This document shows, piece by piece, positions 1 through 64,000 of a DNA stretch of 64,000 nucleotides (its first letter is position 1; the number at the start of each line of letters is the position of its first letter). The notes below the pieces were generated by a model, which saw only the letters and a list, made by a program, of their open reading frames with translations, was not told the DNA's origin and did not search any database. The position numbers and the translations under genes are program-made. Where the stretch lies: assembly GCA_964396265.1 (NCBI GenBank), contig CAYNEM010000006.1:60789-124788 (forward strand), written 5' to 3'. Origin of the DNA: an uncultured Methanomassiliicoccales archaeon. Lineage in GTDB: Archaea > Thermoplasmatota > Thermoplasmata > RBG-16-68-12 > EA-27.

Positions 1-290
1 CGATGGCGAAGACGATCGACATCGAGGCGTGGTACCCCCGCCAGGACGCATACCGGGAGGTCGCGTCGTGCTCGAACGCGGAGGACTACCAGGCGCGCCG
101 CCTGAACATCCGTGTCGGGAAAGCGGGAGGCGACAAGCGCCTCGTGCACACGGTGAACAGCACCGCGGTGGCGACATCGCGCACGCTCGTCGCGATCCTC
201 GAGAACTTCCAGAATGCGGACGGCACCGTCACGGTCCCGACGGCCCTCCGCGAGTTCGTCGGAGTGGATGTGATCGATCGAGCCGCGTAG
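1..290 (+). CDS. serS: seryl-tRNA synthetase, C-terminal fragment (5' end lies outside the window)
   Basis: Frame 3..290 translates to a typical SerRS C-terminus (..[25 protein letters not shown]..). There is no start codon in the window and the ORF runs off the 5' edge. Confidence 0.8.
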
Positions 291-337
291 GGATCGGCGA
301 CATCCGGAGCCTCGCAGCCCGAATCGACGCGCGTTGC

Positions 338-772
338 TCAGTAGTCCCATGTCATGCTGACACGGAACTCGTGCTCGCGGCTACAGACGTTCAATCCCCA
401 TTGGACCCAAACGGAATCGAGCTCCACCCATCCGGCCGTGTGGGCCGGGATGTCCCCTAAGGACAGATTCATATAAAGCGTGAAATCCGGAGGTACCGCC
501 GCCACGTAAGTGAGGTTCGCGACCGTGTTGCGAGCCGTCCGGTTCCCGGTGTTCTCGTACCAGAAGTGGGGATAGAACACGGATGCGGTGCCGTTCCAGC
601 TGCACAGATCGTGAGGATCGATCGCCACGACGTCAGCGCCCTCGGCTGGACCCGGGCCTTCCGGCGCGTTGACGACCACCGGCGGTCTCAAGGCCGCAAC
701 GAGCAAGGCTGTGACGCTCACTGCAAGGGCCACCAGAACAATCACTGTATTACCCTCCTTCATGTCTGCCAT
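338..772 (-). CDS. hypothetical small membrane/secreted protein
   Basis: 144-aa ORF with an N-terminal hydrophobic segment (VIVLVALAVSVTALLVAAL). Aromatic-rich, protein-like composition, unlike the R/A/G-rich antisense ORFs. No recognisable family. Confidence 0.45.
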   Translation of the reverse strand: MADMKEGNTVIVLVALAVSVTALLVAALRPPVVVNAPEGPGPAEGADVVAIDPHDLCSWNGTASVFYPHFWYENTGNRTARNTVANLTYVAAVPPDFTLYMNLSLGDIPAHTAGWVELDSVWVQWGLNVCSREHEFRVSMTWDY

Positions 773-846
773 CGCAACTCCCCGTTGGGGAATGAGTCCA
801 TCGGATAAAGACCCGCTCCGTAAAGCCGCGACTCGAAACCTTCATA

Positions 847-2679
847 TTGGAATCAGTTCTCCGGGCGCTCGTGGCCGCCGCCAAGGTCCCGATTTCCCTC
901 CTTGCCGGCCTGACTTTGGTGGTCCTGCTCCTCGTTCCCGCTCCAATCCGCGCCGGGGACGTCACCCCCCAGCCACTTCAGGGCCCGGACGATTGGGCGA
1001 TGTATGGCGCCTCCTCGGACCATGCGTTCTCGAACACGGCAACGCCGCCGGACGCGCTGGGCCTCGTGTGGAGCCTCCCCGCGAACCGTGCCCTCGGCGG
1101 CGCCTCGGCAGTTGAGGCGGACGGCTTCGTGTACTTCGCGGACTTCGACACGACGGCTTCCCCGCAGCTCCGGGTATACAAGGTCGTCGAAGAGAACGGG
1201 AGTTTCTTCTCGGGATGGTCGACGCTCATCAACGTCGCGCTGGAATCCGGAATCCCGCAGAGCAATGCGAGCAGCGGGGTACCGCGCAGTCTGGCCGTCT
1301 CCGGGAGCCTGTTGTACGCCCTCTTCACCGCCGGGAACGCGACCGCGAACCGCGAAGTCCTCGTCGCCTTGGACGTCTCCACCGGGGTTCGCCAGTGGAC
1401 GTTCGCGGGGTCGCCGCTGTGGACGGCCGCGACGCCGGAAGGCACGCGCTCTGCGCCCGTGGTCGGGAGCGGCATCCTCGCTTTCGGTTCCCAAGACCCC
1501 AACGGCACCGTATACGCGCTGAACCCGACGACCGGCGCGGTCTCCTGGTGGTCGCCCACCGGCGAACCCGTGCGGACCGTTCCCGCCATCGTCGGGGACA
1601 TCGTCTATGTCACCGCGGGAAGCATCCTCTGGTACTACGACGTCCAGGGCCAATCGGACGGGGACCAGGGGATCCTCGACGCGAACGGCACCGGCGACCT
1701 CCTGTTCACGGTCGACCTCGGAGCGCCCGTCGCCTCGTCCCCTATCGTCTCCGGATCGTACGTGTACCTGGATGTCGCGGGCGACTTGTGGAAGGTCGAT
1801 CGCCTCCTCGCAGGTGCCCCGACCTGGGTTCAGGACACGCCGCACGAGACGGACGCGACGCCTGCGGTCGCGGGCAACCTGATCGTGACGCGACGTTCCG
1901 ATGGCCGGCTCTATGCGTACGACGCGACGACGGGACAGGTGCAATGGGTGCGTTCCGCGATGCCGAGCCCAACGAACGGCGGCGACCTGGCGGTGGCCGG
2001 CGGCCGCGTGTTCCTGAGCGCTCGGAGCGGGACGACGTACGACCTCGTCGCCCTCGACGCCACGGACGGCACGGTCGTCTTCCGGAACACGACCGCAGGA
2101 CGTGCGTCGATGGGCGCGCCTGTCGTGGCGGGCAGCAAGGTGCTCGTGACGGAGGGGGCCGCCCTTCGCGCATTCCGCGGCCAGCCGGACCTCGCGCCGG
2201 ACAAGGTCGTCCTTAGCCCCGGGAGCATCACGGAGAACTTTGCGCGCGCGAACGTCACCATCACCGTCCGGAACCTCGGCGGCGAGCCCGTGTACGGCGT
2301 CCGCATACAGGTGTACGACGGAGACAAAGTCCTCGCGAACCGCATCGGTGACTTCACGATCGGCACCGCAGGGAATCCCGTCGAGCCGAACGCGATCGCG
2401 ACGTTCTACACGGCAGACCGCGATTGGACCGTGGGGGATCACGAGGTGTGGGTCGTGATCGACCGCGCGCTCACGGAGACGAACGACGCGAACAACGAGA
2501 AGGCGTTCCCGATCTACGTGCAGCCCGGGCCGTCCCCGGACCCCGTCGTGCTTGGCGCGGGGCCGTACGCGCTCGCGCTCCTCGGCGGCTTCGGGGTCGG
2601 CATCCTTGTGCTCTGGTTCCCCATCCGACGTCTCCGCGAGTCGAAGCGCAAGGAGCCGGAGAAGGGGACGGAGAAGTAA
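847..2679 (+). CDS. secreted PQQ-like beta-propeller repeat protein with CARDB-like domain and C-terminal TM anchor
   Basis: N-terminal signal/TM segment. Repeated G..VY..xxDG.v.A.DatTG...W motifs typical of PQQ/BamB-like propellers. CARDB-like segment (VTITVRNLGGEPVYGVRIQVYDGD). C-terminal hydrophobic stretch plus basic tail (LLGGFGVGILVLWFPIRRLRESKRK). Confidence 0.7.
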   Translation: MESVLRALVAAAKVPISLLAGLTLVVLLLVPAPIRAGDVTPQPLQGPDDWAMYGASSDHAFSNTATPPDALGLVWSLPANRALGGASAVEADGFVYFADFDTTASPQLRVYKVVEENGSFFSGWSTLINVALESGIPQSNASSGVPRSLAVSGSLLYALFTAGNATANREVLVALDVSTGVRQWTFAGSPLWTAATPEGTRSAPVVGSGILAFGSQDPNGTVYALNPTTGAVSWWSPTGEPVRTVPAIVGDIVYVTAGSILWYYDVQGQSDGDQGILDANGTGDLLFTVDLGAPVASSPIVSGSYVYLDVAGDLWKVDRLLAGAPTWVQDTPHETDATPAVAGNLIVTRRSDGRLYAYDATTGQVQWVRSAMPSPTNGGDLAVAGGRVFLSARSGTTYDLVALDATDGTVVFRNTTAGRASMGAPVVAGSKVLVTEGAALRAFRGQPDLAPDKVVLSPGSITENFARANVTITVRNLGGEPVYGVRIQVYDGDKVLANRIGDFTIGTAGNPVEPNAIATFYTADRDWTVGDHEVWVVIDRALTETNDANNEKAFPIYVQPGPSPDPVVLGAGPYALALLGGFGVGILVLWFPIRRLRESKRKEPEKGTEK

Positions 2680-2725
2680 CGGCTGCGAGGCGAGAATTTA
2701 AGGGAGGCGCGGCCTTCCGTCGCCC

Positions 2726-4060
2726 GTGGTCGTCTGCCCGCTCGACTTCCGGTACGGCCGGCCCTCGATGAAGAGCCTGTTCTCCGAGGAGACGAAGCTC
2801 CAGCGGCTCCTTGACGTCGAGGCCGCCCTGGCGCGCGCGCACGCGCAGGTCGGGAACATCCCGCGGGATTCCGCGGAGGCGATCCGCAAGGCGGCGACGA
2901 CGAAGGGCGTCTCCCCGGACCGCGTCGCGCAGATCGAGAAGGAGATCGGTCACGACGTCATGGCGGTCGTGCTCGCGCTGTCCGAGAAGGCCGGGGACGC
3001 GGGGAAGTACGTGCACGTGGGGGCGACGAGCAACGACATCACGGACACGGCGACCGCGCTCCAGCTGCGGGACGCGCTCGACCTCATCGAGAAGGACCTC
3101 GTCCAGCTGAAGGGGGCTCTCCTGGGCCTCGCGCGGAAGCACAAGAAGACGATCATGCTCGGGCGCACGCACGGGCAGGCCGCTGTGCCGATTACGTTCG
3201 GCCTCAAGATGGCGGTGTTCGCGCTCGAGGTCGCGCGGCACGCGGACCGGCTTCGGGAGGCCCGGCCGCGGATCTGCGTGGGCAAGATGAGCGGCGCCGT
3301 CGGGACGGGCGCCGGGTATGGCCCGAAGGCCCTGGAGATCCAGGACCTCGTGATGAAGGACCTCGGCATCGGCTACGAGGAGGCGTCCGGGCAGATCGTC
3401 GGTCGGGACCGCCACGCCGAGCTGATGTCCGTGCTTGCGAACATCGCCGCGAGCGCCGAGAAATTCGCGACGGAGGTCCGGAACCTCCAGCGTACGGAGA
3501 TCGGGGAGGCGGCGGAAGCCTTCGGGGAGCGCCAGGTCGGCTCGTCCACGATGGCGAACAAGGAGAACCCCGTGACGAGCGAGAACGTGTGCGGCCTCGC
3601 GCGGATCGTGCGCGCCTTCGTCATCCCCGCGTACGAGAACGTCCCTCTGTGGCACGAACGCGACCTCACGAACAGCGCGGCAGAGAGGATCATGATCCCT
3701 CACGCCCTCATCCTGACGGACGACGTGCTCGCGAAGCTCTCGGACGTGTTCCGGAACCTCCGCGTATATCCCGAGCGCATGCGGGAGAACCTCGATCGCA
3801 CGAAGGGTCAGGCGATGGCGGAGTCCGTCATGCTGACGCTCGTGGGCAAGGGGATCGGCAGGCAGGAGGCGCACAAGCTCGTGCAGGACGCCGCCAAGAA
3901 GGCGAGGGAGAAGGACGCCGATCTCCGGGACGCGTTGGCGTCGGATCCGAGGATTGCCAAGGCGCTCTCGAAGAAGGAGATCGACGCGGCGCTCGACCCG
4001 AACGGATACCTCGGCTCCTCCGTGGAAATCGTGGACCGCATCGCGAAGAAGTACGGGTGA
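2726..4060 (+). CDS. purB: adenylosuccinate lyase
   Basis: N-terminus MVVCPLDFRYGRP.. and the fumarate-lyase signature (GSSTMANKENP), 444 aa. Classic PurB. Confidence 0.93.
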   Translation: MVVCPLDFRYGRPSMKSLFSEETKLQRLLDVEAALARAHAQVGNIPRDSAEAIRKAATTKGVSPDRVAQIEKEIGHDVMAVVLALSEKAGDAGKYVHVGATSNDITDTATALQLRDALDLIEKDLVQLKGALLGLARKHKKTIMLGRTHGQAAVPITFGLKMAVFALEVARHADRLREARPRICVGKMSGAVGTGAGYGPKALEIQDLVMKDLGIGYEEASGQIVGRDRHAELMSVLANIAASAEKFATEVRNLQRTEIGEAAEAFGERQVGSSTMANKENPVTSENVCGLARIVRAFVIPAYENVPLWHERDLTNSAAERIMIPHALILTDDVLAKLSDVFRNLRVYPERMRENLDRTKGQAMAESVMLTLVGKGIGRQEAHKLVQDAAKKAREKDADLRDALASDPRIAKALSKKEIDAALDPNGYLGSSVEIVDRIAKKYG

Positions 4061-4113
4061 TTCGCGCTCCTCCGGCGCATCCTTATATCGACCGCATACG
4101 GTTCCGAGCCGTC

Positions 4114-5868
4114 ATGGAGTATGCGAGCCTCGTCGGCTTCTACGAGAGACTCGACGCCACGACGAAGCGCCTCGAGATGACGGCCATCCTGGTCGAACTG
4201 TTCCGTCAGACGCTGCCCGAGGAAATCAAGGAGGTCGTCTACCTCACGGAGGGCCGCATCGCTCCCGACTACGCGGGCATCGAGCTCGGGCTCGCCGACA
4301 AGCTTGCCGTCCGCGTCCTCGCCCAGGTCACGGGACTCGACGACCAGATGGTCACGGCGATGATGAAGGAGAAGGGCGACCTGGGCATCGTCGCGGAGAC
4401 GGCGATTTCCGAAAGAAGACAGGCCGCGCTCTCCGGACGGGAACCGCTGACTGTGCGCAAGGTCTTCGAGAATCTGGCGGCAATCGCGAAAGCCGCGGGC
4501 GAGGGATCGCAACAGGCAAAGATCGACCGGCTCGCGGAACTCCTACGAGATGCCACAGCGACGGAGGCGAAGTACATCGTCCGCACGGTCATCGGGAAGA
4601 TGCGACTCGGGGTCGCGGACATGACGATCGTCGACGCGTTGGCGGCGGCGTTCGCGACGAAGGACCAGAAGGCGGCGGTCGAGCGCGCGTACAACGTGTC
4701 CTCGGACCTCGGCGACGTGGCGGCGGTCCTGGCGGCGAAGGGGATCGACGGCCTCGCGGAGGTCCATCTCAAGGTGGGCCGCCCGATCCTCTCCATGCTC
4801 TGCGAGCGCGTCCCCACGCTGAAGGAGGCGTTCGAGCGGCTCGGGCGGTGTGCATTCGAGTACAAGTACGACGGCCTCCGGATGCAGGTGCACGTGGCGC
4901 GGGAGGGCGTCCAGATCTTCTCCCGCCGCCTCGAGAACATCACGTCCCAGTTCCCCGAGATCGTGGCGGCCGTGCGCGGCGCGTTCACCGCCAACGACGG
5001 CATCATCGAGGGCGAGGGCGTCCCCGTCGACCCGAACACGGGCGACATCCTCCCGTTCCAGATCGTGAGCCACCGCCGCGGTAGGAAGTTCGACGTCGAC
5101 GCCGTGGCGGCGGAGTTCCCGGTGACGCTGTTCCTGTTCGACTGCCTCCTCAAGGACGGAGAGGACCTCACGACGCAGACGTACGAGCAACGCCGCCAAA
5201 CGCTGAAGGATGTCGTCCGCCAGGGCGACCGAGTGAAGTTCGCGCACGCGATCGATACGCACGATGAAGCCGAGGCAGAGAGGTTCTTCGAGGAGGCGAT
5301 CCAGCTCGGCTGCGAAGGGCTCGTCGCGAAGGCGCTCGACTCCGTGTACGAGGCAGGCGCCCGCGGGTACAAGTGGGTCAAGCTGAAGCGGGACTACCAG
5401 GCGGAGATGACGGACACGGTCGACCTCGTCGTCGTCGGCGGCCTCGCGGGGCGCGGAAAGCGCGCGGGCACGTGGGGCGCGCTCCTCATGGCCGCGTACG
5501 ACAAGCCCACGGACACGTTCAAGACCGTGTGCAAGCTCGGCACGGGGTTCACGGACGAGTTGCTCGCCTCGTTCCCGGGCAAGTTCGGGCCCCATCTCCT
5601 CGAGCACCGCCATGCGCGCGTGGACAGCACGATGAAGGCGGACGCGTGGTTCGAACCCACGTACGTGATGGAGGTGCTCGGCCCGGAAATCACGCTGAGC
5701 CCCGTGCACACCGCCGCCAAAGGAGCCGTTCGCGAGGGATCAGGCCTTGCGATCCGTTTCCCACGGTTCACGGGGAAGTGGCGCGAGGACAAGAGGCCCG
5801 AGGACGCGACGACGGTGCAGGAAGTGCTCGACGTGTACCGCCGCCAGCTCAAGACGGTGAAGGGATGA
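4114..5868 (+). CDS. lig: ATP-dependent DNA ligase
   Basis: KYDGLRMQVH (KxDG adenylation motif). Conserved ligase and OB domains through ..FPRFTGKWREDK. The ORF track extends 5' into purB, but the sensible start is ATG 4114 (MEYASLVGFYERLD..). Confidence 0.9.
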   Translation: MEYASLVGFYERLDATTKRLEMTAILVELFRQTLPEEIKEVVYLTEGRIAPDYAGIELGLADKLAVRVLAQVTGLDDQMVTAMMKEKGDLGIVAETAISERRQAALSGREPLTVRKVFENLAAIAKAAGEGSQQAKIDRLAELLRDATATEAKYIVRTVIGKMRLGVADMTIVDALAAAFATKDQKAAVERAYNVSSDLGDVAAVLAAKGIDGLAEVHLKVGRPILSMLCERVPTLKEAFERLGRCAFEYKYDGLRMQVHVAREGVQIFSRRLENITSQFPEIVAAVRGAFTANDGIIEGEGVPVDPNTGDILPFQIVSHRRGRKFDVDAVAAEFPVTLFLFDCLLKDGEDLTTQTYEQRRQTLKDVVRQGDRVKFAHAIDTHDEAEAERFFEEAIQLGCEGLVAKALDSVYEAGARGYKWVKLKRDYQAEMTDTVDLVVVGGLAGRGKRAGTWGALLMAAYDKPTDTFKTVCKLGTGFTDELLASFPGKFGPHLLEHRHARVDSTMKADAWFEPTYVMEVLGPEITLSPVHTAAKGAVREGSGLAIRFPRFTGKWREDKRPEDATTVQEVLDVYRRQLKTVKG

Positions 5869-6608
5869 ACGTCGCCGCGGAGCGGCGCAAGATTCTCGCG
5901 CAGATTCGAAAGCACGGCAAGAAAGGCGGCGACGCGTGGTTGCAGAAGTACGTCGGCTCACCCCATCCTGTGCTCGGGGTCTCCGTCCCGCAGATGCGCG
6001 CGATCTTGGCGGCGTTTCGAAAGGAGCATCGGGACGTGACCGCCAAGGAATCGAATACATTGGCGGTGGCGGTCTGGCGAGGAAAGACCTTCGAGGAGAA
6101 GGCGTTCGCCATCATGATGATGGACGGTTACGCAACGGTTCTCGACGAGCCTTCCTGGCGTCTTCTGGACTCGTGGGTCGACGCGTGCGTCGGCTGGGGG
6201 ATGTGCGACAGCATCGGCGCGGGACCGATCGCGAAAATGGTCTACGCGAAGCCCGCGCGTTTCCGCGACCTCCAGCGATGGGCGAAGTCGAGGAACCTTT
6301 GGCGGCGCCGCATTGCCCTGTACGCGCTCCACGACTTCGTGCTCGCGAAGGAACTGGACAAGCCTCTCCAGTTGATCGGGAGACTGCTGTACGACGAGGA
6401 GTTCTGGGTCCGGCGCGCCGTGGGCACCTGGCTGCGTGAGTGCTGGAAGCGGGACCGGGCGCGGACCGAAGCCTTCCTCGTGTCCCATGCTGGTGGCCTG
6501 CCCGCGATCGTGGTGACCGTCGCGACCGAGCGAGCGCCAGTCTACTTCCGGCGGAAACTGCGGACGCTCTCCAAGAATCCAGCGACGAGAGTCCGTGCGC
6601 GACGCTGA
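5865..6608 (+). CDS. DNA alkylation repair protein (AlkD/AlkC-like HEAT-repeat glycosylase family)
   Basis: 247-aa ORF starting at ATG 5865, which overlaps the ligase stop as ATGA. Sequence resembles AlkD-family proteins (..GKTFEEKAFAIMMMD..WDSWVDACVGWGMCDS..FWVRRAVGTWLRE..). Confidence 0.7.
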   Translation: MNVAAERRKILAQIRKHGKKGGDAWLQKYVGSPHPVLGVSVPQMRAILAAFRKEHRDVTAKESNTLAVAVWRGKTFEEKAFAIMMMDGYATVLDEPSWRLLDSWVDACVGWGMCDSIGAGPIAKMVYAKPARFRDLQRWAKSRNLWRRRIALYALHDFVLAKELDKPLQLIGRLLYDEEFWVRRAVGTWLRECWKRDRARTEAFLVSHAGGLPAIVVTVATERAPVYFRRKLRTLSKNPATRVRARR

Positions 6609-6687
6609 TTGCGACGGTCGCGGGACCCTCTTGGTTTGGGGGACGCAAACGAACCGCGAACGACGGTAGGATTACCGCGTCTCTGCC

Positions 6688-7959
6688 CTAGCCGCCCCCC
6701 GCCGAACCCAGACCGAACACATGAGGGGAGCCGGAGGATTGGGACGACGGACCTCCCGTGAGGTGCGCGACCTTGAGAGTATTGTTTGTTTCGTCGACGT
6801 AGGCGATCAGGCCAAACCCGTCCGAACCGATTGTGATCGAGGGGTACGTCCCGACGTTGGCCGCATCGTCGACGGTCACGATGACCGCCTCGGCACAGGC
6901 GGGGTTCGAGCAGTACGCGACCTTGAGGGCCGTGATTGCGCTGTCGCGGAGCGCGATCAGGCCGAGACCGTCAGGACCCACCGTCATGGAGGAATACTCC
7001 CCGAGGCTTCCGTCGAGGGTCGTCAGCTCTGCCTCGGTACAAGCGACATCCAAGCAATGGGCGACCCTGATGCCGGCGTCCGGCATGTCCATGTAGCTAA
7101 TCAGGCCGAACCCGTCCTTGCCAACCGCGATCGAGGTCCAGTGTCCCGTGTAACCCCCGCCATCGACGATGGTCACAGTAGCTCCGGAGCAAGCGGTATC
7201 CCGACAATGAGCCACCTTGAGATGACCGTCGGAGTCACCGAAGTAGCTGATGAGGCCGAGCCCGTCCGAACCGATAGCGATCGAAATGTATCCGCCAACG
7301 TAGCCCGCATTCTCAATCGTCGTCACGCTCGCTCGAGCGCAGGCGACGTCCAGGCAGTGGGCGACCAAGAGTTTCATGTTGTTGGCGTCCATGTAGCTGA
7401 TCAAGCCGAGGCCATCCGAGCCGATCGCGATGGAGCTGTAGGACCCGCCCATGACGTCGATCCTCGCGATGGTGGCCCGGCTGCACCGCGCATCCAGACA
7501 GTGGGCGACCTTGAGGGCGTCGTTCGTCGCGTCCAGATAGCTGATCAATCCTAGGCCGTCCGTCCCGATCGCGAGGGACGTATACCACCCTACAGCGTCA
7601 TCGCCATCGAGCGTCGCCAGCTCGGCCTCAGTGCACGCAATGTCCAGACAATGCGCAACCTTCAGGTCCGCGTTCGTTTCGTCGAAGTAGCTGATGAGGC
7701 CAAGCCCGTCCGACCCGATCTCAATTGAGGGAAATCGCCCGAGAGCGCCCTCGATGTGAACCGCGGTGATCCCGGAATTCGGGATGGCGATTCCGCCCTG
7801 CGAATCGTGCGAATCTTCCCTCGGAGCTGGCGCTGCGAGCACCGCGAGAGAAGCGAGGAGCACACCCAGCGCGAAAAAGCTGGCTCCCATGGTCATCGCT
7901 CGGCCAACCGAGGTCCGGAAGAGCGAGGCGGGAAGCACCGCCTTCCCGTGAGAGGCCAT
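6688..7959 (-). CDS. secreted repeat protein with seven tandem ~49-aa beta-propeller-like repeats (conserved IAIGSDGLGLISY..LKVAHCLDxAC)
   Basis: Signal-peptide-like N-terminus (MASHGKAVLPASLFRTSVGRAMTMGASFFALGVLLASLAVLAAPA; alternative starts at 7896/7890). Then 6.5 to 7 highly similar repeats, each with His-Cys-x-Asp-x-x-Cys. No named family recognised. Confidence 0.75.
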   Translation of the reverse strand: MASHGKAVLPASLFRTSVGRAMTMGASFFALGVLLASLAVLAAPAPREDSHDSQGGIAIPNSGITAVHIEGALGRFPSIEIGSDGLGLISYFDETNADLKVAHCLDIACTEAELATLDGDDAVGWYTSLAIGTDGLGLISYLDATNDALKVAHCLDARCSRATIARIDVMGGSYSSIAIGSDGLGLISYMDANNMKLLVAHCLDVACARASVTTIENAGYVGGYISIAIGSDGLGLISYFGDSDGHLKVAHCRDTACSGATVTIVDGGGYTGHWTSIAVGKDGFGLISYMDMPDAGIRVAHCLDVACTEAELTTLDGSLGEYSSMTVGPDGLGLIALRDSAITALKVAYCSNPACAEAVIVTVDDAANVGTYPSITIGSDGFGLIAYVDETNNTLKVAHLTGGPSSQSSGSPHVFGLGSAGGG

Positions 7960-8165
7960 GACGCGCGCAGGGGATTGTCTCCATAAAAGGGTTCCTGGCC
8001 CTCTCCGAATCTCCCGGGTTGTCTGTAGGACCTCCTCTCGTCGAGCCCCACCATCCCTGCCGTCGGTGAGTGAGAACTGGAACTGAGGAAAGCGCATTCC
8101 TCCCACAACGCACGCGGCGCGCGGCGCCGAAGGTTTAAGGCCCATTTCCCTCTCCCATTGACGAG

Positions 8166-9542
8166 ATGCCCGGAACCGCGGTCGTCGGCCTCCAATTCGG
8201 CGACGAGGGCAAGGGGAAGATCGTCGACGTCCTCGCTGGGGAGTCCGACCTCGTGGTGCGCTTCAACGGAGGAGCGAACGCCGGGCACACGGTCCAGGTC
8301 GGGAACGAGCAGTTCGCGTTCCGTCTCCTCCCGAGCGGCATCATCCGGCCGAAGGTCCTGAACGTGATCGGCAACGGCGTCGCCGTGGATCCCGGCCAGC
8401 TCCTCGAGGAGATCGACGGCCTGCGCAAGCGCGGGTACGCCGTCGACAACCTCCGGGTGAGCGACCGAGCGCACCTCGTGCTGCCGTGGCACAAGACGCT
8501 CGACGAGCTCGAGGAGAAGGCGAAGGGCAGCATGGCGGCGGGCACGACACGACGTGGCATCGGCCCCGTGTTCGAGGACAAGGTCGGGCGGTGGGGCATC
8601 CGCGTCACGGACGCGCTCGACGAGATCGTCCTCCGGAAGAAGCTCGACTCTATCTATCCCGTGAAACTCAAGATGTCCAACGCGCTCGGCGGCACGGACA
8701 CGTTCTCCCTCGACGCCGTGTTCAGCCGGTACCGCGGGTACGGGGCAAGGCTGCGCGAGTTCGTCACCGACACGAGCGTCGTTGTCCACGAGGCGATCCG
8801 GAGCGGCAAGTCCGTCCTGTTCGAGGGCGCGCAGGGCACGCTCCTCTGCGTTGATCACGGGATCTATCCCTACGGGACCGCGAGCGCCTGCGTCGCAGGC
8901 GCGGCGACGGTCGGCGCGGGTGTGGGGCCGACGGCGATCTCCGCCGTGCTCGGGGTCGTGAAAGCGTTCACGAGCCGCGTCGGAGAGGGCCCGTTCCCCA
9001 CAGAGGTCCAGGACCCCGTCGCGTCACACCTCCGGGAGCGCGGCGGCGGGGAATACGGGACGGTCACGCGGCGACCACGCCGGGTCGGGTGGATCGACCT
9101 CGTCATGCTTCGGATGAGCGCGCGGGTGAACGGGCTCACGGGCTTCGCGGTGACGAAGATGGATGTCCTGGCGGGGCTGGACGCCGTGCGGGCGGCGATC
9201 GCCTATGGCCACGACGACAAGGAGCTGCGGGACTTCCCCGCCAACCTGCGCATCCTCGGAGAGTGCAAACCGGTGTACAAGGACCTCGAGGGTTGGGGGG
9301 ACCTTCCTCCGGAGGAGTGGCGACGGATCGCTGCCAAGGGATTCGACGCGCTCCCGAAGGCCGCACGGGCGTATCTCCGATGGCTCGAGACGGAGCTGGG
9401 CGCCCCTCTCGCGTTCGTGTCCGTCGGCCGGGGACGGGAGGACACGATCGACTTGCGGAAGGCCGCCAAACCAACCGCCCCCCAGCGACCGAGGACGACG
9501 ACGCTCCCTCGGAAGACGAAACGTCGGAAGCCACGCCGCTAG
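8166..9542 (+). CDS. purA: adenylosuccinate synthetase
   Basis: MPGTAVVGLQFGDEGKGKIVD..NAGHTV.. P-loop and overall AdSS layout. Has a basic K/R/P-rich C-terminal tail. Confidence 0.92.
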   Translation: MPGTAVVGLQFGDEGKGKIVDVLAGESDLVVRFNGGANAGHTVQVGNEQFAFRLLPSGIIRPKVLNVIGNGVAVDPGQLLEEIDGLRKRGYAVDNLRVSDRAHLVLPWHKTLDELEEKAKGSMAAGTTRRGIGPVFEDKVGRWGIRVTDALDEIVLRKKLDSIYPVKLKMSNALGGTDTFSLDAVFSRYRGYGARLREFVTDTSVVVHEAIRSGKSVLFEGAQGTLLCVDHGIYPYGTASACVAGAATVGAGVGPTAISAVLGVVKAFTSRVGEGPFPTEVQDPVASHLRERGGGEYGTVTRRPRRVGWIDLVMLRMSARVNGLTGFAVTKMDVLAGLDAVRAAIAYGHDDKELRDFPANLRILGECKPVYKDLEGWGDLPPEEWRRIAAKGFDALPKAARAYLRWLETELGAPLAFVSVGRGREDTIDLRKAAKPTAPQRPRTTTLPRKTKRRKPRR

Positions 9543-9593
9543 CGGTGGAGAAGACGAGGGAAGCCTCAGACGTTCGAGTTTTCGGGTACATCC

Positions 9594-10529
9594 TCAAGCG
9601 TCGGCGAGCTGCTCCAGATGGAGCCGCAGCTCGCAGGCTTTGCAGATCTCGTTGGCCGCGGGCTCCCCGCAGCGCGAGCACGGGTTCGGCGTCCCGGACG
9701 CGAACCTCTCCTGGAGGAGCGGGCGGAGCTGGTCGTACGTGCTCACGATCGCGTGGCGGGTGCCCGGCGCGGCCGCCTCCATCTGCGCGAGGATGGAACC
9801 GAACCGTCCCCGTTGTGCGCGCTCCGCGTACGGACAGGTCGCCTCGTGGAACGGGATACCGCGGAGCATCGCATAGAGGTACACCTCTTTCTCGGGGATC
9901 ATGCGCAACGGGCTCAGGCGGGGGACCAGGCCCGGCTGCGGGGTCTCATGAGGCCCCAGCCGCGCGAGACGGTCCATGTCCGCGCGCGCCACATTCATGA
10001 GGATCGACTGGGCCGTGTCGTCGAGGTTGAGTCCGGTAGCGACGTAGTCCGCGTCGACATCGCGGGCAGCGCGATTCAACGCTTGGCGGCGGAAGACGCC
10101 GCAGTATCCGCACGGGATCGCGTCCGCGTCGAGCTTCACGACGCGGTCCATCTCGAATCCCACGGTCTGGCGGTAGGAGATGACGCGGTGCTCGATGCCG
10201 AGGGACGCGCAGAGGCGCTTCGCGATCTCGATGCCCTGCGGGCGGTACGTGGCGATGCCCTCGTCCACCGTGATCCCGACGAGCTCGACCTCGCGCCGCG
10301 TGGAGGCGATGTCGTGCAGGAGGGTAGTCGCCGTGCAGCTGTCCTTCCCCCCGCTGATGCCGATGGCGATGCGCAAGCCGGGCAGGAGGTCGACCTCGCG
10401 GCGGAGCTCCTCCCTCGCGCGATTCTCGACGAAGGCGAGGAAGTGCTCCTGGCACAGGTGGGCGCCGCTGTACCGGATCCAAGCGACCGCCGCGCTCCCG
10501 CACTTGTCGCACGCCACGGACACCGCCAA
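9594..10529 (-). CDS. ncsA: tRNA 2-thiolation PP-loop ATPase (TtuA/NcsA family)
   Basis: SGGKDS PP-loop motif. N- and C-terminal CxxC zinc-finger pairs (CDKCGS..C; CSRCGEP..CKAC) are typical of the NcsA/TtuA/Ncs6 family. Confidence 0.85.
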   Translation of the reverse strand: MAVSVACDKCGSAAVAWIRYSGAHLCQEHFLAFVENRAREELRREVDLLPGLRIAIGISGGKDSCTATTLLHDIASTRREVELVGITVDEGIATYRPQGIEIAKRLCASLGIEHRVISYRQTVGFEMDRVVKLDADAIPCGYCGVFRRQALNRAARDVDADYVATGLNLDDTAQSILMNVARADMDRLARLGPHETPQPGLVPRLSPLRMIPEKEVYLYAMLRGIPFHEATCPYAERAQRGRFGSILAQMEAAAPGTRHAIVSTYDQLRPLLQERFASGTPNPCSRCGEPAANEICKACELRLHLEQLADA

Positions 10530-10563
10530 TCCGTCGGACCGTATTTAGGCCCGAGCCTCGGAA

Positions 10564-11190
10564 TCACCGGAGGCCGGCGACCTGGAGGATGCCGTCGAGG
10601 ACGAACTGGACGCCGACCGCCGCCAACACGATGCCCATGATCCGCCCGAACGCGATCGTCCCCGTGCGGCCCACGCGCCGGAAGACCCGGTCCGCATAAT
10701 TGAGCAACGCGAAGGTGATCAGCACCGCCGCCAAGATGCCCGCGAACACGAACAGCTTGTCGACCGGGTCTCCCGTGTCCGTCGTCATGTACACGAGCAC
10801 GGTCGTGATGGCGCCCGGCCCCGCAAGGAGGGGGATTCCGAGGGGCACCACGCCCAACGCCTCGACCTCCTCCTCGCGCCCGCGCTCCGTGATGCGGACC
10901 CGCGACGTCCGCTGCCCCTGCGTCATCTGGAACGCGGTGGCGAACAGGAGGATGCCGCCGGCGATCTTGAACGCAGGGATCGTGAAGTTGAACACGGCGA
11001 AGATCCACACGCCGAAGATCGCGAAGACCCCGAGGGTCACGGCCGCGACGAGGCAGCTCTTCGTGATCACCTGCCGCTTCTCCTCTGCCGTGAAGCCCTC
11101 CGTCAACACGAGGAACGGCGCGATGACGCCCGGGGGATCGATGATCGCGACCAAGCTGAGGATGACCGCCAAACCGAACGCGATATCGAC
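10564..11190 (-). CDS. MarC-family (UPF0056) integral membrane protein
   Basis: Multi-TM protein whose N-terminus matches MarC (..LVDIAFGLAVILSLVAIIDPPGVIAPFLVLTEGFTAEEKRQ..). The maximal ORF reaches 11265 with a TTG start and a non-MarC leader; the likelier start is the in-frame TTG at about 11190. Start is uncertain. Confidence 0.7.
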   Translation of the reverse strand, partial: VDIAFGLAVILSLVAIIDPPGVIAPFLVLTEGFTAEEKRQVITKSCLVAAVTLGVFAIFGVWIFAVFNFTIPAFKIAGGILLFATAFQMTQGQRTSRVRITERGREEEVEALGVVPLGIPLLAGPGAITTVLVYMTTDTGDPVDKLFVFAGILAAVLITFALLNYADRVFRRVGRTGTIAFGRIMGIVLAAVGVQFVLDGILQVAGLR

Positions 11191-11326
11191 CAACGCCCAT
11201 CCCTTGCCGTCTGGCGGGGCGTCGCACGGACCGGCCCGTATAAGTGGCTTTCGAAGCGATTCCAAGGATAGGATGCGGGCATCGCGACGTGCGGGGAGAA
11301 ACTAGATATACGCCGCCAAGACTAAG

Positions 11327-12364
11327 ATGGGCAAGAGAGAAACGATGCCCGTCGACCTGAAGCTCGAGACGATGCGCCGCGGCACGGACCTGCTCAAGCG
11401 CGGGTTCGCGAAGATGCAGAAGGGCGGCGTGATCATGGACGTCACGAACGCGGAGCAGGCCTCGATCTCCGAGGAGGCGGGCGCGGTGGCGGTGATGGCC
11501 CTCGAGCGCGTCCCCGCGGACATCCGCGCGGAGGGCGGCGTCGCGCGCATGGCGAACCCTCAGAAGATCGTCGAGATCATGGAGACGGTCACGATCCCCG
11601 TGATGGCGAAGTGCCGCATCGGGCATTTCGCGGAGGCGCAGGCGCTCGAGTCCCTGGGTGTGGACATGGTCGACGAGTCCGAGGTGCTCACGCCGGCCGA
11701 CCCGTACTTCCACGTTGACAAGAGGAAGTTCACCGTGCCGTTCGTGTGCGGCTGTCGCAATCTCGGGGAGGCCGTGCGTCGGATCTACGAGGGCGCCGCA
11801 TTGATCCGCACGAAGGGCGAGGCGGGCACGGGCAATGTCGTCGAGGCGGTGCGGCACATGCGCCTCCAGACGGCGGCGGTCGCGGACCTCCGGAACAAAG
11901 ACGACGACGGGCTCCACCGCGTGGCGGTGCACTGTGCGAAATCGTACACCAAGCTCCTCGAGGAGGCGCGCGCGTCGATGGGCCTGCCGGCCAAGGTCGA
12001 CATCCACGAGCCCCTCTTCGGCGAGGACACCTTGGATACGATCGAGTCGGGTCTCCACGCGCTCCTGATCGAGGTGCGCGACGTGCGGCGCCTCCCCGTC
12101 GTGAACTTCGCCGCCGGCGGCATCGCGACGCCCGCGGACGCGGCGATCATGATGCAGCTCGGATGCGACGGCGTCTTCGTCGGCTCGGGGATCTTCAAAT
12201 CCGAGGACCCCGCGGTGCGCGCGAGGGCGATTGTGGAAGCGGTCCTGCACTTCGACGATCCTGCCATCGTCGCGGAGGTCTCGAAGGGACTCGGCCCGCC
12301 GATGAAGGGGATTGAGATCAGCCAGCTTCCTGCGGAGGAGCGTCTGCAAGAGCGCGGCTGGTGA
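11327..12364 (+). CDS. pdxS: pyridoxal 5'-phosphate synthase subunit PdxS
   Basis: Near-full-length identity pattern to PdxS/Pdx1/SNZ (..[35 protein letters not shown]..). Confidence 0.95.
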
Positions 12365-13304
12365 TCACCGCCAACGCGGCGTCTACGACCCTTGCACATC
12401 CGTCCCCGGTGAGCGCGGTGACCTTGAGGCGGTCTGATTTCGTGCGAACGAGGTCCTCCTTGTTCTCGACCTCGAGGATGACGATCTGCGGGAACGCCTC
12501 GCGGACCTCCGCGAGGAGGCGCTCCTGCAACGCCATCGGGAAGCCGCAGGATTCCGACGGATCGAAGATGAACACGATGACGTCGGCGAGATGGCGCAAG
12601 GCGACAATCGCCTGTCGCTCGACGGGGTTCCGCTCCTCCATCGATCGGTCGAGCAGCCCGGGCGTGTCGACGACGAGATACTTCCGAAATCTCCGCTCGA
12701 AGTGTCCCACGTTGATCCCCTGCGTCGTGAACGGGTACGCGGCCACCTTCGGCTTCCCGGTCGAGACCGCGCGCACGAACTGCGACTTCCCCACGTTCGG
12801 GGACCCGGCGATGACGATCGTCGGCATCGCGGGGTCGATGTCCGGGACGCGGATCAGCTTGTAGCGCATCGCCGCCAGCGACTCCAGGTTGGGTGCGATC
12901 CGGTTCACGATCGACGAGACGCGTCCATACGCGGCCTTCCGGATCCGAACAGCGTCCGTCGTCCCGGGGGCGCGCCCGCCCTCCCGCGCGGCGCGGCGGC
13001 ACACGCGCATGACCTGATCCCGGCACCAGTCGATCGCGCCCAGCTCGTGCTTCAGGTTCCCCACGCCGACGAGGACCTCCACGAGCTCCCGCTGGAAGTC
13101 GGGCAGACGCTCGAGGCTCGGGACCGCGTCCACGTACTTCTTGAGCGTGGCATCGATCGTGTCCCCGACCGTGTGGACCTTCGAGACGGCGGCCCGGCGA
13201 GCCCGTTCGACCTTCGTCAGTCCCTTCCCCGAGGTCTTGGCGGCGCGGCGGAGGGCCTTGTCGAGAAGTTCCTGTGCGGATAGCACCGTCGGGATCGGGA
13301 ACAC
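12318..13304 (-). CDS. NOG1-family GTPase (archaeal Nog1/Obg-like)
   Basis: G1 motif GSPNVGKS, G3 motif DTPG, and a Nog1-type N-terminal helical domain. 328 aa. Confidence 0.85.
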
Positions 13305-13339
13305 GCAACCCCCATGGCGGCTCGCGGATTAAGGCGTCG

Positions 13340-13868
13340 TCAGCATGGAACCCCGCCTATGAGCCCCGGGAAAATCGTCAGCGCGAGGACGAAGAACAAG
13401 GCGACCCGGCTGATCCCCGCGAGGAAGTTGCTCACGATGAACTGACGGCGGTCCAGCGCCTTCCCCTCCTCGTTGAAGAGGGCGTACAGGTACAGGACGG
13501 CGGTGTCCGACATGAAGGGGACGCTGAGCAGGATGAAGAGGCCGAGGACCCCCGTGACCCGGACGAACCGCTCGAGCGCCTTCAGGAGCCGGTCGAAGAT
13601 CCTCGACCGCTTCGCCCACTTGTGCATGGCGCCCTCGACTTTCAGACCCAGCGCGAACACGAGCCACGCCCCCACCGCCTTTCCCAACGCGACCGCGACG
13701 AGGGCGGCCGTGAACAGAGCGAGGCTTCCGGCGGTGAGCGCGAAGACGAGGGCGACCTCGATCGGAATCGGGAGGATGATCGCGACAGCAATCGAGAACG
13801 CGAAGACGATCAGGAAATAGACGAAGGGGTTCGTCAGAAACTGGCACAGGATCTGTTCGAAGGTGGCC
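13340..13868 (-). CDS. hypothetical integral membrane protein
   Basis: About 176 aa with several TM helices. The likely start is GTG 13868, which sits about 30 nt downstream of a TATA-like box (13898-13907, minus sense) and so looks leaderless. The longer ORF to 14095 would overlap taw1 with a low-complexity S/R/A-rich leader. Confidence 0.6.
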
Positions 13869-13897
13869 ACGGGATTGCGCCGCCACGGGACGGCCCC

Positions 13898-13927
13898 TAT
13901 AAAAAAGGTATCCGGGAATTCCCGGGG
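13898..13927 (-). promoter_or_regulatory. TATA-like box plus perfect palindrome CCGGGAATTCCCGG between taw1 and the downstream membrane-protein gene
   Basis: CTTTTTTATA (minus sense) about 30 nt upstream of GTG 13868. The adjacent 14-bp perfect palindrome lies at 13914-13927. Confidence 0.4.
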
Positions 13928-13934
13928 GCAAGAC

Positions 13935-14909
13935 TCACACGTTCGCCACGAACTTCGCGCCGAGCTCCGCGCGGTCGATGTGGTGGATCTGGCCGTCGCG
14001 CGTGAGGAGGCAGACGCGAGAGTCCTCGCGCTCCGACGCGATGTGGTACCCGGTCTTCGCCGCCAAGGTCGAGGAGAACTCGCGGATCGCGGCATGGCTC
14101 GGCATGTTGTCGGCCTTGAGGCGGAGCCGCGACTCGCCGACGAACATGTACGCCTTGCACTCGATGAACATCGGTTTGGCGGTGGAGTCCATGGCTGCGT
14201 ACTCGTCCTCCCATCCGAGGTTCCATCCCTCGACGAGCGTGTGTCGGATGACCGTCCTCGTCTTCAGGGAGGGAAGGAGCTCGAGCGTCTCTCCCATCTT
14301 CTTCCACTCGTGGTCCGACTTCGGCGCCATGAGCTTCTCGTACACATCCTGGTTCGGCGCCGCCACAGTCACGTACAGCTGCGTCGGGAGGTTCCCCTCC
14401 GCCGCCAGCTTCCGCAGCACGGACGGCGTCGTGCCGTTCGTCACGAGGAATGTCGTCATCCCCCGTTCGTGGTACGACGCGATCATCTCTCCGAGGCGGC
14501 GGTACAGCGTGGGCTCGCCGGTGAGGGAGATTGCGACCTGGTTCGGATGCATGGACTCGACGAACCGCTCCCGCGGGACGCGGGGATCGCCGCCAAATCC
14601 GGAGAGGAGCTTGTCCTGGGCGTCGAGCGATCCGTCGATGATGAAGTCCGGGTCCTCCGCGACCTGCAGGGAGTCCGCGCCCCACTCCTGCGCGCGCCAG
14701 CAGAATAAGCATCCGAGGTTGCATGCGTCCACGGTCGGGGTCATCTGGAGGCAGCGGTGGGAGTCGATTCCGTAAAACGTTTCCTTGTAGCAGCCGACGC
14801 CCGTCGTGAGCTTGCTCTTCGCCCAATGGCACACCTTGACGCCGCTGTGCTCGCCGACGATCTTGTAGCCCTGGCGCTCAAGGATCTCGCGCTTGACCGC
14901 GTCGACCAT
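13935..14909 (-). CDS. taw1: tRNA 4-demethylwyosine synthase Taw1 (radical SAM, TYW1 homolog)
   Basis: N-terminus ..YKIVGEHSGVKVCHWAKSKLTTGVGCYKETFYGIDSHRCLQMTP.. and radical-SAM CNLGCLFCWR motif are characteristic of archaeal Taw1. Confidence 0.9.
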   Translation of the reverse strand: MVDAVKREILERQGYKIVGEHSGVKVCHWAKSKLTTGVGCYKETFYGIDSHRCLQMTPTVDACNLGCLFCWRAQEWGADSLQVAEDPDFIIDGSLDAQDKLLSGFGGDPRVPRERFVESMHPNQVAISLTGEPTLYRRLGEMIASYHERGMTTFLVTNGTTPSVLRKLAAEGNLPTQLYVTVAAPNQDVYEKLMAPKSDHEWKKMGETLELLPSLKTRTVIRHTLVEGWNLGWEDEYAAMDSTAKPMFIECKAYMFVGESRLRLKADNMPSHAAIREFSSTLAAKTGYHIASEREDSRVCLLTRDGQIHHIDRAELGAKFVANV

Positions 14910-15658
14910 AATCGCAGGGGCGAAGAGCTGCGCGATTCATCCCCTTTTCGGCGAGTCGATCGCACGACTCCTCCAAGTCGGTGACAAGACCCCGGCGGGA
15001 CGTAAGGTTCTCGGAACCTACAAATGGGCGCACCAATATCCATTTCGCCCATAGAGCGCATGGCGACCAACGTGAAGGGGTTGGCGGGGTTTGTCGCGTG
15101 CATCATCACCGTGCTGGTGCTACCTACGGCCGCGCCGATGTCGTCGGGCGGGGTCCTTTTCGAGACCCGCGAAACCGAGCCGATTCTCCGAGTGGGCACG
15201 ATTGACGAGATGAAAACGAGAAACCCGATTAACGCGAGTGCCCGGGACATGTGGACCTCAGACGCGACGTCGACGATCGTCCGAGGCACGTCGAGGCGGT
15301 GTGCCCGCCCCGCGACGTTCGTCGGCACGACGGCGCGCACGAGGCCTGGGGGGAACCCCGCGCCCTTGAATGCCCACCACGGGTCGAAGTGGAGGAGTCC
15401 CTCGAATCGCTTCAGATCCATGGGAGGCGCCGCGATCATCTCGCCGGCGGTGCAGTTGATACGAATCTCGCGGCCTGCGTACGTCACGTCCCGGTCCCAG
15501 ATCGTCGGGGGCCTCCCGAGGACGTCGAGCGCGATGAAAGGGACGCGCCAGTGGACGTTGAAGAACGGGAGCACGTACTTCGCGTACCATCGCGTGTCTT
15601 TCAGCGCGACGTGCACGCCGGCGAGCTGGCGCTGCGTGACGACCTCGTCCGGTCTCAC
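14741..15658 (-). CDS. hypothetical protein (translationally coupled to rfcL; 3' part overlaps taw1)
   Basis: Its GTG start overlaps the rfcL stop as GTGA. The first ~215 aa look protein-like (W/F/Y-rich with one hydrophobic helix). The last ~90 aa are S/R/A low complexity and overlap taw1 by 168 nt, so a frameshift or a shorter real product is possible. Confidence 0.45.
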   Translation of the reverse strand: MRPDEVVTQRQLAGVHVALKDTRWYAKYVLPFFNVHWRVPFIALDVLGRPPTIWDRDVTYAGREIRINCTAGEMIAAPPMDLKRFEGLLHFDPWWAFKGAGFPPGLVRAVVPTNVAGRAHRLDVPRTIVDVASEVHMSRALALIGFLVFISSIVPTRRIGSVSRVSKRTPPDDIGAAVGSTSTVMMHATNPANPFTLVAMRSMGEMDIGAPICRFREPYVPPGSCHRLGGVVRSTRRKGDESRSSSPLRLWSTRSSARSLSARATRSSASTAASRCAIGRRASSRRASAATRKRFTESTPTAASR

Positions 15659-16998
15659 GTCCCCTCGCCTTCGAAGGTGCTCAGGCCGCCGCGCGCCTTC
15701 GGCGCCTCCCCGCGCATCGCCGCCAGCTCGCGCACCTCCTTCGAATCCTCGTCTGCGTCGAGCAAGAACGCGAGCTCCTTTTCATCGAGGAAGAGCGCCG
15801 CCGCCATCGCGCGCCGGAACTCCGCGTCCGCCCGGAACACCTCTTTGAAGGACGGGAGGACGTCGAGGGCCGTGCGCCGCCAGGACGCGTGGGTGCTCCC
15901 GCCGATCTTCCGACACACGGACTGCGTGGTCTGGCGGCGCGATCGGGTACGCGCCATCTTCGACAGCCACAGCGGGAACCGGTACGGCCCGCCGCCAGCA
16001 CGGCCGTGCCGCGCCACCGCCACCCCCGCGGTCATCATGTCGGACGCGTACGCCCAGAAGCGGTACGCCTGCACACGCCGCACCCGCCCCAGCCACACGT
16101 CCGCGCGAGAGAGCGCCTCGTACCCTCGCGCGAGGTCGTCGGGGTCGCGATACTCGTAGGGGAGGTTCTCGTCGATCCACAGGATGAGGTCCTCCGGGTC
16201 CTTGTCCAGGTTGTCCGTCGCGCGACGCGCGCGTCTCGCGTCCCCGGATTGGAAGATCTCGCGGAGTGCGTCGAACACGTTGCCCTCGACGTCGCGGTCA
16301 CCCAGCTTCACGACGTCTGCGGCGGGGACCACCTTCTTGCCCTCCGCGAGCGCCTGCAGGTCGTTCATCGCGCTCCGGAGGTCCCCGGCCGCATGGGCAG
16401 CAATCGCGTCGAGCGCCTCCTCGGAGAGGGACACCTCCTCCGTGTCTGCGGCGCGCTTCAGCGCCTGCTTCACGGCCTGCAGCGTGAGCCGGTTGAACTT
16501 GATCTGCCTTGTGAGGGACTTGATCGATCCGGACCGGCGGGACAGCTCGTAGTAGTCATTGCAGATGAGGACAATCGGCTGGCGGGTCTGGCGGATCGCG
16601 TCGACGATCGCGCCGATGCCGCCGAAGTCCTCGCGGCCGAACAGGTTGTCCGCCTCGTCGAGGATGATGACCGTGCGCTTCCCCTCGGAGGTCCGCAGGA
16701 ACTCCCCGGTCGCCGAGAACGTCTGCGTGATCGCCCCCTGGAGCGCGATCTTGCGTACGGCCTCCGCGTTCCGCTTGTCCGAGGCGTTCATCTCGACGAC
16801 GCCCCACCCCATGTCCGCCGCCAAGGCAAGCGCAGAGGACGTCTTCCCGACCCCCGGGGGCCCACTGAGGACGACCGCCCGCTTCTCCGGCGGCTTCTTG
16901 CGCCACGACTCCGCCCATCGCTTCAGATCCTGGATGGCGGTCGGGTTGCCGCATACGTCCTTCAGGGTCTTCGGGCGGTGCTTCTCGGCCCAGTCCAT
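15655..16998 (-). CDS. rfcL: replication factor C large subunit
   Basis: N-terminus MDWAEKHRPKTLKDVCGNP.. Walker A LSGPPGVGKTS, DEAD-like ILDEAD, and the RfcL C-terminal domain. Confidence 0.92.
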   Translation of the reverse strand: MDWAEKHRPKTLKDVCGNPTAIQDLKRWAESWRKKPPEKRAVVLSGPPGVGKTSSALALAADMGWGVVEMNASDKRNAEAVRKIALQGAITQTFSATGEFLRTSEGKRTVIILDEADNLFGREDFGGIGAIVDAIRQTRQPIVLICNDYYELSRRSGSIKSLTRQIKFNRLTLQAVKQALKRAADTEEVSLSEEALDAIAAHAAGDLRSAMNDLQALAEGKKVVPAADVVKLGDRDVEGNVFDALREIFQSGDARRARRATDNLDKDPEDLILWIDENLPYEYRDPDDLARGYEALSRADVWLGRVRRVQAYRFWAYASDMMTAGVAVARHGRAGGGPYRFPLWLSKMARTRSRRQTTQSVCRKIGGSTHASWRRTALDVLPSFKEVFRADAEFRRAMAAALFLDEKELAFLLDADEDSKEVRELAAMRGEAPKARGGLSTFEGEGT

Positions 16999-17121
16999 GA
17001 GGGTGGGAGCGCGTGAGCGGGTTTAAGGGCTCGGCTCGCACCGCCGAAACTACTCCGAACATACCGGACGGAAGTAAACATTAAGCCTCAGTCGGAGTTC
17101 CCCGCCTCGGGAGGAAGCCCC

Positions 17122-17463
17122 ATGATGTGGATGAACAGCGGCAACATCAAGGAAGGCCGGATGAAGGAATTCCAGGAGTGGACGAAGAAGAACGAGAAGC
17201 TCCTGCAGAAGAACGCCCCGTCGGGATGGACGTATCGCGGCACGTACGCGTACGTCCTCGGCTTCGGCCGGTTCGGCGTGGCGGGAATGTGGGAATGCGA
17301 GAAGTACGGCGACTTCGACAACCTGCGCAACCACGACGACAAGAACTGGATGCGCCTGAACGAGGAGATGTCCGACTTCTTCGATCAGTCCGCGAGCGAA
17401 GGCGTGCTCCTGCGAGAGATCGGTGACACGAAGATCTTGGAACCGAAGAAACCACGACCGTAG
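17122..17463 (+). CDS. hypothetical protein (lower-GC, island-associated)
   Basis: 113-aa ORF, K/E/W-rich, with a GGGAGG Shine-Dalgarno-like motif about 8 nt upstream. Lies in a locally lower-GC stretch next to the recombinase genes. Confidence 0.5.
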   Translation: MMWMNSGNIKEGRMKEFQEWTKKNEKLLQKNAPSGWTYRGTYAYVLGFGRFGVAGMWECEKYGDFDNLRNHDDKNWMRLNEEMSDFFDQSASEGVLLREIGDTKILEPKKPRP

Positions 17464-17787
17464 CCCGGCTCGTTCGTGACAGGACGTGACACATTGAGGC
17501 CAGTTTAGCTCCAGCCTAGACTATTCATCGCTGTCACGTATCCGCTTGACTAGTCAAGCTTCCACCTAGAACGCCGTCGAAACCCGCTTTTCGGGCGGTT
17601 CGACCGGGTGTTCTCGCAACGATCGCGCGATCCCCGCTCCGGACCGCTCTCATGCTCCCGCGGGCACCTCGTCGCCGGAACGCGAGCTCCGCGCACACGA
17701 GTGGCGACCATGAGCATCCGCAGCATGGAAACCCTCACTTCGGTTTGTCAAGACGGGGGAGGTCGAAACGGTCTACCGTTTCGAACG

Positions 17788-18474
17788 CTACTTTCCCCTC
17801 GACGGGGGCTTGAACAGGGCGGCGTCACGCTTCTGGTCTGGCCTCCGGATGCGCTTCTCCATCTCGACCTGCACCTGGGAGAACTTGTCCTGGTCCACGA
17901 TCGGGCGGTGCTTCCCGTTGCGGAGTCCCCCGTCCTGGCGGATGTACCCGCAGTACAGCGGGTTCCTCAGGATGTTCGCGATCGTCTGGCTTTGCCATCG
18001 CTTCCCGGTCTTTGTGCGGATCTCCGCGCGGTTGAGCTCCTCGCAGACTTTTGCGATGCCACGGCCCTCGAGATACATCTCAAAGATCAGGCCGACCGTG
18101 CGCGCCTCGTTCGGGTTCACCTTGAGCGCACCGTCGCGCGTCTCGTACCCGTAAGGCCGCGTGAACTCCTCGAACCCCAGGCCCGAGCCGCCCGAACCGT
18201 GTGACAAGATACCACGTATCATGGTCTTGTAGTCGAGCTTGCGCTCGACGCACAGCTTGCGCACCGCCTCGTCCTCGTCTTTCGCACTGAAGTGCGAGAG
18301 CATCTCCTTCGTCGACCCGAATCGCAGGAAGATCTCCCGGAAGACGACGGGGTCCTTCGGAGCTGCCTCGCGACACGCGCGGCACAGGACGGGGGCCCGC
18401 ATGTCCTCAATCGGGTGTTCCTGAAGGCCGCTCCGGCTCCAGCATCGCTCGCACCGGTCGTTCCCCACGGTCAC
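17788..18474 (-). CDS. serine-recombinase-family protein lacking the catalytic resolvase domain (zinc ribbon + recombinase domain)
   Basis: N-terminal CxxC..CxxC (CERCWS..CRACRE), then the 'recombinase' domain motif RPYGYETRDGALKVNPNEARTVGLIFEMYLEG..IAKVCEELN..GIRTKTGKRWQSQTIANILRNPLYCGYI. No YxRVSTxxQ catalytic motif. Confidence 0.75.
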   Translation of the reverse strand: MTVGNDRCERCWSRSGLQEHPIEDMRAPVLCRACREAAPKDPVVFREIFLRFGSTKEMLSHFSAKDEDEAVRKLCVERKLDYKTMIRGILSHGSGGSGLGFEEFTRPYGYETRDGALKVNPNEARTVGLIFEMYLEGRGIAKVCEELNRAEIRTKTGKRWQSQTIANILRNPLYCGYIRQDGGLRNGKHRPIVDQDKFSQVQVEMEKRIRRPDQKRDAALFKPPSRGK

Positions 18475-19286
18475 GCCTCCGCCGCCAAACGATCAGCCTC
18501 GATCGCGAGCACGACCTTTCTCCCTTGAACAGCGTCCCACAATCGGTGATCGACGATCGGCTGATGGGAATCGTCGCGGACGCTCTCGTCCCATCGGATC
18601 TTCCCGACGTAGACCGGATTGTGCAGCATGTAGCGGATCCCGGACTTGCTCCAGCGGCGGCCCCGCTGCGAAGGGATCCCATCGTCGTTGAGTTTGGCGG
18701 CGATCGCATGGAAGGCGCGCCCCTGGGCGTATTCCTCGAAAATGCCTCGGACGATGCGCGCCTCCGCCTCGTCCACGATGAGCGCACCGTCCACGTATCG
18801 ATACCCGAAGGGGCGGCGGAACCCGTTGAGCCCTTCCCCGGCCTTGTGCTTCTGCGCCATCCCCATGTACACGCGCTCCCCGATCTGCTCGGACTCGAGC
18901 TGCGCGATGCGCTGGATGATGTCCATGACGAAGCGCCCCATGGCGGTGGAGGTGTCGAGGGACTCCGTCGCGCTCACGAAGTCCTTGCCCCACTTCCCCA
19001 GGTCGTCCATCATCCCCATGAAGTTCCGCGAGTTGCGGTGGATCCGGTCCATCTTGATCACGAGCATCTTGTCCCAGGCATCTCGGTCCGCAAGCATCCG
19101 CTGGTACGCGGGACGGTTCACGTTCCTCCCGGTGTGGCCGTCGTCCACGTACTCCTGCGCGACGGTCCAGCCCTGGGCGCGGCAGAATGCATGGAGACGC
19201 TCGCTCTGCGCGTCGAGGGAGAAGCCCTCCTTCGCCTGATCCTCCGTGGATACGCGGGTGTAGAGTGCGACGCGTTGAGCTGCCAT
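18471..19286 (-). CDS. serine recombinase (resolvase/invertase catalytic domain + recombinase domain)
   Basis: Catalytic-Ser motif VALYTRVSTEDQ, then the recombinase-domain motif (RPFGYRYVDGALIVDEAEARIVRGIFEEY..GIPSQRGRRWSKSGIRYMLHNPVYVG). Its stop overlaps the downstream gene start by 4 nt. Confidence 0.88.
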   Translation of the reverse strand: MAAQRVALYTRVSTEDQAKEGFSLDAQSERLHAFCRAQGWTVAQEYVDDGHTGRNVNRPAYQRMLADRDAWDKMLVIKMDRIHRNSRNFMGMMDDLGKWGKDFVSATESLDTSTAMGRFVMDIIQRIAQLESEQIGERVYMGMAQKHKAGEGLNGFRRPFGYRYVDGALIVDEAEARIVRGIFEEYAQGRAFHAIAAKLNDDGIPSQRGRRWSKSGIRYMLHNPVYVGKIRWDESVRDDSHQPIVDHRLWDAVQGRKVVLAIEADRLAAEA

Positions 19287-19352
19287 CTAGGAATCCTTCT
19301 CCTGCGGGAGCGTCGATACGCGCGCGTAGAGTGCGACTCGCTGAGTGCCCAT
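19287..19352 (-). pseudogene. duplicated 5' fragment of the serine recombinase gene (21 codons then a stop)
   Basis: Translates MGTQRVALYARVSTLPQEKDS* against MAAQRVALYTRVSTEDQ.. of the full gene immediately downstream. A ~30-bp direct repeat (GTAGAGTGCGAC.CG.TGAG.TGCCCAT) spans both start codons. Confidence 0.6.
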
Positions 19353-19626
19353 CCCGGGCCCGCATTTGCGCGTCGGCACTTAAAAGTGAGTCCGCAAGAG
19401 CACGCGATGCCCCAGAGTGAGTTCGAACCATGCCCCACATCGTGCTACATCGTGGCGAGTGACGGACCGTGTTTAGATTCAAGCTTGAATCGCCTCGTTC
19501 CAAACGCGAACTGCGAGACTAGTCTTGGATGCACCTAAACCGACCGCATCCGCGGTACAACGTCCCACCCTGGGCAACGATCGGGCCTGCCCGTTCCGCG
19601 GCCCTCGTTCGCTAGGCCCCCGGCTG

Positions 19627-19761
19627 ATGAACGAAAAAGAAAAGCAAGGCCCCGCGCTCGGCGCGTTCTGCAAGCTGGATTGGCGGCTCTTCGACCCGGC
19701 GAACCTCGAGGGGCGGTTCGATGGAGAGCGGTACTTGGAAGCTGTCCCGGGAATGAAGTGA
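19627..19761 (+). CDS. small conserved ORF A (~44 aa), paralog of ORF B
   Basis: MNEKEKQGPALGAFCKLDWRLFDPANLEGRFDGERYLEAVPGMK. It shares LDWRLFDxAxLxxRFxGxRYxE with ORF B at 20632. The two copies differ mostly at synonymous sites. Confidence 0.5.
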   Translation: MNEKEKQGPALGAFCKLDWRLFDPANLEGRFDGERYLEAVPGMK

Positions 19762-19802
19762 CGGACGGTCGCTGAGGTCCGGCTGATTACATTTAATTAC
19801 AT

Positions 19803-19810
19803 TTATATAC
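19803..19810 (+). promoter_or_regulatory. TATA box (TTTATATA) for the UPF0175/PIN operon, preceded by tandem ATTACATTTA repeats
   Basis: AT-rich motif 30 nt upstream of ATG 19833 in an otherwise GC-rich genome. Implies a leaderless transcript. Confidence 0.6.
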
Positions 19811-19832
19811 AAGTGTAACGCTGGCAACCTCC

Positions 19833-20132
19833 ATGAAGGTCATCACCGTCCGGATCCCCGACGAGGATGCCGAGTCCCTGGAGTCCATCGAGCGCGCCGA
19901 GAAGGTGGACCGCGCGGCCGCGGTCCGGAAGCTCCTCTCCGAGGGCATCAACCGGTGGAAGGTGCAGAGGGCCCTGGATCTCCTCCGCCAGCATCGGGTG
20001 ACCCTGCGCACAGCGGCGCGCATGGCGGGCCTCTCCTACGGGGAGATGTTCGATCTGGCGGGCCGGGCGGACATCACGACAGGCTATTCCCTTCAGGACC
20101 TCCGACAGGACCTGGGGGAGCCGGACCGGTGA
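19833..20132 (+). CDS. UPF0175-family antitoxin-like protein
   Basis: 99 aa. C-terminal HTH (VTLRTAARMAGLSYGEMFDLAGRADI) typical of UPF0175. Strong TATA box TTTATATA at 19803-19810, 30 nt upstream of the ATG. Its stop overlaps the start of the PIN gene. Confidence 0.75.
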   Translation: MKVITVRIPDEDAESLESIERAEKVDRAAAVRKLLSEGINRWKVQRALDLLRQHRVTLRTAARMAGLSYGEMFDLAGRADITTGYSLQDLRQDLGEPDR

Positions 20133-20632
20133 TCGTCGATTCCTCCGCCCTCATCCCGCTCAGCCGCATCGGCCGCCTCGACCTGCTTCGCCGGTTGTAC
20201 CGCCCTGTGAGGACGACGCGGGACGTCTACCGCGAGTGCGTCGAGGAGGGGGCAGCCCGGCCCGGAGCCGACGCCCTTCGCGAGGCCTGCGAGCGGTGGC
20301 TTGAGGTCGTGGAGCCCCCCCGCGGCGCCGCGCGACTGGCCGCCGCCGAGGGGATCGAGCTAGCCGACGCCTCGCTCCTGCTCCTGTGCGAGGAGGCGAA
20401 GGACGCCCTGCTCACGAACGACGACCACCTGATGCGCGTGGCCCGGGCGCGCGGGATCCGGGGGCGCTGGCTCACGGGCGCCGTCCTCGCCGCCACACGG
20501 AGGGGACTGTTGACCCCCGCGGAGGCGAAGGAGCTCGTGACCCGGCTCGTCGGCGAGGGACTGTGGCTCTCCCCCCAGGTCTTCGTGGCAGTGCTGGACG
20601 CAATTGAGGCGATGACCGCTTCCCCGCGGTGA
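20129..20632 (+). CDS. PIN-domain toxin (DUF3368-like), partner of the UPF0175 gene
   Basis: GTG start overlapping the antitoxin stop as GTGA. VIVDSSALIPL.. and ..LLTNDDHLMRVA.. acidic residues fit a PIN nuclease of the type usually paired with UPF0175. Confidence 0.7.
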   Translation: MIVDSSALIPLSRIGRLDLLRRLYRPVRTTRDVYRECVEEGAARPGADALREACERWLEVVEPPRGAARLAAAEGIELADASLLLLCEEAKDALLTNDDHLMRVARARGIRGRWLTGAVLAATRRGLLTPAEAKELVTRLVGEGLWLSPQVFVAVLDAIEAMTASPR

Positions 20633-20772
20633 TGGCAGGTGAACGCAGAGAGCTATTGGACTGGCGACTGTTTGATTCCGCGACACTGTCCCGGCGGTTC
20701 AACGGGGACAGGTACGTCGAGCGCCTGAAGGGCCTGAGGCCGTCCCCGGACGAGGTTCGGCGAAAGGCTTAG
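20632..20772 (+). CDS. small conserved ORF B (~46 aa), paralog of ORF A
   Basis: MAGERRELLDWRLFDSATLSRRFNGDRYVERLKGLRPSPDEVRRKA. Its ATG overlaps the PIN gene stop as TGATG. Confidence 0.5.
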   Translation: MAGERRELLDWRLFDSATLSRRFNGDRYVERLKGLRPSPDEVRRKA

Positions 20773-20784
20773 GGCCCAGATGGG

Positions 20785-21138
20785 TCAGCCTTTGAGCCAC
20801 TTGGAGGCCCTCTTTGCGTCCCGCTCGAGTTCCTCGGGCGAATACCGGAAGTAGGGGATGCCCCGCTTGGCGGCCTCGTCGACCATTTCGTAGATACTCA
20901 CGCCAGCGTAGGCGGCAGCCCCGCCAAGGCTGAACTTGCCATGGAGGTACTTCTCCAGCGCGCGTTCCATTCGCAGCCGCCGGAGGCCCTCGTCCACCGC
21001 CCGCCGCGCCACGTCGGATCGGAGGAGGCGGAGGTCCGCGGCCAGCTCATCGATCTCCTCTAGGACATGCTCGTCCTTGCGGATCTGGAGGTTCTTCACA
21101 GGGCGATGTAATGACTTGTCATGTGATAAACTTTCCAT
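20785..21138 (-). CDS. UPF0175-like HTH protein (orphan antitoxin-like)
   Basis: 117 aa from ATG 21138. C-terminal ..KFSLGGAAAYAGVSIYEMVDEAAKRGIPY.. resembles the UPF0175 HTH. The longer 266-aa ORF upstream of it is low-complexity and unlikely to be translated. Confidence 0.5.
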   Translation of the reverse strand: MESLSHDKSLHRPVKNLQIRKDEHVLEEIDELAADLRLLRSDVARRAVDEGLRRLRMERALEKYLHGKFSLGGAAAYAGVSIYEMVDEAAKRGIPYFRYSPEELERDAKRASKWLKG

Positions 21139-21287
21139 CAGACGAGCCTCAGTGGAGGTTCCACCCTCCGCCGCGGGAAAGGAAGGAAGGGGAACAGGAC
21201 CCCCGGCGGAGGAACGTGCGCCAGGTCCAAGGCATGGGATTCTGCCATCGATGTATTTAAATGGCATTATGGCATAGTCTACCGCCG

Positions 21288-21554
21288 ATGGCGGAGCTCG
21301 TTTCGGTGGACCGCGCAGGGCGCGTCGTGCTGCCCAAGAAGATCCGAGACGCCTTGGGTATCGACGAGCGGACGAAGCTCCTCGTCGCGGTCGGTGAGCA
21401 CGGTCGACTGGTGCTCCAGAAAGTGGATGTGGAGGCCATCGCGGGTCGGCTGGAGAAGGAACTCGCCGGGAAGGACGTGGATGCGATTGTCCGGAAAGTC
21501 CGGAGGGAGATGAAGGCCCTTGCCCGCCGCCGGTATCCGGACCTTCTTGCTTGA
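21288..21554 (+). CDS. vapB: AbrB/SpoVT-type antitoxin (VapB-like)
   Basis: MAELVSVDRAGRVVLPKKIRDALGI.. swapped-hairpin AbrB motif. TATA-like TATTTAAAT at 21254-21262. Confidence 0.8.
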   Translation: MAELVSVDRAGRVVLPKKIRDALGIDERTKLLVAVGEHGRLVLQKVDVEAIAGRLEKELAGKDVDAIVRKVRREMKALARRRYPDLLA

Positions 21555-21951
21555 CACGAACGTCTTCGTGGCAGCGGTGAAGCACCCGGCGAGGGAGACC
21601 GCCACGCTCCGTCTCCTCCTCGAGGTCCTTCGGCGCGACGACGTCGCTCTCGTCGGGAACGACCTGTGGCTCGAAGAGATGCTCCGGTATGCCGAGGCCT
21701 TCCGTTCCGAGACCGCCTCCCAGCTCGTCGCCGCCTTAGTCGAGAAGACGCGGTTCGTTCGCGTCGACGCAAGCTTTCGGGCCGTCTGCCGACGGTTCAT
21801 GACCACTCCCGACCCCGCGGATGTCCTCCACGCCGCGACCTGCCTGCAGGAACGGGCGGTCCTCGTCACGAACGATCGGCACTTCGACCGGATCCGGAAG
21901 GAGGGCATCGTCGAGGTCTGGGACATCGCGAAAGCCATTCACTCCCTCTGA
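21520..21951 (+). CDS. vapC: PIN-domain toxin VapC
   Basis: FLLDTNVFVAA.. and ..VTNDRHF.. match conserved PIN acidic residues. Overlaps the 3' end of vapB, so its exact start is uncertain. Confidence 0.8.
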   Translation: MPAAGIRTFLLDTNVFVAAVKHPARETATLRLLLEVLRRDDVALVGNDLWLEEMLRYAEAFRSETASQLVAALVEKTRFVRVDASFRAVCRRFMTTPDPADVLHAATCLQERAVLVTNDRHFDRIRKEGIVEVWDIAKAIHSL

Positions 21952-22178
21952 GTCCCGCCGTTAGGTCGATGGACGAGTGCGAGCCGTAGCTGGACTAGCC
22001 GACGTTCTGCAAGGTGGAGTGGCAGCTCTTGACCCCGTCGACCTGACGCCCGTCCCGAAAGCTGGCATCGGATCCCCGATGGGGCGAGGCGACTTCTCCG
22101 CGACATGTCGCGCGCATCCCTTTCGACAGAGAAACCCAACCAGGCTCGGCGGCGACGAGCCGCCAGAAGGACCCAACC

Positions 22179-22637
22179 ATGCGAACGAACGAAGAAGGTG
22201 TGTCTCCGGTGATTGCGACCATCCTGATGGTGGCGATCACCGTGGTGTTGGCGGCGGTGCTGTACGTGATGGTGACGAACCTGATCGACGACCCCGGCGG
22301 ACGGCGACCCATCGTCACCCTGGACTCGATGGGATGCGATGCGGTTGAGTGCCGGGGGCGCGTGACGGCTGCCTCGTCGCCCTCGGTCGATCTGGGCCGG
22401 TTCCGCGTGACCGTCCTCGCCGACGGGAACGCCCTGATCCTCCCGACGGAACTTGTGGCCGGCGTGGACATCAGCGGAGGGGGCCTCACGCTCCGATACA
22501 CGGATCTTGGTGCCGAGGGGAAGGTGACGGGCGGCGACACGTTCCGCATCACGGGGATCTCGGCGGGGGTGGAGTACGAGGTCGTTCTCTTGTGGAACGA
22601 CGGAACGGGAATCCAGTCCGTGACGTTCAGCACCTAG
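22179..22637 (+). CDS. archaeal type IV pilin-like protein (class III signal peptide, DUF1628-type N-terminus)
   Basis: MRTNEEGVSPVIATILMVAITVVLAAVLYVMV is a typical prepilin-peptidase (PibD/FlaK) substrate N-terminus (..G/VSPVIA..). Confidence 0.8.
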   Translation: MRTNEEGVSPVIATILMVAITVVLAAVLYVMVTNLIDDPGGRRPIVTLDSMGCDAVECRGRVTAASSPSVDLGRFRVTVLADGNALILPTELVAGVDISGGGLTLRYTDLGAEGKVTGGDTFRITGISAGVEYEVVLLWNDGTGIQSVTFST

Positions 22638-22664
22638 GCGGGAGCCCCCCGCCTCCTCTTTTTT

Positions 22665-24953
22665 TCAATTCCCCCGATCCACCAACAGCCGCTGGACCTC
22701 GTCGCGGTCCCTGCGCGCCCCGAGCCCTTCGAAGATCGCGAGCGCTCGCCGCAGGTGCTCGAGGCCACGGGCATCCGTGCGGAGGCGCCCGAGGTTGCGG
22801 TGCACCTCCCCCATCTGCCAGAGGAAGCCGAGCTTCTCGGACAGCACGAGGCTCCGCTCGTAGAACCTGGCGGCGTTCGCCGCATCCCCCTTCCGCCGGT
22901 ACGCCTCCCCGATGTTGTTGTACAGGATCGCGACCGTGCGGTGGTCGCCCAGCTCCTCGCTCAGCCGGAGCGCGTCCGCGTAGTCCGCGAGCGCGCCGTC
23001 GACGTCGTCCCGCTGCCACCGCAGGATTCCGAGGTTGTTGAGCGCGCCCGCGACCCCGGCCGCATCGCCGACGGCCTCGTACGCCTCCCGGCTGCGGCGG
23101 TACAGGTCCGCGGCGGCGTCGAGGTTCCCCGCCTGCCATTCGAGGATGCCCAATGCGTTGAGGATGCGCGCCACGATCGACTGGTCGGCGTCGCCGACGA
23201 TCCCCAGTGCGCGCTCGAACGAGGCGCGCGCGACATCGAAGTCCCCTTGGCGGTATTCGATCACGCCGAGCTCGAGGACGCCGCGCGCCTCGCCTCGCCG
23301 GTCGCCAAGATCCTCCGCGAGGGAGCGCGCCTCGTCGAAGCTCTCCCGGGCGCCGGGCCATTCGCCGCGGACGGACTGGAGCTCGCCTCGCAGGAGGAGC
23401 AGGGGGACGCGGCCCGCGGGCTCCAGCGCCCGCAGGTCGAACGAGGCGAGGAGCTTCATCACGTCGTTCTGGAGGCCTTTGGCGGCGAGGGAGCGGCCGA
23501 TTCCGCCGAGGAGCGCGGCCGCGTCCTTCGTGCGTCCCGCCTGGATGAGGTGGTACAGCATCTCGACGCGCGCCTCGGGGTCCGCGAGGGCCTCGTAGTG
23601 CGACGCCGCGAGCGCGTGCAACCGGAGGCGCTGGGGCGTGGTCAGGCGTGAATAGAAGAACTCCCGGAGGAGGTCGTGCATGTCCGCAGTGCCGCCGCCA
23701 ATCCGGACGAGGGACCGCTCCGCAAGCGCCTCGAGGCGACCGACGTCGCTGACCTCTGGCGCGACGGCCTCGAGGGCGACGGGATGGCGGTGCACCGCCA
23801 GCGAGGCGACGATATCCTGTTCTCGTGCATCAAGCTTCGAGGCGACCTCCTCGCGCAGGTACGCGCGCACGTCCGTCATTCCCTGACCGCCCGAGGCCGC
23901 GACGAGCTCGAGGAACAGGGGATGGCCCTTCGTCGCCACCACGAGTTCCGCGCGCCGGTCTGCGGGTACGCCCCGATCTTGCAGGAGCCGGAGGGCGCTC
24001 GCCTCATCGAGGCCGCCAAACTCGAGCTCGACCACGAGGCCCTCGAGGCTGACCTCCCGCCGCGAGTAGAACACGGGGATCCGACGCCCGGCGATCACGA
24101 GCTTCGCGCGCGTCCCCCCGAGCACGCGAACGAGCTGGGTCAGCAGGCCGGCCAACCCCTCCGGAGCCTTGTGGACATCGTCCAGGAAGGCAATCATGGG
24201 GAGGTCGCGGACCTCCGCGGCGATCCGGGTCAGCATCTCCTCGACGGGGACCGTCCGCTGCACGTCGATTGTGCGCCCGACCTCCCGCAGTTTGGCGGCG
24301 ATCCCCGCGAGGACCTGCTCCGTGGTCGTCCACTCCGTCACGCGGAACCATACGGTGACGGCGGAATCGGCGCCCTCCGCGAGCCGCGCGAGGAAGGCGG
24401 TCTTGCCGACGCCTGGCAGTCCCCGGACCGTTAAGCACACGGCCGGTGACTTGAGGAACTCGCGCGCTGCCGCCAATTCCCGGGACCGCCCGTAGAAGCG
24501 CCTGGGGGTCGCGGTCGTCGGGGGCGCACGCGCGCGGGAGGCGTCAAGATCGAGTACACCGTCCGTCGCCGCCAATGCGAGGTCGAGGAGCGTCGTTCCC
24601 ATGGGGGCGAGCGGCAGAGATTGCGAGAGTTCGGCGATCTGTTCCGTGCCGCCGGAACGCACGCGCACACGCGTGGCGGCGATCCGCGTCCGCAAGGCCT
24701 CCGCCGCCTGGGCCCCCGCGGGGGTCAGCACGTACACCTTGCGCCGCCGGCCGCCCGCCTCCACGTGGGCCATCCGTTTCGTGACGTGCCCGCGCGTCTC
24801 CATCTCGCCGAGGACGGCGGAGACGTGGCTGCGGCGCACGCTGACCGCGAGGGCGATCCCCTGCTGCGTCATCTCGAACGGGACCTCGAAGCGCTCCCCG
24901 CGGCGCACGTACGCGAGGAGGTGGAGCAGGATGCGCTCCTCCGCGGTCAGCAT
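22665..24953 (-). CDS. STAND-class NTPase with N-terminal winged-helix, central NB-ARC-like AAA ATPase and C-terminal TPR repeats
   Basis: N-terminal MarR/ArsR-like wHTH (LLHLLAYVRRGERFEVP..). Walker A GLPGVGKTAFLARL and Walker B MIAFLDDVH. C-terminal TPR units (ALNNLGILRWQRDDVDGALADYADALRLSEELGD..). Confidence 0.85.
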   Translation of the reverse strand: MLTAEERILLHLLAYVRRGERFEVPFEMTQQGIALAVSVRRSHVSAVLGEMETRGHVTKRMAHVEAGGRRRKVYVLTPAGAQAAEALRTRIAATRVRVRSGGTEQIAELSQSLPLAPMGTTLLDLALAATDGVLDLDASRARAPPTTATPRRFYGRSRELAAAREFLKSPAVCLTVRGLPGVGKTAFLARLAEGADSAVTVWFRVTEWTTTEQVLAGIAAKLREVGRTIDVQRTVPVEEMLTRIAAEVRDLPMIAFLDDVHKAPEGLAGLLTQLVRVLGGTRAKLVIAGRRIPVFYSRREVSLEGLVVELEFGGLDEASALRLLQDRGVPADRRAELVVATKGHPLFLELVAASGGQGMTDVRAYLREEVASKLDAREQDIVASLAVHRHPVALEAVAPEVSDVGRLEALAERSLVRIGGGTADMHDLLREFFYSRLTTPQRLRLHALAASHYEALADPEARVEMLYHLIQAGRTKDAAALLGGIGRSLAAKGLQNDVMKLLASFDLRALEPAGRVPLLLLRGELQSVRGEWPGARESFDEARSLAEDLGDRRGEARGVLELGVIEYRQGDFDVARASFERALGIVGDADQSIVARILNALGILEWQAGNLDAAADLYRRSREAYEAVGDAAGVAGALNNLGILRWQRDDVDGALADYADALRLSEELGDHRTVAILYNNIGEAYRRKGDAANAARFYERSLVLSEKLGFLWQMGEVHRNLGRLRTDARGLEHLRRALAIFEGLGARRDRDEVQRLLVDRGN

Positions 24954-25010
24954 GTCGGACGCCGAGCGGGGTCCGGGGGTATGAAGATGAGGGCGACGTG
25001 TCGGTCCGCT

Positions 25011-25514
25011 TCACTTGGGGGCCTCGGAGGACTCAGGCCCCGGGCCAACTTCAGCTTCCTTGGTCTTTGGCAGATACTTCACCGCACGACCCCATCTGTA
25101 GATGACCCACAGCTCCGTCTTCTCGGGCGAGACAATGAACATCATGGGGTTGGCGATCGAGCCGATCAGGTTACCAAGCGGTCGCTGCCGTCCGCTGGCG
25201 AGACGAGCCGAAGCGGCAAACAGCCGCTCGTCCTGGGGCTTCTTGAGTTCGTTCGCCTGAAGGGACAGGGAGAGATGCTCAATGGTGTCCCATCGCATGC
25301 GTTCCGTCCGGGGGACCCATGTCAAGACCACCGCGTCCCTTGAGAACCCGACGCGGATGGGCTGGGACACGAGGAGCACCCCCGCGGATAATCCCACCAA
25401 GAGAAGTATGGCTCCGAGGAGGCCGATTCGATGGGGTGTCGAGGTGAAGATGATGCCCACCACGATGAACATGGGGAGAACGACAAGCCACAGTTCAGCC
25501 ATGAAGCGTGCCAT
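25011..25514 (-). CDS. small membrane protein with PH-like (YdbS/bPH_2-like) domain
   Basis: 167 aa from ATG 25514, two N-terminal TM helices then a soluble domain. The ORF-track extension to 26636 is antisense junk. Confidence 0.6.
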   Translation of the reverse strand: MARFMAELWLVVLPMFIVVGIIFTSTPHRIGLLGAILLLVGLSAGVLLVSQPIRVGFSRDAVVLTWVPRTERMRWDTIEHLSLSLQANELKKPQDERLFAASARLASGRQRPLGNLIGSIANPMMFIVSPEKTELWVIYRWGRAVKYLPKTKEAEVGPGPESSEAPK

Positions 25515-25640
25515 CCAACGGACCGCCCCACGGTTGGTTTCCCAGTGGATGTCGCTCTCCAACCTTACACCTTGGATTGCGACCCCATGGCATGAGGCGG
25601 CTTGAATTCGTCCGAAAAGGGTTAGAACCCGTGCGGCCGT

Positions 25641-26567
25641 GTGGCGCCGATGGTCTTCGCGAACCGACTGCGCGACTTCCCTCTGGTCCTTGAGGTCGTG
25701 CCCCCCCACGGCCGCGCGAGCGACAAGGCCGTCCGGAGCCTCGTGAAGAAGGTCCACGAGGCCGTCGGCACGATCCCCCGACTCGACGCCGTGAACATCC
25801 CGGAGATCCTGGACGAGAACCACGCGGGGATGCCGTTCTATCGGAACATGGACCCGCGGCGGTTCGCGGGCCTGCTGAACCTCGAGGGTCCCCTCGAGCC
25901 GATCGTGAACAAGGTCGTCGTCCACATGGAGGGCGTGGGGGCGTTCGACACGTGGGTCAAGGAGTCCCTCGACGCGTACGGCCTGCGGAACTTCGTCCTC
26001 GTCGGCGGGGGGAGCAGCCGCGTCACCTACCCGGGGCCGACGGTGGCGGGGGCGAACGAGAGGCTCGCGCACCTCACCGAGGCGTACAAGGGAGTCGTGG
26101 GGGGAAACATCGCGATCCCGGAGCGGAGGGACGAGGTGTCCCGCCTCGTCGGGAAGACGCGCACGGGCAGCCGGTTCTTCACGACGCAGGTGCTGTTCGA
26201 GGCGGAGCCGATCGCGACGACGCTGCGGCACTACGGCGAGGCGTGCCACTACGAGGGCGTGCACCCCGCGACGGTGCTCCTCAGCTTCGCGCCCGTGTCG
26301 GACTACCAGGACGTAGAGTTCCTCGCATGGCTCGGGGCGACCGTGACGCCGGAGACGGAGGAGCGCCTGCTCCAGCGCGGGGTTCGCCCGGGCGTCGCGT
26401 CGCTCCAGGTGGCCCTCAAGATCCTCACGAAGATCCGCGACGCGGTCGAGGGCTCGCCACACCCGGTGCCGCTCGGCGCGAACGTCGAGCAGATCGCGAC
26501 GCACAACTTCGAGCTGGCGGTGAAAATGGCGCAGGAGTTCCTCGCGTGGAAGGACGCGAAGGTCTAA
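25641..26567 (+). CDS. methylenetetrahydrofolate reductase (MetF)-like protein
   Basis: 308 aa, TIM-barrel-like. ..LVLEVVPPHGRASDKAVRSLVKKVHEAVGTIPRLDAVNIPE.. resembles the MTHFR family start. Moderate confidence without a search. Confidence 0.5.
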   Translation: MAPMVFANRLRDFPLVLEVVPPHGRASDKAVRSLVKKVHEAVGTIPRLDAVNIPEILDENHAGMPFYRNMDPRRFAGLLNLEGPLEPIVNKVVVHMEGVGAFDTWVKESLDAYGLRNFVLVGGGSSRVTYPGPTVAGANERLAHLTEAYKGVVGGNIAIPERRDEVSRLVGKTRTGSRFFTTQVLFEAEPIATTLRHYGEACHYEGVHPATVLLSFAPVSDYQDVEFLAWLGATVTPETEERLLQRGVRPGVASLQVALKILTKIRDAVEGSPHPVPLGANVEQIATHNFELAVKMAQEFLAWKDAKV

Positions 26568-27002
26568 GGTCCTCCCAGGTTGATCCCTCCCATTGAGTTT
26601 TCGTCCGCGATCAGAACTCACGACGGTGGAGGACAAGGTCCCTCACTCGAGGGGAACGGTCCCTCGAACGCAGGGAACATCCCTCGATTGGGGGGCCAAG
26701 AAGGACCGCACCGTGCACACTCGGCACCGCTTGAGGCCGAGCCGCCCTTGGTTGAGGGGACCTCTGCCCCCATCGAAGGGAACGTCCCATCAGTCCGGGG
26801 GATGCACGCCGGACTCCCGAGCGCGTCGCCCCCCATTGAGGGAAATCTCGCAGCGTGGAGAGAAGGTCTACCCGGATGGGGCGGCCCCCTTCCTCAATCG
26901 AGACGGAGACGCCCTCCATCGATGGAGAGTTCCTAACGACCGAGGGGAGAGGAGCCTGCACATCGACGACCGCCGACGCCAAAGAAGACGGTCCACCGCC
27001 CT

Positions 27003-29774
27003 TCACGATCGCTTCGCATCCGGAGATGTCGACACGCTCCGGCTGCGGCCCCTGAGGACCGCGACGGTCACACCCGCCGCCAGGATCCCTCCGTCGACCA
27101 CGGCGCCGACGCCAAGCAAGGGCGGGATTGACAGCAACCCGGTGAAGTGCGACAGGATCCCGGTCGCAGCTTCCGCGAGGACGAAGGGGAGACTCGTGGT
27201 GGCAAATGCGACGATAGCGGAACTGCGCCCTCCCTCGTGCCCTTGCGCGCTCCGCCTCGACGACGATGCGCCCAAGGCGATGAGCACGGCGGCGAACACC
27301 GCGGCGACGAGGGGCTTCCAGTTGACATTCGCGGGCGCGAGCGGAATGACGACCTCTACCGCTACGCTCGCCGAGCTCACATTCCCGTCGTCGTCCGCCA
27401 CGACTAACCAGACGATGTAGAACCCGGGCCTGGAGAAAGCGTGCGCCTGCGCGGAGCTCGGCCCGCTCACCGGCGGCGTCCCGTCGCCGAAGTCGAACGC
27501 GTAGTCCACGATCGTCCCGTCGAGATCGCTCGAGCCGCTTCCATCGAAGGTGATCGAGACCTCGACTTCCACGGTGGTCACGCTCGCCGTAATCACCGCC
27601 GTCGGAGCCAGGCCCCACACCGTGACCGTGACCTGATCCGAATCGGTCAGTCCCTCCGTGTCCGCGGCGGTGAACTGCAGGACGTAGGTTCCCAGGACGG
27701 GCGCAAAGAAGTCCGCCGCGTTCGTCGTCCCGCCATTCAGGGTCACGCTCGCGGGCCCGGAGACTTGCGACCATGCGACGACGAGGGCGTCTCCGTCCGG
27801 GTCGGAAACGATGCCGTACACAAAGACCTGGGTGCCCTTGCGGGCCATGAAGCTCGACCCAGCATCGACCGATGGCCCCGCGTTGGAGACGGACACCGTC
27901 ACTTGGACGGAATCCGTGCCCTCGAAGTCCCCGTCATCAACGGTCAGCTCGAACACGTACGTCCCCGAGACCGATGGCGTGAAGTCGGCCGTCGCTGTGC
28001 CTGCGCCGTTCATGACCACGGGAGGCCCGGATATCTGAGACCAAACGTAGGCGAGTCCGTCTCCGTCCGGATCGGAGGAGGCCAAGCCGTCAAGGGGCAC
28101 CGCGGAGTACTTCGGAGCCGTGATGGGCGCTGTGGCAACCGCGACCGGCCGCGCGTTGAGGACCGTCACCACGATCGTGTCTGAGTCGGCGCCGCCAAAG
28201 CCGTCGTCCGCCCGAAGGAGGAACATGCACGTGCCGCTCCGTATCGCGGTGAAGGCCGGCATCGCGTCATTTGGGTCGGACAATGTGATTCCAGTAGGTG
28301 CCGTCCACGCGTACGTCAGAGCGTCGCCGTCAGGGTCAACCGACCCGGTGGCGTCGAGTGCGAGGAGGACGTTCTTCGCGGCGGTGGTCTGATCCGGACC
28401 CGCGTTCGCAACCGGGTTCCGGTTGAGCGGGGTTACTGCGACGGAGGTCTCCCCGATTCCTCCGAAGCCGTCGTCCACGGTGAGGTTGAACACATACGTT
28501 CCAAGCTCGGTCGGGATGAAGGATGCCGTGGCGGTATTGGCGCCCGTCAGGGTCACCTCGGGACCGCTGACCTTGCTCCAGGAAAACGTCAACGAGTCTC
28601 CGTCGGGGTCACCGCTGCCCGTGCCGTCCAATACGACGATCTGTCCGCGGAAGATCGGGGGGGCCGTGGCGGTGGCGCTCGCCGTCGGCGGGCGGTTCTC
28701 AATCTGGATCGTGAGCCCGTCCGTATCATTCTGGTCGGCGCTGTCCCAAACGGTCAGGCTTACGATAAAGGCGCCACGAACGGCGTAGGCGTGCGTCGCG
28801 AGGGGGTTCGTGTTCATCTCTCCGTCGCCGAAATCCCAGAGGTGTGCAGTGAGGCCGACGTCGTCGGTCGATCCCGTGGCGTCGAAGAGGATCTGGGTTC
28901 CGATGTAGCCGCTCATCGGGGTGGCCGCGGCCAAGGCCGTGGGGGGGTTGTCGATCAGGTTCAGCGAACCGCCAAAGACCACCCCGGCCGGATTGCAGTT
29001 GTACGGTCCGTCGCCGCAGCCGAAGAAGCCATTCGCGGCACGGATGGTGATGACGTTTGTGCCCGGGAGAAGGTACGGCAGAATGTCGAAGGTGGCCAGC
29101 GAATCGTGCGCTGGACCGGCAAGGGACTCATCCGTCACGCTGCCAGTTGTTCCCACGAACATGCCGTTGACGCGCACCTCAGCGAAGTCATCCACGGCTA
29201 CCGATGTTGTTCCTCCCGTAAACACCCCGGGGAAGTCGAACACTTTCGAGAAGAAGAATTCCGCGGGGAACGCTGGGGACGTTGTACCATCGATCGCAGG
29301 AGCCCAAATCCACGTCGCGCCTGGAATACTCGACAAGTCGGCCGTCCATCCGTCATAAGGGTAATCATACAACGTGGCCCCCGGAGGGCAATTCGACGGC
29401 GCGAAGTCGTTTAGGCAAATATTCTGCGCGAGGCCCAGGAAGGTCCCCGCGGAATCGGAGACTGACCAGGTGGTGTCCGAGACGAACGGAATCGTTCCCG
29501 TTGGGGCGTCCTCTTCGTCGTCGTTCAGAACGCCGGTGTTCGCGGCCACGAACAGGTCCGGGCCTGTATCGGGGATTGGCAGCGCGCTCAGGGGGTGGGG
29601 TTGGAGGAGACCTGCGGAGGGCGCCTCGTCCAGACGAGGGCTTGCGATCGACGAGCCCCCATCGTCCGCCGAACTCGCGAGGAGTTGGGACGACGGGGGG
29701 AGGACCAACACCGCCAACACCGCCAAGGCGACGACCGCTGCGGCTCGCAACCCCTCGCCCTCCCTCCGGTACAT
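27003..29774 (-). CDS. cell-surface protein with multiple PKD domains and C-terminal TM anchor
   Basis: Signal peptide. At least five PKD-like units (e.g. GTQILFDATGSTDDVGLTAHLWDFGDGE..; FDGSGSSDLDGTIVDYAFDFGDGT..). C-terminal hydrophobic helix plus basic tail. Confidence 0.8.
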   Translation of the reverse strand: MYRREGEGLRAAAVVALAVLAVLVLPPSSQLLASSADDGGSSIASPRLDEAPSAGLLQPHPLSALPIPDTGPDLFVAANTGVLNDDEEDAPTGTIPFVSDTTWSVSDSAGTFLGLAQNICLNDFAPSNCPPGATLYDYPYDGWTADLSSIPGATWIWAPAIDGTTSPAFPAEFFFSKVFDFPGVFTGGTTSVAVDDFAEVRVNGMFVGTTGSVTDESLAGPAHDSLATFDILPYLLPGTNVITIRAANGFFGCGDGPYNCNPAGVVFGGSLNLIDNPPTALAAATPMSGYIGTQILFDATGSTDDVGLTAHLWDFGDGEMNTNPLATHAYAVRGAFIVSLTVWDSADQNDTDGLTIQIENRPPTASATATAPPIFRGQIVVLDGTGSGDPDGDSLTFSWSKVSGPEVTLTGANTATASFIPTELGTYVFNLTVDDGFGGIGETSVAVTPLNRNPVANAGPDQTTAAKNVLLALDATGSVDPDGDALTYAWTAPTGITLSDPNDAMPAFTAIRSGTCMFLLRADDGFGGADSDTIVVTVLNARPVAVATAPITAPKYSAVPLDGLASSDPDGDGLAYVWSQISGPPVVMNGAGTATADFTPSVSGTYVFELTVDDGDFEGTDSVQVTVSVSNAGPSVDAGSSFMARKGTQVFVYGIVSDPDGDALVVAWSQVSGPASVTLNGGTTNAADFFAPVLGTYVLQFTAADTEGLTDSDQVTVTVWGLAPTAVITASVTTVEVEVSITFDGSGSSDLDGTIVDYAFDFGDGTPPVSGPSSAQAHAFSRPGFYIVWLVVADDDGNVSSASVAVEVVIPLAPANVNWKPLVAAVFAAVLIALGASSSRRSAQGHEGGRSSAIVAFATTSLPFVLAEAATGILSHFTGLLSIPPLLGVGAVVDGGILAAGVTVAVLRGRSRSVSTSPDAKRS

Positions 29775-29807
29775 GTGCGTTCGCCCCCAGCTAAGGAACG
29801 CCGCCGC

Positions 29808-32210
29808 TCACGGGATGAAGTTCTGCGTCTCCGGCAGCGGCAGCACGATCGGGACCTCGAAGAGGTTCGTCGGCGTCGGGTGGATCACGACGAGGCCGTC
29901 GCTCGCGAGGAACTGCGCGGCCTGTTCCTGCGCGCCCCGTGAGATGGCGGCGAAGTACGCGTCGGTGATGACCCCCTGGATAGGGAACGGGTGGGGGTTC
30001 TTCCGCGCGGCCGTCGTGCAGGGGTTGGCGGCGCACGCGAGGTCGTGGCGGTAGTACGTCGTGTACGCCTCGAGGCCTCCGGCCCGGATCACGGCGCTGG
30101 CGCTGGGATTCGGCTGGGTCTGGTCTCCCTTTGCCATCTGGATGAGAACGCCTCGAACGCGCACGTCGTCCTCGTCGCATTCGTCATCATCGTCGTCGTC
30201 ATCATCGTCGTCGTCATCCTCGCAGCTCTGGAGGACCGTCCGAAGGTGTTTCGCGTAAGCGATCGGTTCCCCGGATTGCATCGCCCACTCGCTCCACTCC
30301 ATGTACTCTTGGATCGCGATCGCTCCGGCCACGGTGTTGACGAGCGGCGGCTGGTCTCGGAGCGGGATGTTCTCGTTGAAGACGATGCCACCCACGTTGA
30401 TCAGGGAGGGAATCCGGCTCGCGAGCGTCCTCCCGACGATGTCCCGCTGGTTCCCTAGGCGCTGGAGATGAATCTGCGGGCCGCCCATCGCATTCAGGAC
30501 GCTGGCCCGGATGGCGGGCTCGATCGCAACGAGTGGGCCGCCGAAATTGGTGCCTAACGACCACCCGAGGAAGTACATCCGGTCGGCATCCAGGTCCGGG
30601 GCGCCGTCGCCGTCCACGTCGATGCCCAGCTGGACGGCGCGGACGAGGACCAAGTGGTCAATGGCCGTCTGCTTCATGGCGTGCGCACGGCTGAGCAGTT
30701 CGTACGGTTTGAGCGCGAGCCCGCCCTCCTGTGATCCGATGACCTGGTTGCCGTCGACGTCCCTGCTGCGTCCGCCCGCGAGGAAAGTCGTCGAGGAGCC
30801 GTCGACCAGCGTCACCCGATTCGTGCTGTTCGGACCGAGTCCTCGCCCCACCGGATTTATCACCATGGAGGCGATGCCATACTTGGCAAGGGTGGGCGCG
30901 AGCAGCGTCGGGAACACTTCCTTTTCCCGGTCGCCGCCGACCCCGAGCATCGCCACGGGCCAGCCGTCCTCCGGCTCCGGCCCCGAGGGCAGCAGGAGGT
31001 TGAAGTAGAGGTCCTGCATGCCGGTGACTGGCGGCACTCCGTCCTCCGTTCCGACGACATTGAAAGTCACGTCGGGCCTCAGGAAGTTCGGCGCTGAGAG
31101 GCGCCCGTAGGCGATCGATCCGACGGCCCCCGGGACGAAGGCGAATGCGTTGAAGTTGACGTTGACCGTCGTGAACGAGTCCGGGGAGACTCCGGTGTGC
31201 CGGATGGCGGCGATCGATCCGATTTCCGAGAAGGAGTACACGGTTCGCGCTCCCCCGGGTCCAAGCCCGAAGTCCGCGACGGGCGCCGGGAGCGAGCGCA
31301 CATAGTCGCGAATCCGCGACATAGCACCGGTAGTGGACTGCGTCGTGAACACGGTGGCCACCGCGACCTCTTTCTTCGAGACTCCAGCGTCACGCGCCGC
31401 ATCCAGGGCGTCTTGGATCGCCTCCCTGTAGTGACGGGTTCTGCGGTCCCCCGAATGGCGCTCGTCGTCATCGTCATCGTGGTCGGCCTTGCCTCTAAGG
31501 AATGCGGCGAATTCCGGACTCTTCCCCACAGGGTTGCCCGCGGGGTCGCGCACGCCGGTCGTAACAATCAGGGCGTAACGCGTCGCCTCCTCGAGCAGTG
31601 GATCCGCCTCGACGAACAGCGTGGAGGTCGCCGGGTCCCAGACGACTTGGTTAATTCCAATCCTCATCGCCCTTTCATTGTCGTCGTGACGTCCGCCCCG
31701 GTCCTGATCTCGCCCTCGATCGTCATCGTCGTCATTCAGTACGAGAAGAAATACGGTGTCCGAGCTCACGGAGGTCGGGTCGATGGCCCCGTTGAACGGG
31801 ATGGCGAGCCGCGGCAGCAGGTTGAACCCATCGAGCGTGTTCAGGATGTCGATGTCCTGGCAGTCGGAGGGACGCACCGCACAGTCAGGCTTTGGCAGAG
31901 AGATGCGCAGACCGGTGATTTGGTCGTGATCCCGGATAGTCCACAAGTCGCTGGGGAACGGCGACGTCTGCGTCGTCCCCAGGTCGAACCGCGGATATGT
32001 GCCCGCAGGCGGACTTCCGGGCGCGGCCACGACGCCCGCGAGCGCCGGTATCACCAATGCCGCCAAGATCCACCCGCCCCACCAAGCGCGACCGAGTGGA
32101 AATCCGTTCGAACCCCTTCCCGCATTCCTCCCTGCACTCCTCCACACCGAAGCCGTTTCGATCGAGTCCGACATATAATCGCCGAACTGCGAAGGATGGG
32201 GGCGATACAA
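29808..32210 (-). CDS. secreted alpha/beta-hydrolase-like protein with poly-Asp insertions
   Basis: Signal peptide (an alternative start at MSDS 32174 is possible). GWSLG nucleophile-elbow-like motif. Acidic tracts DDDDDD, ADHDDDDDERH and CEDDDDDDDDDDDDECDEDD, the last encoded by a (GAC/GAT)n microsatellite at about 30171-30230. Confidence 0.6.
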   Translation of the reverse strand: MYRPHPSQFGDYMSDSIETASVWRSAGRNAGRGSNGFPLGRAWWGGWILAALVIPALAGVVAAPGSPPAGTYPRFDLGTTQTSPFPSDLWTIRDHDQITGLRISLPKPDCAVRPSDCQDIDILNTLDGFNLLPRLAIPFNGAIDPTSVSSDTVFLLVLNDDDDDRGRDQDRGGRHDDNERAMRIGINQVVWDPATSTLFVEADPLLEEATRYALIVTTGVRDPAGNPVGKSPEFAAFLRGKADHDDDDDERHSGDRRTRHYREAIQDALDAARDAGVSKKEVAVATVFTTQSTTGAMSRIRDYVRSLPAPVADFGLGPGGARTVYSFSEIGSIAAIRHTGVSPDSFTTVNVNFNAFAFVPGAVGSIAYGRLSAPNFLRPDVTFNVVGTEDGVPPVTGMQDLYFNLLLPSGPEPEDGWPVAMLGVGGDREKEVFPTLLAPTLAKYGIASMVINPVGRGLGPNSTNRVTLVDGSSTTFLAGGRSRDVDGNQVIGSQEGGLALKPYELLSRAHAMKQTAIDHLVLVRAVQLGIDVDGDGAPDLDADRMYFLGWSLGTNFGGPLVAIEPAIRASVLNAMGGPQIHLQRLGNQRDIVGRTLASRIPSLINVGGIVFNENIPLRDQPPLVNTVAGAIAIQEYMEWSEWAMQSGEPIAYAKHLRTVLQSCEDDDDDDDDDDDDECDEDDVRVRGVLIQMAKGDQTQPNPSASAVIRAGGLEAYTTYYRHDLACAANPCTTAARKNPHPFPIQGVITDAYFAAISRGAQEQAAQFLASDGLVVIHPTPTNLFEVPIVLPLPETQNFIP

Positions 32211-32341
32211 GGGAAGATTGGAACGTGACCTGATAGATTATCAAGTCTCTTTGGTGCGTCAGCTTATACGTCTTGGGGGGGAGGCGCCTTCGGAGGCTAT
32301 GCCTCCCACATGGGTTGGCGATTCGATTGCGGCTCCAGGGG

Positions 32342-35300
32342 CTATCGCGGCGCCCCCCAATCGTCGGTTTCGTCGACGGGCTCGGGGTCGGTGGCACTGC
32401 CTCGATCGGCCTGGGATCCCGCATCGCCCGGGACGTCGCCGAGATTTGCGGTGTACCTTTTCGCGCGCCCTTTCCTCTCCACGCGTAGGACCCCCAGCGC
32501 TGCCATCCGACTGATGTGGTAGCTGACGGCGGGCTGGCTCACGCCCACATCCTTCGCGAGTTCCTTTTGTGTGAGTCCCGATGTCCCGCGGATCCTCTGG
32601 AGCAGGAGGAGTTCGATGTCCGTGAGCCTGGGCTGCATCTCCGCCACGCGATGCCCGTACGGAGCGTACCGCCGGAACCGGCCGTCTCTCCAAGACTTGA
32701 TTTCTCCTTCCTTTTCAAGGACCCAGAGGTGGTAGGTCAGCGTGCCCATCGCCATCTTGAGGTCCGCGCGGATTGCGGCGAAGTTCGCGGCAGGGTTTGC
32801 CGCCAGGTAGCCCACGACCATGCCGCGCTTCTCGTGGTCCAGGATGTCGCCGTGGGTGAGCCGCGCCCACAACACAGCGAACGGTACCCAGAACGACCGC
32901 CGCAGGTACTCGTACAGCCATGAGATGGAGACCGCGATACTTACGGTCACCGCGAGGACGATCCAGATGAGCGGGAAGGGAGCGGCGGGCGTCGCCACGA
33001 TGGTCACGAGGAACGCGCGTTCCACCGCCTGGTTGTTCAGTCGATCCCAAGCGCGGTGGACCACCACATGATCGCCCGCCGGGAGCGAAAAGCTGACTTC
33101 ATACGGAATCCAGGACCCGTTGTCCACTTGGTACTCGATGCGGTCGACTCCGCTCCCTGCATCGGAGGCGGACAAGGTGAACCGAGTGGCCGTCGTGAAG
33201 GGGCCTTGGTCGGGCGTGTATGTCGTGGCCGGCGGCGTATTGTCAAGCACGACGCGGAGCACGCCCGCCACGTTATTGCCTAGGAGGTCCGTCGCTCGGT
33301 ACTCCAGCGTCCTCGGTCCGTCAGCGCCGACGAGAGTCAACGGCGCCGCGTACGGAGTCCACGCGCCGTCCCCGTCGAGGCGGTATTCCGTCAGGGCGAC
33401 ACCAACAGGAGTTGCCCCGCCATCCGCCGCCGCGAGCGCAAGCGCAGTGGAGGAGTTCACGAACGTGTCCGCAGCGACGAACTTGGGCTCTCCAATCGCG
33501 AGGGTCGTCGACGGCGGTGTGTCGTCCACGCGGAGCCGTGCGGAACGCGCCACTTCCCGCGTCCCCGTGTTGTCCTCGCTGTACCACCCGAGAAGGTGCT
33601 CGCCCTCGCTAAGCAGCGAGAACGGGCCCACGTAGTCAATCCACAGCGGGGCGTTGTCGATCCTGTAGCGCGTGAACCTGATGCCTGTGCCGTTCCTGTC
33701 GAGGACCGAGAGGGAAAGGGGAGTGACCGATGTAACGTACGTCTCCGGAGCTGTGTGGTTGGGTTGCCCGATGAGGAGGGCGGTGATAGGTCCGAAGATC
33801 ACTTGGATCGTCGCGCACGCTTCGTTGTTCGACTCGTTGAGCTCGTCGATCCCGTCTCCCGAGTCCACGACCACGCAGATGTCATGTGCACCGGACGGCC
33901 ACGCTGTCCATGTCACCGAGGCGCGGCCGGTCCCGCCGAAAGGGCCTATCTGCGGGATTAGCTGGTCCGTCCCAATCGGGAACCCGCCGGTTGGGGGACC
34001 GTCGAAGAAGCGGACGCGGACCGCGGATGCGACGCCAACGCCTTCATTGTGCACGGTCGCTTCGATGATCAGGTCCTCTCCGGGGTTCACCGCGAGCGGT
34101 GGGACGAAGGCGATGTCCGCGGGGACGACGCTTAGGTCGGAAGGCCACACGAACTTCGCTACGAAGGCATCCTTCCAGTTGTTGACGTCTGCACTTGAGT
34201 CATCCAAATCCGTATCCCATGCGCCGAAGGTGGACGGGAAGTTCGACGACTGCGTTTCTCCGGTCACGTACGCATTGCCCGCGGAATCGAGGGCGATCGA
34301 CCTCGCGAAGTCGAGGTCACGCCCGCCCAGGTACGTGGAGTAGTCGAGAACGACGCCCCCTGGACCCAGCCTCGTCACGAAGCCGTCGCGTGCCCCCCGG
34401 TTCTGCGTGGAGTTTGCGTCGGGGGTGGGGGGGAAATCGGCTGAGTTCGTGTCCCCCGCCACGTAGGCGTTCCCCGCGCGGTCCACCGCAATCCCGTATC
34501 CGTAGTCACGCTTAGCGCCCCCGAGAAATGTGGCGTAGAGGAGGGCGGTCCCCGTGGGATCGACCTTCGCCACGAAGGCGTCGGTTACGCCGTTATGGGT
34601 GGTGTCGTTGGCCCCATTCGTAGTGGTGAAATTCGTGACGTCTTCCACCGTGGACCCCGTCACGTAGGCGTTTCCGGCGCCGTCCACGGCAATCCCCGAT
34701 CCTTCGTCGAGCCCACTGCCTCCGAGGAACGTGGCGTACACGAGGGAGGTGCCCGCGGGATTCACCATCGCCACGAACGCGTCCCCCGGTCCGCCACCGT
34801 AGGTCTCTTGGACTACACCGGCAGTGACAGGGAAGAATGATGCCGAATCCACCTGTCCCGTTACGTATGCGTTGCCGCCCGAGTCGACCGCGATCGAGAG
34901 GCCCGAGTCGTTCCCAGACCCGCCTAGATACGTTGCATAGTCCAGTGAGCCGCCAGTGACGTTGAGCTTCGCCACGAAGGCGTCCGACGCTCCGCCAAGG
35001 GTCGTGTCGTTCGCGCCAATTCTCCAGGGGAAGTCATCGGAAGATGTGTCTCCTGTAAGGAACACGCTCCCTCCGGGGGCCACCGCAACGGAGTTCCCTC
35101 CGTCTGCCCCTCTGCCCCCGAGATAGCTTGCATAGAGGAGGGCTGCGCCCGTTGCGTTCAGACTCGCCACGAACGCGTCCGACGGTCCGCCAAGGGCCGT
35201 GTCGTTCGCGTTAGGGGTGAAAGGGAAGTTGTCGGAAGATGTGTTTCCCGTGACATAGACAGCACCTAGGGTGTCAACGGCGATCGACCGCCCGCGGTCT

Positions 35301-36388
35301 TCGCCGCCGCCGCCGAGATAGGTCATGTAGATGAGGGAACTGAGCGTGCGATCCAGCTTCGCCACGAAGGCGTCGACTGTTCCATTGAGCGTTTCGTCGA
35401 AAGACCCGAGTGTCGCTGTGAAGTTCGCGGACTCGGTCTCCCCCGTCACGTAGGCATTGCCGTCCGCGTCCACAGCGATGGCGGTTCCCCCGTCGGCGCC
35501 GGGCCCGCCAAGAAACGTAGCGGTGAGGAGAGGGTCGATCACCAAGGGTTTAGAGCCTTCCACCCCTTGGCATCGCAGGCCGTAGGAACGAGGACCGCGA
35601 GGGACGAACGCGCACGGAACGCGATCTGCTCCTTGATATGCGATCGGCGCGGAGTCGGTGAGACTCCCCACGGATGTTTGGATCCACGCGTTGCCGGCTC
35701 CATCAATCTCAATCCCGTCCGCACCATCGTACACCAACGTGATGTCCTCGGGGCTTACGCCCGCAAGGAGGTGGAACTCGTATTTCACGCCAGTAGGAGT
35801 TGCGCGGTAAATGAGATCCACGCCTCGATATAGATCCTCATACACGACCTCGCCGTAACTCCGGACGCCCGTCCGCCAGAGAGCGGGATCGCTTCCCAGG
35901 AAGAAGTGGCTCAGATGGGGGCTGGGTTCCCTCGCCCGCGGGAGTACATCGTTCGCACCTTCGAACAGGAGCTGCAGCATCACTCCCCTCGAGTGGGCAG
36001 ATCCGTGCAGCTGTGCCGTGGGCATCATCGGATGACGTTCGTCTCCCATCGACGATTGCGAAGTCTCGACGACTTTGAGGAGAACGGAGCTCTCCGCAAA
36101 TCCCGCTTGGAGATCCCGCGATACGATGTAGAACCGCACATCTCGGTTGTGGATCTGACCTCGGTTTTCTATGAAAGATGAAGACACCGGTTCATCGAGA
36201 ACCCGGTTCGCAACCATCTCCATAGGAACGGACTGCGCTCTGTCCTCAGCGTTCATGTGATCACTGTCTGGCGAGGGGGCGATTCCGGCGAGGCCCGAAG
36301 AGACCGCGAGAAGAAGCGGCCAGAGCCACCACGATTTGTTCCGCGCGTCGAAACCTCGCGTTGGCATCTCTGACCTAAGCGAAATCAA
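32342..36388 (-). CDS. membrane-anchored beta-propeller (SBBP-type repeats) / CARDB protein with cytoplasmic tandem winged-helix DNA-binding domains
   Basis: Signal peptide. About 8 repeats of DAFVAKLNxTG..LxYATYLGGxGxDxGxxIAVDxxGNAYVTGxTxSxxFP (SBBP-like). CARDB segment. One TM helix (PFPLIWIVLAVTVSIAVSISWLY). C-terminal MarR/TrmB-like wHTH twice (..GMVVGYLAANPAANFAAIRADL..; ..LLLQRIRGTSGLTQKELAKDVGVSQPAVSYHISRM..). Confidence 0.8.
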   Translation of the reverse strand: MISLRSEMPTRGFDARNKSWWLWPLLLAVSSGLAGIAPSPDSDHMNAEDRAQSVPMEMVANRVLDEPVSSSFIENRGQIHNRDVRFYIVSRDLQAGFAESSVLLKVVETSQSSMGDERHPMMPTAQLHGSAHSRGVMLQLLFEGANDVLPRAREPSPHLSHFFLGSDPALWRTGVRSYGEVVYEDLYRGVDLIYRATPTGVKYEFHLLAGVSPEDITLVYDGADGIEIDGAGNAWIQTSVGSLTDSAPIAYQGADRVPCAFVPRGPRSYGLRCQGVEGSKPLVIDPLLTATFLGGPGADGGTAIAVDADGNAYVTGETESANFTATLGSFDETLNGTVDAFVAKLDRTLSSLIYMTYLGGGGEDRGRSIAVDTLGAVYVTGNTSSDNFPFTPNANDTALGGPSDAFVASLNATGAALLYASYLGGRGADGGNSVAVAPGGSVFLTGDTSSDDFPWRIGANDTTLGGASDAFVAKLNVTGGSLDYATYLGGSGNDSGLSIAVDSGGNAYVTGQVDSASFFPVTAGVVQETYGGGPGDAFVAMVNPAGTSLVYATFLGGSGLDEGSGIAVDGAGNAYVTGSTVEDVTNFTTTNGANDTTHNGVTDAFVAKVDPTGTALLYATFLGGAKRDYGYGIAVDRAGNAYVAGDTNSADFPPTPDANSTQNRGARDGFVTRLGPGGVVLDYSTYLGGRDLDFARSIALDSAGNAYVTGETQSSNFPSTFGAWDTDLDDSSADVNNWKDAFVAKFVWPSDLSVVPADIAFVPPLAVNPGEDLIIEATVHNEGVGVASAVRVRFFDGPPTGGFPIGTDQLIPQIGPFGGTGRASVTWTAWPSGAHDICVVVDSGDGIDELNESNNEACATIQVIFGPITALLIGQPNHTAPETYVTSVTPLSLSVLDRNGTGIRFTRYRIDNAPLWIDYVGPFSLLSEGEHLLGWYSEDNTGTREVARSARLRVDDTPPSTTLAIGEPKFVAADTFVNSSTALALAAADGGATPVGVALTEYRLDGDGAWTPYAAPLTLVGADGPRTLEYRATDLLGNNVAGVLRVVLDNTPPATTYTPDQGPFTTATRFTLSASDAGSGVDRIEYQVDNGSWIPYEVSFSLPAGDHVVVHRAWDRLNNQAVERAFLVTIVATPAAPFPLIWIVLAVTVSIAVSISWLYEYLRRSFWVPFAVLWARLTHGDILDHEKRGMVVGYLAANPAANFAAIRADLKMAMGTLTYHLWVLEKEGEIKSWRDGRFRRYAPYGHRVAEMQPRLTDIELLLLQRIRGTSGLTQKELAKDVGVSQPAVSYHISRMAALGVLRVERKGRAKRYTANLGDVPGDAGSQADRGSATDPEPVDETDDWGAPR

Positions 36389-36486
36389 TCGGCGTCCCCT
36401 TGATGTAGTAATTGGAAGGCCATCTTATAGGTCTGCCGAGGGCAAGTCGAAGCCTTGATATGGGGACACTATGATACGTTCTGTCA

Positions 36487-39156
36487 GTGGGTGTTGCCAT
36501 GAAATTCGCGCTGCTATTCGGCGTTGTAGCGATCCTCCTCCTGAGCGTGAACTCCGGCGCTGCGCCCCCGTCCTCTGTGCTCTCCGGTTGGTCGGTCCCC
36601 GTGAATCTCGGCCCTATGATCAACTCAGACAGGGTAGACGGGGGGCCCACACTCTCCGAAGACGGCCTCACTCTCTTCTTCGGATCACAACGTGCAGGCG
36701 GGGCTGGCCTAAACGACATATGGGTCTCTCAACGGGCTCGCCCGGCAGATTCGTGGGGGCCCCCCGCGAATGTCGGCGCCCCCGTCAACACGGCTTGGTT
36801 CGATCAGGCGCCTTCGCTGTCACGCGACGGACACTGGTTGTTCCTCAACAGCAATCGGACGGGGACTTTCGGGCGCAATGACTTGTGGGTCTCCCATCGC
36901 GATAACGTCACCGACAATTTCGGCTGGCAGACCCCGGTCAATCTCGGCCCTGGAGTCAACACGGCATTCATCGACCAAGGCGCGAGCTACTTCGAGAACC
37001 ACTCCGGCGTCCCGTTGCTCTACTTCGGCAGCAACCGGCCAGGAATGGGTGCCTCCGACATCTACGTGAGCGCCCAACTGCCCGACGGCTCGTTCGGCCC
37101 CGCGGAGCTCGTCGAAGAGCTGAGTTCCCCGTATCAGGACCAGCGGCCGGTCGTTCGCTTCGACGGACTCGAGATGTTCCTCTTTTCCGACCGACCCGGA
37201 ACGCTCGGGGATTACGACCTGTGGAGCTCCAGCCGCAGGTCGGTATCCGACCCTTGGACCACCCCGGTGAACCTCGGCGCACAAGTGAACAGCGATTCAC
37301 CCGATCAGCAGGGGTGGCTAGCCTCCGACCGCCGGACCCTCTACTTCTCGTCCTCCCGCCCCGGTGGGATCGGAGGGCTCGACCTCTACGTGACCACTCG
37401 GGCCAACCGGCAGCCCAACGCCGGAGGACTTGGTGTGGGGCTTGAAGGCAGCCCCACGACGTTCGATGCTTCCGACTCACGCGATTCCGATGGAGACCCG
37501 CTCCAGTTCCGTTGGGACTTCACCGCCGACGGGAGGTGGGACACGGGCTGGAACTCAAGCTCAACCGCCATGTACACGTTCGGCGACGACTGGACGGGGA
37601 CGGCCCAGGTCCAGGTAACCGACGGTGATCTCACGGACGTCGCGACGGTGGCGGTCGCCGTTCGCAACACTGTGCCGTCACCCTTCGTCAATGCGGCGAC
37701 CCAAGAGCACGATCACAACTTGCCGCGAGGTCACTTCTACCCCCTCGACCCGATCACGTTCGATAGCGCCGCGTTAGACCCGGGGAGCGACGACCTCTCG
37801 TTCGCATGGGAATTCGGGGACGGCACGAGCCTCGCAGGCGGCACGTACTTCAACGACGGCCTTGGGCCGGACCCCCCGAACTCCCCGGGCGGCACAACCC
37901 CGTTCGCCGCGGAAGATCCCGTGCAGCACGCGTACGACCTGCCGGGGGACTACGTCGTCCGCTTGACCGTCCGGGACGACGACGACGGGGAGGCGACCGC
38001 AGAGTTCCCGATTCACATCACCTCAGCAATGGACCTCAAGCAGGAGGCAATCCAGCGAATCAAGGCGCTCAAGGAGCAGGCGCTCGACCACGGGGATTCG
38101 CGGTTCGTCCGCCACCTCGACGACGCGGAGCGGTCCGTGTGGATGAGCCTCGGCCATGTGGAACCGTTCCGGCCGGGGGGGATCAACGCGGCGACGGCCG
38201 CAGACGTTTCCGTGACGCGGAGCCGCGGCAACCGCGTCGACCTCGTCCTCGGCGCCTCGTGGACGCCGCGACTGAGAGGCTACGGTTCTCTCCTGGTGGC
38301 CTGGGACAACGGCGACGTCACCACCGTGGACTTGCCCGACCGTTGGCCCTGGAGGTCACTTCGCTACCACGGGGACGTGTGGATCGATGCGTGGAACCAG
38401 GACGTTTCGATCCTCTCAAGCCAGAATCGGTGGACGGGACAAGTGACCCTGCGGGTTGCTGTGCGCGACGTCAGCCACGGGTTCACCCTCTCCCTCGACG
38501 CGGACCCGGTCGCGAGCCTCACGTTCGCGTACAACGTGCGCCCATGGTGGACCGACGGAGTCCATCTCGACCCGACACACGGGCACCGGGTGTTCGACTT
38601 CGAGCGGAAGGCGGTGGAGTGCCTCGTCACCTTCACGCAGGATAACGACGACGATGAAGACGAGGACGGGGAGCGTGGCGGCATTGGCGTCCTCGATGGG
38701 GACCACGACCGCGAGGAACGCGGCGGTTGCCGCGACCGGGACCACGACGATGACGACGAGGATGAGGGGGACGACGATCGTGGGGACGAGGACGAAGACG
38801 GGCACGACGAGGACGACGGGTCGGACGAAGGCGTCCGCACCGTCCACTGCCGCCTCACGTCGCGCCTCTGGACGGACGCGCAGCGCGCTATCCTGGACGC
38901 GGAGTGCGACGCGATCGCGAATCTGCTTGTAAAGGCAGACGAGATCCTTGCCCGCATCGCGCTGGAGGAGGCGAAGGAGACGCCCGTCCGAGAGCCGCGG
39001 AACCAGGGCAGGGTGGACCGCGACATCGGGAGGGCCGAGCGGGCCCTCGTCAGGGGGCGCGCCGCGTGGGACGACTCCGAGTACGGGGACGCGATCCGGC
39101 AGTTCAGGAAGGGGTGGGAGCATGCGCAGCGGGCGATGCGGCTCGCGATGCGTTAG
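36487..39156 (+). CDS. secreted TolB-like (PD40 beta-propeller) / PKD-domain protein with His/Asp-rich acidic region
   Basis: Signal peptide. PD40-like repeats (PVNLGPxxNSxxxDxxPsLSxDGxxLyFxSxR.G..G..DlWvS) five times. PKD-like units. A D/E/H-rich tract (..DNDDDEDEDGERGG..DHDREERGGCRDRDHDDDDEDEGDDDRGDEDEDGHDEDDGSDEG..). Confidence 0.75.
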   Translation: MGVAMKFALLFGVVAILLLSVNSGAAPPSSVLSGWSVPVNLGPMINSDRVDGGPTLSEDGLTLFFGSQRAGGAGLNDIWVSQRARPADSWGPPANVGAPVNTAWFDQAPSLSRDGHWLFLNSNRTGTFGRNDLWVSHRDNVTDNFGWQTPVNLGPGVNTAFIDQGASYFENHSGVPLLYFGSNRPGMGASDIYVSAQLPDGSFGPAELVEELSSPYQDQRPVVRFDGLEMFLFSDRPGTLGDYDLWSSSRRSVSDPWTTPVNLGAQVNSDSPDQQGWLASDRRTLYFSSSRPGGIGGLDLYVTTRANRQPNAGGLGVGLEGSPTTFDASDSRDSDGDPLQFRWDFTADGRWDTGWNSSSTAMYTFGDDWTGTAQVQVTDGDLTDVATVAVAVRNTVPSPFVNAATQEHDHNLPRGHFYPLDPITFDSAALDPGSDDLSFAWEFGDGTSLAGGTYFNDGLGPDPPNSPGGTTPFAAEDPVQHAYDLPGDYVVRLTVRDDDDGEATAEFPIHITSAMDLKQEAIQRIKALKEQALDHGDSRFVRHLDDAERSVWMSLGHVEPFRPGGINAATAADVSVTRSRGNRVDLVLGASWTPRLRGYGSLLVAWDNGDVTTVDLPDRWPWRSLRYHGDVWIDAWNQDVSILSSQNRWTGQVTLRVAVRDVSHGFTLSLDADPVASLTFAYNVRPWWTDGVHLDPTHGHRVFDFERKAVECLVTFTQDNDDDEDEDGERGGIGVLDGDHDREERGGCRDRDHDDDDEDEGDDDRGDEDEDGHDEDDGSDEGVRTVHCRLTSRLWTDAQRAILDAECDAIANLLVKADEILARIALEEAKETPVREPRNQGRVDRDIGRAERALVRGRAAWDDSEYGDAIRQFRKGWEHAQRAMRLAMR

Positions 39157-39429
39157 CTGCACACCTGCGCACCCGACCTCATTCCTCCAATTCAGCGGGC
39201 GACCGGGTCTCGCCTCGGCACTCGTCCTCACGCCCCGGTAGGACGGAGTCGTTGATTTGTACGGGATCGCTCGTGTGCGGAAGTAGTCCGTCACGCAGAC
39301 GCTCGGGCCAAGCAGGATTCTTTCGGGCGGCGATGCTGCTGCCGTTGTCGCACGGGGGCGCGGGGCTGGCGGCGATGATCTGATTCGGACTGTAGGTCCG
39401 TTCTCGCCCGTGATGACGGGCCAATCTTC

Positions 39430-39993
39430 TTGGGAACGAACGACAATTCCGGATCCATGTCCGGCGAAGGCCCCTTCCTCTGGCTCTCGAAGAGCGGACC
39501 GCCCGCGGGCTTCTGGCAGCTCCCGCCCGGCGGCATGTGCGTATGCGCGTTCCTTTTCGTGAAGAAGGATGGGAAGATCCTCCTCGGAAAGTACGCCGAT
39601 GACCCAATGCTGGAGGAGCTCACGGGACTCGATGCGAGGCGCCGCCAAGTGCACGGGAAGGGCCTCACGATTCCCGCCACGCACCTGAAGTTCGGGGAGG
39701 ATCCGCGGGACGCCGCCAAGCGCGTGGGAGACGACGTCCTCCTTCTCCCCGGCATGCGATACTCGGAGCCGCGCGTGGAAGTCGACACGTACCCGTCGCG
39801 CGACTTTCCGGGAAACATGCATTCGGACCTGTGGTTCCTCGTGGACGCGATGCCGCCAGAAGGGCTCCATCTCCGGGAGCCGCCCTGGTACGCCGAACTC
39901 GGATGGCACGATCCGACGACGGTTCCGCCGGAGGCGTACGCTCGGAGCCACGAGGATGTGGTCGCGCGATGGCAGCAGCCGCGGCGTGCCTGA
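39430..39993 (+). CDS. hypothetical protein, possibly degenerate NUDIX-fold
   Basis: 187 aa. ..GKILLGK.. followed by FGEDPRDAAKRVGDDVLLL, which resembles a decayed Nudix box. Weak call. Confidence 0.35.
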   Translation: MGTNDNSGSMSGEGPFLWLSKSGPPAGFWQLPPGGMCVCAFLFVKKDGKILLGKYADDPMLEELTGLDARRRQVHGKGLTIPATHLKFGEDPRDAAKRVGDDVLLLPGMRYSEPRVEVDTYPSRDFPGNMHSDLWFLVDAMPPEGLHLREPPWYAELGWHDPTTVPPEAYARSHEDVVARWQQPRRA

Positions 39994-40161
39994 GCGAGAG
40001 CGGACCTGTGCTTAGTTAGGGAGAATATTGGCGGCCACCCTCGGAGGGATCGCTATTCCCGGGTGGGACCTTCCAGACTCGATCCATGCGTCGCGACCGA
40101 GGCGAACGGTTAAACGCGCTCCATCAATGCCCCCGACTGTCCCAGGTGGGGAGGTGTCCAA

Positions 40162-41535
40162 ATGGGCGAACCAGTGATTGCGGAACTGAAAACCCAGGTC
40201 CGAGGCGAGGTGATCCTCCCCGGAGAGGAACGCTACGACGAAGCGCGAAAGGTCTACAACGCGCTGATCGACAAGCGGCCTTCCGTCATCGTCCGGTGCA
40301 CGGGCGTCGCGGACGTCATCGCGGCCGTGAAGGCGGCCCGCGCGTTGGGAGTCAGCGTCGCCGTCCGCGGAGGCGGCCACAGCGTCCCGGGCTTCGGGAC
40401 CGCGGACGACGCCCTCGTCGTGGACCTGGGTCGAATGAGGGGCATCCGCGTGAACCCCGCTACGAAGACGGTGTCGGCTGAGGGCGGATGCACGTGGGGC
40501 GACTTCAACCACGCGACAGCCGCCTTCGGGTTGGCGACCACGGGCGGCATCATCTCGACGACGGGGATCGCGGGACTCACGCTCGGCGGCGGGATCGGCT
40601 ATCTGACCCGCGGGCTCGGACTGTCGCTCGACAACCTCGTGTCCGCGGACGTCGTGCTCGCGGACGGATCGTTCGTGAACGCGAGCGAGAAGAAGCACGC
40701 GGATCTGTTCTGGGCGCTTCGCGGCGGCGGAGGGAACTTCGGCGTGGTCACGAACTTCGAGTTCCGCCTGCACCCCGTCTCCAAGGTCGTCTGGGGGCCG
40801 ATGTTCTTCGAGGTCGAGGACGCACCCGAGGTCATGAGCGCTTATGACACGTACATCACGAAGGCGCCCCGGCAGCTTGGAGCGTTCTTCGCGTGGCAGA
40901 TCGCCCCGCCCCTGCCGTTCATCCCCAAGGACCGCCACGGCGACACGTTCTGCGCCCTCGTCGCGTGCTGGACCGGCGCGCCGGAGAAAGCGAAGAAGGC
41001 GATCGCGCCGCTGCGCGACGCGGCGCCCGTCGTCGCGGAGTCCGTCGGACCGATGCCGTACCCCGCGATCAACAGTGCATTCGACGGGCTCGTCCCGCCC
41101 GGGATGCAGCACTACTGGAAGGCCGTCTTCGCGAAGGGGCTCCCGGACAAGGCGATCGCGGTCCACGCGAAGCACGGGCCGAAGATCCCCGTCGTGAACT
41201 CCACCATGCACATCTATCCGATCAACGGGGCCGTCCACGATGTCGCGCCGGGCGCGACCGCGTTCGGGCACCGCGACGCGAAGTACGCGACGGTGATCGC
41301 CGGCATGTGGCCCGACCCGGCACAGAACGAGGCGAACACGCGGTGGGTGAAGGAGTACTACCGCGACCTCGCGCCGCACGCGGAGGAGGGCGGGTACATC
41401 AACTTCGCCGCCGCCGACGACGCGAACCGCGTCCAGGCGAACTTCGGGCGAGGCTACGCGCGGCTGCGAAAGGTGAAGTCGAAGTACGACGCGAAGAACG
41501 CGTTCCGCCACAACCAGAACATCATGCCCGCCTGA
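40162..41535 (+). CDS. FAD-linked oxidoreductase (PCMH-type FAD-binding, BBE/VAO family)
   Basis: FAD-binding domain (..VAVRGGGHSVPGFG..), GGGxGxxxN (ALRGGGGNFGVVTNFEF), and a BBE-like C-terminus (..YINFAAADDANRVQANFGRGYARLRKVKSKYDAKNAFRHNQNI). Confidence 0.85.
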   Translation: MGEPVIAELKTQVRGEVILPGEERYDEARKVYNALIDKRPSVIVRCTGVADVIAAVKAARALGVSVAVRGGGHSVPGFGTADDALVVDLGRMRGIRVNPATKTVSAEGGCTWGDFNHATAAFGLATTGGIISTTGIAGLTLGGGIGYLTRGLGLSLDNLVSADVVLADGSFVNASEKKHADLFWALRGGGGNFGVVTNFEFRLHPVSKVVWGPMFFEVEDAPEVMSAYDTYITKAPRQLGAFFAWQIAPPLPFIPKDRHGDTFCALVACWTGAPEKAKKAIAPLRDAAPVVAESVGPMPYPAINSAFDGLVPPGMQHYWKAVFAKGLPDKAIAVHAKHGPKIPVVNSTMHIYPINGAVHDVAPGATAFGHRDAKYATVIAGMWPDPAQNEANTRWVKEYYRDLAPHAEEGGYINFAAADDANRVQANFGRGYARLRKVKSKYDAKNAFRHNQNIMPA

Positions 41536-41633
41536 TGCTTGTTGCGCGTCTCGAATGACACGGCATTCTGCCGGTCGCCGACCTGAAGGTGGTTTGGCGG
41601 TGAGCAGTAGCTCCCCCAAGGATATGAGAACGG

Positions 41634-42014
41634 TCACCAGCCTTTCGGGGGGCGACCGATCTTCTCCCGAACTCGAACCGCCTCTTGAACGAGCGCGCGC
41701 AACGCGGGACTCCTCGCTTCGTGCATGCGACGGACCTTCACGTGCTTCAGCCGCTTGCCCGTGCCCTCCAGAAGTTTCTTCGGGTCGTCGAGATCGACAC
41801 CGTCGTAGAACCCGAGGTTCACGTGGTCCGCCGCGGGCATGATGTAGACCACCGTGTGATTCTCCTTCGTGTAGGACGGCATCCCGTACTTCATCTGCTC
41901 CGCGAGGTTTGGCGCGATCTTTCTAACCAGCTTGCGAAGCTCCCTGACGAGGGGCTTGAAATCATCTGGCGTGTTCGCGAAAAACGCGTCGAAGTCGTTC
42001 GGCCGCTTCGGCAC
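41634..42014 (-). CDS. DUF1801 (YdhG-like) domain protein
   Basis: 126 aa. ..FKPLVRELRKLVRKIAPNLAEQMKYGMPSY..HVNLGFY.. matches DUF1801. Its start is 1 nt after the hmgA stop. Confidence 0.6.
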   Translation of the reverse strand: MPKRPNDFDAFFANTPDDFKPLVRELRKLVRKIAPNLAEQMKYGMPSYTKENHTVVYIMPAADHVNLGFYDGVDLDDPKKLLEGTGKRLKHVKVRRMHEARSPALRALVQEAVRVREKIGRPPKGW

Positions 42015-42015
42015 G

Positions 42016-43287
42016 TCACTTCCTCCGCAGTTCGTCGAGGACTTCCTTTGCGCGGTCCATGCGGACCTTCCGCTCTTTCACGAGGACCTCGGCGACCCGG
42101 TCGATCTCGTCGCCCGTTGCTCCGACCGTGGCGGCGATGTTCCGCGCGTGAAGTCCCATGTGCCCACGCTGGATGCCTTCCGTCGCAAGAGCGCGCAGAG
42201 CGGCGAAGTTCTGTGCGAGGCCGACGGAGGCGATGATCTCCGCGAGCTCCTGCGCGGACTTCACCCCGAGCAGTTTCACGTTCGCCTTGGCGGTGGGATG
42301 CACGGCCGTCGCGCCGCCAACGAGGCCCACCGCCATCGGGAGCTCAATCGTCCCGACGAGATCCCCATCCGCGTTCTTCTCCCACTTCGTGAGCGAGTGG
42401 TACCCGGGTCCGTGCGCCCACGCCGCGTACGAGTGCGCGCCCGCCTCGATCGCGCGGAAGTCGTTGCCGGTGGCGATCACGACCGCGTCGATGCCATTCA
42501 TGATCCCCTTGTTGTGGGTCGCGCATCGGAAAGGGTCGGCCTCGGCGAACGCATAGGCCTCGAGGATTCCCTCGATGACCTCACCACCTCCGATCGCCTC
42601 CTGCGAGAATACCGCCCGGGCCCGCGCGAGCCGCTTCACCGCCAGATTGGAGATGATCCGCAGGTACACGCGGCCGCCGGTGATCTCCTCGAGGTACGGG
42701 GCGACGGCCTCCGCCATCGTGTTCACCGCGTTCGCGCCCATCGCGTCCCGGCAGTCCACGAGGAGGTGGACGATGAGCATGGGGCCGCGGATCGTGGAGA
42801 GGACGCGGGCCTCGACGTCCTTCGCGCCGCCGCCGAACTTCACGAGGACGGGGTCCTTCTCGTTGCACATCTCCAGGATGCGGTCGCGGTGATGGAGGAC
42901 GGTCATCTTCGCCCCGTGCGGGTCCGGCACGTCGACGATCTGGACCTGGCCGATCATCACGGGTCCCGTCGTGCTGGCGGTGAACCCGCCCTTCGCGCGC
43001 GCCATCTTGGCCGCGTTGCTCGCGGCCGCGACGACGGAGGGCTCCTCGATCGCCATCGGCACGAGGTAGTCCCTCCCGTTGATCTGGAAGTTCACCGCGA
43101 TGCCCAGGGGCATGGAGAAGGTGCCGACGACGTTCTCGATCATCCGGTTCGCGAGGTCGAGCGGGAGCGCGCCGCCCTGGGAGATGGCGCTCGCCTCTGC
43201 GTCCGAGAACCCGCCAACGTCGCGAACGATCCTCAGACGCTCCTCAAGGCTGAGCTTGTAGAAGCCCGAGACTTCCGAGCTCTTCAT
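42016..43287 (-). CDS. hmgA: HMG-CoA reductase, class II-type
   Basis: 423 aa from ATG 43287. ..VDCRDAMGANAVNTMAE.., ENVVGTFSMPLG and GTVGG-like motifs match class II (P. mevalonii/Thermoplasma-type) HMGR. The ORF-track N-extension is R-rich junk. Confidence 0.88.
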   Translation of the reverse strand: MKSSEVSGFYKLSLEERLRIVRDVGGFSDAEASAISQGGALPLDLANRMIENVVGTFSMPLGIAVNFQINGRDYLVPMAIEEPSVVAAASNAAKMARAKGGFTASTTGPVMIGQVQIVDVPDPHGAKMTVLHHRDRILEMCNEKDPVLVKFGGGAKDVEARVLSTIRGPMLIVHLLVDCRDAMGANAVNTMAEAVAPYLEEITGGRVYLRIISNLAVKRLARARAVFSQEAIGGGEVIEGILEAYAFAEADPFRCATHNKGIMNGIDAVVIATGNDFRAIEAGAHSYAAWAHGPGYHSLTKWEKNADGDLVGTIELPMAVGLVGGATAVHPTAKANVKLLGVKSAQELAEIIASVGLAQNFAALRALATEGIQRGHMGLHARNIAATVGATGDEIDRVAEVLVKERKVRMDRAKEVLDELRRK

Positions 43288-43318
43288 GGGCCGACCCGCC
43301 GCGCGATGGCCGTGCGGG

Positions 43319-46300
43319 TTAAAGGCTTTCCTCGTTCGTGTCCTCGGCTTTCTCGGCGTCGCGCATCTTGCGGAGGTTCTGCTCGTATGCTTCCTTGGAG
43401 ATGCGTCCCTCCTTGTAGGCCGTGCGCAACCGCGTGACGCGGTCGACATCGCGCATCGCTTCCGGTGGTGCCTCGGCCGCCCCGGTCGGTTCCGCGTTCT
43501 CCCCTTCGGGAGTTCCCACGTCCTCGATCGGTTCTTTCTGCTTGCGCGTCGGCAGGCCCGGGACGCGGATCCCGTACCGCGGGAGGACGAACCCGAGCAG
43601 CACCCCGAGGAAGATGCCGACCACCGCCAAGCCCGCAGGCAGCAGGAGCGCGGACGTGCCCGCCGGCGCGACCACGACGATCGTGAACCGCTGCTCGTCG
43701 ACGTTGCCGACCGCGTCCCGTGCGACGACGACCACGGTGTTCGTGCCGTAGCCCAGGGTCACGTTCGTCTCGAACGCGCCGCCCGGCGCGGCCACGTTGA
43801 TCCCGTTCACGGTCACGAAGGCCCCGGGCTCCGTCGTCCCCGCGATGCGCACGATGCGCGACTCCGTCCGCGCGGGCGGCAACGGGGCGAACGTCATCGT
43901 GGGGTCGGAGGTATCCCGCACGGCGGACGTCGTGGCGGTCACCTGGTTGCCCGCGGGATCGCGGACGATCGCGGTGATCGTGTTCGTGCCCTCGACGCCA
44001 AGCGTGACGACCTCTCGGAACGAGCCATCTGCGCCGACGGTGGCGGCGTTGCCGTTGATCTCCACGACGAGCGTCCTCGGATCTGCGGGCTCCACGCCGG
44101 AGAGCGCGTCCCGGACGAGGCCCGTCACGAAGACTTGCGTCTCCCCCGTCGCGAAGACCTCGGTGGTGAACCGCGGGATCTCCGGCGCCACGAGGTCGCG
44201 GACGATCGAGATCACGTGGCTCGTCGGGTTGCCGGGGATCCGGTTGCCGGCGCCGTCCTGGTCGAACCAGTCCGTGGAGCTCACTATCACGGAGTTCGTC
44301 CCGTTCTCGAGCGCGACCGTCTCGGAGAACGCCCCCGTGGCGTCCGTTTGCGTCCAGTTCCCGCGGACGCGGTACGACGCAAACGGCTCCGTCGCGCCGA
44401 CGACCGCGTGCGTGTCGAGCGTCGTGTACACGAGGTCGGGGGTCGAGAAGGTGAGGATTGGTACGGTATCGTCGACCACGAAGGTGAACGTCGCGTTCGC
44501 GAGGTTCCCGGCACGGTCTCCGACCCAGGCGTCGACGGTGTGCGTGCCCTCCGACAGGACCGCCGAGGGCGAGTACGTGGCCGTCCCCTCCCAGAGGGCG
44601 AACCGGTTCGCACGCGTCGTGTACAGGATGCTGACAATCGTCCGCGAGGACACGTCGACGCCGTCCAGGAGGAACTGCACGGAGTCGCGATCCAGCTGCC
44701 CGAGGTCCGGGTCCTCGAGGCTCACGATGAGGTACGGCGCCCGGTCGTCTGTCGTCCGGTTGTCCGCGCGGTTGAGGTTGCCGCCGAGCGCGGCGACCTG
44801 GAAGCTCACGATGCTGGGAGCGGCGCGGTCCAGGGTGACGGACACGGGGATCACGACGACGCCCGGCGCGGTCGGCAGGCCGAGGAGCACCGCCCCGCCA
44901 TATGGTGCGTCGACCGTGTCGTTCGGGAAGTCCCAGGTCACGCTGAGCGTCACGGACGCGTACGCCGCCAGCCCGGACTCCGTGCCGTTCACGATCTCTG
45001 CGGGCCTCGGCGCCTCCGGGACCTGGTACCCCGTCCCGGTGTCGAGCGTGACCGCGACGTCCATGTCGAAGTGCCCGATGCCGCCGGGGACCGTGAACCC
45101 GAGGACCTTGACGATGTACTGCCCGTCCGCAGGGGCCACCCATGTCACGCGCTCTTCCGCGTCGCCGTCCGCATTATAGTTCCACAGGCTGCCGCCCTGG
45201 CACAGGCCGGGCGCGACGGGCTGGCAGTCGATCACGAGGTACTCCTCCGGGTCGATGATGCCGTTCGCGTTCCCGTCGCGGAACACCGCCATGTCCAGGT
45301 CCTCGACATCGGACTGGCCGGCGATGTGGACCTCGAGGATGAGCGCCTTCTCCACCGTGAAGATGTAGGAGAAGGAAGCCCGGAACATCCACTCGCCCCA
45401 ACCGGGGAAGTTCCACCAGGTCTGCACGTCCTGCGGGATCTCCAGGTCCGCGAAGGCGGTCGTCGTCGCGGGGCCGACGGCGGACGCGCGGAGCGCGGGG
45501 AAGTTCATGTTCGAGAGGAAGGGGAAGGTCTCGCGGCCGACGAGGGCCCGCGTCACGACGTCGAGGCTCGTGGGCGCGGACACCCAGCCCGCTTGGCCGA
45601 CCGTGAGGGTCGCGTTCGCCTCGAGCCCGCGGAGGGCGAACGCGCGGACCGCGATCACGTTGAGGCCGGGGCTCAGGTCGTACGCGACGACCTCCTCGCC
45701 GCCGCCCGTCAGGGTGCGGAACTCCGGCTTGTCGAGCTCCTCGCTCTTCGCGACCTGGCGCAGGGGGAATGGGCCGTACGTCGTGGCGCTGCCCTGCGTG
45801 GCGGCGTCGCCGCTCGCGCGGTTGAACGCGAAGGTGTCGACGTCGCTCGGGGCGTCCTGCCACGCGGTGCGCACGATGACGCGGAGTCCCGCGGGCGCCG
45901 CGAAGAGGCCCTGGTCCGGGATCTCGAAGAAGAAGAACCGCCAGTCGCCCATGTGCGGATTGCGAAGCCGCGTCCCGCTCGCGAGCGTCTTGTCGTAGCC
46001 GCCGAAGACGCGGTGGTTGTCGTACAGCGCGGTGCTGGCCAGGTCGCCGCCGAACGTGAGGGACGGCGCGCGGGACCCGACGTTCGCGAGCACGGGGATG
46101 GTCGTCGTCACGCCGTTCGTAGTGTCGCGCACGAGGATGGCGCCCTCGTACGAGCCGAGCGCCGCGGTCGGGGGCACGGTCATCGTGGCGGTGATCACCT
46201 GGGAGCTATTGCCGAGGACGTTGGCGGTGCCCTGAGAGAGGGAGACCCACGCCCACGGCGCGCGGTCGAAGAACTCGATCACGAACGTCCAGGCAAGGCC

Positions 46301-49300
46301 GTCGATGTAGACGGGGGTGCCCGTGTCCTCGAGGCTCAGGACGAGACCCTCATGGAGGGACGTCGCGGGGAACGCCGCGCGGACCTCGAGGACGTTCGAC
46401 GTGTGGAACGTCTCGCCGACCGTGTTCAGCTCGTCGCGGAAGAACGCGGGAGCGGGGAACGGGTCGACCCCGACCCAGCGCGACCACTCGATCGTCCAGT
46501 CGTACGCACGCAGCGCGTACGAGTAGTTCGTCTTGAACTGCGTCCCTTGGTGTTCGACGAGCCGTCCCAGGTCTGCGTACGCGGTCACCTTCACGAGCTC
46601 CGCGTTCGCCCAAAGGCCCGCGATGGGTGGAGAGACCCGGATGCCGGTAAACGTCGTGCCGTCGACCTTCCATACTCCCGTCCCGTTCACCCAGAGGGCG
46701 ATGTCGCCGTTGGGCTGGTACGCGTCCCTGCGCGTCGCGTTGGCATGCACGTACTGGCCGATCTTCCGATAGGCGACCGCGTCGAGGTTCGTGGAGATCG
46801 CGGCCGTGCCGTGGTTCCTCAGAGTGAGCGCGAGCGGCGAGACACCCCCCGCATACAGGAGTCGCGTGAAGGCGGCGTGCGTGTTCCCTCGGTACGCGCC
46901 GGGATGCCACATCGGCGGCGTCACCTCGAGGCCTGCATCCGCGGTCCCCGCCGCGAGCCGCACGGAGCGCGAGACGTTGAGATATCCCGACCCTTGAGTG
47001 AGGACGTCGTGGCCTGCGTCGTCCGCGCCCGACAGGAGGAGCGACCGTACCTCCGAGACCGTCGGCGTGCGATTATTCGCCGCCGTGAACGCCTCGTACA
47101 CGAGGGCCGCGGCCCCCGCAACGACCGCAGCAGAGACGTCGGAGCCGATCATCGCTGCGGAGGTTACCGCCGAGCTCCCGTCCCCGGCGGCGTGGAGGGG
47201 GATCGCGAGGGTCGCGGTGTCCGCCGCCAGGAGCTCCGGCTTCACGAACCCTTGCGCGCTCGGGCCCCGCGACCCGGGGATTGCCGGGGCCCTCGCATGG
47301 GGGTTCGGCCCCTCGGGCCCGCCGGTCAGCAACGACTGCATCGTGAAGTCGCCCGCACGGCCGGCGGCGAGCACGTTCGGTCCGGAGGCGGGCGAGGCGA
47401 CCGTCCCGTACCCGAAGCCGTAGTCCCCCGCGCTCGCCACGAAGACCGCCCGTCCCCCGGAGTAGGTCGTGGACAGATAGTCGGCGGTGCGGGACGAGAC
47501 GTCCCAGCCGTCGTTGTGGACCGTCGGGAAGTTGAAGGCGCTCACGACCACGTGCGCGTCGTCGGTCGTCCCGACGGTGGCATCGTACCCCTCGACCGCG
47601 AACGTCCACGACTCCACCACGTCGCTCAGACCGTTCATGATCGTGATGAGCCGGCTCGCGTCGGCCAAGCCCGTGAGCGGCGTCGGAAGCCTTCCCTGCG
47701 CGACGATCGCGCTCGCGATCCGCGTCCCGTGCTCCGACTTCGCGCCGGTGATCGCGTCCACGCCGAAGTCCCCGGCGAGCGCGACGAGGTCGCCCGCCCC
47801 GGGGATGCGCATCAGGAGCCCCTCCGCAGCTTTCCGAGACAAGAGCCGTGCGGAGTACGGGACGGGGTTCACACCGTCTGCGATGAAATACACCATGCCC
47901 GCGGACACGTCCGGATACCCGTCCTGCCCCGGCAGCCCAGTGGTCGCGTTGTACGAGTCGAGCGCCGCGATCGGGCTCGCACGCGATGCGAAGACGTCCG
48001 TCGGGTCGAACACCTTGTCGTCGTTCATGTCGAAATAGACGCGGTCGTACTCGCTCGCGTTCGCCGTGTCCACGACGAGGAGGCCGAGGGCCCCGAACTC
48101 CCTCTGCACGGTCGGCGCGGGGTGGAAACCGAAATGGAATACTCCGGAGGCGCTCGTGAGCCCGGCGATCGAGTACTGCTCGATCTCCCGCCAGACCCAG
48201 GCGCTCAGGCTCACCCAGCCCGGGGTGAAGTCGAGGTTCTGGAAATCGACGTTCTGGTCCGAGGGCACGGTGTCCTGCGCACGGGACCCGGTCTCGTGCA
48301 TGGAGAAGAGGGTCGCGGACACCCCGGACGGATCGCCGAGCAGGGCCCGCGGGATCGAGAACTCGTTGAACAGCTGCTCGCCGAACTGGAACGCCGCTTG
48401 GGTGCCGCCCACGCCGAGCAGCGGGGAGGGCTCCCAAGCCCCCGAGGTCGCGTTCCACGCGTACCAGGTGCCAAACTCCATCCCGTGCACGTACTTGTTC
48501 TCCCGGTCCTCGTAGCGGCTGAACCCGTGCGCGAGGAGGGCGTAGTCCGGTCGGTGCGCGACGAACGTGCGGATGTACGCCCCGCCGGATGTCCACGACT
48601 TGGCGGTGAGGTCCCCGCCGCCCGTCGCGACCTCCCCGAGGACGGACCAGTGCACCGCGTACAGAGCGCCCGGCTGCGGGGTCTGGCGCACGAATGCGCC
48701 GCTGGCGTCGTACACGAGGAACGAGGGGGAGATGGAGGGCGAGAGGCCCTGCGTGGCCACGACGAACTGCGCGCCGCTCGGCGACCAGTCCGCCGCCAGG
48801 ACCCAGCTCTGGGCCTCGGGAAGCGTCGCAAGCAGGAGGGGGGCCGGGGGCGTCATGTCCCACAGTTTGGCGGTGTCGTCCCGCGCGCCGGTCACGAGCC
48901 GCGCCCCCGAAGGAGACCACGAGACCTCGACCACGGGCTGCGAGTGAGAGGAGGCGGTCTTGAGCGGGGTCGCGCGGACGACGGGCGTCGTGGGCTGCAC
49001 GTTCGTCCCGTTCAGCGAATAGACGACCGCGTTGTTCGTCCCGAGCGCGACCGCGATCTGGTCCGGCGCGCCCGGGCGGAACGCCACCGCATTGACCTCC
49101 GTGTTCTCGGCCCAAAGCGTGCCGAACTTCGTGCCCGTCGCGACGTCGAAGAAGTGCACGAACTTGAACGTGCTCGCGGCGATCCACGTGCCGTTCGGGC
49201 TGAAGGCGAGGATGCCGTTCTCGCTGATCGCCACGTCCCCGAAGGGCACGTACTGGATCTGGCGGACCAGACCACCCGTGGCCGCATCCCAGAGGCGCAG

Positions 49301-50314
49301 GAAGTCTTTGTCCGCGCTCGCGACCTTCGTGCCATCGGGGGACCATGCGACGCTGAGGGGCTCGCTCGCGTGGCCTGACATCGTATGGAGCACGGCGCCA
49401 GTCCGGTCCCAGAGGCGGACGAGGCGGTCTCCCGCCACGGTCGCGAGCTTCGACCCGTCGGGGGACCATGCGACGTCGTTCACGCGGTCCGCGTGCGACG
49501 CGTTCGTGTCGACGGTCGCGCCGCCCGGGGCCACGTACGCCCCGCTCGTCTCGTTGTCCACGTCGAACAGCACGACGAACGAGGCGTTCTGATCGCGCAG
49601 ATAGGCGGGATATCCCACGTACCAGTTGTCGTCGTCGCGCGTGATGGACAGCGTCGTGAGGTCCCAGTCCGCCTTGTCGCCGCCGGGCGCGCCGGCGCTG
49701 TTGTCCCGCGGGTCCGTGGCCCACCGCTCGCGGTCCCCGAAGTCGTTCGTACCGTCAACACGGATCGTGTGCGTGACGTCGAAGGGACCCGCGCCCGTCC
49801 TCGTCGTGTTTGCGAAGTACGTCGTGTCCGCGAAGCCCGTGCGGAGGTACGTCGTGAGGGACCGTGGATCGTAGACGATCGGCCAGCCGAAGTACGTCGA
49901 GTTCGGGTCCGTCACCACCGCCTGCGTGCCCTGGAGGTCGAGGTGCCCGAAGTCCAGACCCTCGTCGACGACCGCGACGCGCACGCCGGAACCCCGGTAT
50001 CCTAGGGACCACGCATCGTCGAATCCGTGGTTCGTGACGACGTTCGAGAGCAACGGCTGAGGCCCGACGGGCCCTTCCAAGGGCTGCGGGTAGCGAGAGG
50101 AAGGGTATTCCGCCAGGGGATCCGCCTCCGCGACGGGCTTGGCGGCGGAATCGGGGGCGATCGGGACGTCGCCTCCGGACTGGGGGACATCGGTCGCCGG
50201 CGGCATCTCCGCTGCAGCGCGGGGGGCGATGGGATAGCCCGCGAGGATCGAAAGGGCCAGAACCGCCACGAGGGCGACGGCTGAGACCCTCTGGCGGGGG
50301 TACCTCCTCCCCAT
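43319..50314 (-). CDS. giant (2331 aa) cell-surface protein: S8 subtilase-like domain interrupted by WD40 propeller, many beta-rich domains, C-terminal TM anchor and SHOCT-like tail
   Basis: Signal peptide. Subtilase Asp box AWSLGYRGSGVRVAVVDEGLDFGHLDL. About 700 aa with WD40 repeats (WSPDGSKLATVAGDRLVRLWD..). His box SEHGTRIASAIVAQG. An atypical Ser region (IGSDVSAAVVAGAAALV). TM (LAVVGIFLGVLLGFVL). C-terminal LRTAYKEGRISKEAYEQNLRKM (SHOCT-like). Confidence 0.8.
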   Translation of the reverse strand: MGRRYPRQRVSAVALVAVLALSILAGYPIAPRAAAEMPPATDVPQSGGDVPIAPDSAAKPVAEADPLAEYPSSRYPQPLEGPVGPQPLLSNVVTNHGFDDAWSLGYRGSGVRVAVVDEGLDFGHLDLQGTQAVVTDPNSTYFGWPIVYDPRSLTTYLRTGFADTTYFANTTRTGAGPFDVTHTIRVDGTNDFGDRERWATDPRDNSAGAPGGDKADWDLTTLSITRDDDNWYVGYPAYLRDQNASFVVLFDVDNETSGAYVAPGGATVDTNASHADRVNDVAWSPDGSKLATVAGDRLVRLWDRTGAVLHTMSGHASEPLSVAWSPDGTKVASADKDFLRLWDAATGGLVRQIQYVPFGDVAISENGILAFSPNGTWIAASTFKFVHFFDVATGTKFGTLWAENTEVNAVAFRPGAPDQIAVALGTNNAVVYSLNGTNVQPTTPVVRATPLKTASSHSQPVVEVSWSPSGARLVTGARDDTAKLWDMTPPAPLLLATLPEAQSWVLAADWSPSGAQFVVATQGLSPSISPSFLVYDASGAFVRQTPQPGALYAVHWSVLGEVATGGGDLTAKSWTSGGAYIRTFVAHRPDYALLAHGFSRYEDRENKYVHGMEFGTWYAWNATSGAWEPSPLLGVGGTQAAFQFGEQLFNEFSIPRALLGDPSGVSATLFSMHETGSRAQDTVPSDQNVDFQNLDFTPGWVSLSAWVWREIEQYSIAGLTSASGVFHFGFHPAPTVQREFGALGLLVVDTANASEYDRVYFDMNDDKVFDPTDVFASRASPIAALDSYNATTGLPGQDGYPDVSAGMVYFIADGVNPVPYSARLLSRKAAEGLLMRIPGAGDLVALAGDFGVDAITGAKSEHGTRIASAIVAQGRLPTPLTGLADASRLITIMNGLSDVVESWTFAVEGYDATVGTTDDAHVVVSAFNFPTVHNDGWDVSSRTADYLSTTYSGGRAVFVASAGDYGFGYGTVASPASGPNVLAAGRAGDFTMQSLLTGGPEGPNPHARAPAIPGSRGPSAQGFVKPELLAADTATLAIPLHAAGDGSSAVTSAAMIGSDVSAAVVAGAAALVYEAFTAANNRTPTVSEVRSLLLSGADDAGHDVLTQGSGYLNVSRSVRLAAGTADAGLEVTPPMWHPGAYRGNTHAAFTRLLYAGGVSPLALTLRNHGTAAISTNLDAVAYRKIGQYVHANATRRDAYQPNGDIALWVNGTGVWKVDGTTFTGIRVSPPIAGLWANAELVKVTAYADLGRLVEHQGTQFKTNYSYALRAYDWTIEWSRWVGVDPFPAPAFFRDELNTVGETFHTSNVLEVRAAFPATSLHEGLVLSLEDTGTPVYIDGLAWTFVIEFFDRAPWAWVSLSQGTANVLGNSSQVITATMTVPPTAALGSYEGAILVRDTTNGVTTTIPVLANVGSRAPSLTFGGDLASTALYDNHRVFGGYDKTLASGTRLRNPHMGDWRFFFFEIPDQGLFAAPAGLRVIVRTAWQDAPSDVDTFAFNRASGDAATQGSATTYGPFPLRQVAKSEELDKPEFRTLTGGGEEVVAYDLSPGLNVIAVRAFALRGLEANATLTVGQAGWVSAPTSLDVVTRALVGRETFPFLSNMNFPALRASAVGPATTTAFADLEIPQDVQTWWNFPGWGEWMFRASFSYIFTVEKALILEVHIAGQSDVEDLDMAVFRDGNANGIIDPEEYLVIDCQPVAPGLCQGGSLWNYNADGDAEERVTWVAPADGQYIVKVLGFTVPGGIGHFDMDVAVTLDTGTGYQVPEAPRPAEIVNGTESGLAAYASVTLSVTWDFPNDTVDAPYGGAVLLGLPTAPGVVVIPVSVTLDRAAPSIVSFQVAALGGNLNRADNRTTDDRAPYLIVSLEDPDLGQLDRDSVQFLLDGVDVSSRTIVSILYTTRANRFALWEGTATYSPSAVLSEGTHTVDAWVGDRAGNLANATFTFVVDDTVPILTFSTPDLVYTTLDTHAVVGATEPFASYRVRGNWTQTDATGAFSETVALENGTNSVIVSSTDWFDQDGAGNRIPGNPTSHVISIVRDLVAPEIPRFTTEVFATGETQVFVTGLVRDALSGVEPADPRTLVVEINGNAATVGADGSFREVVTLGVEGTNTITAIVRDPAGNQVTATTSAVRDTSDPTMTFAPLPPARTESRIVRIAGTTEPGAFVTVNGINVAAPGGAFETNVTLGYGTNTVVVVARDAVGNVDEQRFTIVVVAPAGTSALLLPAGLAVVGIFLGVLLGFVLPRYGIRVPGLPTRKQKEPIEDVGTPEGENAEPTGAAEAPPEAMRDVDRVTRLRTAYKEGRISKEAYEQNLRKMRDAEKAEDTNEESL

Positions 50315-50337
50315 GACATCGCGCGATGCTGCCGCCG

Positions 50338-50432
50338 TTATTTATATTGATGCCCGGAGCGTCGGGATCGTGCCCTTATCACCGAGCGCTCTGATTATTA
50401 TCCAGTACAATGAATTAATATAGACGCCACCT
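50338..50432. promoter_or_regulatory. AT-rich divergent promoter region between the two giant peptidase genes (TATA-like AATATAAATA for the minus gene; TTAATATAG for the plus gene)
   Basis: A 222-bp intergenic region, markedly AT-rich. TATA-like boxes lie about 30 nt from the minus-gene ATG and about 115 nt upstream of the plus-gene ATG. The plus gene has the SD-like GGAGTGGGG. Confidence 0.5.
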
Positions 50433-50536
50433 TCGAAAGGGAGGGACAAGGTGCGGGTCTGGGGAACTTTGAAATACCCCGGCCCTCTTAGCCGAGATTC
50501 GGGACAGGGTTTCGGGCTAGCCAGGGGAGTGGGGTC

Positions 50537-53500
50537 ATGCGTTTCGTCCGCTTTGCCGGTGTCGTCGCAATTGCAATCGCTTTCGTCGTGATCACGTCGC
50601 CGATCCGGGCAGGACCGGTCGCGGACGCGATGGGCTCGGGGGGCCCGGTCGTGGTCGTCGATTCGTACCGGATGGACCCGGGAGCACTGGTCGCTTCCGG
50701 GGCGAAGATCCTCGTCGACTACGATAACGGGTACCTCCTCATGCGCCTCCCACGGGCGAGCGCGAGCTTCTTGAGCGCCCTTCCGGGGGTCGACCCGCTC
50801 GAGGGGCGGACGCAGATCGACCTCTTCTTCTCCGGAATCGACTTCGACACCGCCGTCGCCGAGCCCGCGTTCACAGGGGGCATGGACGCCCCGACGGACG
50901 GGGCGTACCTCCTGCAGTTCCTCGGTCCCATCCGGAGCGAGTGGCTCGCGGACCTCGAACGGCAGGGCTTGGTGTTCGACCAGTACCTCGCGAACTATGC
51001 CTTCGTCGTCCGGGGCACGCCCGCGGCAATCGGGGCCGCGAAAGCCTCGCCCTTCGTCTCGTGGGTCGGCCCGTACCGTGCCGGGTACAAGATGTCGGCG
51101 GACCTCCTCGAGCACGAGGGCCTCGTCGACCTGTTCGTCGTCGGCTTTGGCGGCGTCGATGCGATGGTCCTCGCCCAGCACGTCGGGGCGACGGGCGCGG
51201 GCGTCGAGTCCATGTGGCCGTCCCCGGCCACCGTCCTCGCCCGGGCCCCCGCGTCCCTCCTGCTCGACCTCGCGAAGCTCCCGGACGTCCTCTACATCGA
51301 GGAGCGTTTCCCGTTCGTCACGATGGACCGGATCGCGGGTCAGATCCACAAGTACCACCCCGCGTGGGACACGAGCCGCAGCGGTCTCACGTCGAAACTC
51401 ACGGGCCGCTCCCCGGGCCCGGACAATACCATGTACAATTCGGACGATTACTTCGAGGGCGCGGGCATCCTCGACACCGGCTTCGACGAGGGGGACCCGA
51501 ACGACGGCACCCCCGACTTCTTTGACAGCCCGAACGGGGACCGCGTCACCCGCCTCTTCCGACACACGGGGCCCACTTTGGACGGCAGGTGCGGGTCCGC
51601 GCACGGGACCCACGTGGCGGGGATCATCGCCGCGGACGGGTACTCATGGGAGCGAGATCTGATCGAGGACTCCGGAGACACTTCGGTCTCCGTGACGGAC
51701 CAGGAGTGGCACAAGTCCGAAGCCGGCGTCGCGCCGGAGGCGAAGATCTCCCTGGACGGCACGCAGAACGGGAACGACGTCTTCTGCAGCGCGGGGCTCG
51801 CCGCGAGCCCCGCGTACTGGGACTGCCAGTACCTCAACGGCTACATCACGGTCACGCTCACCGCTGGCGTCAGCTCCGCGATCTGCGGGGCGCCATGGAT
51901 CGACGGCGTGAACGTCGTTACGCATAATTCCGCGATCGGTACGGGCGCGCGGGCTTGGTTCGCGCTCCACAGCAACAGCTGGGGCAGCGGCTCGCGGACG
52001 TACGGCGCCACCGCGGGCGGCGCAGATGGCCGGACCAACTCGGCCCCGGAGAGGCTCATCGTATTCGCCGCCGGGAACGACGGGCCCGACGCGAACTCGG
52101 TCAGCGGCGAGGCGCTCCTCAAGAACGGCCTCTCCGTCGCCGCCGGGCAGAACTTCCGCCCGGAGCAGTTCGAGTCGGACAACCCGAACCTCTTGGCGAG
52201 CTTCAGCAGCCGGGGCGGCCCCGGGGAGAGCAGCGGCCGGATCAAGCCGGATATCGTCGGCATCGGCACGTCCGTTGTCGCGCTCTTCGCGAGGGGCGAG
52301 ACCCTCTCCACGGGCTTCACGGCGGGTGCGGATCTCATCAACGAGGTCGACAAATATTGCAGCATCCCGAAGACCTACTGCTCGGGGGGCGACGCAATCG
52401 CGGACTACCGGTACCTCCAGGGCACGAGCATGGCGGCGCCCCACGTGACGGGCGGCGCCCTCCTCGTCCGCGAGTACCTCCGGGAGGTCGTGGCAGGTAA
52501 CAACCCCGCCTCCCCGTACTTCAACCCACCCTCGCAGCTCGTGAAGGCGATGCTGATCAACGGCGCGGTCCGCATGGACCAGAACCTGTACGCGTATCCC
52601 GGATACGACCAGGGGTGGGGGCGCATGGACCTCGAGCAGTCCCTGTTCCCGCCGGTCCCGCGGACGAACCAGATCGACATCGGGGAGTTCACGAGCACGG
52701 GCTCGTGGTCGCCCTCGAGCATGAACCTCAACGTCGTCGGGAACGACGTGCCCGTGAAGGTCACGCTCGTGTGGATTGACGCGACCGGGGACGCGCTGTC
52801 GCGGAACCTGAACCTCGTGGTGCGTTCCCCGAGCGGCGCCGAGTACCATGGGAACCGTTATCTGAACGGGTGGTCGAACCCCAGCGACGCCGCGTACGAT
52901 GGGATCAACAACGTGGAGCAGGTCGAGGTTCAGACCCCGGAAATCGGCACATGGACCGTCGAGGTCCGCGGGGTGACGATCCCGACCGCCGCCAAATTCG
53001 CGCTCGTGTTCTCCGCGAACATCGGCCCGCAGTCGACGTACAAGGTGGACCTGAGCACGACATATTCCACGACCGTGAGCCTCGCGCCTCTGGGGTCCGC
53101 CGAGATCCCGCTGACGACCCTGAACTACGGCACGGGCCCGGACCAGGTGCAGCTGTCGTCCGGGGCCCCGGCCGGCCTGACGGTCACCTTCTGGCCGAGC
53201 AACGCGATCAACCTCGGGAGCGCGCAGTCCGCGAACGTCCTCGCGAACTTCACCGCCAGCGTCGCAATCACCCCCGGGATCTACGAATTCGACCTCCGCG
53301 CGCGGAGCGCGAACGATCCGAGCCCGACGCCCGCATCGGACTTCATCGCGGTGCGCGTCGAGGTGCTCAGCACCCCGCTGCCGTTCCCCCTCCAAGTCAC
53401 GAACGGGCCTGTCGACGAACTCGACCCGTCCGTCCTCGTCTTCGAGGACCCGCCGGGCAGCCGCCACATCTTCATCGCATACCGCAAGACCGCGCAGGTC

Positions 53501-62383: not shown

Positions 62384-63622
62384 TCAGGCGAAGATCTCCT
62401 TCACCTTCAGAAGCGCCGCCACGAGCCGGTCCACGTCGTCGGCCTCGTTGTACACGTAGAACGACGCGCGTGACGTCGCCGGGACGCCGAGCCTCTCCAT
62501 CAGGGGCTGGGCGCAGTGGTGGCCCGATCGAATCGCGACCCCCTCCACGTCGAGGATCGACGCAACGTCGTGGGCGTGCGCGCCCTCGAGCAGGAAGCTG
62601 ATCACGCCGCCCCGGATCTTCACGTCCTCGGGACCGAACCCGCGGAATCCCGGGACGCGGCGGAGCTCGTCGAGCGCGTACTCCGTGAGCTCCATCTCGT
62701 GGCGCCGCACGTTCTCCATCCCGAGGTCCATCAGGTACTCCGCGGCGGTGCCCAGGCCGACGGAACCCTCGATGTTCATCGTGCCCGCCTCGAATTTGTA
62801 CGGCACGTCGTTCCACTTCGCCCATCCCTTGTGGACCTCGCGGATCATCTCGCCGCCGCCAAGGAACGGCTCCATCCGTTCGAGCACCTCGCGCTTCCCA
62901 TAGAGGAGGCCGCTCCCCGTCGGCCCCAGCATCTTGTGGCCGGAGACCGTGTAGAAGTCGCAGTCCATCGCCTGCACATCGACGGGCATGTGCGGGGCGC
63001 CCTGCGCGCCGTCCACGACGCAGATCGCACCGACCTCGTGCGCGCGCTTCGCGATCTCCCTTATCGGGTTGATCGTGCCGAGCACGTTCGAGACGTGCGT
63101 CACGGTCACAATCTTCGTGTTCTCCGTCACGAGGTCGTCGTACTGCTCCATGCGGAGGGTGCCGTCGTCGTGGATGTCCACCCACTTGAGCGTCACGCCC
63201 TTGTGATCCTGCACGAAGTACCACGGGATCGTGTTCGAGTGGTGCTCCATGATCGTTGTCACGATCTCGTCGCCCTTCTTCAGCGGCCCCCGGATACCCC
63301 ACGAGTACGCGACCGCGTTGATCGACTCCGTCGTGCCGCGCGTGAACACGATCTCGCTCGCGTCCTTCGCGTGGAGGAACTTCGCGAGCGTCTCCCGCGC
63401 GCCCTCGTACGCCCTCGTGGCCTCCTCGCTGAGTTCGTACACGCCGCGATGCACGTTCGCGTTGATTCGCGTATAGTAGTCCTCGATCGCCTTGATGACC
63501 TGCATCGGCTTCTGGCTGGTGGCCCCGCTGTCCAGGTACACGAGGGACTTGCCGTGCGGCATCCTCTTCAAGATCGGGAAGTCATCCTTGACCTTGAGGG
63601 CGTGAACCGACTTCGTCGCCAT
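62384..63622 (-). CDS. sufS: cysteine desulfurase (class V aminotransferase, SufS/CsdA-type)
   Basis: 412 aa from ATG 63622. PLP-lysine motif SGHKMLGPTGSG and catalytic Cys loop RSGHHCAQP. Confidence 0.9.
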   Translation of the reverse strand: MATKSVHALKVKDDFPILKRMPHGKSLVYLDSGATSQKPMQVIKAIEDYYTRINANVHRGVYELSEEATRAYEGARETLAKFLHAKDASEIVFTRGTTESINAVAYSWGIRGPLKKGDEIVTTIMEHHSNTIPWYFVQDHKGVTLKWVDIHDDGTLRMEQYDDLVTENTKIVTVTHVSNVLGTINPIREIAKRAHEVGAICVVDGAQGAPHMPVDVQAMDCDFYTVSGHKMLGPTGSGLLYGKREVLERMEPFLGGGEMIREVHKGWAKWNDVPYKFEAGTMNIEGSVGLGTAAEYLMDLGMENVRRHEMELTEYALDELRRVPGFRGFGPEDVKIRGGVISFLLEGAHAHDVASILDVEGVAIRSGHHCAQPLMERLGVPATSRASFYVYNEADDVDRLVAALLKVKEIFA

Positions 63623-63651
63623 GGGAATCGCAGGGAAAAGGCGGTGCGTAC

Positions 63652-63999
63652 TTAAGTGATTGGCGGCACCGCGCTCCCCCGACGCGGCCCATCCGGCACG
63701 TCCACGTACACGATCCCGTCCTCGACAGACACGGGATACTTCGGCAGGGGGTCCGTTGCAGGCGGAGAAATGGCTTCCCCTGTCCGCACCTCGAATTGCG
63801 ACAGGTGAAGTGCGCACGTAACGAACTCCCCGCGGAAGAACCCTTTATCCAGCTCGGAGTACGCGTGCGAACAGATACCGGAGAGCGCGTGGAACTCGCC
63901 GTCGAGATTCACGACGATGATCCTCCGTCCCAACACGTCGAATCCTTTCATCGTGCCCGGCGGCACGTCCGCCTCTTGCGCGATCGCGACGCGCGTCAT
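63652..63999 (-). CDS. Rieske [2Fe-2S] domain protein
   Basis: CSHAYSELDKG and CALH Rieske ligand boxes. 115 aa; the start sits at the window edge. Confidence 0.75.
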   Translation of the reverse strand: MTRVAIAQEADVPPGTMKGFDVLGRRIIVVNLDGEFHALSGICSHAYSELDKGFFRGEFVTCALHLSQFEVRTGEAISPPATDPLPKYPVSVEDGIVYVDVPDGPRRGSAVPPIT

Positions 64000-64000
64000 C

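Follow-up and report, generated by a model that had tools for sequence, protein, structure and literature searches.

A giant archaeal subtilase-fold protein with aspartates at the nucleophile and oxyanion positions and a WD40 propeller inserted between its Asp and His boxes

We report a 2331-aa protein of a Thermoplasmata archaeon built around a single subtilase fold, in which the positions of the serine nucleophile and the oxyanion asparagine are both occupied by aspartate, and in which the Asp and His boxes are separated by a composite insert containing a seven-bladed WD40 propeller. The protein is probably not an ordinary protease. The explanation we favor, with a probability of roughly one half, is a binding platform without proteolytic function that arose from the pyrolysin/TPPII-type envelope subtilases.

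Gene and domain organization

The gene lies on the minus strand of the window, by which we mean the whole 64,000-nt stretch of DNA analysed here. Its frame is unbroken over 6996 nt, its GC3 of 0.92 matches that of other genes in the window, and full-length homologues exist, in agreement with the original prediction of a 2331-aa gene. An overlapping 2030-aa ORF on the plus strand was rejected as a gene, being an Arg-rich shadow frame. About 25 full-length homologues were found in Thermoplasmata MAGs; the architecture, which had been called unusual, is indeed so, but it is not unique. The giant protein is laid out as follows:

43319 to 50314, minus strand: whole CDS, 2331 aa plus stop codon, with full-length homologues at 95-33% identity
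50210 to 50314, minus strand: signal-peptide-like segment, residues 1-35 (hydrophobic core 12-30), by hydropathy and sequence reading
49820 to 50032, minus strand: N-terminal subtilase piece carrying the Asp box, residues 95-165; codon of D117, GAC, at 49964-49966
49520 to 49729, minus strand: first half of the beta-sandwich insert, residues 196-265, from AF2 strands and block order in relatives
48545 to 49519, minus strand: seven-bladed WD40 propeller, residues 266-590, nested in the beta-sandwich
48200 to 48544, minus strand: second half of the beta-sandwich insert, residues 591-705, from AF2 strands and block order
47750 to 48178, minus strand: ancestral insert domain of ~140 aa, residues 713-855, reading FHFGFHP...VYFDMNDDKVFD...SAGMVYFIADG
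46940 to 47749, minus strand: C-terminal subtilase piece, residues 856-1125, from Pfam S8, the TPPII alignment and family classification
47729-47731, minus strand: H862 codon, catalytic His position
47423-47425, minus strand: D964 codon, oxyanion position
47138-47140, minus strand: D1059 codon, nucleophile position
47126-47128, minus strand: A1063 codon, equivalent of Pro225
43670 to 46927, minus strand: extracellular stalk, residues 1130-2215, made up of about ten beta-sandwich/Ig-like domains
43580 to 43669, minus strand: single TM helix, residues 2216-2245 (core 2221-2244), at the hydropathy maximum and followed by basic residues
43322 to 43579, minus strand: cytoplasmic tail of 86 residues, 2246-2331, containing the SHOCT-like motif
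43364-43438, minus strand: SHOCT-like motif VTRLRTAYKEGRISKEAYEQNLRKM, residues 2293-2317, with sub-threshold DUF1707/SHOCT matches

A subtilase fold split by a composite insert

The Asp-box motif VRVAVVDEGLD, the His-box motif HGTRIASAIVA and the Ser-box region IGSDVSAAVVAGAAALV, all quoted in the original prediction, are present at residues 111-121, 862-872 and 1056-1072, respectively. Searched by itself, the Asp half hits the region around Asp32 in many subtilases of solved structure (best Vpr, 8jmw, E=2e-6), with VAVVD117EG aligning with the Asp boxes of subtilisins, furin and Vpr. The other half is recognized by Pfam Peptidase_S8 at residues 858-1109 with 48.7 bits, above the cut-off of 21.8 (E=8.5e-13), a match that spans profile positions 52-285 only, and it aligns with tripeptidyl-peptidase II (TPPII, 3lxu) from the His box through the Ser box. 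TPPII is the only PDB sequence match for this half, and Vpr is the best S8 fold match. H862-G-T is invariant in a 29-sequence alignment and aligns with the HGT of TPPII. Because the two halves match subtilases separately, they form one subtilase fold split between the Asp and His boxes, as had been proposed. The profile score above the curated threshold, together with the Asp and His, places the protein in S8 (PF00082), from which it departs at the nucleophile and the oxyanion Asn.

From D117 to H862 we count 745 residues, a very long separation as foreseen, but not the about 720 residues first given. The ~700-aa WD40 insertion originally described is likewise accurate only in part: WD40 repeats do lie in the gap (Pfam WD40 at residues 266-522, with 87 bits where the cut-off is 27; E=5.8e-25), but the gap is composite and the propeller accounts for only about 325 aa. 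Structure prediction, suggested earlier as a check, yields a closed propeller of 28 strands in seven blades within a split beta-sandwich (AF2; TM 0.94 against a 7-bladed WD40), and the two beta-sandwich halves are contiguous (blocks b1 and b2) in relatives without this propeller. The ~140-aa domain that follows is ancestral to this subtilase group and also occurs in relatives whose Asp-His gap is ~200 aa. Pfam recognized no domain in residues 1-270, 520-860 or 1110-1500.

Relatives of the giant span canonical-triad forms to fully degenerate ones. In the canonical-triad relatives the Asp-His gap is about 200 aa, and the gap of TPPII is similar in size to theirs. Some canonical-triad relatives also carry a WD40 propeller, and three of these (P0025, P0027 and P0040) were considered as the ancestral state of the insertion in the giant, which block order overturned. 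The main clade of canonical-triad relatives with WD40 (P0025, P0027, P0138 and relatives) has its propeller outside the beta-sandwich, after the FHFG domain and before the SGGMxYF segment, and the two WD40 insertions are therefore independent. That WD40 propellers entered each of two sister lineages at a different loop points to this region as a hotspot where domains are inserted. The family thus documents nested insertion within a catalytic domain, with a propeller inside a beta-sandwich inside the fold.

Active-site replacements and their conservation

The Asp32 and His64 equivalents are retained as D117 and H862. By three independent alignments (to TPPII, to the neighbouring S8 peptidase and to the family HMM), the Ser221 position is Asp1059, within GSD1059VSAA, and the Pro position of GTSxAxP is Ala. 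The oxyanion Asn155 position is also Asp, a replacement absent from the original prediction, with ASAGD964YG in the giant aligned with ASAGNHG in TPPII. The Ser box had been described as atypical, and it is; a canonical GTSxA elsewhere in the protein, named in advance as a refutation, does not occur, and all 2331 residues are free of G[ST]SxA. Action as a serine peptidase is impossible because there is no serine nucleophile. The non-canonical Ser box fits the initial suggestion of a pseudo-peptidase or a highly derived one, and we infer from the sequence that proteolysis has been lost.

These replacements are not peculiar to one gene. Every sampled catalytic domain with Asp or Glu at the nucleophile position (42/42) falls in one clade of a neighbor-joining tree, a rough one built on BLOSUM distances without support values. 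Identity within this acidic clade averages 46%, with a minimum of 30%. His is retained in 41 of the 42 domains, and 32 have D or E at the oxyanion position, with coupled E/E variants at the nucleophile and oxyanion positions in P0018 and P0122; at the Asp32-equivalent position, almost every homologue has D or E. A near-invariant His beside a conserved carboxylate is also expected of a working catalytic pair, a counterpoint to a purely binding role. The nucleophile-position codons across homologues are GAC, GAT and GAG, a synonymous or conservative variation, and going from Ser to Asp takes no fewer than two nucleotide changes. Between the acidic clade and the canonical relatives, the Ser and Pro columns alone are differentially fixed, and 53 further columns of the catalytic domain hold the same residue in both. 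Judged from these alignments, both replacements, that of Ser and that of Asn by Asp, are fixed throughout a deep archaeal clade rather than products of decay or specific to one gene.

Six lineages nested in the acidic clade show renewed loss (QDV, RNM, GDA, HNH, HDY and SNE), and in a sister clade all four active-site positions are gone, as in T-Q-A-A. With all four lost in that clade, this architecture can do without catalysis. Many relatives carry a conserved ~70-aa N-terminal domain, in which an I9-type propeptide was sought and Pfam recognized nothing; the giant lacks this domain. It also has no recognisable propeptide, its Asp box lying ~60 residues past the signal peptide.

Surface topology and genomic neighbourhood

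Only two segments of the giant are hydrophobic, residues 12-30 and 2221-2244, the latter being the hydropathy maximum and corresponding to the C-terminal TM helix of the original prediction. The stalk between the subtilase domain and this helix is modelled as all-beta (AF2, pLDDT 79.5). Pfam finds in it a weak PPC-like match, which is the only result in residues 1500-1900, Big_13/HYR and three Glucodextran_B-like domains, and its Foldseek matches are generic for Ig-like and adhesin folds (adhesin stalks, SbsC and the C-terminal part of TPPII). N-x-S/T sequons number 24, against 12.5 +/- 3.2 expected, and all lie N-terminal of the TM helix; the protein is probably N-glycosylated. Taken together, the two hydrophobic segments, the sequons and the Ig-like stalk predict a type-I membrane-anchored cell-surface protein.

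The tail had been called SHOCT-like, a description that holds as a resemblance of motif (G-[KR]-I-S-x-E-x-Y) and C-terminal position only, with all profile scores below the Pfam cut-offs: DUF1707 SHOCT-like reaches 19.3 bits against 27.6 in the giant, and SHOCT PF09851 reaches 13-15 bits against 27, in homologues only. The same motif terminates many distant family members.

On its two sides the giant is flanked by the following:

50315 to 50536, no strand: divergent intergenic region of 222 bp with AT-rich, TATA-like stretches, common to the giant and the S8 gene
50537 to 55918, plus strand: canonical S8 peptidase, 1793 aa, with HGTHVAG, AAGNDGP and GTSMAAPHV, divergent from the giant
42016-43287, minus strand: hmgA (HMG-CoA_red, E=6e-117), starting 31 nt past the stop codon of the giant

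The 222-bp region may have promoter function. The neighbouring S8 is canonical, as the earlier reading held, with its GTSMAAPHV in place, and has an N-terminal hydrophobic segment, with no other among the top-scoring windows. The comparison of the two proteins proposed at the outset gave a weak alignment of the catalytic core in BLASTP (E=0.27), which places Asp1059 at the Ser221 position; the S8 was thereby rejected as a recent or close paralogue. That it is no close paralogue is also a counterpoint to a binding role for the giant.

In all five loci compared (5/5), with giants 33-62% identical, the gene divergent from the giant encodes a canonical S8 (1335-1808 aa), and the genes on the other side vary. 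The pair sits within a block of broad synteny (GCD14 methyltransferase, S8 and giant, with hmgA farther along), so that its adjacency may reflect shared ancestry rather than coupling. The hmgA gene lies downstream on the same strand as first noted, at a spacing of 31 rather than 32 nt, and may be co-transcribed, as had been suggested. Since zero to five unrelated genes intervene between the giant and hmgA in homologous loci, no functional link between these two is implied.

Function and alternative explanations

The insert, the C-terminal extension and the best matches suggest that the giant descends from large envelope subtilases of the pyrolysin/TPPII type. As a binding platform at the cell surface, it would use its remodelled, strongly anionic cleft and its propeller to hold a ligand, be it a protein, a peptide or a cation. 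It would probably work with the divergently encoded S8, which has no detectable membrane anchor, whether by docking that enzyme, regulating it or presenting substrates to it. We infer both the ligand binding and the partnership. There is precedent in Clostridioides difficile, where CspC and CspA, pyrolysin-group pseudoproteases encoded beside the active CspB, regulate CspB (PMC7200643; PMC9549277). As a counterpoint, these known Csp pseudoproteases lost the His too (PMC7200643).

Several other explanations can be set against a binding platform. An artefact, whether an error of sequencing or assembly or an ordinary S8 peptidase gene decaying into a pseudogene, has in its favor only the missing canonical Ser box, and we give it practically no credence. 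The long unbroken frame has a gene-like GC3, homologues of the same length occur in independent assemblies (JGI, ENA and NCBI), including a complete 1.99-Mb genome, and the D codon, which no Ser codon reaches in fewer than two changes, is present in every close homologue; in our view, homologues, codons and clade-wide conservation already refute this explanation. It is unlikely, though far less so, that the giant is a hydrolase with a different chemistry on the subtilisin fold, in which another carboxylate, at the oxyanion position, would work alongside the Asp/His couple. Asp1059 could then act as the nucleophile, by analogy with the Asp-His-Asp triads that haloalkane dehalogenases and epoxide hydrolases use, or the two carboxylates could activate a water molecule. 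Such chemistry would be consistent with the retained His and acidic Asp32 equivalent, with a clade that tolerates D/E alone at the nucleophile position and prefers D/E at the oxyanion position, even as E/E, with the unaltered remainder of the conserved catalytic scaffold, and with sedolisins (family S53), which use Asp in the oxyanion hole. However, no enzyme of the subtilase fold is known to us to use Asp as its nucleophile, nor did the literature searched contain one. The residues in question were lost again in six nested lineages, the fully degenerate sister clade indicates that the shared architecture functions without catalysis, and strict conservation of a pseudo-active site is also found in the genuine pseudoprotease CspC (PMC7200643). 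A specific version of this idea, a new clan SB catalytic type with Asp1059/His862/Asp117, Asp964 for the oxyanion Asn and the propeller as a substrate-selecting lid on the surface-displayed enzyme, is slightly more doubtful still.

The giant could also be mainly a structural envelope or S-layer-like protein whose protease domain is merely a scaffold, with the carboxylates and His binding Ca2+ or another metal to rigidify the domain and the propeller making lateral lattice contacts. We hold this to be improbable as well. It would suit the size, Ig-like stalk, TM anchor and sequon enrichment, the Foldseek matches, which include the S-layer protein SbsC and Ca-binding adhesins, a weak NCBIfam Ca_tandemer match, the preservation of overall architecture and tail in degenerate relatives, and a SHOCT-like tail common to the superfamily; SHOCT is proposed as an oligomerisation module in PMC3581485. 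Lattice formation and high abundance are, however, conjecture from sequence, metal binding is speculative, and the retention here of a His and an acidic pair that the sister clade lost is left unexplained.

Few enzyme folds are as well studied as that of the subtilases, whose Asp-His-Ser triad belongs to the textbooks. If the giant is a pseudo-protease, it is an unusually well-conserved one and would show the recycling of protease scaffolds into surface receptors; if it is catalytic, it represents an undescribed solution on the subtilase fold. Our literature search, itself incomplete in coverage, found no description of a subtilase with an Asp-for-Ser replacement or a WD40 insert. Because NCBI labels some homologues of the giant 'S8 family serine peptidase', counts of S8 matches taken as extracellular peptidases in Thermoplasmatota metagenomes would overstate proteolytic capacity.

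Comparison with known systems

The closest known systems are in the pyrolysin group of MEROPS S8A (TPPII, Bacillus Vpr, pyrolysin and the STABLE protease), which share with the giant a large Asp-His insertion and a long C-terminal beta-sandwich extension. The 745-aa gap, the 1200-aa C-terminal extension and best matches to TPPII and Vpr, both assigned to this group (PMC9549277), suggest that the giant belongs to it, and the C-terminal part of TPPII also matches the model of the stalk. Envelope association is known among pyrolysin-group subtilases (PMC9549277). The giant differs from them in having Asp at both Ser221 and Asn155, a beta-sandwich with a nested WD40 propeller in its insert, a TM anchor, a SHOCT-like cytoplasmic tail and no recognisable propeptide.

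Sedolisins (S53, clan SB) likewise combine a subtilisin fold with Asp in place of the oxyanion Asn. They retain the Ser nucleophile and replace His with Glu (a Ser-Glu-Asp triad), whereas the giant does the reverse, having lost Ser and kept His; the oxyanion Asp is all that the two have in common, and S53 is not among the Pfam results for the giant. In dehalogenases and epoxide hydrolases of the alpha/beta-hydrolase fold, which use Asp-His-Asp/Glu triads, a Ser nucleophile has been swapped for Asp beside a His base. Their fold differs and their substrates are not peptides, so that the likeness is by analogy only.

Like the giant, C. difficile CspC and CspA are pyrolysin-group folds without the catalytic Ser that are encoded beside an active S8 (CspB), and in CspC the residues of the pseudo-active site show strict conservation within its family (PMC7200643, PMC9549277). 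Unlike the giant, the Csps are soluble proteins of the spore that keep their prodomains and have no propeller, stalk or membrane anchor; the giant has no prodomain-sized region before its Asp box. CspC and CspA have also given up the His (Thr170/Gly485 and Gln757/Ala1064), whereas the giant retains it and replaces Ser with a charged Asp.

Aspartate replaces the catalytic serine in a split subtilase fold

The 2331-aa surface protein (hereafter the giant) is encoded by a 6996-nt ORF at 43319-50314 on the minus strand, with a third-position GC content of 0.92, like other genes in the window (67% GC). A 2030-aa ORF antisense to it (43286-49378, plus strand) is not a gene; it is an Arg-rich shadow frame of the sort that high-GC DNA typically gives rise to. 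All three motifs quoted in the original prediction were located in the giant's translation:

residues 111-121, Asp box, VRVAVVDEGLD
residues 862-872, His box, HGTRIASAIVA
residues 1056-1072, Ser-box region, IGSDVSAAVVAGAAALV

Pfam profiles matched WD40 at residues 266-522 (87 bits, cut-off 27) and Peptidase_S8 at residues 858-1109 (48.7 bits, cut-off 21.8). The latter match covers profile positions 52-285 only, beginning shortly before the His box and leaving the Asp-box part of the profile uncovered. We searched the two halves of the protein separately against PDB sequences. For residues 60-260 the matches lay in the Asp32 region, with Vpr (8jmw, E=2e-6) accompanied by Tk-subtilisin-like enzymes, furin and subtilisins BPN' and E; the sole match to residues ~735-1250, running from His box to Ser box, was Drosophila tripeptidyl-peptidase II (TPPII, 3lxu). 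Residues 60-1160 were modelled with AlphaFold2 from 29 family sequences (mean pLDDT 81.8), and Foldseek detected the propeller alone in this model. Because the segment following the His box supplies only ~260 modelled residues, a 316-residue subtilase-fold match probably also takes in the N-terminal Asp-box strands, judging by residue count. With both halves matching subtilases and a fold match of this length, D117 and H862 are parts of one subtilase fold, as had been proposed; the gap between them is indeed large, at 745 residues instead of ~720.

Three independent alignments (to TPPII, to the neighbouring canonical S8 peptidase and to family HMMs) agree in placing Asp1059 at the Ser221 position (GSDVSAAVVAG versus GTSMAAPHVAG) and in aligning Asp964 with the oxyanion Asn155 (ASAGDYG versus ASAGNHG). 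The Asp1059 codon, GAC, is at least two substitutions from any Ser codon. No G[ST]SxA motif occurs elsewhere in the whole 2331-aa protein, and the suspicion of a non-canonical Ser box is thus borne out.

The replacement defines a clade

A word-indexed search recovered about 25 full-length homologues (95-33% identity), all from Thermoplasmata or 'Methanobacteriota' MAGs and some named 'S8 family serine peptidase' by NCBI. Against 1.84 billion cluster representatives, phmmer with residues 525-1135 returned 478 matches at E<=1e-3, including 129 at E<=1e-30. Using HMMs from the family alignment, we classified 176 sequences by catalytic state.

Catalytic states of classified sequences (order: Asp box / His / oxyanion / nucleophile)
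D-H-N-S: 89; canonical, Asp-His gap ~200 aa in most
D-H-D-D: 23; the giant's state, plus 3 partial sequences and 2 whose first position is E
D-H-N-D: 6
D-H-E-E: 2
D-H-N-E: 2
D-H-E-D, D-H-D-E, D-H-S-D: single sequences
Fully degenerate (e.g. T-Q-A-A, E-S-G-A): several

In a neighbour-joining tree of 165 catalytic domains, one clade holds all sequences whose nucleophile position is D or E, together with six nested sequences that have lost these residues again. Its sister group is fully degenerate, and a canonical-triad clade is the next group out. The 42 acidic-nucleophile sequences (mean identity 46%, minimum 30%) retain the His in 41 cases and carry D or E (32) or N (9) at the oxyanion position. 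Relative to canonical relatives, the only further column fixed differently is Pro to Ala in GTSxAxP; 53 other conserved columns keep their residue. Codons across loci vary synonymously or conservatively (GAC, GAT, GAG; CAC, CAT). The single clade, the unchanged scaffold columns and this codon variation argue, at the level of sequence, that the nucleophile replacement is ancient, selected and specific.

The degenerate sister clade (P0134, P0137, P0164, P0169, P0151, P0145, P0147, P0191, P0201, P0203 and P0212) comprises equally large proteins in which most or all catalytic positions are gone (e.g. T-Q-A-A); these are outright pseudo-subtilases. The full sequences of P0134 and P0137 retain the overall architecture, and P0137 also has a C-terminal KLKQAYEEGKISKELYEKNL tail. 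Many relatives, among them P0128, P0129, P0134, P0137, P0138, P0140 and P0027, have a conserved ~70-aa domain before the Asp box (KVxVATTNxxELxxxLxGxxYxGLIG...PxLEIP...), absent from the giant's subclade. This domain has no Pfam match and may be a propeptide.

Propellers inserted at two sites

We dissected the Asp-His insert by model secondary structure and block HMMs applied to relatives. The predicted WD40 repeats are present, but the gap is not a single WD40 insertion; it has four parts:

residues 196-265, first half of a beta-sandwich
residues 266-590, WD40 propeller with seven blades (28 strands in the model)
residues 591-705, second half of the beta-sandwich
residues 713-855, further domain (FHFG domain), FHFGFHP...VYFDMNDDKVFD...SAGMVYFIADG

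By Foldseek, the propeller matches a seven-bladed designed WD40 protein at TM 0.94. Where relatives have a short Asp-His gap (~200 aa), the FHFG domain is the sole insert part, which marks it as the ancestral insert, of a kind characteristic of pyrolysin-group subtilases such as TPPII. Relatives that carry no propeller at this position have a sandwich that is contiguous or broken only by a shorter non-WD40 stretch (for example, ...NFVNASAANRPEFAMY... in P0134 versus ...DTNASHADRV[propeller]FVAHRPDYALL... in the giant). Thus, the propeller is nested in the sandwich, and the sandwich in the protease fold.

Block HMMs gave the order sandwich-half-1, WD40, sandwich-half-2, FHFG, SGGMxYF in the giant's clade. 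By contrast, the main canonical-triad WD40 clade (P0025, P0027, P0138, P0158, P0163, P0165, P0167 and P0153) has sandwich-half-1, sandwich-half-2, FHFG, WD40, SGGMxYF. These differing orders reject a single ancestral WD40 insertion and indicate that propellers were inserted twice, independently, at different loops of the same region.

Stalk, anchor and tail

Residues 1130-2215 are predicted to form some ten beta-sandwich domains in a row (pLDDT 79.5), with Pfam matches to PPC (weak), Big_13/HYR and three Glucodextran_B domains. By fold it resembles adhesin stalks and SbsC, an S-layer protein, as well as TPPII and a streptococcal envelope protease in their C-terminal parts. Only two segments are hydrophobic, residues 12-30 and 2221-2244, the second followed by basic residues, in keeping with the C-terminal TM helix proposed earlier. 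All 24 N-x-S/T sequons (12.5 +/- 3.2 expected) lie N-terminal to this helix, which fits a type-I, N-glycosylated protein of the cell surface. The cytoplasmic tail closes with VTRLRTAYKEGRISKEAYEQNLRKM. Its description as SHOCT-like holds in part: the motif recurs, in one or several copies, at the C-termini of very distant family members, but DUF1707/SHOCT profiles gave only sub-threshold matches.

Genomic context

The HMG-CoA reductase gene hmgA (42016-43287, E=6e-117) lies just downstream, as noted originally, starting 31 rather than 32 nt past the giant's stop codon. This adjacency is incidental, since zero to five other genes intervene in homologous loci. At its other flank, the giant is separated by 222 bp of AT-rich intergenic DNA from the divergent S8 (50537-55918, plus strand, 1793 aa), whose HGTHVAG, AAGNDGP and GTSMAAPHV confirm it as canonical; an N-terminal hydrophobic segment is the only one among its top-scoring hydropathy windows. 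The two genes are adjacent in 5/5 loci, where the giants are at 33-62% identity; one of these loci is part of a complete genome of 1.99 Mb. Because synteny extends over the entire block, and a GCD14 methyltransferase always lies on the far side of the S8, this adjacency is suggestive and falls short of proof.

Just beyond hmgA, 4/4 homologous loci (L001, L002, L006 and L007) have a serine recombinase (Resolvase and Recombinase domains) and then an RFC-like AAA gene; the window has an RFC-like AAA gene at another place (15655-17022). L001 also has, close to the giant's homologue, an AAA_16-TPR gene similar to one in the window. Other genes in the window include:

22665-24953 (-), STAND-like protein: N-terminal Crp-type HTH, AAA_16 ATPase domain, TPR repeats (the gene similar to that in L001)
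58319-59353 (-) and 59297-60145 (+), adjacent divergent genes for small GTPases of the Ras/Roc family (E=1e-25 and 3e-32 to Pfam Ras), the former with an N-terminal extension of ~90 aa
32342-36388 (-), 1348 aa: six SBBP beta-propeller repeats, DUF7948, CARDB; C-terminal HVO_0163-type and MarR-like winged-helix DNA-binding domains
796-2679 (+), PQQ/BamB-like propeller
27003-29774 (-), PKD (four copies) with Big_9
36487-39156 (+), PD40 with PKD
60149-61879 (+), BNR sialidase-like propeller

The 1348-aa protein has the look of a one-component regulator that spans the membrane and has a large sensor outside the cell. Large proteins with surface-type domains (the last four entries) are unusually common in the window, suggesting that this part of the genome is given over to the cell envelope.

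A probable binding role

The fold, the pyrolysin/TPPII-type group, the pseudo-subtilase concept and WD40 propellers are already known. Our literature search returned no description of a clade-wide Ser-to-Asp plus Asn-to-Asp state with His retained, of fold-sandwich-propeller nesting or of two independent propeller insertions, and all three appear undescribed in the literature searched.

Because it is without a serine nucleophile, the giant cannot act as a serine peptidase; an artefact is excluded. The clade-wide Asp agrees with the suggestion of a pseudo-peptidase or highly derived enzyme. A carboxylate-His hydrolase on the subtilase fold could account for a His that is nearly invariant next to a conserved carboxylate, for exchanges limited to D and E and for the otherwise intact catalytic scaffold, though we consider it unlikely. 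The fully degenerate sister clade and the six losses that arose secondarily inside the acidic clade point instead to a non-proteolytic role. A mainly structural, metal-stabilised envelope function seems similarly improbable. We favour, at roughly even odds (about 0.5), a non-proteolytic binding platform cooperating with the neighbouring S8, in which the anionic, remodelled cleft and the propeller would together provide binding alongside the active peptidase. A non-proteolytic role also has a precedent in C. difficile, where CspC and CspA are pyrolysin-group pseudoproteases next to active CspB and CspC's pseudo-active-site residues show strict conservation (PMC7200643, PMC9549277).
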